Of a DNA stretch of 61,604 nt, positions 1-61,604 are shown one piece after another. The DNA is from Acidimicrobiia bacterium (lineage in GTDB: Bacteria > Actinomycetota > Acidimicrobiia > Spongiisociales > Spongiisociaceae), in contig JBFGLM010000029.1 of NCBI GenBank assembly GCA_041576165.1, forward strand, positions 1-61,604, in the 5' to 3' direction. Every line of letters starts with the position of its first letter. Positions within the stretch are counted from its first letter, which is position 1. The translations under genes and the position numbers were made by a program. The notes below the pieces were generated by a model. That model was not told the DNA's origin. It did not search any database and worked only from the letters and a program-made list of their open reading frames with translations.

Positions 1-465
1 GTGCACCAGGATGTCGCCAGAGTTCATGGTGGCTACCCGCACGTCGTTCGAACGGCTGCCGGCGGGCGACGGGATAACCGTCACGAATGAGGGCTTGGTC
101 TTGTTACCGACGTCCCACACCCAGACACCCGCCTCCGGATCGCCACCGCACGGGTTCTGAAACGTACCTGTATAGGCGTAGCCGTTGTGCGCCCAGACGT
201 CGGTAGTAGCATCGGTGACCAGTCGGTCGCCGCGGCCCACCAAGTCGAGATTTTTCACGACCTTGGCGTTCGGGCCATCGCTGACCAGTCCTTCCACCAT
301 TGCCGTAGTGGCATCGTGTTCAACGAGCGCAACGGACGTATCTGCCGGGTGGAGACCCGATCCGTCACTAACACCATCATCCGGGTGATCGGCGGACGCC
401 GGCACCCCCGCCACCAGTGACAGCACCAATGCCATCACCAGCAGAATTGCTATTCGTTTGCTCAC
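1..465 (-). CDS. Secreted LVIVD-repeat/beta-propeller-like protein (N-terminal part; runs off the window edge)
   Basis: Not in the ORF track. Manual translation from GTG at 465 (GGAGG SD upstream): MSKRIAILLVMALVLSLVAGVPASA signal peptide, then 'TDVWAHNGYAYTGTF...GVWVWDVGNKTKPSFV...SRSNDVRV', typical LVIVD-like repeats. Confidence 0.7.
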   Translation of the reverse strand, partial: MSKRIAILLVMALVLSLVAGVPASADHPDDGVSDGSGLHPADTSVALVEHDATTAMVEGLVSDGPNAKVVKNLDLVGRGDRLVTDATTDVWAHNGYAYTGTFQNPCGGDPEAGVWVWDVGNKTKPSFVTVIPSPAGSRSNDVRVATMNSGDILVH

Positions 466-829
466 GCTGAATTCCTCCCTCCGTCCGTGACCTCGAGGTC
501 ACGGGATTCGGTCTCACCTATGTGCCCTGAGATGCCGCCGTATCACCTCCAATCCTCGAAGGTCTGCGACCGTCCGCTCAGGACGCCAAAGACCACGCAA
601 TAGGCTTTGCCCACAGGAACCGCGCAGAGCTGCGCGCGCACCGGTGGTCGCAACAGAACCGTGAGGGAGGGCGCGGGAATGCGCCGCTCCTCGATCCCGG
701 AATTTGAGCGCCGGTGGATGGATCCCGCTATCCGACCACGGCGAGTATCAGATGGCGCCCTTCCCGCGGGAAGGGCACACCGGCTGTCGTCCAAAAACCG
801 CCCCTCAAACCAAATTGGCCAGCCCGTAC

Positions 830-859
830 AACCTACACGATCATGTCACCAACTGTCCA
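830..859 (-). promoter_or_regulatory. Putative sigma70-type promoter TGGACA-N18-TAGGTT for the gene starting at 465
   Basis: Minus-strand -35 at 859-854 and -10 at 835-830, within a locally AT-rich patch. Confidence 0.35.
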
Positions 860-902
860 ATTTCTGACAACATCTGGATGTGCAGGCCCGGAAGCTTCGT
901 CC

Positions 903-2045
903 TCATCGGCCGAATCGCAGCCCGATCAGTTGGGTGGCGAGCGGGTTGCAGCCACCCGGGGGAGGCGGCGGAGGGCCGGTACCGGTGACGGGATCGATCC
1001 CGACGGCTCTCCAGCCGTTCACGACCGCCGTCTGCTGGGTGCTGCCGGTGCCGTGCAACTCGCCGGCGATCACGAATGTCAGCTCGGCCGCCTGCTGGAA
1101 CGACGCCTGGCTGCTGAGGCGCCCGTCGGTCAGCGTTCGGTACCAGATCATCCCGGCGTCGTCCCAGGCATTGCCGCCTAGATCGGTGGCCACCCGATAG
1201 AACGCGTGGTTCGGAATGCCGGAGTTGATGTGGACGCCGCCGTTGTCCTGGGTGGTGTTCACGTAGTCGTCCATGTGGGCGGGCTGTGGGTCTTTGCCGA
1301 TGACCGGGTCGTCGTAGGCGGTGCCGGGTGCCTTCATCGACCGCAAGCCGACTCCGGAGACATTGGCCGTGAACAGCTCGGCCCCGATGAGCCAACTGGC
1401 GGCCGTCGCAGTCTGGTTCTGAGCCCGCTGCACCACCAGCGACCCGAAGACATCTGAGAACGACTCGTTCATCGCCCCGGATTGACCTACATAGGCGAGG
1501 TTGGCTGTGAACTGGGTCACGCCGTGGGTCAACTCATGGCCGATGACGTCGAGCGACTTCGTGAAGCGGTTGAACAGGCGCTCCGACTCTGGCAGGTTCT
1601 CGTCACCGTCGCCGTACACCATCTGCTTCCCGTTCCAGAAGGCGTTGTCGTAACCGACCCGGTAGTGGACCGTGGAATCCAACCGCATGTTGTTGCCGTC
1701 CATCGACTGGCGGCCGTACACCTGGTCGAAGAGGTCGTACGTCTCTCCCGATCCGTCGTACGCCTCGTCGACGGCGGCGTCTCCCGTCGGTGGATCACCC
1801 TCGCGCCGCACCGGCGTGCCCGGCAAGGTGGTGCCGTTGTTGGCGTTGTAGACGACACGCTCTTTGGCGGCGGGCGTGGCCGACGGCGGCGCTGCGGCCG
1901 CGGGCGGCGCTTCAGCACGCTCCTCTCGTATCTCGGCCGAAACGACGAGGCTGGCCTCGGCGGCCGCTTGCTGCGCAGGCGTGCCGTTTTCTGCAATCGA
2001 CTCGAGCACGTACGGCGGAATGATGCAATGAGCGTGGTGATGCAT
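903..2045 (-). CDS. Protealysin-like M4 (thermolysin family) metalloprotease
   Basis: Short propeptide CIIPPYVL, NAFWNG, HELTH zinc motif, GAMNESFSD, GGVHINSGIPN; no signal peptide. ATG at 2045 has AAGGA upstream (ORF track starts at 2078). Confidence 0.93.
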   Translation of the reverse strand: MHHHAHCIIPPYVLESIAENGTPAQQAAAEASLVVSAEIREERAEAPPAAAAPPSATPAAKERVVYNANNGTTLPGTPVRREGDPPTGDAAVDEAYDGSGETYDLFDQVYGRQSMDGNNMRLDSTVHYRVGYDNAFWNGKQMVYGDGDENLPESERLFNRFTKSLDVIGHELTHGVTQFTANLAYVGQSGAMNESFSDVFGSLVVQRAQNQTATAASWLIGAELFTANVSGVGLRSMKAPGTAYDDPVIGKDPQPAHMDDYVNTTQDNGGVHINSGIPNHAFYRVATDLGGNAWDDAGMIWYRTLTDGRLSSQASFQQAAELTFVIAGELHGTGSTQQTAVVNGWRAVGIDPVTGTGPPPPPPGGCNPLATQLIGLRFGR

Positions 2046-2095
2046 GGGTTTGTCCTTTGGTTCGGGGACGGCGGCCACTCGTTCCGTTGCGTTGT

Positions 2096-2515
2096 TCAGC
2101 CCTCCCTTCGGGTCTGCAGCTGGCTGGTCAGCCAGTCGAGCAGGGGTCGCAGCTGTTCCGGCGCGGCCGAGTCGCTGGTCACCACCGTGGCCGCCCGGTC
2201 CCCCGCCTCCACCTCGATCGAATAGGTGAAATCGTCGGGCACGGGAGCATCACCGACGATCTGGGCTGGAAGGTCGAAGAACTGCGCTTCTTCGATGAGC
2301 CGGCTGAGGATCTCCCGTTCGTCGCCGGTCAGATTGCTGGAATCCAGGGTCATCGAACGGGTGAGGCCGGCAAATCCGCCGGACCTCTCGAAAACGATCC
2401 TCAACACCGCCCCCTCCTCCCCCGGGGTGTCACCGGGTCCCGCCGACCCGCGGTCGCTGTCTCCGCCACATGCGACCGCGAGGACGAACACTCCCAACCA
2501 CGCCAGCCTACGCAC
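2096..2515 (-). CDS. Emfourin (protealysin inhibitor) domain protein with a possible lipoprotein signal
   Basis: RIVFERSGGFAG...PDDFTYSIEV...LRPLLDWL emfourin pattern, next to the M4 gene. N-terminus RRLAWLGVFVLAVAC-GG. Start uncertain (2593, 2515 or 2407). Confidence 0.8.
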   Translation of the reverse strand: MRRLAWLGVFVLAVACGGDSDRGSAGPGDTPGEEGAVLRIVFERSGGFAGLTRSMTLDSSNLTGDEREILSRLIEEAQFFDLPAQIVGDAPVPDDFTYSIEVEAGDRAATVVTSDSAAPEQLRPLLDWLTSQLQTRREG

Positions 2516-2582
2516 CCGCAACCACCATTGCGGGATAGGTGCCGTATCGATGCCGATCATGGCGGTTTGGCCGGCATGCCGG

Positions 2583-3338
2583 TCAGGTCGCACTCATCCC
2601 GCCATCGGCAAACAGGGTGTGCCCCGTAATGGAGCCGGCCATCTCCGAGGCAAGGAACAGGACCGGGCCCACCGTGACGTCTGTGGTGGTCAGGGCCCCT
2701 TGCGGTATCCGCTGGGCGAACGCCTCCACAACGGCAGGATCGGTGAATGCAGGCGCCATCAGGGCCGTATCGGTCGGACCGGGCGCTACGGCGTTGACGG
2801 TCACGCCCGTGCGCGCCCACTCGACCGCCAGCGATTTCGTCATCGAGATGACTGCCGACTTCGACGCGTTGTAGGCGAGCTGGCGGGCCGAACCGCGAAT
2901 GCCGGCGTTCGACGAATAGTTGATGATCCGGCCCCGTCCTCGATCGATCATTCTCCGTCCCGCCGCCTGGCACAGCAACCAGGTGCCCTTCACGTTGATG
3001 CCCATCACCCGGTCGAAATCAGCTTCAGTCAGCTCGAGCGAGGGCATCCGCAGGTAGATGGCGGCCGTGTTTACCAGCACGTCGATCTTCCCGTGCCCCT
3101 GCCATGTCGATTCGATCAGGTCCTCGACCGCAGTTCCGTTGCTCACATCGACTTCGGCGGCACTGATCGTCTCGGCCTCGTTGGCCACTGCTTCGGCGCT
3201 GGCTGCGTCGAGATCGGCCACGACCACCGTTGCGCCGTGGCGGGAAAACGCCACCGCCAGTTCCCGTCCAATAGCCCCGCCGCCGCCACAAACGACCACC
3301 ACCTGGCCGTTGAAGTCGAACCACGCCGCAGTGTTCAC
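2583..3338 (-). CDS. SDR family oxidoreductase
   Basis: GGGGAIG nucleotide-binding motif, YNASK catalytic motif, NAVAPG, ADGG; probable GTG start at 3338. Confidence 0.92.
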   Translation of the reverse strand: MNTAAWFDFNGQVVVVCGGGGAIGRELAVAFSRHGATVVVADLDAASAEAVANEAETISAAEVDVSNGTAVEDLIESTWQGHGKIDVLVNTAAIYLRMPSLELTEADFDRVMGINVKGTWLLCQAAGRRMIDRGRGRIINYSSNAGIRGSARQLAYNASKSAVISMTKSLAVEWARTGVTVNAVAPGPTDTALMAPAFTDPAVVEAFAQRIPQGALTTTDVTVGPVLFLASEMAGSITGHTLFADGGMSAT

Positions 3339-3729
3339 GAGATCACCTCTGGGACGTGAGTGTAGAGAAGGACCGGCAGGCATACCCGGGCCGGCCACAG
3401 ATCTCGCCCGTCCGTTCACACCGCATCGGCGACGCTACGATCGAGAATGGCGCCGGAGAGCAGACATCTCCGGCGGACACGGGGGTCGAAATCGGGTGCA
3501 AAGCGGCGGGCTGGGTCAATGGGCCCGTTCAGCAGGGTGTCAGCGGCGGTGCGTAAGTGTGCGCGCACAGCGCACATGACCGTTCCCACCATGAAACATC
3601 TGCCTGCCGGGGATCTGTGGCTCTGCGGCTACTGCGAAGTTCAACCCGGCGCGCTGTTCCAGCCAAGGCCACAGCCGCGCCTTGGGGCCCGCCGGGGTGA
3701 CGCCCCGAGGCGAGCGGGACTCAGCGGAC

Positions 3730-4758
3730 ATGTCTGACCGCCGCCGCAGCCGGGCCAAGAGCGGCCTGCTCCTCGCCACAGCCGGGTTGCTCCTGGTCGG
3801 TGTCGTCGCAGGGTCGGGCTGGTGGCGGTCGGGACCTCCGCCGCAGACCGTGCCGAGTCAGCCGGGTTCGCCTTCGAGCGTTGCCACGTCCATCGACGTC
3901 GAAGCCCCGCCCGGGACAACTGCCCCCGAGAAAGCACCAGATGCCGGATCGACACCACCGGCGACCGCGGTCCAGAAAGCTCCGGACCCACCGCTGGTCC
4001 GGCTGGCCGCGGTGGGCGATGTGGGAACAGGTGATGAACACGAGTGGGAGACCGCCGGTTTCATGGCTGAAGCGGGCGTTTCGGACCCATTTGACGGCCT
4101 GATCCTGCTTGGCGACAACGTCTACCCCAACGGCGATCCGGAACGGCTCGACGCGACAGTATTCGATCCCTTTGCACCGATACTCGACGCAGGCGCCAGC
4201 CTGCTCCCGGTCCTCGGCAATCACGACGTCCGCGACGGCAACGGTCCGGGCCAGGTCAGCAGGCTGGGGATGCCCCACAACTGGTATTCGGTTGCGATCG
4301 GTCACGTGCTGTTCATCGGCCTCGACTCGAACCGCGTCGAGGATCCCTCCCAGTTGGAGTGGCTCGAAGAGACCCTCGCCGGGACGCCCCACACCACAAT
4401 CATCGCCGCAATGCATCATCCGGCTTACTCGGCGGGTAAGCATGGCTCCACCCGGGACGTGCAAGAGCTATGGGTGCCCCTCTTCGAGGAGTACGGGGTA
4501 GATCTCGTGCTGGCCGGTCACGATCACGACTACCAGCGCAGCATCCCGATGGACGGTGTCACCTACTTCGTTTCCGGCGGCGGTGCCAGGCTGCGGCCGG
4601 CGGGCACGGCCGAGTTCTCGGCCTACACCGCATCGGTGCGGCACTTCCTGGATATCCAGGTATGGGAGGACCGAATAGAGGTCACTGCCGTGAGTAGCGA
4701 GGGCGCATTCGACGATGTCGCCATCCACACTTCGACAACCGGCGAGCCCGGGTCTTGA
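3730..4758 (+). CDS. Exported calcineurin-like metallophosphoesterase (purple-acid-phosphatase-like)
   Basis: GDVG, LGDNVY, GNHD, HHP and GHDHDY motifs; N-terminal TM/signal followed by a Pro-rich linker. Confidence 0.9.
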   Translation: MSDRRRSRAKSGLLLATAGLLLVGVVAGSGWWRSGPPPQTVPSQPGSPSSVATSIDVEAPPGTTAPEKAPDAGSTPPATAVQKAPDPPLVRLAAVGDVGTGDEHEWETAGFMAEAGVSDPFDGLILLGDNVYPNGDPERLDATVFDPFAPILDAGASLLPVLGNHDVRDGNGPGQVSRLGMPHNWYSVAIGHVLFIGLDSNRVEDPSQLEWLEETLAGTPHTTIIAAMHHPAYSAGKHGSTRDVQELWVPLFEEYGVDLVLAGHDHDYQRSIPMDGVTYFVSGGGARLRPAGTAEFSAYTASVRHFLDIQVWEDRIEVTAVSSEGAFDDVAIHTSTTGEPGS

Positions 4759-4791
4759 CCGGCGGCTAGGCCCGCCCGTTGCACGGGAGTG

Positions 4792-5721
4792 TCAGGATGA
4801 CTCGGCGACGGTGGTGGTTGCCGGATGGCTGTGCGGATGCCGGTGGTCGGTCAGCGCGTAACGTGGGTCTGCGGCTTCGAAACCGTTCACAGACAACAAG
4901 GCTGCCGTGATCCCGCCGATGACACCTGTCTGGTCCAGGTCATGCGCGCGCTGGAAGACGATGACACCCGATCGGGTGGCCTCATCGAAGGTATGCGTCC
5001 GATTGATCGGCACCCATCCGGGTGCCAGGTCCGGCCGGAATGCGGCCCACCGGTTCAGATACGCCTGGAAACGGCTCACGGCATATCCGCTGTCCCCGAG
5101 CTTCAGCATCTCATCTACCTCCAAAGCCACCTGGCTGCGAAACCAGGCCATGTCGTACCAGGGATCGAGCTTGCGCAAGGTCCACTCTTTGTGACCCAAC
5201 ACCCTCGTGAACGGGTCCCAGTTGAAGCCCGTGCACAGCGCAGCCGCCACCTGAATGGCCGCCCGTTTCTGGGCGTCGGGATGATCATCACCGGATTGGC
5301 CTCCTTCGAGTGATATCCCGATCGAGTGGCCGTTGCCTCCGATCCGCCCAGCCGCGTCCGTGTCGGACGGAGGGATTACGGGGAGACCCTGGCGCACCCG
5401 TTCTAGTTGATTGGGGTCGCCCGCGCCGGCATGGTTGGCCCGCCCTGACGAAACCAGGTGGATCGCAGCGGTGGTTCGATCGATGAACACTTGGTAGACG
5501 GGAGGCGGGAGCGTAGAAGTGCCATTGATCGCCTGGTTCAGGAGGGAGTCGAACCCGACGTCGTCGGTGGCACCCCAATGATGAATCATCACGAGCTCGG
5601 GCCCGAAGAACAGGTCTGTTGTCCCGGAGCTGGTCGGGTTATCTGGCGTCCCGTAACCGGGAACGTCGTGATCCGTATGCGGCACACCGGACGCAGTGAG
5701 GATCTCGCCCAGGGCGCTCAT
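4792..5721 (-). CDS. N-acetylmuramoyl-L-alanine amidase (Amidase_2) with C-terminal peptidoglycan-binding domain
   Basis: MIHHW, RANHAG, SIGISLE, GHKEW..RKLDP; C-terminal LKLGDSG..V..FQ...FQRAHDL...G.IG..T. Confidence 0.82.
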   Translation of the reverse strand: MSALGEILTASGVPHTDHDVPGYGTPDNPTSSGTTDLFFGPELVMIHHWGATDDVGFDSLLNQAINGTSTLPPPVYQVFIDRTTAAIHLVSSGRANHAGAGDPNQLERVRQGLPVIPPSDTDAAGRIGGNGHSIGISLEGGQSGDDHPDAQKRAAIQVAAALCTGFNWDPFTRVLGHKEWTLRKLDPWYDMAWFRSQVALEVDEMLKLGDSGYAVSRFQAYLNRWAAFRPDLAPGWVPINRTHTFDEATRSGVIVFQRAHDLDQTGVIGGITAALLSVNGFEAADPRYALTDHRHPHSHPATTTVAESS

Positions 5722-5931
5722 GACCCACGCCTCCAGGCGGTCCCGGGGCGACGAGCCGGCAGCACGACGCTGCGCGCCCCTGTTGTGCGGAAGCCGGTAG
5801 AGCTCATACCCGGGTCACCCTATCGATCTCGCCCTGGCGCGGCCCGCCTGTCGCCCTTTGGCCTGGGACACATCGTTGTTCTGCAACTCCCGATGGATAG
5901 GCTGGCACCGACGCGGCGCTGGCAGGGGGAT

Positions 5932-8019
5932 ATGGTCGACGATGCAGCCAAGCTGAAGAAGCTACAGCCCAAGCTGCGCATGGTGCTCAACGGCACCGAC
6001 AACGTGAACGCCATTCGGGCGGAGCACGCAGCCGCGCTGGTTTCCACCAAGTCCCCCAAGGAAGTGCCGCTGCTGCGCGGGGAAGACGCTGTTCCGGCCA
6101 GCCGGAAGGAGGTGGGTGGCAAGCGGGGCAAGCTCATGGGACGGGTGGCGGCCCAGGCTTTGGTCAATGTGTTCGCCCGCCTGTCGGAGGCGAGCGACGC
6201 CGGTGTTGAACTCCTCGAACAATCCAAACGAAGAGGCAGCCGCGTCGTGCGCAAGCTGGATATGGCCACGGCCACGGTGGGTCTCGACGAACTGAAGAAC
6301 CTGCGCGACGACGAGGCGCGCGGCTTGGTCTACGTCGAGATGGGCGAACCGCTGACGGCCCCGACGCCCTCCGACATCACCGCGGGCGTCGGGGCGCCGA
6401 CCAGGGACCGACGGCGTACCGGCGATGGGCGAGTGCACGGATTCGGCCGCGATGTGCTGGTCGGAATCATCGACGTGCAAGGGTTCGATTTTGCCCATCC
6501 AGACTTTCTCGACGACACCGGCGAGACGCGTTTCGTCTCCATCTGGGACCAGGGGGGCAACGCCCGAGTTGCTCCATCCCGACGGCCCGACCCGGATCAA
6601 GCGAAGCGACTCGCGAATTTCAATTTCGGCTCCGAATTCCGCAAAGAGCATCTCGACCAGGCGATCCGCTACCACCGCGAGAACCAGGGAAGCTTGCCCC
6701 CATACCTGCTGGAACGGCAGTCCCAGACCGTCACGGGATCGCACGGCACGCATGTCGCCTCGATTGCGGCCGGTAACAGCGGCATCTGCCGGGCCGCCAA
6801 GATCGCCGCGGTCCTGATCCACTTGCCACAGGACGACCTGGAGCGGCGGCGCTCGTTCTACGACTCAACCCGCATCGCCCATGCCGTCGATTATTTGTTC
6901 GCACTTGGTGAGATCTACGACCTGCCGGTCGTCATCAATGTGAGCCTCGGCACCAACGGGCACGCCCACGATGGCAGCAGCGCAATCAACCGCTGGATCG
7001 ATGCAGCGCTCACACAGCCGGGCCGGGTGGTGGTGGCTGCGGCCGGAAACGCAGGTCAAGAAAAGCCCGAGTTCGAGGGTGACACCGGATACATGATGGG
7101 CCGCATTCATTCGAGCGGCCGGGTGCCGGCTCAGGGCCTGCAGAGTGATCTGATTTGGCAAGTGGTGGGCAACTCGATTGCCGACATCTCGGAGAACGAA
7201 CTCGAAATCTGGTACGGGTCCCAGGACAGATTCGACGTCACGCTGTGGTCTCCGCCGGGGGAGCAGATCGGTCCGGTCCGGCCCGGACAGTTCATCGAGA
7301 ACCGCCGCCTGGCGGACGGAGCATTCGTCAGCATCTACAACGAGCTGTATCACGAGGCGAACGGCGAGAATTACATTGCCGTCTATCTCTCGCCGTTCTT
7401 CGGAACGGACGGGGTGGTGGGAGTGACGGCGGGGCCCTGGAAGGTGCGGCTGGGAGGCACACGGGTACGGGACGGGCGCTTTCACGCGTGGATCGAGCGC
7501 GATGACCCCCGGCGGATCGGAAAGCTGGGCCCGAAACAGGCGTGGGTGTTCCCGTCCTTTTTTGGTGACGGCAGCTGGGTGGACGATTCCACTGTCAGCT
7601 CCCTGGCATGTGGTCAACGCATCATCTCGGTGGCGAATCTCGATGCGGCCCGTGACCGAATTCACGTGAGCAGCAGTCAGGGACCCACTCGTGACAACCG
7701 GCCAAAGCCCGACGTGGCCGCCGAAGGCACCAACGTCGTGGCGGCCAACGGCTTTGCTCCCCGCGACCAACAATGGCTGGCCATGACGGGCACCTCGATG
7801 GCTGCCCCCTACGTAACCGGGGTGGCTGGTTTGATGCTGTCGGCCCGTCGCGACCTCACGGCCGCGCAGGTGGAGGGGATCTTGCGCGCCACGTCGACAC
7901 CGCTGCCGGGCGTCGATTATGCGTGGAAGAACAACGCCGGGTTCGGGGTGATCAACCCGGAGGGTTGCCTCGATGAGGCCGTCAAAGTGGCCGGCCGCCA
8001 GGACATCACGGACTCCTGA
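5932..8019 (+). CDS. S8 (subtilisin-like) serine peptidase with CspA-like insertion, no signal peptide
   Basis: Catalytic triad motifs VGIID, HGTHVASIAAG and GTSMAAP, plus AAAGN. Likely start MVDDAAKL at 5932; the ORF-track extension to 5458 overlaps the amidase. Confidence 0.9.
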   Translation: MVDDAAKLKKLQPKLRMVLNGTDNVNAIRAEHAAALVSTKSPKEVPLLRGEDAVPASRKEVGGKRGKLMGRVAAQALVNVFARLSEASDAGVELLEQSKRRGSRVVRKLDMATATVGLDELKNLRDDEARGLVYVEMGEPLTAPTPSDITAGVGAPTRDRRRTGDGRVHGFGRDVLVGIIDVQGFDFAHPDFLDDTGETRFVSIWDQGGNARVAPSRRPDPDQAKRLANFNFGSEFRKEHLDQAIRYHRENQGSLPPYLLERQSQTVTGSHGTHVASIAAGNSGICRAAKIAAVLIHLPQDDLERRRSFYDSTRIAHAVDYLFALGEIYDLPVVINVSLGTNGHAHDGSSAINRWIDAALTQPGRVVVAAAGNAGQEKPEFEGDTGYMMGRIHSSGRVPAQGLQSDLIWQVVGNSIADISENELEIWYGSQDRFDVTLWSPPGEQIGPVRPGQFIENRRLADGAFVSIYNELYHEANGENYIAVYLSPFFGTDGVVGVTAGPWKVRLGGTRVRDGRFHAWIERDDPRRIGKLGPKQAWVFPSFFGDGSWVDDSTVSSLACGQRIISVANLDAARDRIHVSSSQGPTRDNRPKPDVAAEGTNVVAANGFAPRDQQWLAMTGTSMAAPYVTGVAGLMLSARRDLTAAQVEGILRATSTPLPGVDYAWKNNAGFGVINPEGCLDEAVKVAGRQDITDS

Positions 8020-9362
8020 TGCAGCTCCATGTGTTCAATGGGGCGGATGGTGACTGTCTCCTGCTGGAAAGCGGAGATGGGCACCTGATGCTCATCGACG
8101 GTGGGCGATCGACCAGCTTTCAGGACCATGTCGCACCCTTCCTGGCCGAGCTGGCACATGCCGGCCGGGAGCTAGCCGCAGTGTGCGTGTCGCACATCGA
8201 TGCCGACCACATCACCGGGGTACTAAAACTCCTGGACTACATCCTCGAACAACGGATCCACGAGTTTCAGGTGGCACACGGGAACGGTCACCACCGTCCG
8301 CCCCGGTTCACCATGCCCGCAGTGGGCGGCATCTGGCACAACGGGTTCGAACAGCTGCTTGGCATCGGACTGGCAACCGAGGTCGGCCACATGCTGGCCA
8401 CCACCACCCGGGTGCTCGGCGCAGGTGAGAGCCTCCAGGCGCTGGTCGGCGCCCAGGCCTGGACGCAGAGCGAGCGCCAGTCAGCCGAACTCAGTCTGCA
8501 GGCTCTGGAAGTTCTGGGTATCCCCATCAACGGGGCGGCGACATCGCCGCCCACCCTGGAGGTTGGGGGGGCCGAGCCCGACCGTGAGCTCGGAAGCACC
8601 ACGCTCACCATGCTCGCTCCGCTTTCCGAGGACGTAGCGCTGCTGCGCGATCAGTTTCAAGGTTGGCTCGATGACAACCACTCGGTGCTGGACGACCTGA
8701 AGCGTGAGGCACGAGCGCAGTCGACCGAGTTCACTGCATCGGAACCGAACCACGAGATCCGGCGGATCGTCGAGCCGGCCGAGCGTCTGGCAATGGCCCT
8801 CAACAACCGGGGCCTGGTCACGCCCGCCAACCTGGCTTCGATCATGCTGCATGCCGCCGAGGACGAGCACGCGGTGCTGCTGACCGGCGACGGCCATGGC
8901 GACGACGTGATCAGGGGCCTCGAGGCCCAGGGCCTCCTGGGGGAGGATGAGCCACTCCATGTAAGCGTGCTCAAAATGCCCCACCACGGTGCGGAGTTCA
9001 ACATCGGGTTTGAGGAGAAGGGCAACTACATCCTCAGCCCATTCCTGCGGCGGATCACCGCCGACCACTACGTGTTTTGCGGGGACGGAAGCCATCACAA
9101 TCCGGACAGGCGAATCGTCAAGGCCACCATCGACAGCCGAATCGGTGCAGCAAGCGTGCGGTCGGCCAACCCACGCGCCGAACGCCCATTCAAGCTCTGG
9201 TTCACCAGCCATCCCAGCCGCGTCGCCGGCGCAGCTGACAAGAGTCACATGACGGGAATCCGCAGCTACGTCCAGCGGCGCGCCCGCCGCAACCGCGGCC
9301 GTCTGCAGTACGAGTTTCTGCGGGGCCACCGATTCACGATCGAGGCGGGCCACGCTCCCTGA
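8019..9362 (+). CDS. MBL-fold metallo-hydrolase (ComEC/Avs1a-like)
   Basis: GDCLLL, LIDGG, SHIDADHITG (HxDxDH), N.ASI, LLTGDG, LKMPHHG, HHNPD; TGATG overlap with the S8 stop codon. Confidence 0.88.
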   Translation: MQLHVFNGADGDCLLLESGDGHLMLIDGGRSTSFQDHVAPFLAELAHAGRELAAVCVSHIDADHITGVLKLLDYILEQRIHEFQVAHGNGHHRPPRFTMPAVGGIWHNGFEQLLGIGLATEVGHMLATTTRVLGAGESLQALVGAQAWTQSERQSAELSLQALEVLGIPINGAATSPPTLEVGGAEPDRELGSTTLTMLAPLSEDVALLRDQFQGWLDDNHSVLDDLKREARAQSTEFTASEPNHEIRRIVEPAERLAMALNNRGLVTPANLASIMLHAAEDEHAVLLTGDGHGDDVIRGLEAQGLLGEDEPLHVSVLKMPHHGAEFNIGFEEKGNYILSPFLRRITADHYVFCGDGSHHNPDRRIVKATIDSRIGAASVRSANPRAERPFKLWFTSHPSRVAGAADKSHMTGIRSYVQRRARRNRGRLQYEFLRGHRFTIEAGHAP

Positions 9363-9421
9363 ATACGTCCGCGGCTCGCGCCGATCGGGCCACGCAAACC
9401 CGCCCATTACCTACAATGGAA

Positions 9422-9680
9422 CCGGTGTCCAGCGAGGTGGCCGGATGACGATGAAACGGCAAACGCGCGGTAAGGCCCGACGTCATGTACGACCGACGGC
9501 GGTCGCAACCTCACACCAGCCTGCCGGGGGCTCGTGCGTCTGGCGGGACGCGCTCGGTCCCGGATACGCCGTGGGAGTCGGCGACCAGCTCGCCGGCATG
9601 GCCGCTCGCACGGCCACCCGGCCCTACCGGTGCGCCTGAAGGACCCCTGGGGCCGGGATTCGTCCAGCCGCCGCGAATCA
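9422..9680 (+). ncRNA. Candidate structured non-coding RNA (possibly Ms1/6S-like)
   Basis: TACAAT -10 at 9412-9417; 5' and 3' ends can pair; several internal hairpins; lies in a 340-bp gap with no credible ORF. Confidence 0.4.
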
Positions 9681-9704
9681 GGCCGAGTGACCGCGCGCTG
9701 CGAC

Positions 9705-11081
9705 TCAGGCGGCCGGATGCACGTTCTGGTTGAGCCGGAAGACGTTGTCGGGATCCCACCGCGCCTTCAACCCGGCCAGGCGTCCGTAGTTCGCCGAACC
9801 GTAAGCTTCCTCGACCCGCCCTTGTCCTTCTATCCCGATGTGGTTGATGTAGGCGCCACCGGCCGAGTCGGGTAATGCGGCTTCCCATGCTTCGCGGGTC
9901 CAGGTGATTTGGGGCTCCCGCTTGGGATTGTCGGGGAGCCACATGCCGGCGATGGTCAAGCTGTGGGCGGCGTGGCGGAACGCAAACGCCGTGGCGTCGG
10001 GCTCCACCCGGGCCACCTGGCCACCCATGGGATGGATGAGGATCTGGTTGAGAGGTGAGGTCGGCACCGCCCCGTATGCGACCAAACCGGCGATGGTGTC
10101 CTGACCGAGACCAGACAGCCATTCGGCTTTCACGTATGAATGAATCCCAGGCGGGTTGGCCGCGTCCACCATTCGCTGCAGCTCCACGTACGGGATCGGT
10201 CCCATCAGGTCGACCGCCGGCCGGAGCGCATCCCGTACCGGTGCCAGCGCCGCTTCCCCATCTTCGACCCGGCCAAAGTAGGCGCCGGCCAGCACGGCTA
10301 CCGGCCGGCCCTGCAGGTGCGCGGGTACGAACGGCGCGGGTGGGGCCGTGACGAGCGCGGCCATGAGCGAGACCTCATCCGGCGCGTCGGCCGCGGCCGC
10401 ATGCAGCAGCTCGAGCACCTCCGCAGCCTTGTCATAGGGATAGAGGAGCGGCCCTCCATAGAGCAGCGGGCCCACCGGATGCAGACGGTAGACGAAACGA
10501 GTGACGATGCCGAAGTTGGCACCAGCGCCCCGCAGTCCCCAGAACAACTCTGGGTGTTCGGTGGCGGAGACGGTCACGACTGCGCCTTCGGCAGTCACCA
10601 TCTCGGCCTCCAACAGATTGTCTGCGGCGAGACCGCACGTCTTCTTCAGCCAGCCGAACCCGCCGCCCAACGTGAGACCGGCGATGCCGGTGTCGGACAC
10701 CTCGCCGCCGGTGGTCGCCAGACCGTGCGCCTGGGTGGCCGCGTCGAATTCGCCCCATACGAGGCCCGGCTCGGCGTAGGCCACTCGGCGCACCGGGTCG
10801 ACCTCGATCTTCTTCATCCGGGACAGGTCGATGACGATGCCGCCGTCGCAGGTCGACAATCCGGCGATGCTGTGGCCGCCGCCTCGCACCGCCACCAGCA
10901 GGTCGTGTTCGCGGGCATGACGGAGCGCCGCCACCACGTCCGACGTCCGAGTACAGCGGGCCACCACCGCCGGATAGCGATCGATGTCCGCATTCCAGAC
11001 TCGACGTGCTGTGTCGTAATCGGCGTCGCCGGGTGTGATCAACTCGCCCTGGAAGTCCTTGATACCTTCGAGTGTTCGCAC
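9705..11081 (-). CDS. FAD-binding oxidoreductase (BBE/6-hydroxy-D-nicotine oxidase-like)
   Basis: RGGGHS covalent-FAD motif, GLTLGGG, LRGAGANFGIVT, YIN, KARWDPDNVFRLNQN; GGAG SD before GTG at 11081. Confidence 0.93.
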   Translation of the reverse strand: MRTLEGIKDFQGELITPGDADYDTARRVWNADIDRYPAVVARCTRTSDVVAALRHAREHDLLVAVRGGGHSIAGLSTCDGGIVIDLSRMKKIEVDPVRRVAYAEPGLVWGEFDAATQAHGLATTGGEVSDTGIAGLTLGGGFGWLKKTCGLAADNLLEAEMVTAEGAVVTVSATEHPELFWGLRGAGANFGIVTRFVYRLHPVGPLLYGGPLLYPYDKAAEVLELLHAAAADAPDEVSLMAALVTAPPAPFVPAHLQGRPVAVLAGAYFGRVEDGEAALAPVRDALRPAVDLMGPIPYVELQRMVDAANPPGIHSYVKAEWLSGLGQDTIAGLVAYGAVPTSPLNQILIHPMGGQVARVEPDATAFAFRHAAHSLTIAGMWLPDNPKREPQITWTREAWEAALPDSAGGAYINHIGIEGQGRVEEAYGSANYGRLAGLKARWDPDNVFRLNQNVHPAA

Positions 11082-11228
11082 GTTTTCTCCTTGATGTAGG
11101 TCGAACACCCGGAACGTACGGACGCCGGAACGCGGCGTGAATCCCAGAAGCGAGGGGTTGGTGCGCCGAAATCCGTCGGGCACACCCAGATCGTTCGAAG
11201 CGATTCCAGGCCGCAGGGCGAGGACCGC

Positions 11229-12329
11229 CTATGGTGCAGCCACACCCTCGTAGTGGAGTGTGTTGTCGGGCCCGTCAACCGCGTCAAAGGGGTCATCGAA
11301 ACGCGGAATCTCTTGGCATTGGGCGGTCACAGACCCCCCGGCGTCGTAGGAGGTGATGGAGAAGGCCACCACTGCCGGATCGCCATTGCCGGCGTTGGGC
11401 GAGCCGGTCGGAACATCGCTGTAACCGCCGCCGGAGCCACTGAACCGGTCGGAGCAATCCACTGCCACCGGCCCGAACAAGCCGATCCCAAAGTCGGCTG
11501 AGGCTGCGGAGGTGTTACCGATCACCGTCTTGCCGATCATGCTCCCGGCCGGTGGTTCGAAGTAAAAGGTGAACACGTTCTCTCCCGGCACCGCCGCGGC
11601 CGGGAAAATCCCCTGGTCGAAGAAGCCGCGATCATCCCCCTGCCGGTAGCCGGCATTCTCCGGAGTCGAGAACGGAACCGCCTGCTCACCCGCCTGGGTA
11701 GGGAACGGACCGGCCACGCACACTGCCTGCGCGCCCGGGTTGCCGGCCGGTACGTCCGGCACCAGTGGATCACTGTCGGACAGGACACCCGCACACAGGT
11801 CCTGGCCCAGCACCGGAGAATCGACATTCAGTTCGGTCATGTACCCCAGCGTGTCGAGGTTCTGGATCCGGAAACGGACGAAGAACTCCGGAGTACCGAC
11901 TTGCGGCTTCGCAGCCTCGACCGCAGCCTGCCAAGGACCATCAACGGTGGGGCCGACGTCTGCCTCCACGTCGAATTTGGGCCCCGGTCCCCCGGCGAAT
12001 TCGAATGTCGCAGCCAGGATCGTAGCCAGGATCGTCGTCGTGGTGGCCAGCGTCGTCGTCGTAGCCTGCGTCGTCGTTGTGGCCCCGGTAGTCGTGGTCG
12101 CAGCAGTCGTGGCCGTTGCCTCGGTGGTGGTCGACCCCGTGGTTGGAGTGGTTCCCAGCGTCGTCGCCTCAGCCGTGGCGCTGGTGGGAGATGTCGTAGC
12201 AGTGGTGAGGGTGGTGCCGAGCACGTCCGAGGCATCGGTGGCCTCCTCCCCGCCACCTCCGCACGCAGCGGCGATCAACGCGCACGTCAGCACCAGCGCT
12301 ACGAAGACACCCTCGCGGTGCAACCCCAT
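11229..12329 (-). CDS. Lipoprotein with Thr-rich linker, function unknown
   Basis: LIAAAC-GG lipobox-like site, long T/A low-complexity stalk, Cys-containing beta-rich C-terminal part. Confidence 0.75.
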   Translation of the reverse strand: MGLHREGVFVALVLTCALIAAACGGGGEEATDASDVLGTTLTTATTSPTSATAEATTLGTTPTTGSTTTEATATTAATTTTGATTTTQATTTTLATTTTILATILAATFEFAGGPGPKFDVEADVGPTVDGPWQAAVEAAKPQVGTPEFFVRFRIQNLDTLGYMTELNVDSPVLGQDLCAGVLSDSDPLVPDVPAGNPGAQAVCVAGPFPTQAGEQAVPFSTPENAGYRQGDDRGFFDQGIFPAAAVPGENVFTFYFEPPAGSMIGKTVIGNTSAASADFGIGLFGPVAVDCSDRFSGSGGGYSDVPTGSPNAGNGDPAVVAFSITSYDAGGSVTAQCQEIPRFDDPFDAVDGPDNTLHYEGVAAP

Positions 12330-12403
12330 GGAACGCGAAGCTAGCCGTGACCGGGGCGTTTATCGACGTTTTGCCCGCCAGGAGCCATGGTGTTCCATGC
12401 CCA

Positions 12404-14203
12404 TCACGCGGGACAGGTCGCCCGTTGGGGCGGGACTCCCCCCACCTCCTCGGCCTTTTCGTACTCGTCCTCGGCGGCCGTGGGATCGTCGAGGTGGCAT
12501 GCGAAGATGTCGCCCCGCAGCCCCCGCATCGCAGCCTCATCGACCCGGTCGAGCGACAGGTCGATGGCTTCCTCGTACCGTTCCAGTGCCCGCTCGTAGT
12601 CCCCCCGGACCACATCCTGTAACGCCAAGCTGCGCAGCGCCTCGGCGACAATATTTCTCAGCCGCTCGTTGGACCCGTCGTAGCTCGCCACGACCGCGTT
12701 CAGTTCCCGCTCGGCATCGGCCCAGCGATCCTGACCGGTCAGCGCCAGGCACTGGTACACCCGGCCGATCTCGAGCCGTGAGTGGATGTCCAGGAATGAC
12801 AGTGGCGGCGCCTCCATCGCGGCCACTCGCTCAAACTGCCGGATGACGGATTCCAACTGGGGGATGTTCGTGGGCCCCTCGGCCTCGTTGCCGGAGCACT
12901 GCTCACCCCGCGCCTCGATGAACTCGACCGCGGCTAGCCCGAACAGGGCTCGCGGGTAGTTGGGGTTCAACGCCAGGGCCGATTCGAAGTATCCCCGCGC
13001 CTCTTCCACCCGGTCCGGGCCGAGTTGACCGGTCGTCAATCCCAATATTTGAAGGACGACTTCCCGTCCGGACTGTTCGCCGCGCCACGCTTCGTTGGCC
13101 GATGTGAGATGTTCGTAGGCCGTTGAGTAGTCACTGATTGAGAAGTAGCTCAGGCCGACCACCAACTCGGCGATCGCAGTTGCCTGATTCTGCAGGACTT
13201 GGGCAACCTCGCGCCGGACGGTGACAGGATCAGTCGCGTTGATCTCGGTGGTTCCCAGCGAATAGGCGCCGGCCAGCTCCTCGACGTTGCGGAGATTGCG
13301 ATCGGACAGATAGAACTCGGCGTCGAACCGCGATACGCCCCCGCTCATCTCCAGATCTCCCATCAGGACCACATCGGCGTTGATCCCGGTTGCGATCCGT
13401 TCCGCCTCCACCGCCCGTGCGCTCAGGTCCGTCCCGACCACGGCGCCCACGGCGGCCGGGTCGGCCACCTGCAGTGCAGTCAACTGTCCGCCGGCCTCGA
13501 ACCGGGAAAGTTCCTGCTCGACAGCGGTGTGAACCGCCGACGCCAGTTGTTGTGCGTCCGGCTGCTCCGCATCACCCGAGGCGGAGAACTCGGCGATCGC
13601 CAGGTTGAAATCGCCACTCATCGGATCAGGGCCCCGGAACAGTGTCCGCGCCGCGAACCCGAGCGACACCACTGCGATAGCGAGAACCGCCGTGAGCGCC
13701 CAGCGGTGGCGAGCCAACAGGCGCATCCGCCGGCCACCGATCTGTTCGATGACGTGCGCCATATCGTCGTCAAACCGGGTGGCGCGCACCTCTACCCCAT
13801 TGCGGAACGCCAGATCTCTGACGTCGGAGGGAAGGCCGTCTGGATCCGGCATGACCGCGCCATCGACGAGGACGGGGATTATTCGAAGATCCGCCTCCGA
13901 GAGTGCCAGCCGCACTTCGGTCCGGACGTGATCGTCTTCTTCCAGAAGCCTGACCCGTCCACGGTCATCGGTGATCGTCAGCCATTCAGGCCCGATCACG
14001 ACCAGCATCACATCCGCTACCGCGATACTCGTCTCGACCGCCTCAACAAAATCCACGCCTGCGTCGATGGCGTCCACGTCCCGGAACACATTGCTGCGGC
14101 CGTAGTGGGCCGCCAGACGGTCGTAGATGCGTCCGGCCGATCCGCCCGCGTCATCCCGCCGATAGCCGATGAAAACCTTCACCCCGGCTCCTTCTGACGA
14201 CAA
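12404..14203 (-). CDS. TIR domain - transmembrane - TPR protein
   Basis: VFIGYRRDD, FRDVDAI, VVIGPEW, DHVRTEV, IPVLVDG (TIR_2); TM WALTAVLAIAVVSLGFAA; C-terminal TPR-like helices. Confidence 0.85.
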   Translation of the reverse strand: MSSEGAGVKVFIGYRRDDAGGSAGRIYDRLAAHYGRSNVFRDVDAIDAGVDFVEAVETSIAVADVMLVVIGPEWLTITDDRGRVRLLEEDDHVRTEVRLALSEADLRIIPVLVDGAVMPDPDGLPSDVRDLAFRNGVEVRATRFDDDMAHVIEQIGGRRMRLLARHRWALTAVLAIAVVSLGFAARTLFRGPDPMSGDFNLAIAEFSASGDAEQPDAQQLASAVHTAVEQELSRFEAGGQLTALQVADPAAVGAVVGTDLSARAVEAERIATGINADVVLMGDLEMSGGVSRFDAEFYLSDRNLRNVEELAGAYSLGTTEINATDPVTVRREVAQVLQNQATAIAELVVGLSYFSISDYSTAYEHLTSANEAWRGEQSGREVVLQILGLTTGQLGPDRVEEARGYFESALALNPNYPRALFGLAAVEFIEARGEQCSGNEAEGPTNIPQLESVIRQFERVAAMEAPPLSFLDIHSRLEIGRVYQCLALTGQDRWADAERELNAVVASYDGSNERLRNIVAEALRSLALQDVVRGDYERALERYEEAIDLSLDRVDEAAMRGLRGDIFACHLDDPTAAEDEYEKAEEVGGVPPQRATCPA

Positions 14204-14302
14204 ACGCTACCGGTGGAGCCGGCCAAATCGACGTTTGTCGCTCGCAGGCGAGGTTCGCGAAGGAGCCCGCGGCTCCCGGCGCCGGGGCCGTCGTCGGCCG
14301 GG

Positions 14303-14710
14303 TCAGTCGGACGGAGCCGGCCCGTCCACGTTGATAACGGGTGGTCCGTGGCCAGCACGGACGACGACCAGGTGACTTTCTTCGTCCGACGGATTGGCTT
14401 CGCGATGCACTGCTCCCTTCGGGACGTGAAGAAAGTCTCCGGGCACTGCGTCGACCACGTCGGCGCCGCCCGGACCCGACTCCATTCGGACCGCCCCGCT
14501 CACGACATAGATCGTCGTGTCGTACTCACCGTGGTGATGCCAACCGGACACCATGCCCGGCTCGGTCCTCACCAGGCCGGCCCACATCCCGTCGACCGAC
14601 AAGGCCTGTTCGCGCACCATGCCCGGCGTGGGGTCGGCCTCGACCCGCTCCGCTGGGGTCACGAGGGAAACCGGATCAGACGCAGCCATCATTGGCTCCT
14701 TTCCAACCAC
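14303..14710 (-). CDS. Cupin domain protein
   Basis: SGWHHHGEYDT..YV and PGDFLHVPKGAVHRE cupin motifs. Confidence 0.85.
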   Translation of the reverse strand: MVGKEPMMAASDPVSLVTPAERVEADPTPGMVREQALSVDGMWAGLVRTEPGMVSGWHHHGEYDTTIYVVSGAVRMESGPGGADVVDAVPGDFLHVPKGAVHREANPSDEESHLVVVRAGHGPPVINVDGPAPSD

Positions 14711-14757
14711 TGATTCTCCCAGACGCCGATCGCAGTTGACCCCCTCTTGCCGCCGCC

Positions 14758-15825
14758 TCAGCCGGCGGTGGATCCCGCCTCCAGCAACTTCCGTAGCTGG
14801 GCCAAGAACGCAGCAGCCGGAGCGCCATCGACGAACGCATGATCGAAGGTGAGGCTGAGGGTCATCGAGGCACGGGCGACAACGTCGCCCGCGTCGTCAA
14901 AGACGGGGAGTCGGCGCAAAGCGCCGACTCCCAAAATGGCCACCTGGGGTGGATTGACGATCGGAGTGAAGGCGTCGATGCCGTAGCCGCCCAGATTGCT
15001 GACCGAGAACGTCGCGTCGGCGAAATCCGACGCTGAGAGCGACCGCGACCGGGCTCGCTCCGCCAGCTGCCGGAGCGTGTCGGCGATTTCGTGAACGGTC
15101 AACTCGGCTGCATCGCGCACCACCGGGGCCACCAGCCCCTCGTCCGTCTGCACTGCCACTGCGACGTGAACATCCTCGCCCGCCACAAACCGATCACCGT
15201 CCGCGGTGCCGTTGAGGTACGGATGGTCCTTCAGTGCTTTGGCTGCACACGAAATCACCCAGGCCGTGATCTCCCCCGGCACCGGTCCCACCACCTCGGC
15301 ACGGGTTGTGAGCGTGACCGCCGCCGTTCTCGCGGCCGACTCCCGCATATTGCGGGCAATCACGGCGCGCAGGCCGGTCATAGCCGCGGCGCCGTCTCCA
15401 GGTTCGGCCGCGGCTGCAACATCTGCCTCGGACACTCGTCCCTGCGGCCCTGTTCCAGTGACACGACTCAGGTCGACGCCCAGCTCTTGCGCCAACCGCT
15501 TGGCCGCGGGTGACGCCACGACCCGCGTCCCGGCCGGCGCGCCAGCCCGTGGCGCCGCCGCCACCGCAGCCGGAGCGATCGGTGCATCGGCCGACTCCAG
15601 GATTCGACAGATGGGCTGGCCCTGGGGTACTGGCTGGTTGATCGGCACCAACCCTGAAACGATCCCGTCGGCCGGAGCCGCAATGTCCTCGGCAACCTTC
15701 TCGGCCTGAACCTCGGCAATGAGGGTGCCCACGCTGACGCGGGCGCCCTCATCAACCAGCCACGCTGTGACGACTCCGTCCTCACCCGCCTGGGTGATGA
15801 CGGGCATCAGCACCTCGATTGCCAT
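14758..15825 (-). CDS. Dihydrolipoamide acyltransferase (E2) of a 2-oxoacid/acetoin dehydrogenase
   Basis: Lipoyl domain (EVQAEKV), E3-binding ASPAAKRLA..GTGPQGRV, SNLG, FTPIVNPPQ, TFDHAFVDG. Confidence 0.9.
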   Translation of the reverse strand: MAIEVLMPVITQAGEDGVVTAWLVDEGARVSVGTLIAEVQAEKVAEDIAAPADGIVSGLVPINQPVPQGQPICRILESADAPIAPAAVAAAPRAGAPAGTRVVASPAAKRLAQELGVDLSRVTGTGPQGRVSEADVAAAAEPGDGAAAMTGLRAVIARNMRESAARTAAVTLTTRAEVVGPVPGEITAWVISCAAKALKDHPYLNGTADGDRFVAGEDVHVAVAVQTDEGLVAPVVRDAAELTVHEIADTLRQLAERARSRSLSASDFADATFSVSNLGGYGIDAFTPIVNPPQVAILGVGALRRLPVFDDAGDVVARASMTLSLTFDHAFVDGAPAAAFLAQLRKLLEAGSTAG

Positions 15826-15831
15826 GAGCGA

Positions 15832-16851
15832 TCAAGCCGCCGTCAGGGCTTTCACCCCCTCGACGATGTTGTCGGCGTCCGGCAGCACAAACTGCTCGAG
15901 TGCCCGGCTGTACGGGATCGGGACATCGGGAACCGCGATGCGACGCGGTGGCGCGTCGAGGTAGTCAAACGCTCCCTCAATGGCGGTGGTGATCACCTCG
16001 CCGGTCATGCCGAAACTGCGATAGTCCTCATCCACCACCAGCAGCCGGTGGGTCTTTTTCACCGACTCGACGATGGCGGTGCGGTCGAGCGGCACCAGCG
16101 AACGGAGATCCACCACCTCCGCTGATATACCGTCCCCCTCCAATTGCTCGGCGGCATCGAGCGCACGATGCACGGACAGACCTACAGTGACGATCGTCAC
16201 GTCTGACCCGTCACGAGCGATCGCCGCTTGCCCGATCGGAACCGTGTAGGGATCCTCCGGGACCGGCCCGGTCGCCCGTGGGTTGTGCGTCATCCAGCCC
16301 AGGCCCAACACGCCTTTGTGGAACATGTACAGGACGGGGTTGTCGTCGCGGATTGCTGAGATCATGAGACCTTTGGCGTCGTAAGGGTTCGATGGGATCA
16401 CGACTTTCATGCCGGGTAGGTGAGCAAAGGTGCCCCACAGTGTCTGCGAATGCTGGCCCGCATCCGAATACCCGCCGCCGGCAGCCATCGTCAACACCAT
16501 CGGGACCTTGACGTTGCCGCCTGAGAAGTAGTGGATCTTGGCCATGTTGTTGTAGATCTGGTCCATGCACACGCCGAAGAAATCGACGAACATCAACTCC
16601 GCGATGGGTCGCAGGCCGTTGATCGCTGCCCCAACGGCGGCCCCGATGAACCCCGTTTCTGAGATGGGCGTGTCCATGATCCGCTCGGGCCCGAACTGGT
16701 CGAGCAATCCTTCTGTGGCGCCGAAGATGCCCCCATACACGCCGATGTCTTCGCCGAGGACAAATACCTTGTCATCGCGCTCCATCTCCTGACGAATGGC
16801 TTCGGCAATCGACTTCTGTGTGGTGAGCTTGCGCTCGGTCATCGTGGTCAT
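15832..16851 (-). CDS. acoB: 2-oxoacid/acetoin dehydrogenase E1 beta subunit
   Basis: GEDIG, DTPISE, ELMFVDF, QHSQ, DLRSLVPLD; acoB versus pdhB specificity is inferred. Confidence 0.88.
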   Translation of the reverse strand: MTTMTERKLTTQKSIAEAIRQEMERDDKVFVLGEDIGVYGGIFGATEGLLDQFGPERIMDTPISETGFIGAAVGAAINGLRPIAELMFVDFFGVCMDQIYNNMAKIHYFSGGNVKVPMVLTMAAGGGYSDAGQHSQTLWGTFAHLPGMKVVIPSNPYDAKGLMISAIRDDNPVLYMFHKGVLGLGWMTHNPRATGPVPEDPYTVPIGQAAIARDGSDVTIVTVGLSVHRALDAAEQLEGDGISAEVVDLRSLVPLDRTAIVESVKKTHRLLVVDEDYRSFGMTGEVITTAIEGAFDYLDAPPRRIAVPDVPIPYSRALEQFVLPDADNIVEGVKALTAA

Positions 16852-16860
16852 CGCGGGCTC

Positions 16861-17847
16861 CTATGCGAACACGTGGAGGAGAGCATCCTCCGGCTTGGGC
16901 TCAGAACTCGACCGGGCGAACTCGAAGGCCTCGTCTACTTCGGCATACATCTCCTTGCGGATGTTCTCCTGCTCACCGTCGGTCAGTACCCCATCGGCTG
17001 CCAGTCGCGATCCGAAGGCCACGATTACGTCGCGGTCCGACATGGCGGCTTTGAAATCGTCGGTGCGGTACGCGTCTGCGTCACCCTCGAAGTGGCCCCA
17101 CAGGCGGTCGGTCTTCACCTCGATCAAGCTCGGACCGTCACCGGCCCGCGCCCGCGCGATGGCCTCGCCGGCCACCTCATACACCGCAACGGGGTCGTTT
17201 TCGGGCACGAGCACGCCCGGCATGCCATACGAAGTAGCTCGATCACTGTTGTCGTTGATAGCGGTTACCAGCTCCTTCGGCACGGAGATGGCGTAGGCAT
17301 TGTCTTCGCAGATGAAGACGACCGGCACCTTCCAAATCGCAGCAAGGTTGAGCGCCTCATGGAATGCGCCCTGGTTGGCCGCACCCTCGCCGAAGAAGGA
17401 GAGGGCGACATTGTCCTTGCCGAGTCGCTTGAATGCGAGGGCGGCTCCCACCGCAACGGGCATGCCTTCGGCGATGATGCCCGAACAACCGAAGTTGGGC
17501 TCGGTGGAGAACAGATGCATGTGTCCACCCTTGCCATGACCCAGCCCGGAATCCTTGCCGAAGATCTCGGCAGCCATCATCTTGAGATCCATGCCCTGTG
17601 CGATCGCCACGTGGTGGGGACGATGGGTGGCAGTTATCGCATCACCCGGCTTGAGATGCGGCATGACGCCGACTGCCACCGGCTCCTGTCCGGCCGCGAG
17701 GTGCATCTCGCCCGGCACCGTGCCGGCTGTGATGTCAAAGACGGGCTGCTTGCCCTCCATGTAGATCTCGCGAAGCTGCTCCTCGAAGCGACGAATCTTC
17801 ACCATGGTCGCGAACATGTCGACCAGGTGCTGTCTGGGGATCTCCAC
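16861..17847 (-). CDS. acoA: 2-oxoacid/acetoin dehydrogenase E1 alpha subunit (TPP-dependent)
   Basis: GEMHLAAGQE, THRPHH, GKGGHMH, FFGEGAANQG...N, GHFEGD; GGAGG SD before GTG at 17847. Confidence 0.88.
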   Translation of the reverse strand: MEIPRQHLVDMFATMVKIRRFEEQLREIYMEGKQPVFDITAGTVPGEMHLAAGQEPVAVGVMPHLKPGDAITATHRPHHVAIAQGMDLKMMAAEIFGKDSGLGHGKGGHMHLFSTEPNFGCSGIIAEGMPVAVGAALAFKRLGKDNVALSFFGEGAANQGAFHEALNLAAIWKVPVVFICEDNAYAISVPKELVTAINDNSDRATSYGMPGVLVPENDPVAVYEVAGEAIARARAGDGPSLIEVKTDRLWGHFEGDADAYRTDDFKAAMSDRDVIVAFGSRLAADGVLTDGEQENIRKEMYAEVDEAFEFARSSSEPKPEDALLHVFA

Positions 17848-18102
17848 GGTGGCCTCCTTTGCCCGGGTACCGCCGGAGGTCGAGGTTGGTCGCTCCGGCG
17901 GACACCGCCCCAATGATCAGGCCCTGCCTGGGCCATGGGCGAAAGCTACTCCGTCGGTCGGCCGCGATGCAGGTCCCAAAGTCCCTTCGTTTGGGCAGGC
18001 GGACGGTTCCCCCGTGGGCGGACATAGGACCGTCGACCCTGGCGAGGGCTGGCCGTCGCGACCGATGCTGGGGTCGTACGTGACCTACTAGAAGGAGCGC
18101 AG

Positions 18103-18579
18103 ATGCCGAGCGTGAAAGAGGCCGCGGCCGACTTTCTGACCTGCAAGCGAATCGCCGTTACGGGCGTGTCGCGCAACCCGTCGGGCCATGGCAGCAATAT
18201 CGTCTATCAGCGGCTTCGCGACCGCGGTTATGACGTCTACGCAGTCAACCCCAACGCCGACACGGTCGAAGGCGATCCGTGCTACATGGATTTGAAGTCA
18301 ATCCCCGGCGGGGTCGAAGCAGTCGTGATCGGTACGCGCCCCCAACTGGCCGAGGTGACCATCCGTGAATGTGCCGAGCTGGGCATCACCAGGGTTTGGA
18401 TGCACCGCTCGTTCGGCGAGGGAAGCGTATCGGACACGGCCGCCGCATACGGCCGCAGCCACGGCATGACGGTGATCGACGGGGGCTGCCCGCTCATGTT
18501 TGACCCCACCGGCGACTTCGGCCACAAGGCCATGCGGGTGCTCTGCAGGTTGACGGGAGCAATACCGAAGGAGGTTTGA
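18103..18579 (+). CDS. CoA-binding domain protein (YccU-like)
   Basis: KRIAVTGVSRN, YAVNPN, VWMH, GGCPLMF. Confidence 0.85.
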   Translation: MPSVKEAAADFLTCKRIAVTGVSRNPSGHGSNIVYQRLRDRGYDVYAVNPNADTVEGDPCYMDLKSIPGGVEAVVIGTRPQLAEVTIRECAELGITRVWMHRSFGEGSVSDTAAAYGRSHGMTVIDGGCPLMFDPTGDFGHKAMRVLCRLTGAIPKEV

Positions 18580-18875
18580 CCGGAACCGTCCAGCCCACCC
18601 CGCTGCCCGCATCGGGCGGCACAGACACGGCAGAGATTGCGAACCGATCGACACGTTACTCGACGTCTTCCCAGTCTCCGGCGCGCCGAGCGCACCACGG
18701 TCTCTGTGGTGCTTCGGCCGAATATTTCCCAGGTTGACCGGTGCCGGAGTGGAAGCTGGGGCGACAAAACCGAGCGCCGGCAGGGTGCGATGGCGGCGGC
18801 CACATCGACGGGACCAGCGGCGGTTGATGGTGATCCAGTCTCCACGGAGCGCTGGACGGGTAGGCTGCGCCACGA

Positions 18876-21701
18876 GTGGACTCGGACTTCAGAATCCTCG
18901 GGGAGCTCGAGATTCTCCAGGACGGGGATCCGGTCATTCTCGGTTCTCCCCGTCAGCGGGCCCTCCTCGCCCGGTTGCTCATCAGCCCTGGAGAGGTTGT
19001 AACGACCGATCGGCTGTTGGAGGATCTCTGGCCCGGAGATGCGCCGGAGACGGCCAGACGCGTCCTACATGTCTACGTGTCTCGCCTACGCAAAGCGCTC
19101 GGCGGGGATCGACATCGATTGGAACACCGCAGTCCGGGCTACCGGTTTTCTATCGAACCGGAGGAGCTGGACGTGGGCCGGTTCGAGCAGTACGTGGCCG
19201 AGGGTCGGGCCGCGCTCGCCCGGCGTGATCCGGATGGGGCGCGGACCCGGCTGGTCGAGGCTCTCGACGAGTGGCGCGGCCCCGCCCTCGCCGAATTTCG
19301 CGATGAGGCCTTCGCTCAAGAGGAGGTGAGCCGCCTGGAGGAGTTACGGCTCTCCGCACTCCAGGAACGGTTGTGGGCAGAGGTGGAGCTGGGCCGGCAT
19401 GGCGAGCTCGTGGAGGAGCTGAAGGATCTCGTCTCGCGCCACCCCTTCCGGGAGGTCTTCTGGGAACAGTTGATGCTGGCGCTGTATCGCTCCGGGCGTC
19501 AGACCGAGGCACTGCGCACCTATCAGATGGCGCGCAGCAAGCTCTCCGAAGAACTGGGTATAGAACCCGGGCCGGCACTGCGCCAGATGGAGGAGCGGAT
19601 TCTGGCCCAGGATCCCACCCTGGACCCTTCAGGTGGAAATGCCGGTCAGTCCCGTCTGAGCGAGATACCGGAACCGCGCACCAGCTTCGTCGGGCGAGCC
19701 CAGGAGCTCGCGCATGTCGGTGAGCTGCTAGCAGAGTCCCGTCTCCTCAGCTTGACGGGCCCTCCGGGCTCGGGAAAGACCCGTTTGGCTATCCAACTCG
19801 TCACGGACCACCAGCAGCGGTTCGCTCATGGTGCCTATTTCGTTGATCTAACCGCCGAGAGAAACCCACGGCTGGTGGCCGATGCCATCGCCAGGGTGCT
19901 CGGGCTGCGAGAGGTGCCTGGCGAGATGGCCCTGGACCGGGTGAAGGCGTTCTTGCGCGACCGACAGGTTTTGCTCCTGCTGGACAACTTCGAACAAGTC
20001 GTACCGGCCGCCCCGCAAGTAGGTGCGCTGCTCGACGCAGCGCCCGGGCTGACGGTCGTCGTCACGAGTCGTGAATGCCTGGGCATTTCCGGCGAGCAGG
20101 AGTTCGCGGTACCTCCGCTCAACCTACCGCCGGTGGATGAGCTGCCCGAGTCCGAATCATTGGCCGCCTACGACGCGATCGCTCTGTTTCTGGCCCGCGC
20201 CCGTGCGGTGGATTCGAGTTTCTGGCTAAACGCCGAGAACGCAGAAGCCGTCGCGGCGATCACCCTTCGCCTTGACGGAATACCTCTCGCCATCGAGCTG
20301 GCCGCGGCTCGAATCAAGCTCTTTCCTCCCGACGTTCTCAATCGCAGGCTGCAGCAGCGGCTCGCAGTTCTGAGCGGTGGCCCGGCAGACGCAGTCGACC
20401 GTCATCGCACGATGCGCGATGCGATTGCGTGGAGCTATGAGCTGTTGGATTCGGCCGATCAGGCTCTGTTCCGCCGGCTCTCGGTCTTCGCCGGGGGGTT
20501 CAGTTTTGACGCGGTCGAGGCAATCACCGGCCTGTCAGACTCGGACGTTGTGAATGGGATCGAATCTCTGCTGTCGAAGAGCCTGATCCTGCGTCAGATC
20601 GAGGCGGGGCCGGCTCGTTTCTCGATGTTGGAACTCGTCAGAGAGTTCGCGCTCGACGAGCTCGGAGCTGCCGGCGAGACGGCGGACGCCGCAGCGGAGC
20701 ACGCCGGATTCTTCCTGAGAATCTGCCGCGAGCTGGAACCCAAACTCACCCGCCAGCCTGCCGGGGCCGCCGCCCAGCGCCTGCAGTCCGAAATCGACAA
20801 CGTGCGGGCCGCCCTCCGCTTTTCCCTCGACACCGATGAGCCGGACCTGGGTCTGGAGCTGACAAGAAATATCTGGCGGTTCTGGCAGAGCTCTGAGCAG
20901 ATCGCAGAGGGCCGGGACTGGCTCTCCTTGCTGCTGTCGCATCCGCAGGCCTCCGGCCCGGCAATGGCGAAGGGTCTCACGGCAGACGGCGGCCTCGCCT
21001 ACTGGCAGGCCGATTACCCAGCAGCCATGGATCGATACACCCAAGCACTCGAGCTCTATCGGGCCGCCGGTGACCGCTTCAATGAAGCGGACACTCTGTA
21101 CAGCATGAGCCTCACGTCCAACTGGGCCGGGAATCTGGCCGCAGGTGAAAGGTTCGCAGACCAGGCCCGGATGATCTTTGACGAGTTGGGGTCCATTGAA
21201 GGTCGCGGTAGGGCACTGATGGCGCAGGGGTTCTCGCTCTGGCGAAGAAACGAGCTCGGCGCTGCCCAGGCGCTATGGGAGCAATCGTTGGCCATTGCCC
21301 GCGAGATTGGTGACGAGGCGCTCGCCAATACACAACTGGTCGGGCTCGCCAGCCTGAGATTCCACCAGGGCCACCGCGAGGAAGCCCTCCGGATCGTATT
21401 GGGCGGAGTCGAGGAGGCCAGGAGGCTGCAGAACGCCCACGTCACCGTATGGATGCTTGATTTTGTCGCCGCCTTTGTCGCCCCCGATGCCCCAGTGCAC
21501 GCGGTTCGCTTGGCCGGAGCGGTGGACTCGCTGCGCCGAACGGCCGGCGGCGGGATCCTGCCCGTGACGCTCGACGTGGAAGACGCCCGCACTGTCGCCG
21601 GCCGTCTCCTCTCCGAAGCGACCCTCGAGCGAGAGTGGACGGCCGGCCGGGCCATGGACCTCGAGCAAGCGATTGAGCTAGCCGTAGCCCTCGACGCCTG
21701 A
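18876..21701 (+). CDS. AfsR-like SARP regulator: wHTH-BTAD, NB-ARC-like ATPase, TPR
   Basis: FRILGELE, LWP, YVSRLRK, HPFRE, LMLALYRSGRQ, ELGIEPG; Walker A GPPGSGKT; LLLLDNFEQ; LDGIPLAIELAAAR. Confidence 0.93.
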   Translation: MDSDFRILGELEILQDGDPVILGSPRQRALLARLLISPGEVVTTDRLLEDLWPGDAPETARRVLHVYVSRLRKALGGDRHRLEHRSPGYRFSIEPEELDVGRFEQYVAEGRAALARRDPDGARTRLVEALDEWRGPALAEFRDEAFAQEEVSRLEELRLSALQERLWAEVELGRHGELVEELKDLVSRHPFREVFWEQLMLALYRSGRQTEALRTYQMARSKLSEELGIEPGPALRQMEERILAQDPTLDPSGGNAGQSRLSEIPEPRTSFVGRAQELAHVGELLAESRLLSLTGPPGSGKTRLAIQLVTDHQQRFAHGAYFVDLTAERNPRLVADAIARVLGLREVPGEMALDRVKAFLRDRQVLLLLDNFEQVVPAAPQVGALLDAAPGLTVVVTSRECLGISGEQEFAVPPLNLPPVDELPESESLAAYDAIALFLARARAVDSSFWLNAENAEAVAAITLRLDGIPLAIELAAARIKLFPPDVLNRRLQQRLAVLSGGPADAVDRHRTMRDAIAWSYELLDSADQALFRRLSVFAGGFSFDAVEAITGLSDSDVVNGIESLLSKSLILRQIEAGPARFSMLELVREFALDELGAAGETADAAAEHAGFFLRICRELEPKLTRQPAGAAAQRLQSEIDNVRAALRFSLDTDEPDLGLELTRNIWRFWQSSEQIAEGRDWLSLLLSHPQASGPAMAKGLTADGGLAYWQADYPAAMDRYTQALELYRAAGDRFNEADTLYSMSLTSNWAGNLAAGERFADQARMIFDELGSIEGRGRALMAQGFSLWRRNELGAAQALWEQSLAIAREIGDEALANTQLVGLASLRFHQGHREEALRIVLGGVEEARRLQNAHVTVWMLDFVAAFVAPDAPVHAVRLAGAVDSLRRTAGGGILPVTLDVEDARTVAGRLLSEATLEREWTAGRAMDLEQAIELAVALDA

Positions 21702-21730
21702 GCGAACAGTGCGCGACATCCGCCGTGGGA

Positions 21731-22123
21731 TTACATCTGCGGCATGCTCGGCGCCCAGTGCATGTGTAAGTACTGCCACTCAGTGCCCGTGCGGCGAAAG
21801 ACCTCGGTGGCATTCCATCGCGATGTCAATTCGCCGTCCCCGGAAAACGTGTGCCAGTTCGTGGTCAGGACTGCAATGTCCCCATACACGTCGACCTTCA
21901 CGTTCGGCATGTCGTACTGGGGCACGTCGAACTGTCCGACGTACCGGCTGACATGTTCTGCCAAAGAGCTACGCCCGTCGACCCTCGATTCGCTCGTGTG
22001 ATCGAACCAGGTGACTTCGTCCAGAGCGTTCTCGACGAATCCGCCCGGATCTCCCTTGCACCATCGATCCAACACAGCACGCTCGAGGCTGATGATCGCC
22101 TCCTCGACCTTTTCCGTACTCAT
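21731..22123 (-). CDS. NTF2/SnoaL-like (DUF4440-like) protein
   Basis: WNATEVFRR...WQYLHMHW C-terminal motif. Confidence 0.8.
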   Translation of the reverse strand: MSTEKVEEAIISLERAVLDRWCKGDPGGFVENALDEVTWFDHTSESRVDGRSSLAEHVSRYVGQFDVPQYDMPNVKVDVYGDIAVLTTNWHTFSGDGELTSRWNATEVFRRTGTEWQYLHMHWAPSMPQM

Positions 22124-22279
22124 GACACTCTCCTGTGTCGACGCACTGGCCTACGGTCAAGCGCGACCGGGAGCCACACTGCGTAGCGGCCCCAGACGGC
22201 ACGTCATACCGCTGTCCGAGTCGCTCCGATGGAGCCACTGGATGAGTCCCGGTTTGGGAATCGCCCGTTCTCCCGAACG

Positions 22280-22786
22280 TCACCCCGACGCCTCCAGGCC
22301 AGGCTCGGTGGGTGACCAGTGCGCATGAACCATCTGCCAGCCGTTGTCGGTGCGGCTCCGAACCTCTGTCGCATTCCAGCGACTCGTGACTGCGTCACCC
22401 TCCGGCTCGTACGTGACAACGTTATACGTGAAAACCGCTGTGTTGCCGAGCACATTTACATCCGGGTTGACGATCTCGTACCGCAACAACGGGATGAGCC
22501 CCTCAAACGCCATCAGGTGTTGCTCGATGGCGCTGCCGTTCAGACGGCCGGGCGTCCACGGGTCGAAATATGTGCCATCCGTCGCAAACTGCCGGATGTA
22601 CGGTGCCGGATCGCTCTGCCCGTAGTACGGCTCCAAGGTCGCGTGGCCCAACGACACCATCTCGGCGAGGACCGCCTCGTCGGATTCGGCTTCCGAGGCC
22701 GACCCGCATGCGGCAAGCAGGATGGCAACGACTACACCGACGCCTGTCAATAGCGATGGTCGCCGGTTCCTGATCATCTGCCTCAT
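22280..22786 (-). CDS. NTF2/SnoaL-like lipoprotein, paralog of the downstream gene
   Basis: ILLAAC lipobox; YFDP, RWNATEV, WQMVHAHWS; AAGGAGG SD. Confidence 0.8.
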   Translation of the reverse strand: MRQMIRNRRPSLLTGVGVVVAILLAACGSASEAESDEAVLAEMVSLGHATLEPYYGQSDPAPYIRQFATDGTYFDPWTPGRLNGSAIEQHLMAFEGLIPLLRYEIVNPDVNVLGNTAVFTYNVVTYEPEGDAVTSRWNATEVRSRTDNGWQMVHAHWSPTEPGLEASG

Positions 22787-22832
22787 CCCCACGCCTCCTT
22801 TGTAGGGGGATCGGGCCGATCCTGTGCGACGG

Positions 22833-22861
22833 CGCTCAACGTGCGCTCACGAATCGCTCAA
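22833..22861 (-). promoter_or_regulatory. SARP-type operator: three heptamers TTGAGCG-N4-GTGAGCG-N4-TTGAGCG
   Basis: Copies at 22833, 22844 and 22855 (11-bp period); a -10-like CAGGAT lies 8 nt after the last copy. Confidence 0.65.
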
Positions 22862-22922
22862 CGTCTTCAGCCGGGACGGAGCCGACCGCCTTGCTCAACC
22901 TGCCGACCGTCAGACAGGCCGC

Positions 22923-23864
22923 CTAGTTGTGGTCAGCGGCGGCACGATACTCCCGGGGACTCATCCCATGGGCACGCTTGAAGGCCGTGCTCAGGGCATA
23001 GGGAGTGCTGTATCCGACCTGGCGGGCCACCGACCCCACGGTGGCGTCCGGCTCTCGCAGCAGATCGGCTGCAAGTGTCAGGCGCCAGCCGGTCAGATAC
23101 GTCATGGGTGGTTCCCCCACCAGGTCGGTGAAACGCCGTGCGAAGGCGGCGCGAGACGTGCCGACTTCCGACGCCAGGTTCCCCACGGTCCAGGGATGCG
23201 AGGGATTGTTGTGCAGCATCCGCAGGGCCGGACCAACGACGGGATCGCTGTGGGCCATGAACCAGGCAGGCGCATCGGCCTCGGGCCGGGCAAGCCAGGT
23301 CCTCAAGACGGAGACCAGCAGAAGGTCGAGCACCCGGTCCAGAATCGCCTTCTGGCCAGGCTGCTCGCGGGTAATCTCGGCGCCCAACAGCTGGATGAGG
23401 CTGGAGTCGACCTCATCACCGGGAACCACGGCCAGTGCGGGGAGAACGGCCAGCAGCCGTCCGCTCACCTCGCCGTCCATCGTGTAGGTGCCGGTGAGCA
23501 TCACGGTGGAGCCGTCCGGGCTGTTGCCCCACGTTCGAACTCCAAGATCCATTGCTTGGTAGAGCTCCTGACCGTCGAGCGTGGTGCATCGCTGGCCCGG
23601 ATGAATGACCACCTGGGCCGGGTTGCATGGTTCGTCGGCCACCAGATAGTGGTCGGGACCGCGCACGATCGCAACGTCGCCTGGCTCGATGCGAACCTGG
23701 TCGGCACCGTCGGGCACGATCCAGGCATGCCCTCGCACCATGGTGACCAGGGTCAACGGTGCCTCGTCTTCTATCCGCATGGCCCATGGCGGATTCAGTA
23801 GGCACCGCAGCAGAAATGCCCCCCGGGCGCGCGGCCCGTCGAGTAGGCCAACCAGTGCATCCAC
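22923..23864 (-). CDS. AraC family regulator with N-terminal cupin domain
   Basis: PWTVGNLA..VGTSRAAFARRF..LVGEPPMTYL..WR, VGYSTPYALSTAFKR; TACAGT 7 nt upstream suggests a leaderless mRNA. Confidence 0.92.
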   Translation of the reverse strand: MDALVGLLDGPRARGAFLLRCLLNPPWAMRIEDEAPLTLVTMVRGHAWIVPDGADQVRIEPGDVAIVRGPDHYLVADEPCNPAQVVIHPGQRCTTLDGQELYQAMDLGVRTWGNSPDGSTVMLTGTYTMDGEVSGRLLAVLPALAVVPGDEVDSSLIQLLGAEITREQPGQKAILDRVLDLLLVSVLRTWLARPEADAPAWFMAHSDPVVGPALRMLHNNPSHPWTVGNLASEVGTSRAAFARRFTDLVGEPPMTYLTGWRLTLAADLLREPDATVGSVARQVGYSTPYALSTAFKRAHGMSPREYRAAADHN

Positions 23865-23952
23865 GGGACGAACTGTAGGCGCATACGTATGCGTGAACCG
23901 GCGTTGGATCGTCGTGACGGCACCGATCGTCAGCCGGATTGACCAGCCGGCC

Positions 23953-25098
23953 CTACTCCACCACCGGCGACGCGACCGGCACGTCGTGGCGAGCAGCCCA
24001 GCGAGCGATATCCCGCTTCTCGATGGCGGCGGCCATCAGGTCGGGGAACAGGTCGGGAGTGCAGGCAAATGCGGGAACCCCGAGCTCGGCGAGCGCCGCG
24101 GCGTTTTCTGCGTCGTAGGCAGGGGCACCCTGATCGGTCAGCGCCAAGAGCGCGATCAACTGCGCACCCGAATCCACGATGGAGCGCGCTCGGGCGATCA
24201 GGTTCTCGGTGAGGCCGCCCTCGTAGAGGTCAGAGATGAGCACCACGATCGTGTCGGCCGGCCGCTCGATAGTCTGCTCGCAGTAGCCGAGGGCTCCGGC
24301 GATGTCCGTTCCACCACCGAGCTGCACCCCAAACAGGACGTCCACCGGATCGTGCATTTCCTCGGTCAAATCCACCACCGACGTGTCGAAGACAACCAGG
24401 CGGGTCTTGACCGCCCGCAGGGACGCCATCACCGCACCAAACACCGAGGAGTACACGATTGACGAGGCCATAGACCCGGACTGGTCGATGCATAGCGTTA
24501 CGTGCCGCATCACCTCCTGGGTCTTGCGCCCGTATCCGACCAGCCGCTCCGGGATGATGGTTCGGTACTCCGGCTGATAGTGGCGCAGGTTGGCGGCAAT
24601 CGTCCGGTTCCAATCGATATCACCGTGACGCGGACGCCGGGTGCGCGCAGCCCGGTTGAGCGCCCCCCGGACCGAATCGATGGTCTTGGCTCGCAACTCT
24701 TTCTCGAGCTGCTCAACGACGGTGCGTACGACCTGGCGGGCCGTCTCCTTCGACTCCTCCGGTATCGCCCGGCCGAGCCCGATCAGCGTCGACACCAGGT
24801 GGATGTCGGGATCCACCTGTTCGAGCATCTCCCGCTCCAGGAGCAGGTGCCGCAGGCCCAGCCGCTCCATCGCGTCACGCTGCATCACCCGCACCACAGA
24901 CGACGGGAAGTACGTGCGGATGTCTCCGAGCCACGCGGCCACCCGAGGTGACGAGCTCTCCAGTCCGCCCCGTCGCTCCGTGACGTCATACAGCTGTTCG
25001 AGCGCCCGGTCCCGCTCGGTGTCGATCCCGCCCAACTGGACGCCAGTATCGCCCGGCGCCCCGAGCACCAGACGCCAGCGTCGCAAGCGATCACTCAT
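23953..25098 (-). CDS. VWA (CoxE-like) domain protein, YehP-like
   Basis: RRWRLVLG start, MIDAS DQSGSM, GGGTDI, ISDLYEG. Confidence 0.88.
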   Translation of the reverse strand: MSDRLRRWRLVLGAPGDTGVQLGGIDTERDRALEQLYDVTERRGGLESSSPRVAAWLGDIRTYFPSSVVRVMQRDAMERLGLRHLLLEREMLEQVDPDIHLVSTLIGLGRAIPEESKETARQVVRTVVEQLEKELRAKTIDSVRGALNRAARTRRPRHGDIDWNRTIAANLRHYQPEYRTIIPERLVGYGRKTQEVMRHVTLCIDQSGSMASSIVYSSVFGAVMASLRAVKTRLVVFDTSVVDLTEEMHDPVDVLFGVQLGGGTDIAGALGYCEQTIERPADTIVVLISDLYEGGLTENLIARARSIVDSGAQLIALLALTDQGAPAYDAENAAALAELGVPAFACTPDLFPDLMAAAIEKRDIARWAARHDVPVASPVVE

Positions 25099-27289
25099 CG
25101 CCGCTCCCCAACAGCAGTGCCACCGTGGGAAGGACGAGATCCCCCCGCACGGAGTCAATGTCATCGGTAACCAATGACTGCCGGCCCGCTCCATGTTCCA
25201 ATCGCTTGACCTCGGCGCCGATCATGCGCCGCTCCGCTGCCGTGTACCGACTGAAAGCCCGGCGGACGAGCGGGAGCAGATCGTCGAACACCCCATCGCT
25301 CACGTCTGTGAGCCACTCATCGATCGCCGCCAGCAGGCCCGGGTCATGGAGGAGCAACATGGCATCACCGGTGAGGAAGCCGTCCAGCCACATGGCGCCC
25401 CGGCCCGGGTCCGCGCCCCGAGATAAGGAACGCGACACCGCAGCGAACGCCTCGTCCCGCTCGATCCACCCCGCGTCGAGCAGCAACCGGGTCGCATAGC
25501 CGGCCACGAGACCGTGCAGCGACCGCATCCCGGCCAATGACGAGACGGCTCCGAGCCACTGATCGACCGTCTCCCTGTCCTCGACCAATGCCACGCCGCG
25601 ATGGACCGACGCAACCTGATCGAACATGTCGGCGGCCGCATCGTCGTCGAGGCTGGCGCACGCTGCCGGCAATCCAATCGCCACTCGGGTGACCAACCCG
25701 GCCACCACCTCCAGGGTGGCCTGGTCACCTTGCCTGCGGACGTCGCCATAACGGGAGATGTGCGCAAGCGGCTCCACTGCCCGCATCAGAGAGCCGAGAT
25801 CATCGAGCGTGGCAGCCCGGCGCCGCACCGCGTCGAGTGCACCGACCACCGCGTCCGGCAGGTCGGCCAGCATGCCGTGCTCGATCAACTCCACCAGCCG
25901 GCTCAGGTCGGCCGTCTCCGCCGCTCCGGCGAGCACCGCGGCCGAGGCGACTCCGACCGTCGCCCCGTGGGCGGCAGCCTCGATCACCGAGATTTCGAAC
26001 TCCGGCTTCCACTCGAGCACCCATGTCTCCTTGAAGGTGCCGAGGCTGCGCCCCCCGAGCCCCGGCTCGGCCCAATGGATGCCCAGGATGGCCAAGCGGT
26101 GGAAGAGGTGGCTTCGCTCCAAATGGCTCTGCTTTCTGAGATCGAGGTCGACCACGTTTGCCTCGGCGGTTTTCACGAGCCGCAGGCGGCGGATGGTTGC
26201 GTCGACGTCTCGGGCCAGCGGAACAGCGGGCGCCCCGTCGGGGATGGAACCCATCTCCGTTCCGACATACAGATCCTCGGCAACGGCACTGAGACGCATA
26301 CGCGAGCCCTCGCACAGGACGGCGACCGCAGCATCATCGAGCTCGTGGATCCCCGCGACCGGGCGCTGCCGAACGGCGGCCAAAGTCTCAGCCAGCCGAG
26401 TCGCTTCGAGCACTGCGGCGGGCGAGCAGTCGTAGCCGCCGGAGCGTAAGAGTCGTGCGACTCGTGTCATCCAGCTGGGGACAGTGTCCTCACTCGGCGT
26501 TACGAACAGGTGCCGATACCAGGCGGGCGACGCGACGCCGGCCCCGTACCCGGATCGCAAGGCCAACCTGCTGGAGGTCCAAGGAACGAGAGTTGCCGCG
26601 ACCCTCACCTTCTCCAGGCCGGCGAGCAGCTCGTTGTCGGACTTCACACTGGGGAATCCGGCCGGGTCGAGGACCGGCGCATGCCACGCTCCGCATATGA
26701 CCGCCACCCGCCCAGCGCCTCGTTTCAGGGCGGCGCGTATGCGCTTGCGCATCGCCGCCTCCCGGACGAGCGTCAGCCGCGAATCCGGCTCGCTCTCCCG
26801 GAGGGCCGCCATTGCGCCGGTCACGGCCGAGAAGATCTCTGCACCGGGGTGGCGATGCTCGAGCACGTCCTCCCACCATCGCTCTGGATCGGCGAAACCG
26901 GCCGCCTCGGACAATCGCGCGATCGGGTCCGTGCGGATCTCGGCGTGCTCATCGGACTCGGAGTCAGGCCAGGCGAGCATGTTGGCCGCCGGCAGATCCA
27001 TGAAGCCGAGCTCGATATCCGCCGCTAACGCATATGTCACTGCCACGTACTCTGGGGAGAAGACCGCAAACGGATAGAACGCGGCTCTGGTGACGTCATC
27101 ACGGGCATAGACGAGTGCGGCCACGGGTGGGGTGGCAGAGCGGTCCGCCAGTAGTTCGGCGAGTGGCTCCAGCTCCTGGGGTCCTTCCACCAGTACCACG
27201 TCAGGCGTCATTCGGTCCAAGGCGGCGGCGACCGCCCGGGCTGAGCCCGGCCCGTGGTGACGGATCCCGAGGACGGCGACTTCGGTCAA
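25091..27289 (-). CDS. DUF5682 / YehM-like protein
   Basis: GIRHHGPGSAR, LVEGP, FSPE, REAAM, CGAWH, SGYGAG, GTFKETW; probable TTG start overlapping the upstream stop. Confidence 0.85.
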   Translation of the reverse strand: MTEVAVLGIRHHGPGSARAVAAALDRMTPDVVLVEGPQELEPLAELLADRSATPPVAALVYARDDVTRAAFYPFAVFSPEYVAVTYALAADIELGFMDLPAANMLAWPDSESDEHAEIRTDPIARLSEAAGFADPERWWEDVLEHRHPGAEIFSAVTGAMAALRESEPDSRLTLVREAAMRKRIRAALKRGAGRVAVICGAWHAPVLDPAGFPSVKSDNELLAGLEKVRVAATLVPWTSSRLALRSGYGAGVASPAWYRHLFVTPSEDTVPSWMTRVARLLRSGGYDCSPAAVLEATRLAETLAAVRQRPVAGIHELDDAAVAVLCEGSRMRLSAVAEDLYVGTEMGSIPDGAPAVPLARDVDATIRRLRLVKTAEANVVDLDLRKQSHLERSHLFHRLAILGIHWAEPGLGGRSLGTFKETWVLEWKPEFEISVIEAAAHGATVGVASAAVLAGAAETADLSRLVELIEHGMLADLPDAVVGALDAVRRRAATLDDLGSLMRAVEPLAHISRYGDVRRQGDQATLEVVAGLVTRVAIGLPAACASLDDDAAADMFDQVASVHRGVALVEDRETVDQWLGAVSSLAGMRSLHGLVAGYATRLLLDAGWIERDEAFAAVSRSLSRGADPGRGAMWLDGFLTGDAMLLLHDPGLLAAIDEWLTDVSDGVFDDLLPLVRRAFSRYTAAERRMIGAEVKRLEHGAGRQSLVTDDIDSVRGDLVLPTVALLLGSGDE

Positions 27290-28368
27290 TCGAGCTCCCG
27301 GCACGCTCGGTAGAGGTCGCGCCATGGCCGCCGCTCCCGGACGACGGTTTCTAGGTACTCGTCCCAGACCATGCGGTCCTGGACCGGGTCTTTCACAACT
27401 GCTCCCACCAGGCTGGCGGCCACGTCGGGGGCGCCCACCTCACCGTCGCCGAAGTGAGCCGCCATGGTCATCCCGTTCACCATCACCGAAATCGCCTCGG
27501 CCGTCGAGAGGGTGCTCAAGGGCGACTTCACGGTCGTGCGGCCGTCTTCGGTCACGCCGGAGCGCAGCTCCCGAAAGATCGTCACGATGCGCTGGATCTC
27601 GGACAGCGAGTCCAGCTCGGCCGGCAGCTCCAGGCTGCGCCCGATTTGAGCGACCCGGCTCTTTACGATCTCGACCTCCTCATCCGCGTTGTCCGGCAGC
27701 GGCAGTACCACCGTGTTGAAACGTCGCGACAGTGCGGAGCTCAGCTCGTTCACCCCCTTGTCCCGATCGTTGGCGGTGGCGATCACGTTGAAGCCCGGGA
27801 CCGCCTGTACCTCGGATCCCAGCTCAGGAATCGGCAATGTCTTCTCGGACAGAACCGTGATCAAAGCGTCCTGAACGTCGGACGGTATCCTCGTCAGTTC
27901 TTCGATGCGCACCACCGAGCCCTCCGCCATGCCCTTCATCACCGGTGACGGCACCAGCGCCGCCTCCGAAGGCCCCTCCGCCAGCAGCGCGGCGTAGTTC
28001 CATCCATAGCGAATCGCTTCTTCAGCCGTTCCCGCCGTGCCCTGCACGAGGAGTGTCGACGCACCCGAAATCGCCGCGGCGAGATGCTCGGACACCCAGG
28101 TCTTGGCGGTCCCGGGAACGCCGAGCAGCAGCAAGGCCCGGTCGGTAGCGAGGGAAGCGACGGCGACCTCGATCAGGCGGCGCTTACCGAAGTATTTGGG
28201 GGTGATCTCGACCCCGCCGACCGTCTCGCCTCCCATGAGGTAGCTCGTGACCGCCCAGGGCGACAGGCGCCAGTTGGGAGGACGGGGCCGGTCGTCCGCT
28301 TCGGCCAGCGCGGCCAGCTCGCCGGCGTAGGCCGTTTCGGCGTGGGCCCGGAGGACAGTTGTGGTCAT
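27286..28368 (-). CDS. MoxR-family AAA+ ATPase, YehL-like
   Basis: GVPGTAKT Walker A, RIEELTR Walker B, IATAN..D.GVNELSSALSRRF. Confidence 0.92.
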   Translation of the reverse strand: MTTTVLRAHAETAYAGELAALAEADDRPRPPNWRLSPWAVTSYLMGGETVGGVEITPKYFGKRRLIEVAVASLATDRALLLLGVPGTAKTWVSEHLAAAISGASTLLVQGTAGTAEEAIRYGWNYAALLAEGPSEAALVPSPVMKGMAEGSVVRIEELTRIPSDVQDALITVLSEKTLPIPELGSEVQAVPGFNVIATANDRDKGVNELSSALSRRFNTVVLPLPDNADEEVEIVKSRVAQIGRSLELPAELDSLSEIQRIVTIFRELRSGVTEDGRTTVKSPLSTLSTAEAISVMVNGMTMAAHFGDGEVGAPDVAASLVGAVVKDPVQDRMVWDEYLETVVRERRPWRDLYRACRELD

Positions 28369-29774
28369 GTGAACTCCTCTTCGACACTGGTGGTGAACGT
28401 GAGTTGGTTGATCGCTTCTCTCACGAGGCGATCAATCGAGTCGGGAAAGCGTCCGGCGAGCCGCACCAGCTGGTCGAGCACGGTGTGATCGGCCCGTCCC
28501 AGCAATGTGAACAGTGGTCGGAAGGAGGCGGCCGACTCACGTTTGATACCACCGGCCAGGTCGACCACCGCGAGCGACAGGGCAGGCGACCAGCGTTCTG
28601 GCCCTGCCGCCAGCAGCCCGGCGAGCTGGTTGATCCCGAGCTTGCGGAAGGGACGCTTGCCCTTCGCCGCCACGACGAGCCGATCGGTCGCCGTCGCCTC
28701 ATCCAGCAGTTCGAGCAAGGCCGGGTCGGGTGCCGCATCGAACAAGGCGGCCGCCCACGTCGCATCGCGCTGGCGCCGGACCGCATCAATCCATCCGGCG
28801 CGTACTTCCGACAATGGAGGCCGGGCGACCAGCTCCGCCGGCTCGCTGCCAGAGGCCTGCACCCACCAGTCGAGGGGCACCCCGGCAACGATCTGTCGCA
28901 GCCACCATGCCTGCCGTCCGGTGCCCGGTGGTGGCTTCTCGACGATCCCGTCCCGCCCGGCGGCGGCATCGAGCGTTTCGGGGAGTTCTACTGTGAGCTT
29001 GGTGCCAGAGCGTTGAACGGCCACCAGCGGATCGATCCGATCGGCCATCCGCCCGGACCACGCCGAGCCCGGTAGCTGCGCCAGCAGATCGACAGCAACC
29101 CGGCGGATCTTGGTGGACCGTTCGTCGAGCATGGATTCGAGCAGGGGCTCGTCGCCGAGTGACAAACCTTCTTCGAGCGCCCCATACAACTCGGCCCGGT
29201 CGGCGGCCGCGAGCCCCGCAACGGCCTCGACGATCGCCACCTGCCCCGCCGGCGGGTCAGTGCGACGCTGGCTGCGCAGCCAGTCTCCCAGCACGTCGAG
29301 CGGCGCCGACTCAGGATCGACCTCTGCAGCTTCGGCATCGGCGCCGGCCCAGCCCCAGCGCTTCGACATGGCGGCCATCCAGCGGCCACGCTCGCCGATG
29401 ACGGCACGCACCTCGGCTCGGATCGTGACGTCGCGGGTTCCGAGCTCAAGAAGCGGCCGCACCAATTGCGGTGGAACTATTCGATCTGCTCGGCGGCACG
29501 CGCCGAGCCAGGTGCGAGCCAGCACCGGCTTCGACGCCGTCCCGAAATGATCGCTGAGGGCTAGGTCGAGAAGCTGCGCGCCTTTGCCGCTGCATTCGAC
29601 CAGTGTCTCGGGTGATGCATGGTCCGACGTCAGCTGGCGGTGGACAATACGAATGCCGGCCCGACGTCGGGTGGCCTCCCGGCTGAGCATCGCGAGCAGC
29701 TCCGCCTCAGACAGACCCGGGCGGCGTTCGGTACCGACGAGTAGAGCCGCAACGCCGTCGTCCCAACGGGTCAC
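28365..29774 (-). CDS. DUF5691-like helical protein
   Basis: ALLVGTER, GERGRW, DEPLLE..LD.RS..R..A..LL; position between the SWIM and MoxR genes. Confidence 0.75.
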   Translation of the reverse strand: MTRWDDGVAALLVGTERRPGLSEAELLAMLSREATRRRAGIRIVHRQLTSDHASPETLVECSGKGAQLLDLALSDHFGTASKPVLARTWLGACRRADRIVPPQLVRPLLELGTRDVTIRAEVRAVIGERGRWMAAMSKRWGWAGADAEAAEVDPESAPLDVLGDWLRSQRRTDPPAGQVAIVEAVAGLAAADRAELYGALEEGLSLGDEPLLESMLDERSTKIRRVAVDLLAQLPGSAWSGRMADRIDPLVAVQRSGTKLTVELPETLDAAAGRDGIVEKPPPGTGRQAWWLRQIVAGVPLDWWVQASGSEPAELVARPPLSEVRAGWIDAVRRQRDATWAAALFDAAPDPALLELLDEATATDRLVVAAKGKRPFRKLGINQLAGLLAAGPERWSPALSLAVVDLAGGIKRESAASFRPLFTLLGRADHTVLDQLVRLAGRFPDSIDRLVREAINQLTFTTSVEEEFT

Positions 29775-31069
29775 AGCGCCACCAGCTGCTCGTCACGTGA
29801 CACCGCCAGCGGGCGAAACCGTGTTCCGTCCCATTCTCCGAACGCATCGACCGGGCCTGATGCGGCATGTATGACGAGGTCCCACGGCACGAAAGCCTCG
29901 GTGACTCGCACAGCGGCGCCCTCCGAGTCAACCAGCTCCAGTCGCCCATCGCCGACCTGGGGAATCACCGAGGCGAGGGTCATCGGCAGCGGACCGGCGA
30001 AAGGGTTGGCGGCCACCCATACGGCGGCACGGTCGAGGTTGTCCGACACAGTAGAGCCGCCGGGAAGGCCGGACACCGACCCAGTGACCTGCGGCTCAGT
30101 AGCGAACACCACCCGGGCCGGCTCCGATCCAGGATAAGCCGCGAGCGCGCAATCAATGACGGAGCCGACCACGTTGGCGACCCGGAGGCTGCCCGCGGCA
30201 GTGCTGAAGTCGAGCATGACCGCATGCGTACCGTCCGAACTCCTCAGCCAGGTCCGCTGCGCCAGGATCCGCTCCGTGAGGTCCTGGGAAACCCCGAGCA
30301 CGGTCCACGGTCCGGTCAGCCGGACACCGTTCTCGAGCACCTCCGCCTGCGCCCGGGACCACCCGAGATAGGTGCGGAGGTCACCGAACAAGGCTTCGGG
30401 CAGACTGTCGCGCCGCTTCCAGCCCTGCACTGCCAGGTGCCATCGTGACACCTCTCCAAGCAACAGCTCGAGCCAGCCGTCGGCGGCCAGGCCGGCGGCG
30501 GCCACGCGCACCCTGTCGGCCAGCCCGGGTAGCTGTGAGTCGACCAATCGAGCAGCCGTCCGCTCCCAGAACTCGGGCGGCTGAGTGCGGGCAGAAGCGA
30601 GACCTTGCCCGGCGAGGTCGAGGAGCCACTGTTCGAACTCGGCAGCACCCTGATCCATCTTCGCCAGGCGCTCTTCGAGCCGACGAGCTTGCGCCTCAGG
30701 GTCGGGCAGTGCTTTTTCGCTCTTCTTGACGGCGCGCTGCGCCCGTCCCTCCGCCCACTCCGACGCAAAGTCGGCCGGTGCCGCCATGTCGGCGACAACA
30801 CCGTCGGCCTCCGCCCACAGCATGAGGAGCGCAAGGCCGTGTTTGCAGGGGAACTTGCGTGATGGACACGTGCACTTGAAGGCCGGTCCGTTCAGGTCGA
30901 CCGACACCTGATACGGGCTCTTGCCGCTGCCCTGGCACTTGCCCCATGCGAGAGATTTCGTCGCTCCGAGGTCGGACCATGGACCCGGCTTCGCGAGACT
31001 CCGCGCCGCCTTGACGGAGCGCTCGTCCGGCGCCAGCTTCTCGACCTGGGCGCGTGTCCACCTGACCAT
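29771..31069 (-). CDS. SWIM zinc-finger protein, YehQ-like
   Basis: LAPD..S, WGKCQGSGKSPY, CTCPSRKFPCKH; likely start at 31069 or 31078. Confidence 0.88.
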   Translation of the reverse strand: MVRWTRAQVEKLAPDERSVKAARSLAKPGPWSDLGATKSLAWGKCQGSGKSPYQVSVDLNGPAFKCTCPSRKFPCKHGLALLMLWAEADGVVADMAAPADFASEWAEGRAQRAVKKSEKALPDPEAQARRLEERLAKMDQGAAEFEQWLLDLAGQGLASARTQPPEFWERTAARLVDSQLPGLADRVRVAAAGLAADGWLELLLGEVSRWHLAVQGWKRRDSLPEALFGDLRTYLGWSRAQAEVLENGVRLTGPWTVLGVSQDLTERILAQRTWLRSSDGTHAVMLDFSTAAGSLRVANVVGSVIDCALAAYPGSEPARVVFATEPQVTGSVSGLPGGSTVSDNLDRAAVWVAANPFAGPLPMTLASVIPQVGDGRLELVDSEGAAVRVTEAFVPWDLVIHAASGPVDAFGEWDGTRFRPLAVSRDEQLVAL

Positions 31070-31216
31070 TCCGGGCATTATTGCTGCGTATCGGCAGCCT
31101 TCCGCCCGGCCTTCAGCATGTCGCTTCTCCGTCAATGGACCACGAATACCGGCTGCTCGACCTTGAATCTGCCCGCGCCGGCCAGTTGGCGAGACACCAT
31201 GGGGCCGGGCGTAGAC

Positions 31217-34200
31217 TCAGCTCGCGGCGGCGAGCGCATACGCGAGCCACTGTTCGACCAGCGGGCGGTTCTGCGCGATCCACTCCTCAGCGTGGCGCCT
31301 TACGTCTTCTTCACCGTTCTCGCCCCGGCCGAAACGCAGGCTTTGGGCGGCGATGTCCTCCGGGTTGAGTTTGACGACCTCGAACAGGGCCACCGCGGCC
31401 GGATTGGACTCGGCGAAATCTCTGTTGGCGGTGATTCGAATATCCTCGATCGACCAGCCCAGCCAGCAGGGATCGGCGGTGCATTCGTCCCCGAGCCTGG
31501 CCGGGCTGGCGTCGGAGTATTTCAGCCCACTCGCAGTCGTGCCATCCAGCGCGAACTCCTGAGCCCCGAGACTCAACCAACGGACGTTGTCACCCGGGAT
31601 CAGCCTGGCCAGGTACCCAGAAGGACTCCAGCTGTACTGGAGGGCAGGCTGACCTTCACTCACGCGCTCCGCCGCGGCATCGAACAGTTCGTCGTAGTCG
31701 GCTTTCACCTGTTCCAGGTTGGACCAGTCATTCTGGGCAATCATTTCGTCGATGACGTCGTCGCAGGTCCACGACTCGGGGCACCCGAAGATGTCGCCCA
31801 CACCGTTCCCGTCGACGTCGAAGAGAGCGGCGATTGCGGGGTCGTCATTGATCTGGGCCAGGGAGGTGATACCCAGCTCGTCGGCCACCGATCTCGTGAC
31901 CATCAGGCCCTGCAGCCCGGCTCCGATGAGTTCCTGCCCGATGACAACCAGGTTCTCGCCGACTCGGGTGCCGTCGTCCAGCTGCTTGTCATGGTGGGCT
32001 TCGTGTTGTGGATACCAGCCATTGGGCCAGAAGTCGACGGCGCCCCGCGACATCGACACGTAGGCGTCCGACGGCGACTGCTCGCTGTCCGCTGGGTCAG
32101 TGACGGTGTATCCCAGTTCCTCGAGCAAAGCCGCGTACACGGCTGCCTGGAAATACCCGCTCGCCCAATTCGCGCGGCCAACGGTGACCGTGGTGCCGAC
32201 GCCCGGCAACGGCGGGGCGAGCGCCACAGGGTCTGGCTCGGGCACGCTGAGATCACCGACTGCGTACTCGGCGCAGGTGGCACGGTATGCCGTGTCCCGG
32301 GGACCGAACAGCTCCCATTCCGCCGGAGTGAGATTGCGGCCCGCAGCCGAACAGGCGACGTCGACCCAACGTTCGACGTCAACGTCCCACACGAGCGCGT
32401 TGCCTTCGAACGGCGTCACGACCCTCAAGATCTCGCCGGCAACCACCGCATAGGGCAGCCCACCTGGCTGGCTCGGGAATGGCTGACCCAGCTGCCGTCC
32501 CGACTCGTAATGCCACACTCTCGCCACGCCGTCCGCCGCCGAGAACATCCATTCCCCATCGGGGGTGAAAACGGGCGCCTGGGCCGCATGCTCTGTGGCG
32601 ACGTCCGCATCTTGGAGGTTGCGCACGTGCTCCAACGTCACCGCATTGAGCACCCAGATGTCACCCTCTCCGCCGACTGCCACGATTTCTTGCTCGTCGG
32701 GTGTAAACGCCGCGCCCGAAATGCCACCCGGCATGTCAGGCAGCGCTGCCTCTGTTCCGGCGTTCAAGTCGACCACCAGGCCCGAGCTCGGCGCGAAACT
32801 GACCGATGCGGGTCTCGGAACGAGGAACGTCATGACCAACCGGGAGCCGGCAGTATCGAAGTCGGCCGTTCTGATCATTCGCGACATCGAGTAGACAGGC
32901 TGGCGCGTGGCGGTGTCCTCGACCACGGACGAGGTGAAACTTTGCGCGTATGCCACGAGGCGACCGTCATCGCTCCAAGCGGGGAGAACCGACGAGTCGA
33001 GATCGAGGTCGAGTTTCCGCCCGGACGGGAACTCAAAAGCTTCCTGGGTTGCGAAGAATTCCGAGGCCCTGAACAAAATGTCAGCATGAGCCGCGGGTAG
33101 GAATCGAAAGTAGCCCTCCGCCGTCTCGAACGAGGCGACCTCCAACTCAACGTCAAATGCCAGACGAGTGGGCGGGTCGGTTCCGAGGTCCCACATGCCT
33201 TCCTCGACCAATCCGGCCGCCAGCATCCCACCGTCCCGGCCGAGCGACGGCAGCACTGACAAGCCTATGGGCACAGAGGAGGCAACCAGCCTGCTGCCGT
33301 CGAGCGCACCGATGACGACGCCCGCGCCGGAGGCGACCGCAAACCTGGTTCCGTCCGGATCAACTGCCACGGCATTGGTCTGGTTCTGCTGGGTGTCGAG
33401 CACGAAACCGGAGGGCGCCTCGCGGGTTATTCCGCCACTCGTCAACTCGTCGAGCCGCAATGCGATCACCCGCCCGTCGCTCGTGAGCGTCACAGCCCTT
33501 CCCGCCCCGGCGGCCGCGAATCCGCCGATGCTGCCGGCCTGTTCGGGCTCGTTGCGGCCGGTCGGCACCGTGGCCAAGGACAGTCGCTCGCCATCGGACA
33601 GCCGCCATCGGGTTACGAATATGTCACCGGCGACCACGAGCACGTCCGGCGCCTCCGCGTCGAACCAGAAGTAGCGAGGCTCCTGTGCATATCGGAAGTC
33701 GTCATAGGTACCCCAGGAGTTGACTATCTCGGGGCCGGCGGGAGTCAGGTCCGCCACGTGCCATGCCCGCAGAAAGACTCCGCCGGCGGATACGATCGTC
33801 TGTCCTGCGGGGTCGAAGCGGAGCCAGCTCACGCCCTCGAGATCGTATGCCGGGAGATTGAGGGAGACATTCTCGTCGAGGGTGATATCACCCGGATCAC
33901 GTGGCGGATTCGCGAGAACAGATGCGAGCTCCGTGCCCGTCGAGCGGTCGAATAGCCGGAGCCAGCCATCGGGGAATCCAACAGCCACCAACGACCCATC
34001 GTCGGTGATGGCAGCGGCTCGACTCCCATCGCCTGCCGGGAAGGCGCGGATACCGCCGTTGACCACATCGGCCAGATACAGGGCCCCCGCTGCATCGGAA
34101 ATCGCAACGATGCCCGCGGGCGACGTGGCGCGGATACCGCTCGCCGGCGGTCGCGTCTCCGCAGAGATGATCCACGTCGCCGATGGAGGTGTGAGGTCGA

Positions 34201-37200
34201 TCTCGACGGGAAGTCTGACGATTTCCCCGGAACCCAACGACATGACGTGCACCTCGGTCTTGGTGGCACCCACGAGCGTGTCGCCCTCCACCCAGTGCAC
34301 GTCCTGGTAGGCATCGCCTGCGCCCAACACGCCGTGGTAGGGGCCTGCTTCGACCAGCACCCGCTGCAGGGCGCTCAGCCCCTCGAGCCCCGCATCGCGC
34401 CGGAACGCTTCCACGGCCATCAGGAGCGAAACCTGATAGTTGGAGTCCGCAATGAACGCGGCTTCGCTGCCGAGGCGTTTGGTCTCGGTGTCGTAGGCCA
34501 GTTGAGCTGCCTCGCGCCGCTGGGTCAGCGCATAGGCGCCGAACGCGGTCGCGATGAGCGCGGCAGCCGCCAGGGCTCCGGTGATCCGCCTCCGGCGCAA
34601 CGCCCTGCGCCGGTTGAGGTCGGCATCCCGCTCTCGGCTCACCTCCAGGAACGATCGTTCGCTGTCGTTCAGAGCCAGGTCAGAACCGCTGGCCCAGGTG
34701 TCGAATTGGAAAAGTCGTCCACCTGTCGGCAGATAGGTTGCGTCCCGGCCGGAGTCCTCCCATTCTTGGATGGCCGCGTCGAGCCGTCTGCGAAGAACTA
34801 GGTCGTCCCGCTGGCCGCGCAGCCACGAACCCAGCCGATCCCATTCCCGGAGCAGCGCTTCATGTGCGACCTCCACCGTCGGAGCCCTCGAGGTTGGATC
34901 GGAGTCGAAGGTGATCAGCCGATGAGCCCCAAACTGCTGCAGTGCCTCATTGAGTGCCGCCTGGTCGACCTCGAGCGTCGCCAGTTCGGCTCTGGTGACC
35001 CTGCGCCGAACGTATTGGGCTCCCTCCGCGACCGTCACCAGCCGCAGGAAGGCTTGCCGGATGGCGTTCTGCCCGGGTGCAGCCAGCGCGCCGTAGAGCT
35101 GCTCGGCCCGAGCAGCCAGCGCGCCGAGCACGCCACCGGACGCGTGGTACGTGTCCAGCGTGAGGACATCGGTCGATCGCCGGGCGAAAAGCTCGGTCAG
35201 GGTGTATTGCAGGAGCGGCAGGCCGCCCGTCTGGTCCGAGACATCCCGGACGATCTGCGCGGCCAGACCGGATTCGATCTGGAGGCCCACCGCTGCAGCC
35301 GGCCCTTCGATCGCCGCCGCGATCCCCGCCTCATCTGGCATCGTCACGGGCACGAGGCCCTCCTCAACGATCGCACCGAATTCGGGATACGCCAGTGGAC
35401 GGTCGAAGAAGTCGGCCCGCAGGGCAACAACCACGCGCAGCCGGGATCGCGGGTCAGTCACGGCGGCGACCAGGCTGTCGAGAAACAGCGACCGGGTTTG
35501 CTCTGAGGCCACCATCGAGAAGAGCTCCTCAAACTGGTCGATGAGCAGCACTAGTTCGGTTCCGCCGGGAAGGATCGACTTCAAGACCTGCGCAAGTCCT
35601 CGTCTGCCCGAGAGAAGTTGGTCGCTGATCGGAATCTGATTGACAGCGACCCGTCGCAAAGCCGCCTCGAGTTCCTCGAAAGGATGTGCCCCGGGGAACA
35701 TTTCGGTAACGAGCGTCGAATGGACGCCGGACTCGAGCCGGGCAGCCAGACCGGCCTTCATGGCACTCGACTTGCCCGAACCTGACGGTCCAACTACAGC
35801 CACGAGTCTGCGGTCGGTCAGCGTCCGCTGCATACGATCAATGAGGTCGTCGCGGCCAAAGAAGTCGCCGGCATCCGCCACCTGAAACGCCTGCAGACCC
35901 TTGAACGGGTTACGCAGATCTGTTCGTTCTGTAGCAGCCGGTCCCGCCAGCTCGACCACATCGCTACCGAGCACCTGGCGCAGCGCCCGCAGGAAGTCCT
36001 CGACCCGGGTCGACCCATCGAGCGCTCGCTCGAACACGGCCGTCAGCCCGGTCGGGGCGTGATCGGGGGGCAGCGGCTCGTAGCCCCGAGTGGAAAAGAC
36101 GGGAGGCGCGCCCAGCAGGATCTCATGTGCCATCGCAACGAATCCCCGACAGTCGTCGGCTTCGTCTCGGGCGACGCCGCCGACCACAAAATCCGTGAGG
36201 TAGGCGTCGCCGGACCGGCGCACCACCACCGCCTGCGGCGCCACGTCGCCGTGCACGACCCCAGACCGGTGGGCGGCCGCCAGCGCATCGCCGATCTGAC
36301 CGATGAGCTTCACTGCGGTGGATCTGTCGGGCCGCTGGCTCGCCAGATAGTCATTCAGCCGCTCACCCTCGATCCACTGCGTTACCTGATAGACGCGCCC
36401 GGGCTCCCGCCAGGTGTCGTGTATATGGGCGATGTGGGGACTGTCTATCTGGGCGACCCGAACGGTGTCAGCTTCGAAACGCGCGATGAACCCCGGATCA
36501 TTGGCTCGTGCCGCCTCGACCACGCGAACCGTGACTTCACGTCCCATGGAACGCTGATATCCGCGGTAGAGGGTTCCTTTGGCGGTCGTCGAGATGACTT
36601 GGCGCAGCTCGTATCCGCGCACTGCTCTCACCGAGCCCGGTGTTGGATCGTAAGTGAAGTCGAGCGATGCGTCCCGGGACAGAATCAAATCCTCCAGCGA
36701 CGCCAGCTGGTCTGACGGCTCGAGCCCCATCTCCTCGATGAACAGCTCGCGTGTGCGAGCGAAGACCCGAAGAGCCTCTCCGTGCCGCCCCGATCGGTAG
36801 AGCGCCAGCATGTGCTGGGCCCGGAGGCGCTCTCGGAGCGGATATTCAACAGTGAGGCTCTCCAACTCTCCGATGAGTGTCTCATGCCGCCCGAGCGCCA
36901 GGTCGGCATCGATGCGGTCTCCGAGCGCGACTATGCGCAGCTCAGACAATCGAGTGATCTCGGGACGCAGCACCGGCTCCCCGTCGAGGTCGGCGTAGAC
37001 AGTTCCCCGCCACAGCCCGAGGGCGTCGGTCAACCGGCCTGAAGCTTGTTCCGGATCGACCGCGATCAGCGGCTTCGACCCCTCCACCATCTCCGAGAAA
37101 CGCCGCTCGTCCACCTGAGAGTCTTCAACTCGGAGGCAGTAGCCGCCGCGCTCGGTTGCGAGGCTCCCGCCGACTGTGCTGCGGAGGTGATGTACGTACC

Positions 37201-37417
37201 CTTGGAGGGTCTTGCGCGCAGTCGCCGGGACCGAATCTCCCCACAGCCCGTCGATGAGGGCGCCCGTCGAGACACTCCGACCCCTGGCCGCCACGAGTAT
37301 TGCGAGCACCAGCCGTTGCTTCGGCCCGCCGAGTTTGAGCTCTCGGCCGTCCGCCCAGACCGCTAGCGGACCCAGAACCTGGAAACCGGGGCTGAGAGCA
37401 TGCCCGTATCCCGCCAT
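31217..37417 (-). CDS. Multidomain regulator: SARP wHTH-BTAD, pseudokinase, nSTAND1 NTPase, TM, WD40-like propeller, ProX-type betaine-binding domain
   Basis: FQVLGPL, YPLRE, LALYRSGR (BTAD); HGD/DFV kinase remnant; NPFKGL, GPSGSGKSS, IDQFEELF, LPLLQ, HEALL (nSTAND1); TM helix; WD-like repeats; C-terminal GWYPQH / GCPESWTC / YSWSP. Start at 37417 or 37426. Confidence 0.88.
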   Translation of the reverse strand: MAGYGHALSPGFQVLGPLAVWADGRELKLGGPKQRLVLAILVAARGRSVSTGALIDGLWGDSVPATARKTLQGYVHHLRSTVGGSLATERGGYCLRVEDSQVDERRFSEMVEGSKPLIAVDPEQASGRLTDALGLWRGTVYADLDGEPVLRPEITRLSELRIVALGDRIDADLALGRHETLIGELESLTVEYPLRERLRAQHMLALYRSGRHGEALRVFARTRELFIEEMGLEPSDQLASLEDLILSRDASLDFTYDPTPGSVRAVRGYELRQVISTTAKGTLYRGYQRSMGREVTVRVVEAARANDPGFIARFEADTVRVAQIDSPHIAHIHDTWREPGRVYQVTQWIEGERLNDYLASQRPDRSTAVKLIGQIGDALAAAHRSGVVHGDVAPQAVVVRRSGDAYLTDFVVGGVARDEADDCRGFVAMAHEILLGAPPVFSTRGYEPLPPDHAPTGLTAVFERALDGSTRVEDFLRALRQVLGSDVVELAGPAATERTDLRNPFKGLQAFQVADAGDFFGRDDLIDRMQRTLTDRRLVAVVGPSGSGKSSAMKAGLAARLESGVHSTLVTEMFPGAHPFEELEAALRRVAVNQIPISDQLLSGRRGLAQVLKSILPGGTELVLLIDQFEELFSMVASEQTRSLFLDSLVAAVTDPRSRLRVVVALRADFFDRPLAYPEFGAIVEEGLVPVTMPDEAGIAAAIEGPAAAVGLQIESGLAAQIVRDVSDQTGGLPLLQYTLTELFARRSTDVLTLDTYHASGGVLGALAARAEQLYGALAAPGQNAIRQAFLRLVTVAEGAQYVRRRVTRAELATLEVDQAALNEALQQFGAHRLITFDSDPTSRAPTVEVAHEALLREWDRLGSWLRGQRDDLVLRRRLDAAIQEWEDSGRDATYLPTGGRLFQFDTWASGSDLALNDSERSFLEVSRERDADLNRRRALRRRRITGALAAAALIATAFGAYALTQRREAAQLAYDTETKRLGSEAAFIADSNYQVSLLMAVEAFRRDAGLEGLSALQRVLVEAGPYHGVLGAGDAYQDVHWVEGDTLVGATKTEVHVMSLGSGEIVRLPVEIDLTPPSATWIISAETRPPASGIRATSPAGIVAISDAAGALYLADVVNGGIRAFPAGDGSRAAAITDDGSLVAVGFPDGWLRLFDRSTGTELASVLANPPRDPGDITLDENVSLNLPAYDLEGVSWLRFDPAGQTIVSAGGVFLRAWHVADLTPAGPEIVNSWGTYDDFRYAQEPRYFWFDAEAPDVLVVAGDIFVTRWRLSDGERLSLATVPTGRNEPEQAGSIGGFAAAGAGRAVTLTSDGRVIALRLDELTSGGITREAPSGFVLDTQQNQTNAVAVDPDGTRFAVASGAGVVIGALDGSRLVASSVPIGLSVLPSLGRDGGMLAAGLVEEGMWDLGTDPPTRLAFDVELEVASFETAEGYFRFLPAAHADILFRASEFFATQEAFEFPSGRKLDLDLDSSVLPAWSDDGRLVAYAQSFTSSVVEDTATRQPVYSMSRMIRTADFDTAGSRLVMTFLVPRPASVSFAPSSGLVVDLNAGTEAALPDMPGGISGAAFTPDEQEIVAVGGEGDIWVLNAVTLEHVRNLQDADVATEHAAQAPVFTPDGEWMFSAADGVARVWHYESGRQLGQPFPSQPGGLPYAVVAGEILRVVTPFEGNALVWDVDVERWVDVACSAAGRNLTPAEWELFGPRDTAYRATCAEYAVGDLSVPEPDPVALAPPLPGVGTTVTVGRANWASGYFQAAVYAALLEELGYTVTDPADSEQSPSDAYVSMSRGAVDFWPNGWYPQHEAHHDKQLDDGTRVGENLVVIGQELIGAGLQGLMVTRSVADELGITSLAQINDDPAIAALFDVDGNGVGDIFGCPESWTCDDVIDEMIAQNDWSNLEQVKADYDELFDAAAERVSEGQPALQYSWSPSGYLARLIPGDNVRWLSLGAQEFALDGTTASGLKYSDASPARLGDECTADPCWLGWSIEDIRITANRDFAESNPAAVALFEVVKLNPEDIAAQSLRFGRGENGEEDVRRHAEEWIAQNRPLVEQWLAYALAAAS

Positions 37418-37439
37418 AGGGAGCATCGTCGACCCGTCC

Positions 37440-37608
37440 GGTTGACGAACGGTTGGAGCCGCGATTCCTGTCTCTCGCAGCCTACGCAGTCAGCTCTCCC
37501 CTATGGCGGCCCGATTGGCGAGGCCGAGATCGGCCGCCACCGGTTTGACCCGTTCCAACCGAACTCCAACCAGGGCTGGGAGGTTGTCCAACCGGCCGGT
37601 CGGACGGT
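37440..37608. promoter_or_regulatory. Divergent SARP-type operator region with TCCAACC heptamers
   Basis: TCCAACC at 37554, 37565 and 37587 (+); inverted TCCAACC at 37451-37457 and GTCAACC at 37440-37446 (-). Confidence 0.65.
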
Positions 37609-37614
37609 GCGGTC

Positions 37615-38229
37615 ATGCCCATCGTCATCCGCCTTCTCGCCGCAGCCGCAGCCATCGCAACCGCTATCGCCAACCCAGTACCGATGCAGCATCGCCACCA
37701 GACCCCAGATCCGGACCCCGCTGGCCGGGCGGCGGTCACCGTCATCGGAGCGAACTCCACTCAAGCGGCGGCGGTAGAGGAGGCACTCCAGCGTTTCGCT
37801 CAGGCAGGGCTGGCGCTTCCGCCGCTGGTCATCGAATACGCCGCCACAACTGATGCCTGCCGGGGCCACGCCGGCCTCTACTCCCCCGCCCCGAACGGCC
37901 ATTCACCGACCGACCGCATAACAATGTGCAGCTCCCTGCGGCTCTTCCTCCTGCACGAACTCGCTCATGCCTGGGGCTACCACAGCCTCACCGACGATAC
38001 GCGCCGCAGCTTCATGGACCGCTGGGCACTGCAGCGGTGGAACGACCACAACGACAGCTGGTATGACCGGGGCACTGAAAAGGCGGCGCACACGATCGCC
38101 TACACGCTGGCTCTCGACGCTCCCACGGACGACCCCGACATTCTCCGTTTCGTCTGCGGGTACGAGTTGCTCACCGGGAATCCGATTCCGGTCGAGGCCG
38201 GCGCGTCGTGCCATCCGGGCACCAACTGA
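37615..38229 (+). CDS. Small secreted protein with HExxH zincin-like motif
   Basis: Ala-rich signal peptide, LLHELAHAW, downstream TEKAA, several Cys. Confidence 0.7.
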   Translation: MPIVIRLLAAAAAIATAIANPVPMQHRHQTPDPDPAGRAAVTVIGANSTQAAAVEEALQRFAQAGLALPPLVIEYAATTDACRGHAGLYSPAPNGHSPTDRITMCSSLRLFLLHELAHAWGYHSLTDDTRRSFMDRWALQRWNDHNDSWYDRGTEKAAHTIAYTLALDAPTDDPDILRFVCGYELLTGNPIPVEAGASCHPGTN

Positions 38230-38314
38230 GAAGGTCAGACCACCAGAGCCGTCGGCCCGACCACGGCGGGCGGCTGAGTCTTCGATGCCCCGACCATGCT
38301 GGGGCCCGTCCCGG

Positions 38315-38746
38315 TTAGCCCGGAGGGGCGGCTTCGATGATGCCGAGCTGCTGCATCATCGCCATGTTGTCCATCAGGCCCCAGTGCTCGGTCAACCGGC
38401 CATCCGCGTACCGCAACTGGTCAAAGACCGCGATTTCGAATTTGTTACCCGTGGCGGGGATTCCCATGAACTCGCCCTCGTGTGTACCGCTGAACCGAGC
38501 GCGCACCATCACCATGTCGTCCTCCTGGATGATGTCGTCGATGGCGGCGTGGAAATCGGGGAAAGCGTTGAGCATCATCTTGAACAGGGCTCGTGGGGCT
38601 TCCCGACCGCCCGGGATGCCGGGAGGCAATTCTTCGTGTTCGACGAAGTTCTCATCGAAATACTCGTCGATGACCTCATCGAGCTTGCCTTCCGAGAACA
38701 CGTCACGGTAGAGCTGGCGCGTCAGCGCCTTCAGATCGGAACTCAT
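38315..38746 (-). CDS. SnoaL-like ester cyclase family protein
   Basis: AFPDF, GTHEGEFMGIPATG, EHWG..D...MMQQLG; GGAGG SD before ATG at 38746. Confidence 0.9.
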   Translation of the reverse strand: MSSDLKALTRQLYRDVFSEGKLDEVIDEYFDENFVEHEELPPGIPGGREAPRALFKMMLNAFPDFHAAIDDIIQEDDMVMVRARFSGTHEGEFMGIPATGNKFEIAVFDQLRYADGRLTEHWGLMDNMAMMQQLGIIEAAPPG

Positions 38747-38964
38747 AGATCCTCCTTCCCGCCTGAGGATTGCGGCAATAGCAAAGCTACCGACATGGAC
38801 CTTGCAGCGGGGCGCCGTTTTTCGCGATCTGCGCCGCCCGGATGCACACCGAGTCTGCAACCACGCAGCAAGCGCCGCGAACCCGAGGCCGAGGTTCCCC
38901 GGCGGAATTCGTCGGACCCCGCCGCACTTGTTCAGAATGCCGGTACATCTGCGAAGGAGGGATC

Positions 38965-39858
38965 GTGAGCGGGAGCCGGCCTGAAATCGACCCCAACGCG
39001 CTCGTTGCGATCGACGTGCATGTGCACGTCGAGCAGGACGGGTCCGGCCGGCGGTCGCTGGACGCGGAACTGCTCGATGCGTCGGCGAGATATTTCAAGA
39101 GTGAGAACGACCGAGCGCCCACTGTGGAGCAGATCGCCGACTTCTACCGCCGGCGGCGCATGGCGGCAGTGGTGTTCACCGTGGACGCCACCACGGCACT
39201 CGGGCATCCGGCATTGGCGAGCGAAGAGATTGCGGAACGGGCCGCCGCCCACCCGGACGTGCTGATCCCATTTGGGTCGGTAGATCCGCTGCGCGGAGAC
39301 GCTGCGGTGCGGCGGGCCCGCGTCCTCGCCGAGGATCACGAAGTGCGGGGCTTCAAGTTTCATCCGAGTCTGCAGGGCTTCGCCCCCAACGATCGCACGT
39401 TCTATCCCCTCTACACAGCGCTGGAAGAGCTTGGCCTGCCCGCCATATTCCACACCGGTCAGACCGGGATCGGTGCCGGCCTTGCCGGTGGCAGAGGCAT
39501 CAAGCTGCGACTGTCCGATCCGATGCTGTTGGACGACGTCGCCGCGGACTTCCCCGGGCTCACCATGATCCTCGCCCATCCCTCGGTGCCCTGGCAGGAC
39601 GCAGCACTCTCCATCGCGACGCACAAGGCGAATGTGTTCATCGATCTATCCGGGTGGCTTCCCAAGTACTTCTCGGACAGCTTGGTGCGCGCCATCAATG
39701 GCCGGCTCCGGTCGAAGGTCCTCTTTGGCTCCGACTATCCGGTCCTGAGCCCAGATCGGTGGATCGAGAGTTTTGACCAGCTCGAAATCAAACCCGAGGT
39801 CAAGCCGCTGGTCATGAAGCACAATGCTGTGCGGCTGCTGGGGCTCGAGAGCGACTGA
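38965..39858 (+). CDS. Amidohydrolase_2 family protein, CouO-like (4-hydroxyphenyl-beta-ketoacyl-CoA hydrolase-like)
   Basis: IDVHVH, GFKFHPSLQGF, FHTGQTGIGAG, AHPSVPWQD, DLSGW.PKYF, FGSDYP. Confidence 0.85.
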   Translation: MSGSRPEIDPNALVAIDVHVHVEQDGSGRRSLDAELLDASARYFKSENDRAPTVEQIADFYRRRRMAAVVFTVDATTALGHPALASEEIAERAAAHPDVLIPFGSVDPLRGDAAVRRARVLAEDHEVRGFKFHPSLQGFAPNDRTFYPLYTALEELGLPAIFHTGQTGIGAGLAGGRGIKLRLSDPMLLDDVAADFPGLTMILAHPSVPWQDAALSIATHKANVFIDLSGWLPKYFSDSLVRAINGRLRSKVLFGSDYPVLSPDRWIESFDQLEIKPEVKPLVMKHNAVRLLGLESD

Positions 39859-39947
39859 CTATCCCCATTCCGCCGAAAGACCGAGCCGAGCCCGATCCCC
39901 GATGATGCGGCCCGTCCCGGGAGCCGGGGGGCCCAAACGACGCTGCG

Positions 39948-40361
39948 TTAGCCGTAATCGACGTAGGCGACCCGAAGCCACTCGACAACCTCGTCATCGA
40001 CATCGTCCGGTCCTTCGAGGTTGACGACGTGGTACCAGCGCCGCCCGCTCCAGACCGGCTTGCGGGCCATCCGTGAGTGCTTCACTCGTCGGGACATCGG
40101 AAACCACAGCTGGACCCACTGCCGGGCCGGCCGCAACTCGATGAACCCGCCGCTCGACTTGATGAAGATCCCAACGGATACCGGCTCGACGTGCATCGGA
40201 CCAAGTTGTTCGAGCTCGGCCAAGACCGCCTCGAATATCGGCCGCTCGAACTCAGGCCCGGTGGCGAAATACTCATCGAGGGTCATGGCGGGGGCGCACT
40301 CGTGTTGTTGCCCTTCGCGGGCGAACAGGCGTGAGCACTCCGGGCAGGTCCATCCGGCCAC
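39948..40361 (-). CDS. DUF5655-like protein with N-terminal Zn-finger-like motif
   Basis: WTCPECSR.F....Q.HEC; C-terminal DVDDEV.EWL..AY. Confidence 0.7.
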   Translation of the reverse strand: MAGWTCPECSRLFAREGQQHECAPAMTLDEYFATGPEFERPIFEAVLAELEQLGPMHVEPVSVGIFIKSSGGFIELRPARQWVQLWFPMSRRVKHSRMARKPVWSGRRWYHVVNLEGPDDVDDEVVEWLRVAYVDYG

Positions 40362-40398
40362 GGCGCGATCATGGCAGATGTCTCAACCTACGGCCGTC

Positions 40399-40770
40399 CT
40401 AAGAACGGGCGTCCATCTGGAGGAACTCGGTCACGTTCAGGAAGCCGGCCGGAGCCTTGGTGGTTTTGGGCAGTCGCTGCCAGGCGTCGTTCTCGGGGAC
40501 CAGCCGGGGAGCAGTCAGCTCGATCTTCTTGCCACTCATCCTCAACTCGGCGTGCCCGGACGCCATCACGTTCTTGACCCAGTCCGAGTCAGATCCATAC
40601 ATAAGGATGAACATGTAGCCACCGTCGACGGGGTGGGCGTCGAGCGGTGTGTGGTACACCTTCCCCGATGTCCGCCCGACATGGGTCAAGACCGGCCGGG
40701 CGCCTCGTTTGATCTCGAGCTTGTTGAAGACTCGTTTGTTGACCTGGGCGACCCACTGGGGGACGGGCAT
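40399..40770 (-). CDS. Deazaflavin (F420)-dependent nitroreductase family protein
   Basis: HVGRTSGK.YHTP and YG..SDWVKNV.A.G. Confidence 0.85.
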   Translation of the reverse strand: MPVPQWVAQVNKRVFNKLEIKRGARPVLTHVGRTSGKVYHTPLDAHPVDGGYMFILMYGSDSDWVKNVMASGHAELRMSGKKIELTAPRLVPENDAWQRLPKTTKAPAGFLNVTEFLQMDARS

Positions 40771-40771
40771 G

Positions 40772-41797
40772 TCACACCTCCCTCGAGTCGGCGGCGGTGC
40801 GGCGATCGGACACCGCCGACGAATCTGGGGAAACGGTGATGACCGACTTGCCGCGGGCGTGTCCTTCCCCCTGATACCGGAGCGCGTCCGCCGTGCCGAC
40901 GAAGGAATACCGGTGCTCGATGACCGGCCGCAGCCGGCCGCTTTCGACTAGCTCCGTGAGGTACCGCAGGTCGTCTTGACTGGGTTTGGCCACGTACCAG
41001 CGGAACCGCCGTTTCGTGAAGCGGAATGCCAACTGCGCCGCCAGCATGCGGGGGACGGGGCCCAGCCAGCGACCCTTGGGTCCGCTGACCATGACGTAGA
41101 TCCCGTCCCGGGTGAGGACGCGTTTGCAGTCCGACAGGGGTCGGTTCCCCACGATGTCGAGCATCAGGTCGTAGGTCCCTCCCGGCCGGGCGAAGTCGGC
41201 GCGTGTGTAATCGATCACGTGATCGGCGCCGATCGAGCGGGCGGTATCTACGTTCCGCGCGCTGCACACGGCGGTCACCTCGGCCCCAAGCGCCTTGGCG
41301 ACCTGGACCGCGAACGTCCCGACTCCTCCGGACGCCCCGTTGATCAGCACGCGCTGGCCGGGAGAGAGTTCACCGTGATCCCGGAGACCCTGGAGAGCCG
41401 TTAGCGCGGCAACCGGCACGGCGGCCGCCTCTTCAAACGTCAAGCCGGCCGGTTTGAGTGCCAGGCCCACTGGAGATGCGGCAACGTATTCGGCAAACGC
41501 CCCGCCGCTGACCTCCCCAAACACCTCATCACCGGGCTCGAAGTCCGTCACGCCGGCGCCGATGGCTTCGACCGTGCCCGCCACATCTGCTCCCTGGATG
41601 CGGCGTCGAGGCCGGCGTAGGCCGCCCTGTAAGCGCATCAGATACGGGGTGCCGGTCAACGAATGCCAGTCGAGCGCGTTGACCGACGACGCGCGGACTC
41701 GCACCAGGACCTGATCGCCGGATATCTGTGGTGGCTCCACATCACGCAATTCGACGACATCAGGCGATCCATAGCTGTCGTTCACGATCGCTTTCAT
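40772..41797 (-). CDS. Zn-independent MDR / NAD(P)-dependent alcohol dehydrogenase (quinone-reductase-like)
   Basis: MKAIV..YGSPDV, SVNALDW, GADVAG, NGASGGVG, HARGK. Confidence 0.92.
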   Translation of the reverse strand: MKAIVNDSYGSPDVVELRDVEPPQISGDQVLVRVRASSVNALDWHSLTGTPYLMRLQGGLRRPRRRIQGADVAGTVEAIGAGVTDFEPGDEVFGEVSGGAFAEYVAASPVGLALKPAGLTFEEAAAVPVAALTALQGLRDHGELSPGQRVLINGASGGVGTFAVQVAKALGAEVTAVCSARNVDTARSIGADHVIDYTRADFARPGGTYDLMLDIVGNRPLSDCKRVLTRDGIYVMVSGPKGRWLGPVPRMLAAQLAFRFTKRRFRWYVAKPSQDDLRYLTELVESGRLRPVIEHRYSFVGTADALRYQGEGHARGKSVITVSPDSSAVSDRRTAADSREV

Positions 41798-41847
41798 GAC
41801 TCCTCCCAAACTCCGGACGGCGAGCTGCGATCTGGCGCAGCCGCTGA

Positions 41848-41922
41848 TTGACATACAGTGTAAACATATGCTGTAAGTTACCGGGCGTCAAGGGTGACCC
41901 GAGAAAACTTACTGTGTACGGT
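41848..41922. promoter_or_regulatory. Divergent promoters with TAC-N3-GTA TetR-type operators
   Basis: TACAGTGTA at 41854, TATGCTGTA at 41867, TACTGTGTA at 41910; minus-strand TTGACG-N17-TATGTT (41891-41863). Confidence 0.6.
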
Positions 41923-41948
41923 AGGATCTGGTCCGAGGAGGACCGTGG

Positions 41949-42629
41949 ATGGCCACTCAGACCGATCGGAGCGCAGAGCCACGCATCCCCCTGAGCCGCG
42001 AGCGGGTCCTGCGGGCGGCCGTCGGACTCGCCGACACGAGCGGCATCGACGCCGTCAGCATGCGCAAGCTCGGCCAGGAGCTCGGGGTCGAGGCGATGTC
42101 GCTCTATAACCACGTGGCGAACAAGGACGACGTGCTGGACGGCATGATCGAACTAGTGGTCGGCGAGATCGACTTGGTGGCGCCAGGACCCGACTGGAAG
42201 ACGAGGCTCCGCAACCTGATCCTCGCAGCCCGCGAGGCCATGCTGGCCCACAGCTGGGTGCCCCGGGTGATTGAAACGAGGACATCCATCGGGCCCAATC
42301 TGATGCGCTACTTCAACGCGGTGCTCGGGATCTTCCGCGCGGGCGGCTTCTCCTACGACCTGGCCCACCACGCCATGCACGCGCTGGGCAGCCGGGCGAT
42401 CGGCTTCGCGCAGGAGTTGTTCGAGCCGGACGACAACGCGCAGGCCGACGCCGAAACAGAGCTGATGATGCGGCAGATGGCGGACCAGCTCCCGTACATG
42501 ATCGAGATGATGATGGAGATTGCCCACGACGATCCCGACTCGATCGGCTGGTGCGACGACAACACCGAGTTCCTGTTCGCGCTCGACCTCATTCTGGACG
42601 GCCTCGAAAGGCTGCAGGCCGCGCAGTAG
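41949..42629 (+). CDS. TetR family regulator (TetR_C type)
   Basis: LSRERVL.AA, SMRKLGQELGVEAMSLYNHVANKDD, EF.F.LDLILDGLE. Confidence 0.93.
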   Translation: MATQTDRSAEPRIPLSRERVLRAAVGLADTSGIDAVSMRKLGQELGVEAMSLYNHVANKDDVLDGMIELVVGEIDLVAPGPDWKTRLRNLILAAREAMLAHSWVPRVIETRTSIGPNLMRYFNAVLGIFRAGGFSYDLAHHAMHALGSRAIGFAQELFEPDDNAQADAETELMMRQMADQLPYMIEMMMEIAHDDPDSIGWCDDNTEFLFALDLILDGLERLQAAQ

Positions 42630-42706
42630 CGAAGCAGTTGCAATCAGCATTCTCCGCGCCAGGTCCCCCCGATAGCATCGGCGGCGGACGGACCTTTGGA
42701 GGAAAC

Positions 42707-43351
42707 ATGGTCACTGCTCAATCCGCTCCCTACGCCGCCCGCCTCCAGATCGATTACCCGGAGCGACTCGACCGGCTGACGACGGCCTTCCGGCTGATTC
42801 TGATCATCCCCATCGCAATCGTGATCGGAGTGCTCTCGGCCGGCAGCACTGAAACGATTGTGACCGAGGGTGGGGAGGTGGTTCGCGCCTCGACGGGCGG
42901 CATCGCGGCCGGGCTGTTCTTCGCGACGCTGCTGATGATCGTGTTCCGGCAGCGCTACCCGCGATGGTGGTTCGACTTCGCACTGGAATACACGCGGTTT
43001 GGCACCCGGATCGGCGCGTACCTGCTGCTCCTGACCGACCGATATCCGTCGACCGTCGATGAGCAAAGTGTTCACCTGGAGATCGACTATCCGGACGTCG
43101 AGCGCGATCTCAATCGGTGGTTGCCGCTCGTGAAGTGGCTGCTGGCGATCCCCCACTACGTGGTCCTCGTCGTGTTGTCGGTCGTAGCGGTGCTGGCGGT
43201 CATCGTTGCCTGGTTCGCGATCCTGTTCACGGGCCAGTATCCCCGAGCCCTCTTCGATTTTGTGGTCGGGGTGGGTCGGTGGGCGCTGCGGGTTCAGGCA
43301 TACGTGACGTTGCTCGTGACTGATCGCTATCCACCCTTCTCGCTGGCCTGA
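42707..43351 (+). CDS. DUF4389-like membrane protein (two internal repeats)
   Basis: Repeated RL...R.IL.IP / YPR..FDF / LLTDRYP units; GGAGG SD. Confidence 0.82.
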   Translation: MVTAQSAPYAARLQIDYPERLDRLTTAFRLILIIPIAIVIGVLSAGSTETIVTEGGEVVRASTGGIAAGLFFATLLMIVFRQRYPRWWFDFALEYTRFGTRIGAYLLLLTDRYPSTVDEQSVHLEIDYPDVERDLNRWLPLVKWLLAIPHYVVLVVLSVVAVLAVIVAWFAILFTGQYPRALFDFVVGVGRWALRVQAYVTLLVTDRYPPFSLA

Positions 43352-43421
43352 ACCCAGGCTGGCGGCCTCACCCAACGCGCCCGCCTCGGCGCCGGCCCGA
43401 GGTTGCTGTGTTCATTCGCCC

Positions 43422-43486
43422 TTGACAGCCTTACGGTGTACGTGTAGTACTTACGCCGTACATTTACAGCGTATGTATACGCCGTA
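43422..43486 (+). promoter_or_regulatory. mmpL promoter (TTGACA-N17-TAGTAC) overlapped by four TAC-N3-GTA operators
   Basis: TACGGTGTA at 43432, TACGCCGTA at 43452, TACAGCGTA at 43465, TACGCCGTA at 43478. Confidence 0.65.
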
Positions 43487-43509
43487 CGTCCTGTGCAAGG
43501 GAGAGAATC

Positions 43510-45735
43510 ATGAAACTGTCTACCGCAGCGCTAGCCGGCTCATCCGGCCGGCACCCGTGGCGGGTGGTCTCGGTTTGGGTGGTGGCATTCCTGTTCGCAG
43601 GGGCCCTGTCATCCCAGCTGCTCGGCGACTCGTTGACGACCGAGTCGGAATTCACGAACCACCCCGAGTCCGTGCGAGCCGCCGCACTAATCGAGCGGTT
43701 GCGCGGACCCGAAGTGGAAACGGAGTTCATAGTCGTGACCGCCAATACGACGGTCGCCGATCCCGATTATCGAGACTATGTCGACGAACTCCAGTCGACG
43801 ATCGCTGCCCTCGGTCCTGACGTTGTCGCCCACATTGGCAGCTACGTCACAAATGACGGCCCGGTGTCTGAGTCCGGTCGATCAACCCTGCTGCCGGTGG
43901 CTATGGCCGGAGCCGATCACAGCACGGTGACCGAGAACGCAGCCCGGTTGGTGGAAGCCGTCAAGTCCGTCGAACCGCCCGCCGGCTTCGCAGCCGCCGT
44001 TGCGGGCCCGGCCACGTTGGAGAATGACTTCATTCATTTGGCCGAGGAGGGCCTCAAGCAAGGCGAGACGATCGGGTTGGTAGTTGCCCTCGTCGTGCTG
44101 ATCGTCGTATTTGGCGCCGTGGTCGCCGGCCTGATCCCGATCCTCCTTGCTGTCCTGGCCATCGCAGTATCCCTGGGTGCAGCCGCTGTGATCGGTCAAG
44201 TCTTCGACCTGTCGTTCTTCATAACCAACATCGTCACGATGATCGGCCTGGCGGTCGGCATCGATTACTCGCTGTTCATCATTTCGCGCTACCGCGAGGA
44301 GCGGGCCGCCGGCCTCGCGAAGATCGAGGCGATCGCACGCGCCGGAGCTACTGCCTCGAAGGCCGTCTTCTTCTCCGGCTTGACGGTGGTGGTGGCACTC
44401 ACCGGCATGCTGCTGCTGCCGGACACCGGTTTCCGCAGCATCGGGATGGGCGCAATCCTGGTGGTGGTCATCGCCGTCGCGGCCTCGCTGACGCTGCTCC
44501 CGGCCGTACTGACCTTGATGGGCGACAAGGTGGATGCGTTGCGCATCCGGGGCCGGCGGGCGGATGCTCACCGGAAGGGCCGGTTCTGGGACCGAATCAC
44601 CAGTACGGTCATGCGCCGGCCAGCCGCCAGCCTGGCCCTATCAGCCGGGATGCTGGCACTCGCCGCAGTGCCTTTCTTCAGCATGAACACCGGATTCTCT
44701 GGGGTCGGCACTCTGCCGGATGAAGTGGAGTCGAAACGGGCGTTTGTCATCCTCGAGGAGGAATTCTCCGGAGGCCTGGGCTCGCCGGTGGAGATCGTCA
44801 TCGACGGGGATGTTGCGGCGGCGGCCGCAGCCATCGAGGACCTCAGCGCGGAGCTGGTCGCAAGCCCATCATTCGGCCCGTCCTTGATCGAGGTCAGTGA
44901 GGTTGGCGGCCTGGCGCTGGTCTCGGCGCCGGTGGCAGGTGATATTGCGTCCGATGCCGCCATGGACGCGGTGCGGGAGCTGCGGGACGAGGTCCTGCCC
45001 AGGGTGTTCGCAGGTCTCCCGGTCGAAGTGCTCGTGGGAGGCGCAACGGCGACCTATGTCGACACACTCGACCTGCAGGCCACCTACACGCCGATCGTCT
45101 TCGTGTTCGTGCTCGGCCTGTCGTTCGTCCTCCTGACAGTGGCGTTTCGGTCCCTCGTTGTTCCGGCCAAGGCCATCGCTATGAACCTGTTGTCGGTGGG
45201 AGCGTCCTACGGACTGGTCGTCCTGTTCTTCCAGCAGGGCGTCGGACCGGAGCTCTTCAAGAACGTCGCCGGCTGGCTCGGCTTCGCACAGGTCGAGGCG
45301 ATCGAAGCCTTCCTGCCGTTGTTCATGTTCACCGTGTTGTTCGGCTTGTCGATGGACTATCACGTGTTCCTCTTGAGCCGTATCCGCGAGCGGTTCGACG
45401 ACACCGGCGACAACGGTGAATCGGTCGCCTATGGGCTGCGCACCACCGGAGCGTTGATCACCGGCGCCGCCGCCATCATGGTGGCGGTGTTCGGCGGCTT
45501 TGCCGGCGGCTCGCTGGTCGGCTTGCAGCAGATGGGATTCGGCTTGGCGGTGGCGGTGGCGCTCGACGCAACAATCGTCCGCTCCATCCTGGTACCGGCC
45601 ACCATGAAGTTGCTCGGCGCACGCAACTGGTACCTGCCGTCGTGGCTGGATTGGTTGCCGATCGTGAGCATCGAGGACACGGCCCTCCGCCCGCTGGCAA
45701 CTGAGCCCGAACCGGAGTTCGCGGCGCTTGGCTGA
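43510..45735 (+). CDS. MMPL (RND) family transporter
   Basis: GLAVGIDYSLF..SRYREE, FRS..VPAKAI.MNLLS, LFGLSMDYHVFLLSRIRE, DATIVR..LVPA, NWYLP.WL. Confidence 0.93.
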   Translation: MKLSTAALAGSSGRHPWRVVSVWVVAFLFAGALSSQLLGDSLTTESEFTNHPESVRAAALIERLRGPEVETEFIVVTANTTVADPDYRDYVDELQSTIAALGPDVVAHIGSYVTNDGPVSESGRSTLLPVAMAGADHSTVTENAARLVEAVKSVEPPAGFAAAVAGPATLENDFIHLAEEGLKQGETIGLVVALVVLIVVFGAVVAGLIPILLAVLAIAVSLGAAAVIGQVFDLSFFITNIVTMIGLAVGIDYSLFIISRYREERAAGLAKIEAIARAGATASKAVFFSGLTVVVALTGMLLLPDTGFRSIGMGAILVVVIAVAASLTLLPAVLTLMGDKVDALRIRGRRADAHRKGRFWDRITSTVMRRPAASLALSAGMLALAAVPFFSMNTGFSGVGTLPDEVESKRAFVILEEEFSGGLGSPVEIVIDGDVAAAAAAIEDLSAELVASPSFGPSLIEVSEVGGLALVSAPVAGDIASDAAMDAVRELRDEVLPRVFAGLPVEVLVGGATATYVDTLDLQATYTPIVFVFVLGLSFVLLTVAFRSLVVPAKAIAMNLLSVGASYGLVVLFFQQGVGPELFKNVAGWLGFAQVEAIEAFLPLFMFTVLFGLSMDYHVFLLSRIRERFDDTGDNGESVAYGLRTTGALITGAAAIMVAVFGGFAGGSLVGLQQMGFGLAVAVALDATIVRSILVPATMKLLGARNWYLPSWLDWLPIVSIEDTALRPLATEPEPEFAALG

Positions 45736-45807
45736 GACGCTTGGCTGAATCGATGACGTGCAGAGGGGACGCCGGTGGCGTCCCCTCTGCATGCGCCCGG
45801 TCTTCGG

Positions 45808-48270
45808 TCAGTGGATGGCGGGTTCCAAGCTCGTGTCGAACTTCGGGATGAAGTCGGGGTCGTCAGGCGTTCTGACCACACCATCTGCGTTCCGACCGCC
45901 CAACCCCGGCCCATTGGTGTAGTCCTGCCAGGCCTGACGGAATTCGTTGAGTCGATTGATGGCCGGCACATGTGCTGCGGAGTTGGGCGGTCCGCTGCGC
46001 ACCAGCAGCACAAACGCCATGGTCTTGACGTCCGCGCACGGTCCCAATTGCCCACCGAGGTTCTCCGAGAAACACGCCTCAACCGGCCCTATGTCGTTCT
46101 CATCGCCGATCGCTGGAATGCGTGCACCCAGCGTCGGCGCCCCGAGAATGTCGCCCACAATCGTGATGTCGTCCACTGTGAGATCAACCCGCTTCCCGCA
46201 AAAGGCGATGTCGTCGACGTTGAAGGTCGTGCCGCTCACGAAGTTGACCGGGAAATCATCCAACTGACGGCCGTCGATAGGCGAGGTCGGCTGGTCGACA
46301 TACCAGAACGGGCTCACCTCATCGGCGGTTCGAACGCCCATCAGGTACTGGTCGAGCTCGGTGGCGCCGTCGACGAGCTCGTCCGGCTCCGTGAGGAACG
46401 CACCTTTCTCCTGGCCGGCGCAGGCAGCTATGGCGTCTTCAATCTCGCCCTTCGGATCATCGAGGATCGTGCTCGGATCGTTGAGGTCCACGATGTCCCC
46501 GTCTGCGTTGAACCCCAGCTCGATGATGGCGTTGCCCTCCATTCCAGAGAAGCGGGGGTTGCCGTCGGCCGCTGCCAACGGGCTGTTGACGACGCGGGTA
46601 TTGAAGAAGGTGCTCCAGTGCGCCAGATCGCGGCCCAGCAGATCAAAGCTGTCTGGAATGGCGATGCCGAATTCCGGATGAAAGAACACAGGGAACGCAC
46701 CCCAACGGTGGTCCGCCTCCTGGAACATGATGCTCACCGGGCTGTTGAGGCTGTAACGCAATGCTCCCTGCGGCGCCCGCGCTTCCGTGTGCGGGTTCTC
46801 ATGGATGAGCGCCCGACCGTGGTGGGTATACCCCGTGGAGTCGCCCGGTCCGGTGATGTCCACCATGCCAAACAGCTCATACGGCGCCGTGTTCGGCGTG
46901 ATCTTGCCGCCCAGGAACGAGGTCAACCGCGGGCTCGTCGTCACTGCGAACTTGTGGACCTGAGGGTCGATGTACTGATCCGCGCTGTTCCCGGCCCAGA
47001 GGTTGATGTTGTTCATCCAGATGAAGCTCTCGAGCTCGCCTGCGCTCCCCAAAAGCCCGGATGCATCGAATATCGGTTGTCTCAAACCGAGCGTCTGATT
47101 CTGGATGCCCGCGTGGAATGCGGTGCCACCGCCAAAGATCGCGAAATCGGTGAACGCGACAATCGCGTCGTATTTGTCGGCGTGGGACTTGTAGAACTCT
47201 TGGCTCAGCTGCACGAGGTCAAATGTTTCAGCCGATCCCGCAGAGAACTCCTCGAAGATGGCACCGGCCATCAGCGTTGCCGGTAGGCCCGCAGTCATGT
47301 CGATCTCGTTGAGCGGCCCCTCCGCGTTGCCCTCAGCGATCCCGGTTACCGCTTCGAGGTTTCCCCCGTCGCCTCCGATGAGCGCCGAATCGAGGTCTCC
47401 ATAGACGAAGTCAACGCTGCCGTCGGCATGGAGCAATGCCTGAATGGTGTTCGTCGGCACACCCGAGCATCCCGAGCCGGCGCCGCGCTGGAAGTGAACG
47501 ACTTCATTCCAGGTGACGATGACCGGATACGTCGCCGCATTGGCATGCACGGTGCCCCCGCAGGTCGGGTCGAGATCGGTGAGCAATGCCGACAGGCGGG
47601 GCGGTCCACCGATGTGGCGCGCCGCGTTGCGGAGTGTGCTCGTGCCATCACCCACTCCAAACGTGATATGGCCGTCAGACCCCACGAAGATCTCGCTGTA
47701 GGTGGCGCCCAGGAAGCTGAACGACCCTGGGAGAGAAACCATGGCGAAATCGTCGTCGCCCAGGCCCAGGTCCAGGCCAATGTCGGTGTTGATGGCCTGA
47801 CCTTCAGACAGCTCGACCAAGAACTCGTCGGAGGCGCCAGGTGTGTAGCTGATGCGCATATCCGGCTCGAGATCCAGCGGGTTGGCTGCCCGAGCCGGGA
47901 CGATGATCGAGCCGTTGTCCACCACCACGGCGATATCCAAGGTTCCGTCGCCGTCCACATCGACGTCCAAACTCTCGGCCGCCGGCCCGTTCCCGGCGCC
48001 GGTCGTGGCCAGCCGTTGCTGATTGCGGTGGTGAGTCAGGACAGCCTGGGCGTACGCCTCCCGTGAGCCAGGCTCATTGAGGTTCGAGACCACCCCGTCT
48101 TGCCCGCGGCCGGCCGCGTCGGCATTGAAGTAGACACCGGCCTTGTCTCCGCTGGAACTGCTGAGCACGCTCCCGGGCTCAAAAGCATCGGCCCCGTATT
48201 GCACGTCGGCATTCGCTGTCAGTGCCGGCAAGACGGCTAGGAATGCCACTATCGGAATGATCCGTCGCAT
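45808..48270 (-). CDS. Large secreted protein with a nidogen-like beta domain and a zincin-like domain carrying QExxH
   Basis: Signal peptide MRRIIPIVAFLAVLPALTANA; DVDVDGDGTLD loop; F.FLG..Y..IFVGSDGHITFG (NIDO-like); QEADHRW...HWS...LDQYLMG. Confidence 0.65.
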   Translation of the reverse strand: MRRIIPIVAFLAVLPALTANADVQYGADAFEPGSVLSSSSGDKAGVYFNADAAGRGQDGVVSNLNEPGSREAYAQAVLTHHRNQQRLATTGAGNGPAAESLDVDVDGDGTLDIAVVVDNGSIIVPARAANPLDLEPDMRISYTPGASDEFLVELSEGQAINTDIGLDLGLGDDDFAMVSLPGSFSFLGATYSEIFVGSDGHITFGVGDGTSTLRNAARHIGGPPRLSALLTDLDPTCGGTVHANAATYPVIVTWNEVVHFQRGAGSGCSGVPTNTIQALLHADGSVDFVYGDLDSALIGGDGGNLEAVTGIAEGNAEGPLNEIDMTAGLPATLMAGAIFEEFSAGSAETFDLVQLSQEFYKSHADKYDAIVAFTDFAIFGGGTAFHAGIQNQTLGLRQPIFDASGLLGSAGELESFIWMNNINLWAGNSADQYIDPQVHKFAVTTSPRLTSFLGGKITPNTAPYELFGMVDITGPGDSTGYTHHGRALIHENPHTEARAPQGALRYSLNSPVSIMFQEADHRWGAFPVFFHPEFGIAIPDSFDLLGRDLAHWSTFFNTRVVNSPLAAADGNPRFSGMEGNAIIELGFNADGDIVDLNDPSTILDDPKGEIEDAIAACAGQEKGAFLTEPDELVDGATELDQYLMGVRTADEVSPFWYVDQPTSPIDGRQLDDFPVNFVSGTTFNVDDIAFCGKRVDLTVDDITIVGDILGAPTLGARIPAIGDENDIGPVEACFSENLGGQLGPCADVKTMAFVLLVRSGPPNSAAHVPAINRLNEFRQAWQDYTNGPGLGGRNADGVVRTPDDPDFIPKFDTSLEPAIH

Positions 48271-48464
48271 GAGTCCCTTCCCCACAACCAGCGGCAACGC
48301 TCGGATCGGCGCCGCCCATCGCCGAACCTACACCTCTGGGCACCTCCGGTGAGAGGCAAATTGACCGAGATGGTTCTACTGGTCAACCAGGGACGGGACC
48401 TTCGCCGGGTATCCCGATTGCGGTCCGCCGGGTTACGGTCGTTATGGGCAAGTAAGGAGGTCGA

Positions 48465-48929
48465 ATGTCGGCCGAGCGAGTCCGCGAATATCTGCTGACG
48501 CACGGGATCGCCTACCGGGTGGACGAACACCCATTGGCGTACACCACCGCAAGGGTGGCGGAGTCAGAACATGTCTCGGCAAAGAAGATGGCCAAGCCCG
48601 TGATCGTGCTGGCCGATGGCCGGTTTGTGATGGCCGTGGTACCAGGTCACAAGCGGGTTGACCTCGACAAGGTGCGCAGCGCGGTGGGATGCGAGGAGGT
48701 GCGGCTGGCGACCGAGGCTGAGTTCTCCGCCACTTTCGACGATTGTGAGCCGGGCGCCGAACCGCCCATCGGCGGGCTATATGGCATGAAGACAATTGTC
48801 GATCAGCGGGTCGCGGGTGACCGGGTCATGTTCCGGGGTGGCAGCCATACAGAAGTGATCAGCATGGACGTTGAGGACTATCTGGCGCTCGCAGGACAGA
48901 ACATCGCCGACATCGCGGTCGGGGTCTGA
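48465..48929 (+). CDS. YbaK/EbsC family aminoacyl-tRNA deacylase
   Basis: AKPVIV, VRLATE.E, DCEPGAEPP.G, GGSHTE; AAGGAGG SD. Confidence 0.88.
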   Translation: MSAERVREYLLTHGIAYRVDEHPLAYTTARVAESEHVSAKKMAKPVIVLADGRFVMAVVPGHKRVDLDKVRSAVGCEEVRLATEAEFSATFDDCEPGAEPPIGGLYGMKTIVDQRVAGDRVMFRGGSHTEVISMDVEDYLALAGQNIADIAVGV

Positions 48930-49023
48930 GCGGGTAGCTTTCGAGCGGGCTGCGGACCATGCGAGGGCGGGGCGCCCGCGCGCAAAGGGACGTCCTCAAA
49001 GGGACGTTGTTTGCCAGTGACGG

Positions 49024-49052
49024 ACCGACCGCGAGTCGTCCTCGCGGTCGGT
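49024..49052. terminator. GC-rich hairpin between convergent genes
   Basis: ACCGACCGCGAG-tcgtc-CTCGCGGTCGGT, a perfect 12-bp stem. Confidence 0.6.
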
Positions 49053-49057
49053 TCGCG

Positions 49058-49552
49058 TCAGTGGTGTTCCAGCTCCTTCTCCTCTGCCGGCTCAGCGACC
49101 GTATCCGCCTCTCTGGTGAAATACACCCACGTGTGGATCGCCAGCCCGATACCCCATGGGATCGTCATGAGGTACGCGTAGTCGAGGCCGGTGCCGAGGG
49201 CGAAGTCCTGGGCCCACACGAATGCGTTGACCAGGATGAACACGCTGTAGTGCCATACCAGGTCGCCCCGCGGAGTCGCCTCGAGTGGCGTCCGCGACCG
49301 GCCCGCGATGACTAGGAACAGCCACCCGGCCAGCAAGACGATGCCTCCGATGAGGAGGAAGTAGGTCCACGCGGTAGAGATGTCCCCCACTCGCCACGAC
49401 CAATCGCCGCCGAGCCCGACGTATTCGTTCTCACTCCCGAACAGGATGAAGAACCCCAGGAAGGTCGCAACTGCGCCGATGACGCCCATCAGCCACTCGC
49501 CGGCCTTCCAGCCGTAGCCTCTCGTCTTTCCGAGAGCTGCGTCGAATCTCAT
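49058..49552 (-). CDS. Membrane protein with a C-terminal 2TM-like domain
   Basis: Four hydrophobic segments; WH..VFILVN and PWGIGLAIH motifs. Confidence 0.7.
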   Translation of the reverse strand: MRFDAALGKTRGYGWKAGEWLMGVIGAVATFLGFFILFGSENEYVGLGGDWSWRVGDISTAWTYFLLIGGIVLLAGWLFLVIAGRSRTPLEATPRGDLVWHYSVFILVNAFVWAQDFALGTGLDYAYLMTIPWGIGLAIHTWVYFTREADTVAEPAEEKELEHH

Positions 49553-49690
49553 CACACCTCCTCTCATGTCAAGACAACGCCTCGTGACGTATGGCGGTAA
49601 GGGGCGATGGTCACAGATTCGCCCACATTGGCGGCAGCATCGAACGGCCGAAGTGCCGCTCCGAGAAACCCCAACCCCGGCCGGGGAGGG

Positions 49691-52162
49691 TCAGATCTTC
49701 GGGAGCCTGAACCCCGACTTCTCTATCACGTAGCTGCGTGACTCTTCGACCATGCGCTTCACAGCATTCCAATCGACGTGGAGCAGTTCCCCGCCCCGCT
49801 TCATCAGCCGCCCGTTGATCAGGACGGTGTCGACGTTGCCGGTGTCCATGCCCGCCACAGCCGCCGTATAGGGGTTGTTGAGCGGAGTGACGTTCATACG
49901 GTCTGTTCGGAGCATCGTGATGTCGGCCTTCTTGCCGGGCGTCAGCGTTCCGACCGTGGATCCGAGGCCGTTCGCCTTAGCCCCCTCCAGGGTTGCCCAG
50001 GCCAAGACGTCCCGGGCCGGCACCGGAAGCGTGCCCGAGTTCGCCGCCAGCGCTCGCTGCAACGCCAGCGCCGAGCGCATCTGATTGAACATGTCGCTCG
50101 GAACGTTGGTCTCGACGTCGACACTCAGGCTGGGCGGCAGCCCCCGATCGAGGAACTTCTGCACTGGGGGCATGCCGTGGCCCATCATCATCTCGACCGG
50201 GAACGCCAGTGTGATCGTGCCCCCGGTATCGACGATCATCTGGATCTCGGTGTCATTCAGGCTGGTGCAGTGGATGTAGGTCGTGTCGGGGCCGAGCAAG
50301 CCGGCCTCACCGAACCGCTGGACCTTCTTGTCGAGGCCATACGATCCGACACCGACGTGCACGCTGATCCGAGCGTCTGCTTCCCGGGCCAGTTTCCAGT
50401 GATCCCGGGCGACCTCGAAATCGGTGAACTCGGGGCCAGGGGCTGCAAGCGCGAGTGTCAGCATCTGATCCTTGGACGTGAAGTGCTCGTTGGCGGCTCG
50501 CACGAACCAGCTGGGCTGGCGCTCCTCCCACTTCCCCCACCACGGGAACCCGTAGGCGAATACGGCCCGCAGGCCCGAGTCCTTCAACGCCTGAATCCCG
50601 GCCTCCGTGTGGGCCGGTGACGTCTGGATGTGCGACCAGTCGAGCAGACTGGTGATACCGGCGTCGATCGCGCCCAGGGCGGAGACGATATTCCCGGCGT
50701 AGACGTCTTCGGGCCGATACGCCGGAGCGAGCGTCCGAAGGACGAAGGAGATATAGCTCACTCTGCCTTCCAGCGGAACATCGGTGCCGATGTTGCGGAG
50801 AATGCCCTCCCAGATGTGACGATGCGTGTCGACGAAACCGGGAATGACGATCATCCCGGACGCATCGATCACCTCGGCCTCCCCGTTGGCGAGACCGGTC
50901 CCGACCTGGACGATCGTGTCCCCTTCGATCAGCACGTCTCCGGTGGGGAGGTCGCCAATTGCCGAATCCATGGAGAGGATGGTTCCACCTGTGATCAGCT
51001 TCCGGCCGGAGGGAACAACGCTGAAGTCCGTACCCGGCGGATACAGCTCGGGAATCTCGGCTTCGCCGGCAACGTTGGCACCGAGCACCAGGCGGCGGGC
51101 CCGGCGGTAGTTCCGCTTCACGAGTTCTTTGATGTCTCCCACCTGGAACAGGATGATTCCAAGCAATACGAGCACGCCGATGATCATGAGGCCGTGGTCC
51201 GGTGTCAGCCCGAGGAAAGGCAGGACGGTGATGATCAACGCAAGGAGCATCGAGGCCGTCAAAGTGCCAATGAAGGTCGCCCGCCCACCCGCCAACGACG
51301 CGCCACCGAGGACTGCCGCAGTGATGCTGTTGAGCGCGAAACTCGAGCCGATCTGAGCATTCCCGACCGGCGAACGCGACATCACGAAGAACGAGGCCAC
51401 CGCCGCGAATACCGCGGAGATGAGCAAGGCGCGAACTCGCATCCAGTTGGTGCGGACCCCGCTGCGTTTGGCCGATCGCTCGTCGAATCCGGTTGAGCGG
51501 AGTTTGAGCCCAGACCTGGTGGCGTGCAGCCAGTAGTCGAGCAGGATGGCACCGGCAACTACCCCTATGAACGCAACGGGAACGGGCCCAACGCTGGTCT
51601 TGAGGAAGTCGACGAAGCCGGGGTTGATCGTGCCGCTCGGGGTCTCCCGCAAAGTGAGAGAAATGCCGTCGAGGATGCTCAGCGTGGCCAGGGTGGCGAT
51701 GATTGATGGGATCTTGATTCCCCGGGTCAGGCCGGCGTTGACCAGCCCGACCGCCAGGCCACACCCCAGGATCGCTGCCACCCCCAGGACGATTTCGACA
51801 GTCGACGCGTCCGGAACGATGAGGTAAGAGGCGATGACGACCCCCAGGCTGATCATGGCCCCGATCGACAGATCCAGGTATCCCACGAGCAGGGCATGCG
51901 TTTGGGCCATGGCGGCGATTGCCAGTGGGATCCCGATGATGAGCACGCTCGTGACGTTGGCCGCGTTCAGAAAGCCATCGGTACGAGTGCTGGTGTAGAC
52001 AAGGACGAGACCGATCAGAGCGACCTGGAGGGCGATCGGCATCCACAACCGGACCTTGACGACCTTCCGCCACTTGTTCTTGTCGCGAGCGTTGCGCATG
52101 ACAAGGCGGACCAGCTGCCTGGCCCGGTCGACCGGAGTCCTAGCCGTGTATTCGCTGGTCAT
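49691..52162 (-). CDS. Fusion protein: RbsC-like ABC permease plus amidohydrolase (deaminase-like)
   Basis: N-terminal half GYLDLSIG, KIPSIIATLA, SITAAVLGGASL.GGR; C-terminal half PGFVDTHRH, GITSLLDW, IHC, SVD, GTLTPGKKAD; one continuous ORF. Confidence 0.85.
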   Translation of the reverse strand: MTSEYTARTPVDRARQLVRLVMRNARDKNKWRKVVKVRLWMPIALQVALIGLVLVYTSTRTDGFLNAANVTSVLIIGIPLAIAAMAQTHALLVGYLDLSIGAMISLGVVIASYLIVPDASTVEIVLGVAAILGCGLAVGLVNAGLTRGIKIPSIIATLATLSILDGISLTLRETPSGTINPGFVDFLKTSVGPVPVAFIGVVAGAILLDYWLHATRSGLKLRSTGFDERSAKRSGVRTNWMRVRALLISAVFAAVASFFVMSRSPVGNAQIGSSFALNSITAAVLGGASLAGGRATFIGTLTASMLLALIITVLPFLGLTPDHGLMIIGVLVLLGIILFQVGDIKELVKRNYRRARRLVLGANVAGEAEIPELYPPGTDFSVVPSGRKLITGGTILSMDSAIGDLPTGDVLIEGDTIVQVGTGLANGEAEVIDASGMIVIPGFVDTHRHIWEGILRNIGTDVPLEGRVSYISFVLRTLAPAYRPEDVYAGNIVSALGAIDAGITSLLDWSHIQTSPAHTEAGIQALKDSGLRAVFAYGFPWWGKWEERQPSWFVRAANEHFTSKDQMLTLALAAPGPEFTDFEVARDHWKLAREADARISVHVGVGSYGLDKKVQRFGEAGLLGPDTTYIHCTSLNDTEIQMIVDTGGTITLAFPVEMMMGHGMPPVQKFLDRGLPPSLSVDVETNVPSDMFNQMRSALALQRALAANSGTLPVPARDVLAWATLEGAKANGLGSTVGTLTPGKKADITMLRTDRMNVTPLNNPYTAAVAGMDTGNVDTVLINGRLMKRGGELLHVDWNAVKRMVEESRSYVIEKSGFRLPKI

Positions 52163-53754
52163 CGTGGGTCGCCCTCGGACGGAGCCTTGGGCATCGCCAC
52201 GCCCAATGGTGACCGCCCCGCCTTCGACAGGCCGGGGCCCCGCACGATTGCCTCGACGATGCGGACCTCGTCGAGCTCGTCACCGGGAATCTCTTCGATG
52301 ATCTGACCGCGCGACAGAACGAGCACCCGATCACACAAGCCGGCGAGCTCGAGCGGGTCGCTGGACTTGACGAGCACCGCCGCGCCCTCGTTGGTACGCG
52401 CCCGCAAGGCCTGATAGATGTCGAATCGCGAGCCGACGTCAACACCCTGCGTGGGCTCATAGGCGAGGATCACCGCTGGCTTCTTGACGAAGGTTCGGGA
52501 CACCACCACCTTCTGCTGATTGCCTCCGGACAGGAACTCGACCGGTTGCTCGAGCGACGGGGTACGGATCTCGAGTTCGGCGACGAGTTGCTGGACGGAT
52601 TTGCGCTCTGCGCGCCGGCGGAGGAAGTTGAGCGCGCTGTATTGACGAATCGATTGGATGGTCGAATTGACGCGCACTCCGAGCACTGTCATGAGCGCCT
52701 CCCGCTTGCGATCGCCGGGGAGCATCATGATTCCTGCGCCGATCGCCTCATGCGTCGAGATAAGCGTGAGCTCCTTGCCGTTGCATGCAACCCGGCCTGC
52801 CCGAGGGGGTGTCCTGCCCGACAGGGTGTCGAATAGTTGTGGCTGGCCGTTGCCCTCGGCACCGGCGACGCCGACGACCTCTCCGCTTTCGAGTGTGAAG
52901 CTGACCGGCCCGAACGATTGACCCTGCAGGGCGTCCACCACCAACACTTCGTGGCGCTGCTCTTCGGGCAGTGCGGCTGGGGGGAAGGCGCCTTCGAACG
53001 GCCGGCCAACGATCAGGTCAACCAGCTCGTGCTCGGTGGTGGCGTCTGCGTCGAATGTGCCCTGCGTCTCGCCGTCTCGGAGCACCGTTATTCGGTCGGC
53101 GATCTCCAGGACCTCGGGCAGACGGTGGCTGACATACACAATGCCGATTCCCCGCTCGCGGCACGCCGCAACGACCCGATGGAGATCTTCCACTTCGTCC
53201 GGGCCCAGCGCCGTGGTCGGCTCGTCGAGGAGCAGCACTTCGGGGTCCGAAACCAGTGCCTTCGCTACCTCGAACAGTTGCCGCTCGGCAAGCGTGAGCG
53301 TGCCGGCCGGCGCGTCAGGAAACAGCTCGAGGTCGAGATCGAACTCTCCGAGCAGCTTGCGCGCCCAGCGCTTCCGCTTCCAGTACGGTGGCCGCTTCTC
53401 GGGCGGGGCTGCCAGGAACAGGTTGTTCTTCACCGGCTCGGCCTGAATGAGCGACAGGTCCTGGTACGCCATCGCCAGTCCGAGTTTGCGGGCAAGCGCC
53501 GGCGAGTCGGTTCGCAAACGCTTGCCGCCGATGTAGATCTCGCCTAAATCCGGATCGACAAACCCGCTGGCAATCCCGAGGAGCGTCGACTTGCCCGAAC
53601 CGTTCTCGCCGACCAGAGCATGTACCTCGCCGGCCCGGCAATCGAAGTCGACGTTCGTGAGCGCCCGGACCGCCCCGAACTGGCGGGAGACCCCGCGCAG
53701 TTCGAGCACGAGGCCGTCGGGCGTCGACGCTCCCGAGGAATTCGCTCCGCTCAT
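52159..53754 (-). CDS. Sugar-type ABC transporter ATP-binding protein (double NBD)
   Basis: GENGSGKSTL, LLDEPT, SHRL, LSGGNQQKV, EPTQGVDVG. Confidence 0.93.
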   Translation of the reverse strand: MSGANSSGASTPDGLVLELRGVSRQFGAVRALTNVDFDCRAGEVHALVGENGSGKSTLLGIASGFVDPDLGEIYIGGKRLRTDSPALARKLGLAMAYQDLSLIQAEPVKNNLFLAAPPEKRPPYWKRKRWARKLLGEFDLDLELFPDAPAGTLTLAERQLFEVAKALVSDPEVLLLDEPTTALGPDEVEDLHRVVAACRERGIGIVYVSHRLPEVLEIADRITVLRDGETQGTFDADATTEHELVDLIVGRPFEGAFPPAALPEEQRHEVLVVDALQGQSFGPVSFTLESGEVVGVAGAEGNGQPQLFDTLSGRTPPRAGRVACNGKELTLISTHEAIGAGIMMLPGDRKREALMTVLGVRVNSTIQSIRQYSALNFLRRRAERKSVQQLVAELEIRTPSLEQPVEFLSGGNQQKVVVSRTFVKKPAVILAYEPTQGVDVGSRFDIYQALRARTNEGAAVLVKSSDPLELAGLCDRVLVLSRGQIIEEIPGDELDEVRIVEAIVRGPGLSKAGRSPLGVAMPKAPSEGDPR

Positions 53755-55118
53755 CCGCCGCCGAACATCAGTGACAACAGGGCGTCCGGGACCAGGGACG
53801 TTCCGGACACCGCTGGGGTCGCCCGATTCGGGTCGCAGTCGGCTGCGCTCACTTGCCGCATCACGTGCGGGACGACGATCTCTCCCGGGATCTCGGCACC
53901 CTGGAGGTGCATCATCGCCGCGGTCACCGCCACCCGTGACTGGAAGTTGCCTCCAGCGGAATACCAGATGTTGTAAGTGGGCTCGTTGCGTTCGACCCAG
54001 TCGCAGAACAGCGTCTGCTCATCCGTGCGCATCGCCAGCGTCAGGTTCTCGACCGGGATACCCAACTGGTCGTATGCCTGCAACGCGGTGTACATCCCAT
54101 CGGAGTACTCGTAGGCATAGCCCTTGATGTCGGGGTCGGTCGACAGCCAGCCGAGCACGACCTGCAGCGCAACGTCGTTGACCCAGAAGGTGTCGGCCGG
54201 GTCGCCGACGAGTTCGAGGCCGCCAACGGCAGGCAACAGACACTGCTGCCATCCGAGCGACAGCGCATTGCCGGGTGTCCCGCCCAGGACCCCGATCTTG
54301 CCCTCGCCGACGTTCTCGTTCAGAACAGCTGCCATGCTGTTTCCGAGCCCGCAGAGGTCTTCACCGACGACAGTGAGGTAATCCTGACCGGGAACGAGAG
54401 CCCCATCCTGACCCGGCAAGCCAACCCAGCCGGCCGACCACGGGATGTACGGCACGCCGGCCGCGGTCGCTTCCTTGATGGCGTCGCCGATGGCCACCCC
54501 GGCGTCCGGATAGCCGGTGATGAAATCGGCCCCGCTCTGTACCAGGAACCGGATGTCGTTGGCCGCAACAGCCGGGTCGGGGTCCCACAGCGCCTCCGTC
54601 GAGATGATCTTGCCGATCTCTGGATACGTGAGCGCCTGGAGGATCGCCTCCATGTGCGTCACCCCGCGCCATACATTGAGATGCCCGCCGCCGTCGGCGA
54701 AGCCCATGATGAGGTCGCCACCGGTGCCGGTGTCACACTCCTGGCTGTTCCAACATTCCATCGCCTTGTCGATCGTGGCCTGATCCAGGTTCTGACTGGC
54801 GCGCGCCACCGAGGCCAGGATGATGTCCCATCCCGGATCACCTTCAGGAGCCGCCACCGGGCCCATCGCCTTTTCCAGCAGCGCCGGATCGGCATCCCGG
54901 CTCTCCCCGTACTGAGCGAGCATGTCCTCATCGCCGGCGGCCGGTTCGGTGGTTTCGGTTGCAGCCTCGGTTGTTTCGGCGGCTGCAGTGGTCTCTGCGG
55001 CGGCCGTCGTCGTTTCCGAAGCGGCCTCAGTTGCCTCGGTGCTTTCATCGCCGCCGCCGCATGCGGCCGCAATGAGCGAAAACGCCGCCAGCACAGTGAT
55101 GAGCTTTGTCCGTCTCAT
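53751..55118 (-). CDS. ABC substrate-binding lipoprotein (LacI/RbsB-like fold)
   Basis: LIAAAC-GG lipobox, Glu/Thr stalk, DIRFLVQSGADFI..PD, LGGTPGN; GGAGGAG SD before ATG at 55118. Confidence 0.8.
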   Translation of the reverse strand: MRRTKLITVLAAFSLIAAACGGGDESTEATEAASETTTAAAETTAAAETTEAATETTEPAAGDEDMLAQYGESRDADPALLEKAMGPVAAPEGDPGWDIILASVARASQNLDQATIDKAMECWNSQECDTGTGGDLIMGFADGGGHLNVWRGVTHMEAILQALTYPEIGKIISTEALWDPDPAVAANDIRFLVQSGADFITGYPDAGVAIGDAIKEATAAGVPYIPWSAGWVGLPGQDGALVPGQDYLTVVGEDLCGLGNSMAAVLNENVGEGKIGVLGGTPGNALSLGWQQCLLPAVGGLELVGDPADTFWVNDVALQVVLGWLSTDPDIKGYAYEYSDGMYTALQAYDQLGIPVENLTLAMRTDEQTLFCDWVERNEPTYNIWYSAGGNFQSRVAVTAAMMHLQGAEIPGEIVVPHVMRQVSAADCDPNRATPAVSGTSLVPDALLSLMFGGG

Positions 55119-55194
55119 TTGCTCCTCCAACGGGCATGCCGCCCTGTCGTTTCCCGTCCCCGCAATCACCGGTACCGGGTCTCGTCTCCTCTTC

Positions 55195-56250
55195 TCAGCT
55201 TGTAGCGCCGATCGAGCTGTCTGTCCTGTCTCTGTCAGGGCGTCGATGTCGTCGCCGTTCGCGGAGGAGTTGCTCCACGCCTTTGATGATCCGATCGCCC
55301 GAAACCAACATGCCACCGATGATCACGAGCCCGAAGACGACGAACTGCAGCGCCGTCGGGAGCCCCATGACCCTCATCATCTGATTGAGTCCCGCCAGGA
55401 AGAATGCAGCGGACCACGTGGAGAGCGGGCTGGCCAGCCCACCCGTGAGCGAGGCACCTCCGATAACCACCGCCGCGATCGGGCCAAGGAGGTACGGGGC
55501 GCCGATCGTCACTCCCGGATTACGCAGCAGCGCAGCGATCAGCACACCTGCCACCGCATAGAGGGCCGCTGCGACCACGTAGGCGGCGATCTGGTTCAGA
55601 TTGACCCGCAGCCCACTGACCAGCGACGCCACGGGATTGGCACCCACCGCCTGGAATCGCCGACCGACGGTCGTGTACCGGAAACCGATGATGAGCAGGA
55701 TCGTCAGCACGACCCCCGTCCAGAAGATGCGAGAGACCCCGAGGAAGCGGACGTTCAGCCAATCCGCCAGCCCCGTGGGAACCGAGCTCTGGATCGCAAA
55801 CGTCTTGTGGTAGCGGTTCACGAGGCCCGTCACCACCTGGCCCACCGCGAGCGTAACGATCAGAGGGTTGAGCTTCAGCCCGCCGATCAGCAGACCGTTG
55901 ACCAGACCGACCACCGCCGCCAGCCCGATGCCGGTGGCGAGTGCAATCCAGATTCGATCGTCCGATTGCTGACCGACTCCCACCATGACGATCGCTCCGA
56001 GCGTGAACGTCCCGGGGACGCTCAGGTCGATACCGCCGGTCATGATCACCAGCATCTGGCCCAGCGACGTAATCGCGAGGAAGGTCCCGAACAACGACAC
56101 CGCAGTCAGCCCCGACCGAGCGAGGGTCGCCGGCGCCCAGATCGAAGCCACGAGAATGAGAACGAGGATGGCCAGGTACACCGGCATATAGCGCGACGCC
56201 ACAACGAACGAAGTGAGGGCGGAAGACGGGGCTCGGAGCGTGGTCATCAC
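55195..56250 (-). CDS. Sugar-type ABC transporter permease
   Basis: TGGIDLSV, LNPLIVTLA, GRRFQAVGAN, IAAVVIGGASL.GG. Confidence 0.92.
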   Translation of the reverse strand: MMTTLRAPSSALTSFVVASRYMPVYLAILVLILVASIWAPATLARSGLTAVSLFGTFLAITSLGQMLVIMTGGIDLSVPGTFTLGAIVMVGVGQQSDDRIWIALATGIGLAAVVGLVNGLLIGGLKLNPLIVTLAVGQVVTGLVNRYHKTFAIQSSVPTGLADWLNVRFLGVSRIFWTGVVLTILLIIGFRYTTVGRRFQAVGANPVASLVSGLRVNLNQIAAYVVAAALYAVAGVLIAALLRNPGVTIGAPYLLGPIAAVVIGGASLTGGLASPLSTWSAAFFLAGLNQMMRVMGLPTALQFVVFGLVIIGGMLVSGDRIIKGVEQLLRERRRHRRPDRDRTDSSIGATS

Positions 56251-57551
56251 TCGTCTCCGGCGGCGCTCTCAGCCAGTCGGCTGTTGGTAGCCACCACCCT
56301 GCTCTGTGCCTGTGCGGCCAGGCTGCGGACGCGGTTGACGTCGGTCACTAGCTGGCCGTTGCGCACCAGCACCTGCCCTCCGGCAAAAACCCACTCGATA
56401 TTCGAGGTATCCACGCCCCAGACCACTGCTCCGATCGGATCGTTGATGGGAAAGATGTTGGGCCGGTCGGTACGCAGCACGATCAGATCCGCCTGCCGCC
56501 CGACCTCGAGCGATCCCGTCACATTTCCCAGGCCCGCCGTTCTGGCTCCCACGACCGTCGCATAGCGGATGACATCACGGGTGGTCAGCAGGTTGGGCAG
56601 GCCTGCTTTCCCAGCCAGTTTCAAGTCGAAGTACGCAGCGTGCTGCACGGAGTTGGTGATGCGCATCTGAGCGAACATGTCGCCGGGCGCGACACGCTCG
56701 TCCCCCACCGCCAGGCCGGGTTCGATATTCCGGTCAAGCAATTTCTGCAGCGGCGGCGCACCCAAGCCGGCCGCCATCTCGCTGGACGGAGCCAGGGAGA
56801 CAGAAGCGCTGCTCGCTGCGATGGCGTCGAGATCGGCGTCATCAAGATGTGAGCAATGGACCAACGTCACATCGGACCCCAGCAAATGCCGCTGACCCAT
56901 CGCAGAAACCACTCCTGCATCGGCAGAACGAAGACCCGCATGTGCGTGGATACGCATGCCCAAGCCGCGGGCCGCTGCCCAATCGTTTCCGAGCTGGTCA
57001 ACGTTGTCGCCGGACAAACCCACCGAGCCGAAGGCCACAGTCGTCCGGGAATCTGCCCGGCCTGACAGGCGGCGGTCCACTGTGTCGTGCACGTCCGCCG
57101 CCGTGCGGCCACCGGTCGGTGCCGCCAGGACGAGCACGGTACGCAGGCCGGCATCGTCGTGGGCCTGCAGAGCGGCGTCGATGTGCTCGTCCTCGAGCGG
57201 GATGTCCGCCCAGTCGACCACCGTGGTGATGCCTGCTTCTGTCGCACCGAGCAAACCGACGAGGGTCGCGGCGTACACATCATCAGGCTGCAGGTCAGGG
57301 CGGGTGATATCGGAACTTGCTTCGCCGTCGTTGCGAAACAGCGACCGCCAGACGTGACGATGCGTGTCGACGAAGCCGGGCATCACGATCGTTTCCCGGC
57401 CGTCGATTACGTCGGCGTCCTTCGCGGCCACGCGAGGACCCACCTCCGACACGACCCCGTTCTCGATCAGGATGTCCGCCTCGGGAAAGTTGGGTGTCTT
57501 CGACCCGAGGGTCAAAATGCAGGCGCCCCGAATCGCCGTCTTCGAGCTCAC
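56247..57551 (-). CDS. Amidohydrolase family protein (deaminase-like), possibly degenerate
   Basis: PGFVDTHRH, GITTVVDW, VHC, PSSE, GSLEVGRQAD. Confidence 0.88.
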   Translation of the reverse strand: MSSKTAIRGACILTLGSKTPNFPEADILIENGVVSEVGPRVAAKDADVIDGRETIVMPGFVDTHRHVWRSLFRNDGEASSDITRPDLQPDDVYAATLVGLLGATEAGITTVVDWADIPLEDEHIDAALQAHDDAGLRTVLVLAAPTGGRTAADVHDTVDRRLSGRADSRTTVAFGSVGLSGDNVDQLGNDWAAARGLGMRIHAHAGLRSADAGVVSAMGQRHLLGSDVTLVHCSHLDDADLDAIAASSASVSLAPSSEMAAGLGAPPLQKLLDRNIEPGLAVGDERVAPGDMFAQMRITNSVQHAAYFDLKLAGKAGLPNLLTTRDVIRYATVVGARTAGLGNVTGSLEVGRQADLIVLRTDRPNIFPINDPIGAVVWGVDTSNIEWVFAGGQVLVRNGQLVTDVNRVRSLAAQAQSRVVATNSRLAESAAGDE

Positions 57552-57676
57552 GCGCGACTACCGCGATGGGCTGGACCGTCGACGAACCAGGCCGTGCGGC
57601 GCGAGCTAGGGCGAGGCTCGGACGGCTCCGTCCAACCTGTCCCACAGGCGGCAACGAACGACTGAGCGGCGCTCAC

Positions 57677-57829
57677 TGATCAGTGACACTACACCCAGGG
57701 GACATGGTCTATCGAGCAAAGCGGCCACTTTTTGCTGGACGACCCGGGCTGCCACCGGCCATGACGCTCGGAATGGCCCGCCGGAACGCAATCCTCCCGA
57801 TCGGGCTGGGGTGTTCAGTGTCACTACAC
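57677..57829. promoter_or_regulatory. Two near-identical imperfect palindromes, candidate XRE-cupin operators
   Basis: TGATCAGTGACACTACAC (57677-57694) and TGTTCAGTGTCACTACAC (57812-57829), 16/18 identical. Confidence 0.55.
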
Positions 57830-58037
57830 AGCAGGGGCAACGGACACTATCCTCGTACCAGCGGGTAAGAGGAGGCCGGCTGCCCAACCGCTGACGGCGC
57901 CGGTGGTTGCGAAGCAACAACCGTGAGCGGTCCTCGGGGTCTTGGTCGAGGAGATCTCCACCACCTCGAAGCCGCCTGATGATGCGCCGGCTCGGCTCGC
58001 GCCTGACGGGCGCGGGCCCCTTGCGGCTGGACGGAGA

Positions 58038-58670
58038 ATGAACAGGCCCAAAGAACAACGACACGCCGAACTCGACAGCATCGGGGACCGACTCCGTGAA
58101 GAGCGAAAACGGGCCGGGCTGAGCCAGCGAGAGCTCGCCCGCCGGCTGGGCTTGTCGGCCAGCATGATCTCTCAGTTAGAAGCCGGTCTTTCCAAACCAT
58201 CTGTGGGCACGTTGTATGCCATTGTCACCGAGTTGAACGTGTCGCTGGACGACGTGATTCGCGGCAAGGACTACGAGCTCGGGTCACAAGCCCGCCCGAA
58301 CCGGGGCCCGGAACCGACGGTCGTTCATCCTGAGGATCGTCGCGCAGTGGACCTCGCCTCTGGAGTGCGCTGGGAGCAGTTGACTCCCGATATCGAGGGC
58401 GGCATTGACTTCATGTTCACCAAATACGAGGTGGGTGGGGCGTCTACCCCCGACGAGTCGCTCATGCGCCACCACGGCCGGGAGTATGGGTACGTCATTT
58501 GCGGCACGATGGGCATTCAGATCGGGTTTCAGGAATACGTGCTGAATGCAGGAGACTCGATCGCATTTGACTCGACCGTTCCCCACCGGCTGTTCAACAA
58601 GGGACCGGAGCCGGTCCACGCCGTTTGGTTCGTCGTCGGCGGCGACCCCGGCAGCGTACGCGCACACTGA
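58038..58670 (+). CDS. XRE family regulator with cupin sensor (PuuR-like)
   Basis: IGDRLR..R...GLSQRELA, SQLE.G..KPSV.TL, H.GREYGYV, GDSI.FDS..PHRL.N. Confidence 0.92.
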   Translation: MNRPKEQRHAELDSIGDRLREERKRAGLSQRELARRLGLSASMISQLEAGLSKPSVGTLYAIVTELNVSLDDVIRGKDYELGSQARPNRGPEPTVVHPEDRRAVDLASGVRWEQLTPDIEGGIDFMFTKYEVGGASTPDESLMRHHGREYGYVICGTMGIQIGFQEYVLNAGDSIAFDSTVPHRLFNKGPEPVHAVWFVVGGDPGSVRAH

Positions 58671-58863
58671 TGACCGCATCCGGCTCGGATCTAGGCCGGC
58701 ATGGTGGGCCTGGAGGCGGTGCAAGCTCATCCGGGGATTTGCTGGCCCGCCGGATTGCGGAGTAGGCAGAGCCCCCCGCTCGGGGCAAGGCGGGTCGAAG
58801 GGCCCTGGCGGGCCTTGGCCGAGCCATGCGACCCTCGCAGTATCTCCTTGTTCGAGGAGCGGG

Positions 58864-59562
58864 GTGAGAACTCAGCTCATGATCATGCTGATCGTCTCTG
58901 CCGTCTTTCTCGTCGCCGCCGCGGTACTCATGGGATTGATACTGTGGCTGGGCTGGGTCGGAGGCCTATCAACTGGGCTGGGCATCGCAGTGGTGGCGGG
59001 TGCGGCCTACGTATGGTTGATCAAGCCGTGGCATATGCGGTGGGGGGCAACCGACGAAGAAACTCAGCGGACGATGCCCGGCGACGAACTGATCCCCGGT
59101 GCCGGTCAGACGACGAGGTCGATCACCATTGCTGCGCCCCCAGAGGCTATCTGGCCATGGCTGATTCAGCTGGGGTTCGGGAAGGCGGGCTGGTACAGCT
59201 ACGACTGGATCGACAACGACTTCCGGCCCAGCGCCCGGCGGATCCTGCCCGAGTATCAAGAACTCGCTGTTGGCGACCAGATCCTGATGATGCCCGAGAT
59301 GGGCTTCGTCGTGCACTCGATCAATGAACCACATTCGATTGTCAGCATCCTGGAGGATGGCTCGACGAGCTGGTGTCTTGCGTTGTATCCGGAGGGCGGG
59401 TCCAGCCGGCTGGTGAGCCGCTGGCGTCCCAAGTTCGAGATGACACCCGCCACGTTCATCTTGATGACCTTGTCCGAGCCGGGCACGTTCATCATGGAAC
59501 AGAAGATGCTGCGCACGATCCGGGCCAACGTGGAAGCGGCGACGACCGGGACGAAGGTGTGA
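58864..59562 (+). CDS. Membrane-anchored SRPBCC/START-like protein
   Basis: Two N-terminal TMs; WGATDEE...MPGD, I.APPE.IWPWL.QLG...AGWYSYDW.DN, FIMEQKML. Confidence 0.72.
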   Translation: MRTQLMIMLIVSAVFLVAAAVLMGLILWLGWVGGLSTGLGIAVVAGAAYVWLIKPWHMRWGATDEETQRTMPGDELIPGAGQTTRSITIAAPPEAIWPWLIQLGFGKAGWYSYDWIDNDFRPSARRILPEYQELAVGDQILMMPEMGFVVHSINEPHSIVSILEDGSTSWCLALYPEGGSSRLVSRWRPKFEMTPATFILMTLSEPGTFIMEQKMLRTIRANVEAATTGTKV

Positions 59563-59993
59563 TGGATGTCGCCTGGGGCATCGTGCTGGTCGTGCTGGGC
59601 TTGCTGGCGTGGCTGGGACAGACGTTGTCGCGATTTGCCACCGATGCGGCCACCCGGCTCAAGCTGGTCGAGAAGGAAGGCTCCGTGGAGCCCGTCTTTT
59701 GGGCTGATATTCGCGGCGAGGCATTGTGGGACTTCTTGACGCTGTGGACCCTGGCAGTCGCCGGCGTGTTGCTCGTCTTCGACCACCAGGCTTGGCCGTA
59801 TTTCGGTCTGATCGGAGGCAGCGTGTATGTGTACTTTGCCGGACGGGGCATCCTGACTCGAGTTGAGATGCAGCGAAGCGGATTCCGCGTGGGAGAACCG
59901 GAGAATGTCCGCCTGGGCCTGGTGATGTTGGGAGTTTGGGGGGCCGCGGGCCTGATCACACTCGTCGCTTCGGTCAACGCGCTCACCAGCTGA
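59562..59993 (+). CDS. Small multi-pass membrane protein
   Basis: MDVAWGIVL start overlapping the upstream stop (TGATG); about four hydrophobic segments. Confidence 0.7.
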   Translation: MDVAWGIVLVVLGLLAWLGQTLSRFATDAATRLKLVEKEGSVEPVFWADIRGEALWDFLTLWTLAVAGVLLVFDHQAWPYFGLIGGSVYVYFAGRGILTRVEMQRSGFRVGEPENVRLGLVMLGVWGAAGLITLVASVNALTS

Positions 59994-60021
59994 TGTTGTG
60001 GCCCAACGGGAGGAGTAGAAA

Positions 60022-60459
60022 GTGGAGGTGACCGCGGCGACCTGGGTGGTATCCGTTGCGGGGCTGGTGCTGATCACACTGCTCGGATCTCTGCAGCTCG
60101 TGGCGGTCCTACGCCCGCAGGCAGAATGGACGGTCCAAAACGTCTATGGCGGTGATCCCACCAGCACGGATCCCAAGGCCTACTTCGCGTACAACCAGGG
60201 CTACGCGTGGGCCGACCCGTTCTTTTGGGCGCCGCTACAGATCGCGGGAAGTGTCGGGATGCTGCTCGGTCACCGCTGGGGCTTTCTCCTAGCTCTCGTC
60301 GCCTCTGTCCCGTATGTGTATACGGCGATCACGATATTCATCTGGGACCGAGACCTGGGGTTCCGGAAGAACACGGTCGGCTACTGGCTGATCATTTGGG
60401 CCATGTGGCCCATCTTTGGGCTCGTCCAAGGTGTGTACTGCTTCGCCAGGCTTCTGTGA
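60022..60459 (+). CDS. Small multi-pass membrane protein
   Basis: GGAGGAG SD; about four hydrophobic segments. Confidence 0.7.
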   Translation: MEVTAATWVVSVAGLVLITLLGSLQLVAVLRPQAEWTVQNVYGGDPTSTDPKAYFAYNQGYAWADPFFWAPLQIAGSVGMLLGHRWGFLLALVASVPYVYTAITIFIWDRDLGFRKNTVGYWLIIWAMWPIFGLVQGVYCFARLL

Positions 60460-60504
60460 AGCGCTTCGGTCCGGCCGCTCGGCAGACTCAGCGGGCTCGA
60501 CGTA

Positions 60505-61038
60505 CTACGGCTGCGTGCATGGGCCGTGAGACCGCAGGCTGATGATCGGATCTGGTGCGGCGAAGTCCACTTCGATCTGTCCTCCGCTGGTGCCGAGGGA
60601 TTTGCCGCTCACGTCAGTGATCCGGTAGTTCCATTTAAGCGTCAGCACGCCAACGGGCTCCAGGGTCGTCACGTCTGCGAAGTCAGCGCCGATGATGGTG
60701 CCAAAGGCCCGTACCCATCCCGTCACGAAGATCTCGGCGGGCCATCCCTCCGGTGGTTCAGCGGACGAGTACACAGCCTCAGTGAATCGCTGGATGTACT
60801 GGCCTTCGAGCTGGTCACCATCGAGGCTGCCGATGAGGCGATATTCGAACGGGATCGACGGGCTGTAGTAGCTGTCATCAACGCCGTTCTTGTCAACATC
60901 GCAGCTCGGTCCACCGTCGAAGGTGGGCGCCCCAGGCTGCCACCTCGTTGTGATGTGATCGCTGTCCGCCTCGGCTGGCGTTGGGGGAACACTCACCAGC
61001 AAGCCGACCGCTATGAGGAGCACAAGCGGTTTGCGCAT
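60505..61038 (-). CDS. Secreted hypothetical protein
   Basis: AAGGAGG SD; signal peptide MRKPLVLLIAVGLLVSVPPTPAEA; DVDKNGVDD loop; two Cys. Confidence 0.7.
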   Translation of the reverse strand: MRKPLVLLIAVGLLVSVPPTPAEADSDHITTRWQPGAPTFDGGPSCDVDKNGVDDSYYSPSIPFEYRLIGSLDGDQLEGQYIQRFTEAVYSSAEPPEGWPAEIFVTGWVRAFGTIIGADFADVTTLEPVGVLTLKWNYRITDVSGKSLGTSGGQIEVDFAAPDPIISLRSHGPCTQP

Positions 61039-61453
61039 CCCAGCCTCCTTTCATCCCTGATCATGCTTGCTCGAGTAGTTCGTCACCAGAGGAGAAGGTC
61101 CCCACGGAGAGTGGTCGAGGGCGAGCACTCCCGGATCGGCCCTCGCCGAGCACGCCGGTCGGATTGGGGCGGAAGCGACTGATCGCTGGATGCCGCCATC
61201 CGGAATGACGGCCATCCAGAAGCAGCTGGGAAGGGGCGCAAGGCTGACGCGCCTTGGGCGCAATGATCGATGCGAGCTGGGAACGCAACGCCACCGCTAC
61301 CGCCACCACCGGCAAACCGGCCGGGAATACGTTCCTCAGCCAGCAGGTATCCGGCAGATGGGCCGTTCTTTCAACCGAGTCGTCGCTCTATGAACCTGGT
61401 GGCGCCGCGAAATCCACCGCCGAGCGCGCCGTCTAGTCAGGCTCGCTTGTCCG

Positions 61454-61603
61454 TCAGTGCTTTACCTCGAGGCCGCCGAACAACACGGTGGCGTTGATAT
61501 CGAGCGTGGGTGAGTCGTCGTCGCCCTCGCCTTCCACTTCGTTTTCGAATCCGCCGAAGATCGGAAGGCCGTGGGTCTCGACGCGCCAGCCCTCCGGCAC
61601 GCG
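61454..61603 (-). CDS. LiaF/DUF2154-like cell-envelope stress protein (C-terminal end only)
   Basis: Manual translation RVPEGWRVETHGLPIFGGFEN...PTLDINATVLFGGLEVKH*. Confidence 0.7.
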   Translation of the reverse strand, partial: RVPEGWRVETHGLPIFGGFENEVEGEGDDDSPTLDINATVLFGGLEVKH

Positions 61604-61604
61604 A

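What the first reader, a model, noticed from the sequence alone, without database searches (positions are those of the whole stretch)
31217..37417. Membrane-spanning SARP-STAND receptor with an appended ProX-type betaine-binding domain
Seen: one ~2070-aa ORF encodes SARP wHTH+BTAD, a kinase remnant, an nSTAND1 NTPase (GPSGSGKSS / IDQFEE), a TM helix (RRRRITGALAAAALIATAFGAYAL) and WD40-like repeats. The motif that usually ends such proteins (ACSAAGRNLTPAEW...YRATC) is followed by a Pro-rich linker and a further ~330-aa domain (~32200-31217) with no signal peptide. Established: E. coli ProX binds glycine/proline betaine in a Trp65/Trp140/Trp188 cation-pi box near a CxxxWxC disulfide loop. The equivalent motifs are all present here: GWYPQH, GCPESWTC, YSWSP. 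No proV/proW transporter genes are adjacent. Inference: a transporter-derived binding protein has been recruited as the extracellular sensor of an NLR-like one-component transcription factor, so that a quaternary amine outside the cell drives STAND activation and SARP-dependent transcription. I know of no described example.
Basis: partly seen in the sequence, partly recalled or inferred. Interest (0 to 1): 0.88.

Follow-up and report, generated by a model that had tools for sequence, protein, structure and literature searches.

The report
Membrane-spanning SARP-STAND receptor with ProX sensor
One giant gene of a marine-sediment actinobacterium joins a DNA-binding activator, an NLR-like ATPase switch, a membrane helix, an outside double propeller and a betaine-binding domain, and looks like a new way for bacteria to turn an outside chemical into gene activation.

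Summary
Window 31217-37426 (-) is one 2069-aa ORF. In order it has SARP (wHTH+BTAD), a pseudokinase, nSTAND1, one TM helix, a tandem WD40-like ectodomain, the family's usual C-terminal motif, a Pro-rich linker and a ProX/OpuAC domain. The ProX Trp box, His and both Cys pairs are intact.

The junction is bridged by independent contigs from two studies. Five distinct fused orthologues exist. In four further relatives the same ProX clade is a separate lipoprotein gene directly downstream of the receptor. That links the two parts functionally and places the receptor's C-terminal half outside the cell. No ABC transporter genes lie beside any of them.

New here: SARP-type boxes (TCCAACC at 11/22-nt spacing, then N9, a GAnnnT -10-like hexamer and N6-7 to the start codon). 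They precede the receptor gene in the window and three relatives, and the divergent gene for an exported HExxH protein in the window and two orthologues.

Best reading (about 0.6): an autoregulated, membrane-spanning STAND transcription factor whose extracytoplasmic ProX module senses a quaternary amine. Ligand binding, topology and signalling are inferred, not shown. Literature searches found no description. Novelty: new variant of known kinds.

The parts
31217..37426 (-). Whole receptor ORF, 2069 aa from the first ATG, stop included. The promoter geometry suggests the real start is Met4 at 37417.
36641..37387 (-). SARP domain (OmpR-type wHTH plus BTAD), residues 14-262
   Evidence: BTAD 134.6 bits; Trans_reg_C 25.5 bits; AfsR model NF053617, 185.8 bits over residues 14-262, far below its whole-protein cut-off because only the N-terminus matches
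36152..36616 (-). Pseudokinase remnant, residues 271-425: N-lobe to the DFG position only. Catalytic Lys->Arg, HRD->HGD, catalytic-loop Lys->Ala and Asn->Ala, DFG->DFV.
   Evidence: alignment to PknA 4ow8 stops at the DFG position
34739..35908 (-). nSTAND1 NTPase, residues 507-896. Walker A GPSGSGKSS and Walker B-like DQFEE are invariant in the 4 fused proteins aligned.
34526..34585 (-). Predicted single transmembrane helix, residues 948-967, preceded by RRRALRRRR
   Evidence: a poly-Arg run plus a hydrophobic helix at the matching place in all 19 family proteins checked; Kyte-Doolittle 1.69-2.85
32357..34474 (-). Ectodomain, residues 985-1690: three helices, then 57 beta-strands, enough for about 14 blades (two propellers)
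   Evidence: AF2 pLDDT 83.7, pTM 0.82; Foldseek: tandem WD40 proteins 2ymu, Apaf-1 3shf/3sfz, Utp21 4nsx; E 1e-19 to 6e-24; TM-scores only 0.24-0.39
32273..32356 (-). Family end motif ACSAAGRNLTPAEWELFGPRDTAYRATC, residues 1691-1718, with the invariant pair C1692/C1718. Helical in the model.
32210..32272 (-). Pro-rich linker, residues 1719-1739, with no hydrophobic signal-like stretch
   Evidence: Bridged by contigs of runs X3 and X5 with no differences.
31220..32209 (-). ProX/OpuAC-type binding domain, residues 1740-2069: Trp box W1804/W1886/W1933, H1808, Cys pairs 1882/1888 and 1982/1987
37440..37457 (-). Putative SARP box of the receptor's own promoter: TCCAACC-N4-GTCAACC
37425..37430 (-). 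-10-like hexamer GACGAT, 9 nt after the box and 7 nt before the ATG of Met4 (37417). Fits a leaderless mRNA.
   Evidence: inference
37554..37593 (+). Putative SARP box of the divergent gene: TCCAACC three times, starts 37554, 37565 and 37587 (spacing 11 and 22)
37603..37608 (+). -10-like hexamer GACGGT, 9 nt after the last heptamer (8 nt if the repeat is read as TCCAACCG) and 6 nt before ATG 37615
   Evidence: inference
37615..38229 (+). Divergent gene P0219, 204 aa: signal-peptide-like N-terminus, HELAHAW (HExxH), invariant Glu155 and Cys82/Cys105. Likely the transcriptional target.

Best explanation
The gene encodes a membrane-spanning one-component receptor.

Inside the cell sit an N-terminal SARP DNA-binding and activation domain, a catalytically dead kinase remnant and an nSTAND1 NTPase, the NLR-like oligomerisation switch. 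One helix crosses the membrane, N-in and C-out. Outside sit an Apaf-1-like tandem WD40 ectodomain and, on a flexible Pro-rich tether, a ProX-type domain. Its aromatic box should bind a trimethylammonium-type compatible solute such as glycine betaine or proline betaine.

Proposed mechanism (inferred). Ligand-closed ProX docks on, or re-arranges, the WD40 ectodomain. This changes the clustering of receptors in the membrane and allows the cytoplasmic nSTAND1 modules to oligomerise. Oligomerisation presents SARP domains side by side to TCCAACC direct repeats. Those repeats replace the -35 element of two divergent leaderless promoters. One drives the receptor gene itself (positive autoregulation). 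The other drives a small exported HExxH zincin-like protein.

In some relatives the same ProX is a separate lipoprotein encoded directly after the receptor gene. The fused form is therefore a receptor with its co-receptor welded on.

Shown by computation: the domain content, conservation of the fusion, the split lipoprotein forms, the conserved pocket and the conserved operator architecture.

Inferred: topology, ligand, docking, activation, and which genes are switched.
For: 1. Architecture.

2. The fusion is real.
- Four proteins with the whole architecture were found among proteins of 1137-3621 aa in the 5.8-billion-protein search, the query included.
- A fifth distinct one is P0218 from G102.
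- The C105 ORF of the same bin is 1726/1734 identical to the N-terminal part of fused P0004.
- A 1602-nt contig of run X3 covers 31715-33000. A 203-nt contig of run X5, from another study, covers 32155-32357. Both show 0 differences.
- The ProX part is 63-71% identical among the fused proteins, against 54-63% for the whole proteins.

3. Receptor-ProX partnership.
- Among 79 related loci from the species-representative genomes, a ProX hit (E<=1e-10) lies directly downstream of the receptor in 6. Two are fused (L030, L034). Four are split (L031, L032, L046, L038). Each split form has a signal peptide and a lipobox Cys (G216).
- Of the 6 loci at least 45% identical to the window's ectodomain, 5 have ProX. 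The sixth (L033) ends 198 nt after the match.
- Receptor-linked ProX domains form one clade of 8 rows, SH-like support 98, in a FastTree of 142 ProX domains.

4. Outside location.
- Positive-inside charge bias.
- The helix is conserved in all 19 family proteins checked.
- All six Cys after the helix form three invariant pairs.
- The split partners are lipoproteins.

5. Pocket. The Trp box, His and both Cys pairs are present in 8/8 rows of the receptor clade, whereas 8-9 of 52 stand-alone relatives have lost each Trp.

6. No ABC transporter partner beside the window gene, nor in L020, L030, L031 or L046. The bin has one betaine-type ABC permease, on C3, with its own SBP of another OpuAC clade.

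7. Operator.
- Three exact TCCAACC at 11/22-nt spacing.
- Only 8 loci in the 5.1-Mb bin have three exact heptamers at 11-nt multiples, and 0 of 20000 shuffles of the 188-nt spacer give one.
- It is the only place in the bin with TCCAACC pairs at 11 or 22 nt.
- The layout heptamer-N4-heptamer-N15-heptamer-N9-GAnnGT-N6-ATG, 61 nt from the first heptamer to the ATG, recurs before the HExxH gene in G102 and G053.
- TCCAACC-N4-(T/C/G)(C/T)CAACC-N9-GAnnAT/GT-N6/7-start precedes the receptor gene in the window, L030, L046 and L038.
- This matches the published SARP rule: direct repeats 11 or 22 bp apart, with the 3' repeat 8 bp from the -10 (PMC10936776, introduction passage).
Against: - No experiment and no RNA data bear on this.
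- The TM call rests on hydropathy and charge only. The window's helix is the least hydrophobic of the 19 checked (1.69). No dedicated TM predictor was available.
- How one helix could couple an ectodomain to a NOD is unknown. WD40 tandem propellers are typical of cytoplasmic STANDs.
- The operator pattern was not found before the receptor genes of L031 and L032/G216.
- Exact 6- or 7-mer repeats were found before only 1 of the 3 other receptor-adjacent HExxH paralogues in the bin: C15 yes, C11 and C46 no.
- The HExxH gene is absent from the flanks of L030, L031, L032, L046 and L038. It is therefore not a universal output.
- ProX domains of a sister clade sit at the C-termini of many non-signalling surface proteins: peptidase, LRR-SLH, RCC1-SLH, cadherin/fn3. 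A ProX domain on a big exported protein need not be a signal input.
- The -10 hexamers and leaderless starts are read by eye. The sigma-70 consensus scan found no promoter in 30900-38300.
Confidence: 0.6

Rival explanations
1. NLR-like surveillance receptor. The real signal is a macromolecule, such as a foreign protein or envelope component of a competitor or phage, caught by the WD40 ectodomain. The output is a secreted HExxH enzyme. ProX is a secondary or modulatory input, or recognises a choline- or betaine-decorated polymer rather than a free osmolyte.
For: - nSTAND1 was defined in conflict systems (PMC8195603, passage).
- The bin holds at least 8 further SARP-kinase-nSTAND1 paralogues about 40% identical to the window protein.
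- 3 of them, like the window gene, have an HExxH-family gene beside them.
- The WD40 ectodomain is kept in the large ProX-less family.
- A sister ProX clade decorates many surface proteins.
- P0005 carries another, unknown 210-aa tail at the same place.
Against: - The free-ligand pocket, including the His that pairs with His69 of E. coli ProX, is intact in 8/8 rows.
- The NCBIfam ProX equivalog score is above its cut-off.
- ProX accompanies 5 of the 6 closest receptor loci; the sixth (L033) is too short to tell. That fits an obligate partner better than an optional extra.
- No known defence genes were seen among the neighbours scanned, but PADLOC was not run.
Confidence: 0.17
2. Tethered transport or scavenging protein. 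The ProX domain or lipoprotein still feeds a transporter encoded elsewhere (ABC or BCCT), or merely holds solute at the surface. Its attachment to the receptor is an anchoring solution with no signalling role.
For: - SBPs of Gram-positives must be tethered.
- In the same bin a ProX-clade SBP gene follows a BCCT transporter gene on C46.
- Tandem and multi-copy ProX proteins are common in the family's genomes.
- One betaine-type ABC importer exists on C3.
Against: - The adjacency to this one receptor subfamily is conserved in both fused and split forms, across loci whose other neighbours all differ.
- The split forms already have their own lipid anchor, so they need no receptor as a tether.
- The C3 importer has its own adjacent SBP.
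Confidence: 0.1
3. The whole protein is cytoplasmic. The hydrophobic helix is buried or only membrane-associated, and ProX senses the intracellular pool of accumulated compatible solute.
For: - The window's helix is only moderately hydrophobic (1.69).
- WD40 sensors of STANDs are normally cytoplasmic (Apaf-1 among the top matches).
- The fused ProX has no signal peptide.
Against: - Four split orthologues or relatives carry lipoprotein signals.
- Three invariant Cys pairs lie after the helix, and none of the Cys before it is invariant.
- The poly-Arg run and the helix are conserved in 19/19 proteins checked, with Kyte-Doolittle up to 2.85.
Confidence: 0.06

Closest known systems
AfsR of Streptomyces coelicolor (a 'large' SARP: SARP + NOD + TPR)
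   Same: - N-terminal SARP domain followed by a STAND NTPase and a repeat-type sensor.
- Target promoters with direct repeats 11 or 22 bp apart close to the -10 (PMC10936776, abstract and passages).
- The AfsR model matches residues 14-262.
   Different: - AfsR is soluble and cytoplasmic, with a TPR sensor, and is controlled by ATP and AfsK phosphorylation.
- Here the NTPase is nSTAND1 (Pfam NACHT only at E 0.088, 13.1 bits against a 26.7 cut-off; no NB-ARC match listed). A TM helix follows it. The sensor is a WD40 tandem plus ProX, predicted to lie outside the cell.
ToxR-like membrane-integrated activators (CadC, ToxR, TcpP, VtrA)
   Same: - Works alike: an OmpR-type wHTH in the cytoplasm, one TM helix, an extracytoplasmic sensor, input and output in one protein (PMC5430869, abstract in the search listing).
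- VtrA is activated via oligomerisation (PMC5693285, title in the listing).
   Different: - Apart from the shared OmpR-type wHTH (Trans_reg_C, PF00486, 25.5 bits), no Pfam or NCBIfam match is to a family named for ToxR, CadC, TcpP or VtrA.
- Those proteins are about ten times smaller, have no NTPase switch, and their sensors are not SBP domains.
E. coli ProX (PDB 1r9l), the periplasmic glycine betaine/proline betaine binding protein of ProU
   Same: - Sequence match E 9.9e-39 over the whole mature protein.
- Equivalog score above the cut-off.
- Trp box, His and the CxxxWxC loop are aligned.
- The role of Trp65/Trp188 is given in a passage of PMC8601584. That of Trp140, and the His69/backbone contacts, are recalled from the original structure paper, which I did not read.
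   Different: - Not a free periplasmic protein: no own signal peptide, and covalently tied to a receptor.
- No proV/proW beside it.
- An extra Cys pair (1982/1987) lies in an insertion absent from the E. coli chain.
CosB/CosT of Halobacterium salinarum, and other SBP-dependent transducers (LuxP/LuxQ and others)
   Same: An OpuAC-family binding protein that recognises glycine betaine, choline and carnitine and acts through a membrane transducer rather than a transporter (table in PMC8050422, passage). This is the best analogue of the split receptor + lipoprotein pairs.
   Different: The output there is chemotaxis through an MCP-type transducer. Here it is a STAND NTPase plus a SARP transcription domain, and in the window the SBP is fused.
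Apaf-1
   Same: A STAND NTPase followed by two WD40 propellers. Apaf-1 chains 3shf and 3sfz are among the top Foldseek matches of the ectodomain model. That its propellers clamp cytochrome c is recalled, not tested here.
   Different: Cytosolic, with a CARD effector and no membrane helix. TM-scores to the model are low (0.23-0.34).

Membership tests
SARP family (OmpR-type wHTH + BTAD) | BTAD domain | tested here: met
   PF03704, 134.6 bits, residues 105-249, full profile
SARP family (OmpR-type wHTH + BTAD) | N-terminal OmpR-type winged helix | tested here: inconclusive
   Trans_reg_C 25.5 bits against a 26.2 cut-off. The AfsR N-terminal region matches at 185.8 bits over residues 14-262.
SARP family (OmpR-type wHTH + BTAD) | Targets with direct repeats 11 or 22 bp apart, the 3' repeat about 8 bp from the -10 | tested here: met
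   In silico only. The rule is as stated in PMC10936776. Binding itself was not tested.
STAND NTPases, nSTAND1 clade | Full-length match to the nSTAND1 model, with Walker A and B | tested here: met
   PF20703, 366.2 bits, profile 1-378/379. GPSGSGKSS and DQFEE are invariant in alignment A1.
STAND NTPases, nSTAND1 clade | Nucleotide-dependent oligomerisation | not testable with these tools
   Needs biochemistry.
ProX (ProU substrate-binding protein, NF008334 / OpuAC PF04069) | Sequence score over the curated cut-off | tested here: met
   219.2 against 215 bits; OpuAC 127.9 bits
ProX (ProU substrate-binding protein, NF008334 / OpuAC PF04069) | Aromatic (Trp) box and the disulfide loop | tested here: met
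   (8/8 rows of the receptor clade)
ProX (ProU substrate-binding protein, NF008334 / OpuAC PF04069) | Free exported protein with its own signal peptide, serving an adjacent ProV/ProW ABC importer | tested here: not met
   No signal peptide at the junction. No ABC genes among the 10 neighbours scanned or beside the relatives. It is therefore a ProX-type domain, not the ProU subunit.
ProX (ProU substrate-binding protein, NF008334 / OpuAC PF04069) | Binds glycine betaine or proline betaine | not testable with these tools
   Needs ITC or fluorescence.
Hanks-type Ser/Thr protein kinases | Catalytic Lys, HRD Asp-loop Lys/Asn, DFG, complete C-lobe | tested here: not met
   K->R, HGD, K->A, N->A, DFV; the match to PknA ends at the DFG position. 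P0003 keeps VAIK, HRD and DFG, and the C46 paralogue scores higher on Pkinase.
ToxR-like receptors | wHTH in the cytoplasm, single TM, sensor outside | tested here: inconclusive
   The topology is predicted from hydropathy, charge, Cys pairs and lipoprotein partners. No homology beyond the wHTH. It works like this family but is not a member.

The most novel reading that the evidence does not exclude
This is the founding example of transmembrane NLR-like receptors: STAND switches that read the outside of the cell.

A lipoprotein-derived binding protein, loaded with a quaternary amine, would play the part that cytochrome c plays for Apaf-1. It would dock between the two extracellular WD40 propellers. 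That would license oligomerisation of the cytoplasmic nSTAND1 ring across a single helix and so assemble SARP domains on TCCAACC boxes of leaderless promoters.

By extension, the much larger ProX-less nSTAND1-TM-WD40 family of Actinomycetota and Chloroflexota would be extracellular sensors with interchangeable cytoplasmic outputs (SARP, kinase, cyclase).
Probability: 0.3. Interest if true: 0.88.

Novelty: new variant of a known kind. Interest (0 to 1): 0.75.

Why it matters
STAND/NLR proteins are textbook intracellular sensors. STAND transcription factors such as MalT, GutR and AfsR read cytoplasmic ligands. A STAND protein with its sensor outside the membrane would be a third way, besides two-component systems and ToxR-like proteins, to carry an extracellular chemical signal to a promoter.

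It would also give a tractable model for how a NOD can be switched across a membrane.

The case is unusually testable:
- the candidate ligand class is narrow;
- the binding domain is a well-behaved fold;
- natural fused and split versions exist for comparison;
- the predicted operator and its two promoters are defined to the base.

It also assigns an outside location, and hence a different biology, to a large and so far generically annotated family. NCBI names P0002 a 'BTAD domain-containing putative transcriptional regulator'.

For marine and sediment Acidimicrobiia it points to osmolyte-type compounds acting as signals, not only as nutrients or osmoprotectants.

Tried and rejected
- Complex prediction of the G216 receptor ectodomain (661 aa, alignment A3) with its separate ProX (323 aa, alignment A4): no answer, score 0.00 in both runs, controls not folded. 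This is no evidence either way.

- RNA evidence: no RNA holder was listed for 31500-33000. Nothing can be said on expression or on the 5' ends.

- Run X6 covers only up to 32248 and from 32473. Run X7 covers only short pieces. Neither bridges the junction.

- HExxH protein P0219:
  - no Pfam hit at E<=0.01;
  - only a chance-level NCBIfam hit;
  - PDB profile search best E 0.95;
  - the AF2 model is confident (pLDDT 82.1), but Foldseek found no PDB match at E<=0.001 among its 159 matches at E<=10;
  Its fold class and activity stay open.

- The idea that the downstream SWIM / DUF5691 / MoxR / DUF5682 / VWA cluster belongs to the system was rejected. It was not among the genes scanned by Pfam beside the receptor of G216, L030, L031 or L046.

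- The idea that the ProX domain is an assembly chimera from the paralogue on C105 was rejected, because of the independent contigs and the independent fused orthologues.

- Direction of evolution stays unresolved. The receptor tree puts fused forms basal (quick search, long outgroup branches flagged by the tool). But a distant receptor (L038) is split.

- Literature:
  - 'nSTAND1' gave 6 papers (5 listed), none on SARP or SBP fusions;
  - 'OpuAC' + 'sensor domain' gave 5 papers (4 listed), which are general SBP surveys;
  - 'SARP, WD40, STAND, transmembrane' gave 8 papers (7 listed), none describing this;
  - 'BTAD, NTPase, WD40, Actinobacteria' gave 0 papers;
  - PMC7159879 holds none of nSTAND, SARP or BTAD in its main text.
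InterPro architectures, DeepTMHMM and SignalP could not be run.

Full report
THE OBSERVATION

Window 31217-37426 (-) is a single 2069-aa frame with gene-like codon bias.

Domains from Pfam and NCBIfam:
- a SARP domain: BTAD 134.6 bits, and the AfsR N-terminus model 185.8 bits over residues 14-262;
- a partial protein-kinase domain;
- a full-length nSTAND1 NTPase (366.2 bits);
- weak WD40-type hits;
- a C-terminal OpuAC domain (127.9 bits). It passes the curated cut-off of the E. coli ProX equivalog (219.2 against 215 bits) over profile positions 21-330, that is, the mature protein.

Against solved structures the last 330 residues match E. coli ProX 1r9l at E 9.9e-39. In the printed alignment W65, W140, W188, H69 and C136/C142 of the chain pair with W1804, W1886, W1933, H1808 and C1882/C1888.

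The kinase part is a remnant. Aligned to PknA (4ow8), the catalytic Lys is Arg, HRD is HGD, the loop Lys and Asn are Ala, and DFG is DFV. The match stops at the DFG position.

TOPOLOGY

The most hydrophobic 19-residue window of the protein is 948-966 (Kyte-Doolittle 1.69). Eight Arg/Lys lie in the 15 residues before the helix and two after it.

A poly-Arg run followed by a hydrophobic helix sits at the matching place in all 19 family proteins I checked (1.69-2.85).

The six cysteines after the helix form three pairs, 1692/1718, 1882/1888 and 1982/1987. All are invariant in the four fused proteins. The two cysteines before the helix are not.

An AF2 model of residues 985-1722 (alignment of 14 rows) has pLDDT 83.7 and pTM 0.82. 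It shows three helices, 57 strands (enough for about 14 blades) and two terminal helices that carry the end motif. Foldseek ranks tandem WD40 proteins first, among them 2ymu, Apaf-1 (3shf, 3sfz) and Utp21. E-values run from 1e-19 to 6e-24, but TM-scores are low, 0.24-0.39.

IS THE FUSION REAL AND CONSERVED?

The motif AC..AGRN.T..EW...C was found in 17 of the 19 proteins. It lies 3-17 residues from the end in 12. It is followed by 351-382 residues (ProX) in P0001-P0004, and by 210 residues of an unknown domain in P0005.

A search restricted to proteins of 1137-3621 aa found four with a ProX region like the window's, the query included. A fifth distinct one, P0218, came from genome G102.

The ORF on contig C105 of the same bin is 1726/1734 identical to the N-terminal part of fused P0004. 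It runs off the contig two residues after the motif.

Logan contigs of run X3 (1602 nt, covering 31715-33000) and of run X5 from another study (203 nt, covering 32155-32357) cover the linker (32210-32272) without a difference.

The ProX region is better conserved among the fused proteins than the whole protein: 63-71% against 54-63%.

THE SPLIT FORMS

In G216 the receptor ends four residues after the motif. Twelve bases later, a gene starts whose product has a signal peptide, a lipobox (LFVAC) and a ProX domain.

A scan of species-representative genomes returned 79 related loci. tblastn with the ProX domain (E<=1e-10) hit six of them, always directly downstream of the receptor on the same strand:
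- L030 and L034 are fused;
- L031, L032, L046 and L038 are split, each with a lipobox cysteine.

L032 and L034 repeat G216 and G102. L030 is the locus of P0002 and L031 that of P0007. That leaves five distinct fused and four distinct split pairs.

Of the six loci at least 45% identical to the window's ectodomain, five have ProX. The sixth ends 198 nt after the match.

L038 is a distant receptor (28% identity) with a distant ProX (40%), so the partnership predates the subfamily.

In a FastTree of 142 ProX domains, the receptor-linked ones form one clade of 8 rows with SH-like support 98.

A quick IQ-TREE of receptor cores places the fused forms as a basal grade. The ProX-less polypeptides form a derived clade (support 98) that contains the two split forms represented in the tree, P0007 (L031) and P0013 (G216). 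The tool flagged long outgroup branches.

The subfamily is rare. A query from the second propeller matched 3 of 401 genomes sampled from the order.

No ABC transporter genes lie beside the window gene, beside G216, or beside L030, L031 and L046.

The bin holds one betaine-type ABC importer, on C3, with its own SBP of another OpuAC clade.

THE POCKET

In the alignment of the 142 domains, the three Trp, the His and both Cys pairs are present in 8 of 8 rows of the receptor clade. By contrast, 8-9 of 52 stand-alone relatives have replaced each Trp. The conservation is therefore not automatic.

THE OUTPUT: NEW HERE

The 188-nt spacer between the receptor gene and the divergent gene 37615-38229 holds three exact TCCAACC heptamers at starts 37554, 37565 and 37587. 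Statistical context:
- TCCAACC occurs 736 times in the 5.1-Mb bin, but pairs at 11 or 22 nt occur only here.
- Only 8 loci in the bin have three exact heptamers at multiples of 11 nt.
- 0 of 20000 shuffles of the spacer produce one.

After the last heptamer come 9 nt, GACGGT, 6 nt and the ATG.

The same layout recurs before the homologous gene in G102 and G053, although there it lies downstream of the receptor: three (C/T)T(C/G/A)AAC(C/T) heptamers at +0, +11 and +33, then N9, GA(C/T)CGT, N6 and ATG, with 61 nt from the first heptamer to the ATG.

On the other strand, TCCAACC-N4-GTCAACC-N9-GACGAT-N7 precedes the ATG of Met4 of the receptor (37417). Near-identical boxes with the same spacings precede the receptor start in L030, L046 and L038. 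The pattern was not found in L031 or L032.

In the bin, the strict architecture occurs only twice, the better match being this promoter.

This is the published SARP site rule: direct repeats 11 or 22 bp apart, with the 3' repeat 8 bp from the -10 (PMC10936776, passage). I read it as positive autoregulation plus activation of the divergent gene, from leaderless promoters. That reading is an inference.

THE DIVERGENT GENE

P0219 (204 aa) has a signal-peptide-like start, HELAHAW, an invariant Glu and invariant Cys residues.

Homologues lie beside three further receptor paralogues of the bin (C11, C46, C15) and beside the fused receptors of G102 and G053. The other four copies lie near contig ends.

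They are absent from the flanks of L030, L031, L032, L046 and L038.

No family or fold could be assigned.

CONTEXT FOR PROX DOMAINS

The representative-library search gave 707 relatives (E<=0.001) of the ProX domain. Many of the best 150 carry it at the extreme C-terminus of long proteins.

The nine long proteins scanned were:
- a fragment of this receptor family;
- tandem ProX proteins;
- surface proteins with trypsin+PPC, LRR+SLH, RCC1+SLH or cadherin/fn3/RCC1 domains;
- a Ser/Thr kinase with a TM helix, Peripla_BP_4 and OpuAC.

These belong to another clade than the receptor-linked ProX.

In the bin itself, one ProX-clade gene follows a BCCT transporter gene. Another ProX domain is the N-terminal domain of a GluR0-like ligand-gated channel.

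ProX-type domains are thus reused widely in this lineage. This supports a sensor role here, but it also keeps non-signalling roles open.

COMPARISON AND NOVELTY

The parts are known:
- large SARPs such as AfsR;
- ToxR-like membrane activators;
- SBP domains as sensors (PMC9602780);
- an OpuAC-family SBP signalling to a transducer, CosB/CosT (PMC8050422).

The combination is not described in any paper my searches found: a STAND NTPase with its sensor beyond a membrane helix, an SBP as fused or adjacent co-receptor, and a SARP output. Supplements and InterPro were not available.

I rate it a new variant of known kinds. Confidence is about 0.6 in the mechanism as stated. It is higher (about 0.85) for the architecture, the reality of the fusion and the outside location.

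Noticed in passing
G000 contig C46:20527-22611 (-) = L005:5128-7212: A 694-aa protein joins an N-terminal ProX/OpuAC domain to SBP_bac_3 plus ion-channel domains (Lig_chan, Ion_trans_2). It is a GluR0-like ligand-gated channel with a betaine-type binding domain in front. About a dozen representatives of 650-730 aa carry the ProX domain at the N-terminus of a longer protein; for 8 of them marks a hydrophobic segment at about residues 430-540. None of them was scanned by Pfam.
   Followed up: partly
G000 contig C46:17605-20483 (+) = L005:2206-5084: A BCCT betaine/carnitine/choline transporter gene is followed directly by a stand-alone ProX-clade binding-protein gene. This is an unusual pairing of an SBP with a secondary transporter. 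A SARP-kinase-nSTAND1-WD40 paralogue (1852 aa) lies about 6 kb downstream.
   Followed up: partly
window 23953-31135 (-): Five-gene cluster directly downstream of the receptor, 81-nt gap, same strand: SWIM zinc-finger protein, DUF5691, MoxR-type AAA_5 ATPase, DUF5682 (761 bits) and a CoxE-type VWA protein. It was not seen beside the orthologous receptors scanned by Pfam, so it is probably an independent unit.
   Followed up: partly
window 37615-38229 (+); G000 C11:2296-2937, C15:87591-88187, C46:26052-26675, C94, C30, C13, C67; L010:2671-3306; L011:1107-1715: An uncharacterised family of small exported HExxH proteins with conserved Cys pairs and no Pfam family, repeatedly encoded beside SARP-kinase-nSTAND1 receptors. 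C30 carries two copies in one ORF. C13 has the domain at the end of a 458-aa protein.
   Followed up: partly
G000 C15:88230-88258: CGCGTG three times at 11-nt spacing, 43-71 nt upstream of the HExxH paralogue that precedes another receptor paralogue. This is a second candidate SARP box with a different sequence.
   Followed up: no
G000 C1:33557, C2:2698, C8:84861, C9:21021, C35:37445, C73:13091, C102:4184: The only other places in the bin with three exact heptamers at multiples of 11 nt. C2 and C102 share CGCGGAC. They may be operators of other SARP regulators.
   Followed up: no
proteins P0096, P0097, P0104, P0113, P0164: ProX-type domains sit at the extreme C-terminus of very different exported proteins: trypsin+PPC, LRR+SLH, SLH+RCC1, cadherin/fn3/RCC1. 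One Ser/Thr kinase carries a TM helix, Peripla_BP_4 and OpuAC. This suggests a promiscuous surface module in this lineage.
   Followed up: partly
protein P0005, residues about 1705-1914: A sister receptor carries a different 210-aa tail with no Pfam match after the same end motif and a similar linker start (CSQYP...). The position appears to be a slot for exchangeable modules.
   Followed up: partly
protein P0003 (alignment A1, columns about 270-455) and L005:11487-17045: Some family members keep intact kinase motifs (VAIK, HRD, DFG) and carry an extra insertion of about 190 aa between BTAD and the kinase. The window protein has lost both.
   Followed up: no
L046:2377-2879: A second TCCAACC-N4-TCCAACC box lies 36 nt (2395-2430) before a small ORF. 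That ORF encodes a membrane-anchored protein with three tandem copies of a 24-residue repeat (NQGPNVGLAPDWTSQEAARVAATT). It is a possible further target in that genome.
   Followed up: no
genomes of the window's family, e.g. G129:C1:2149166-2156234: ProX-clade genes are strongly expanded. 25 of 28 genomes of the family have matches, often as tandem two-domain proteins and clusters of up to five copies.
   Followed up: no
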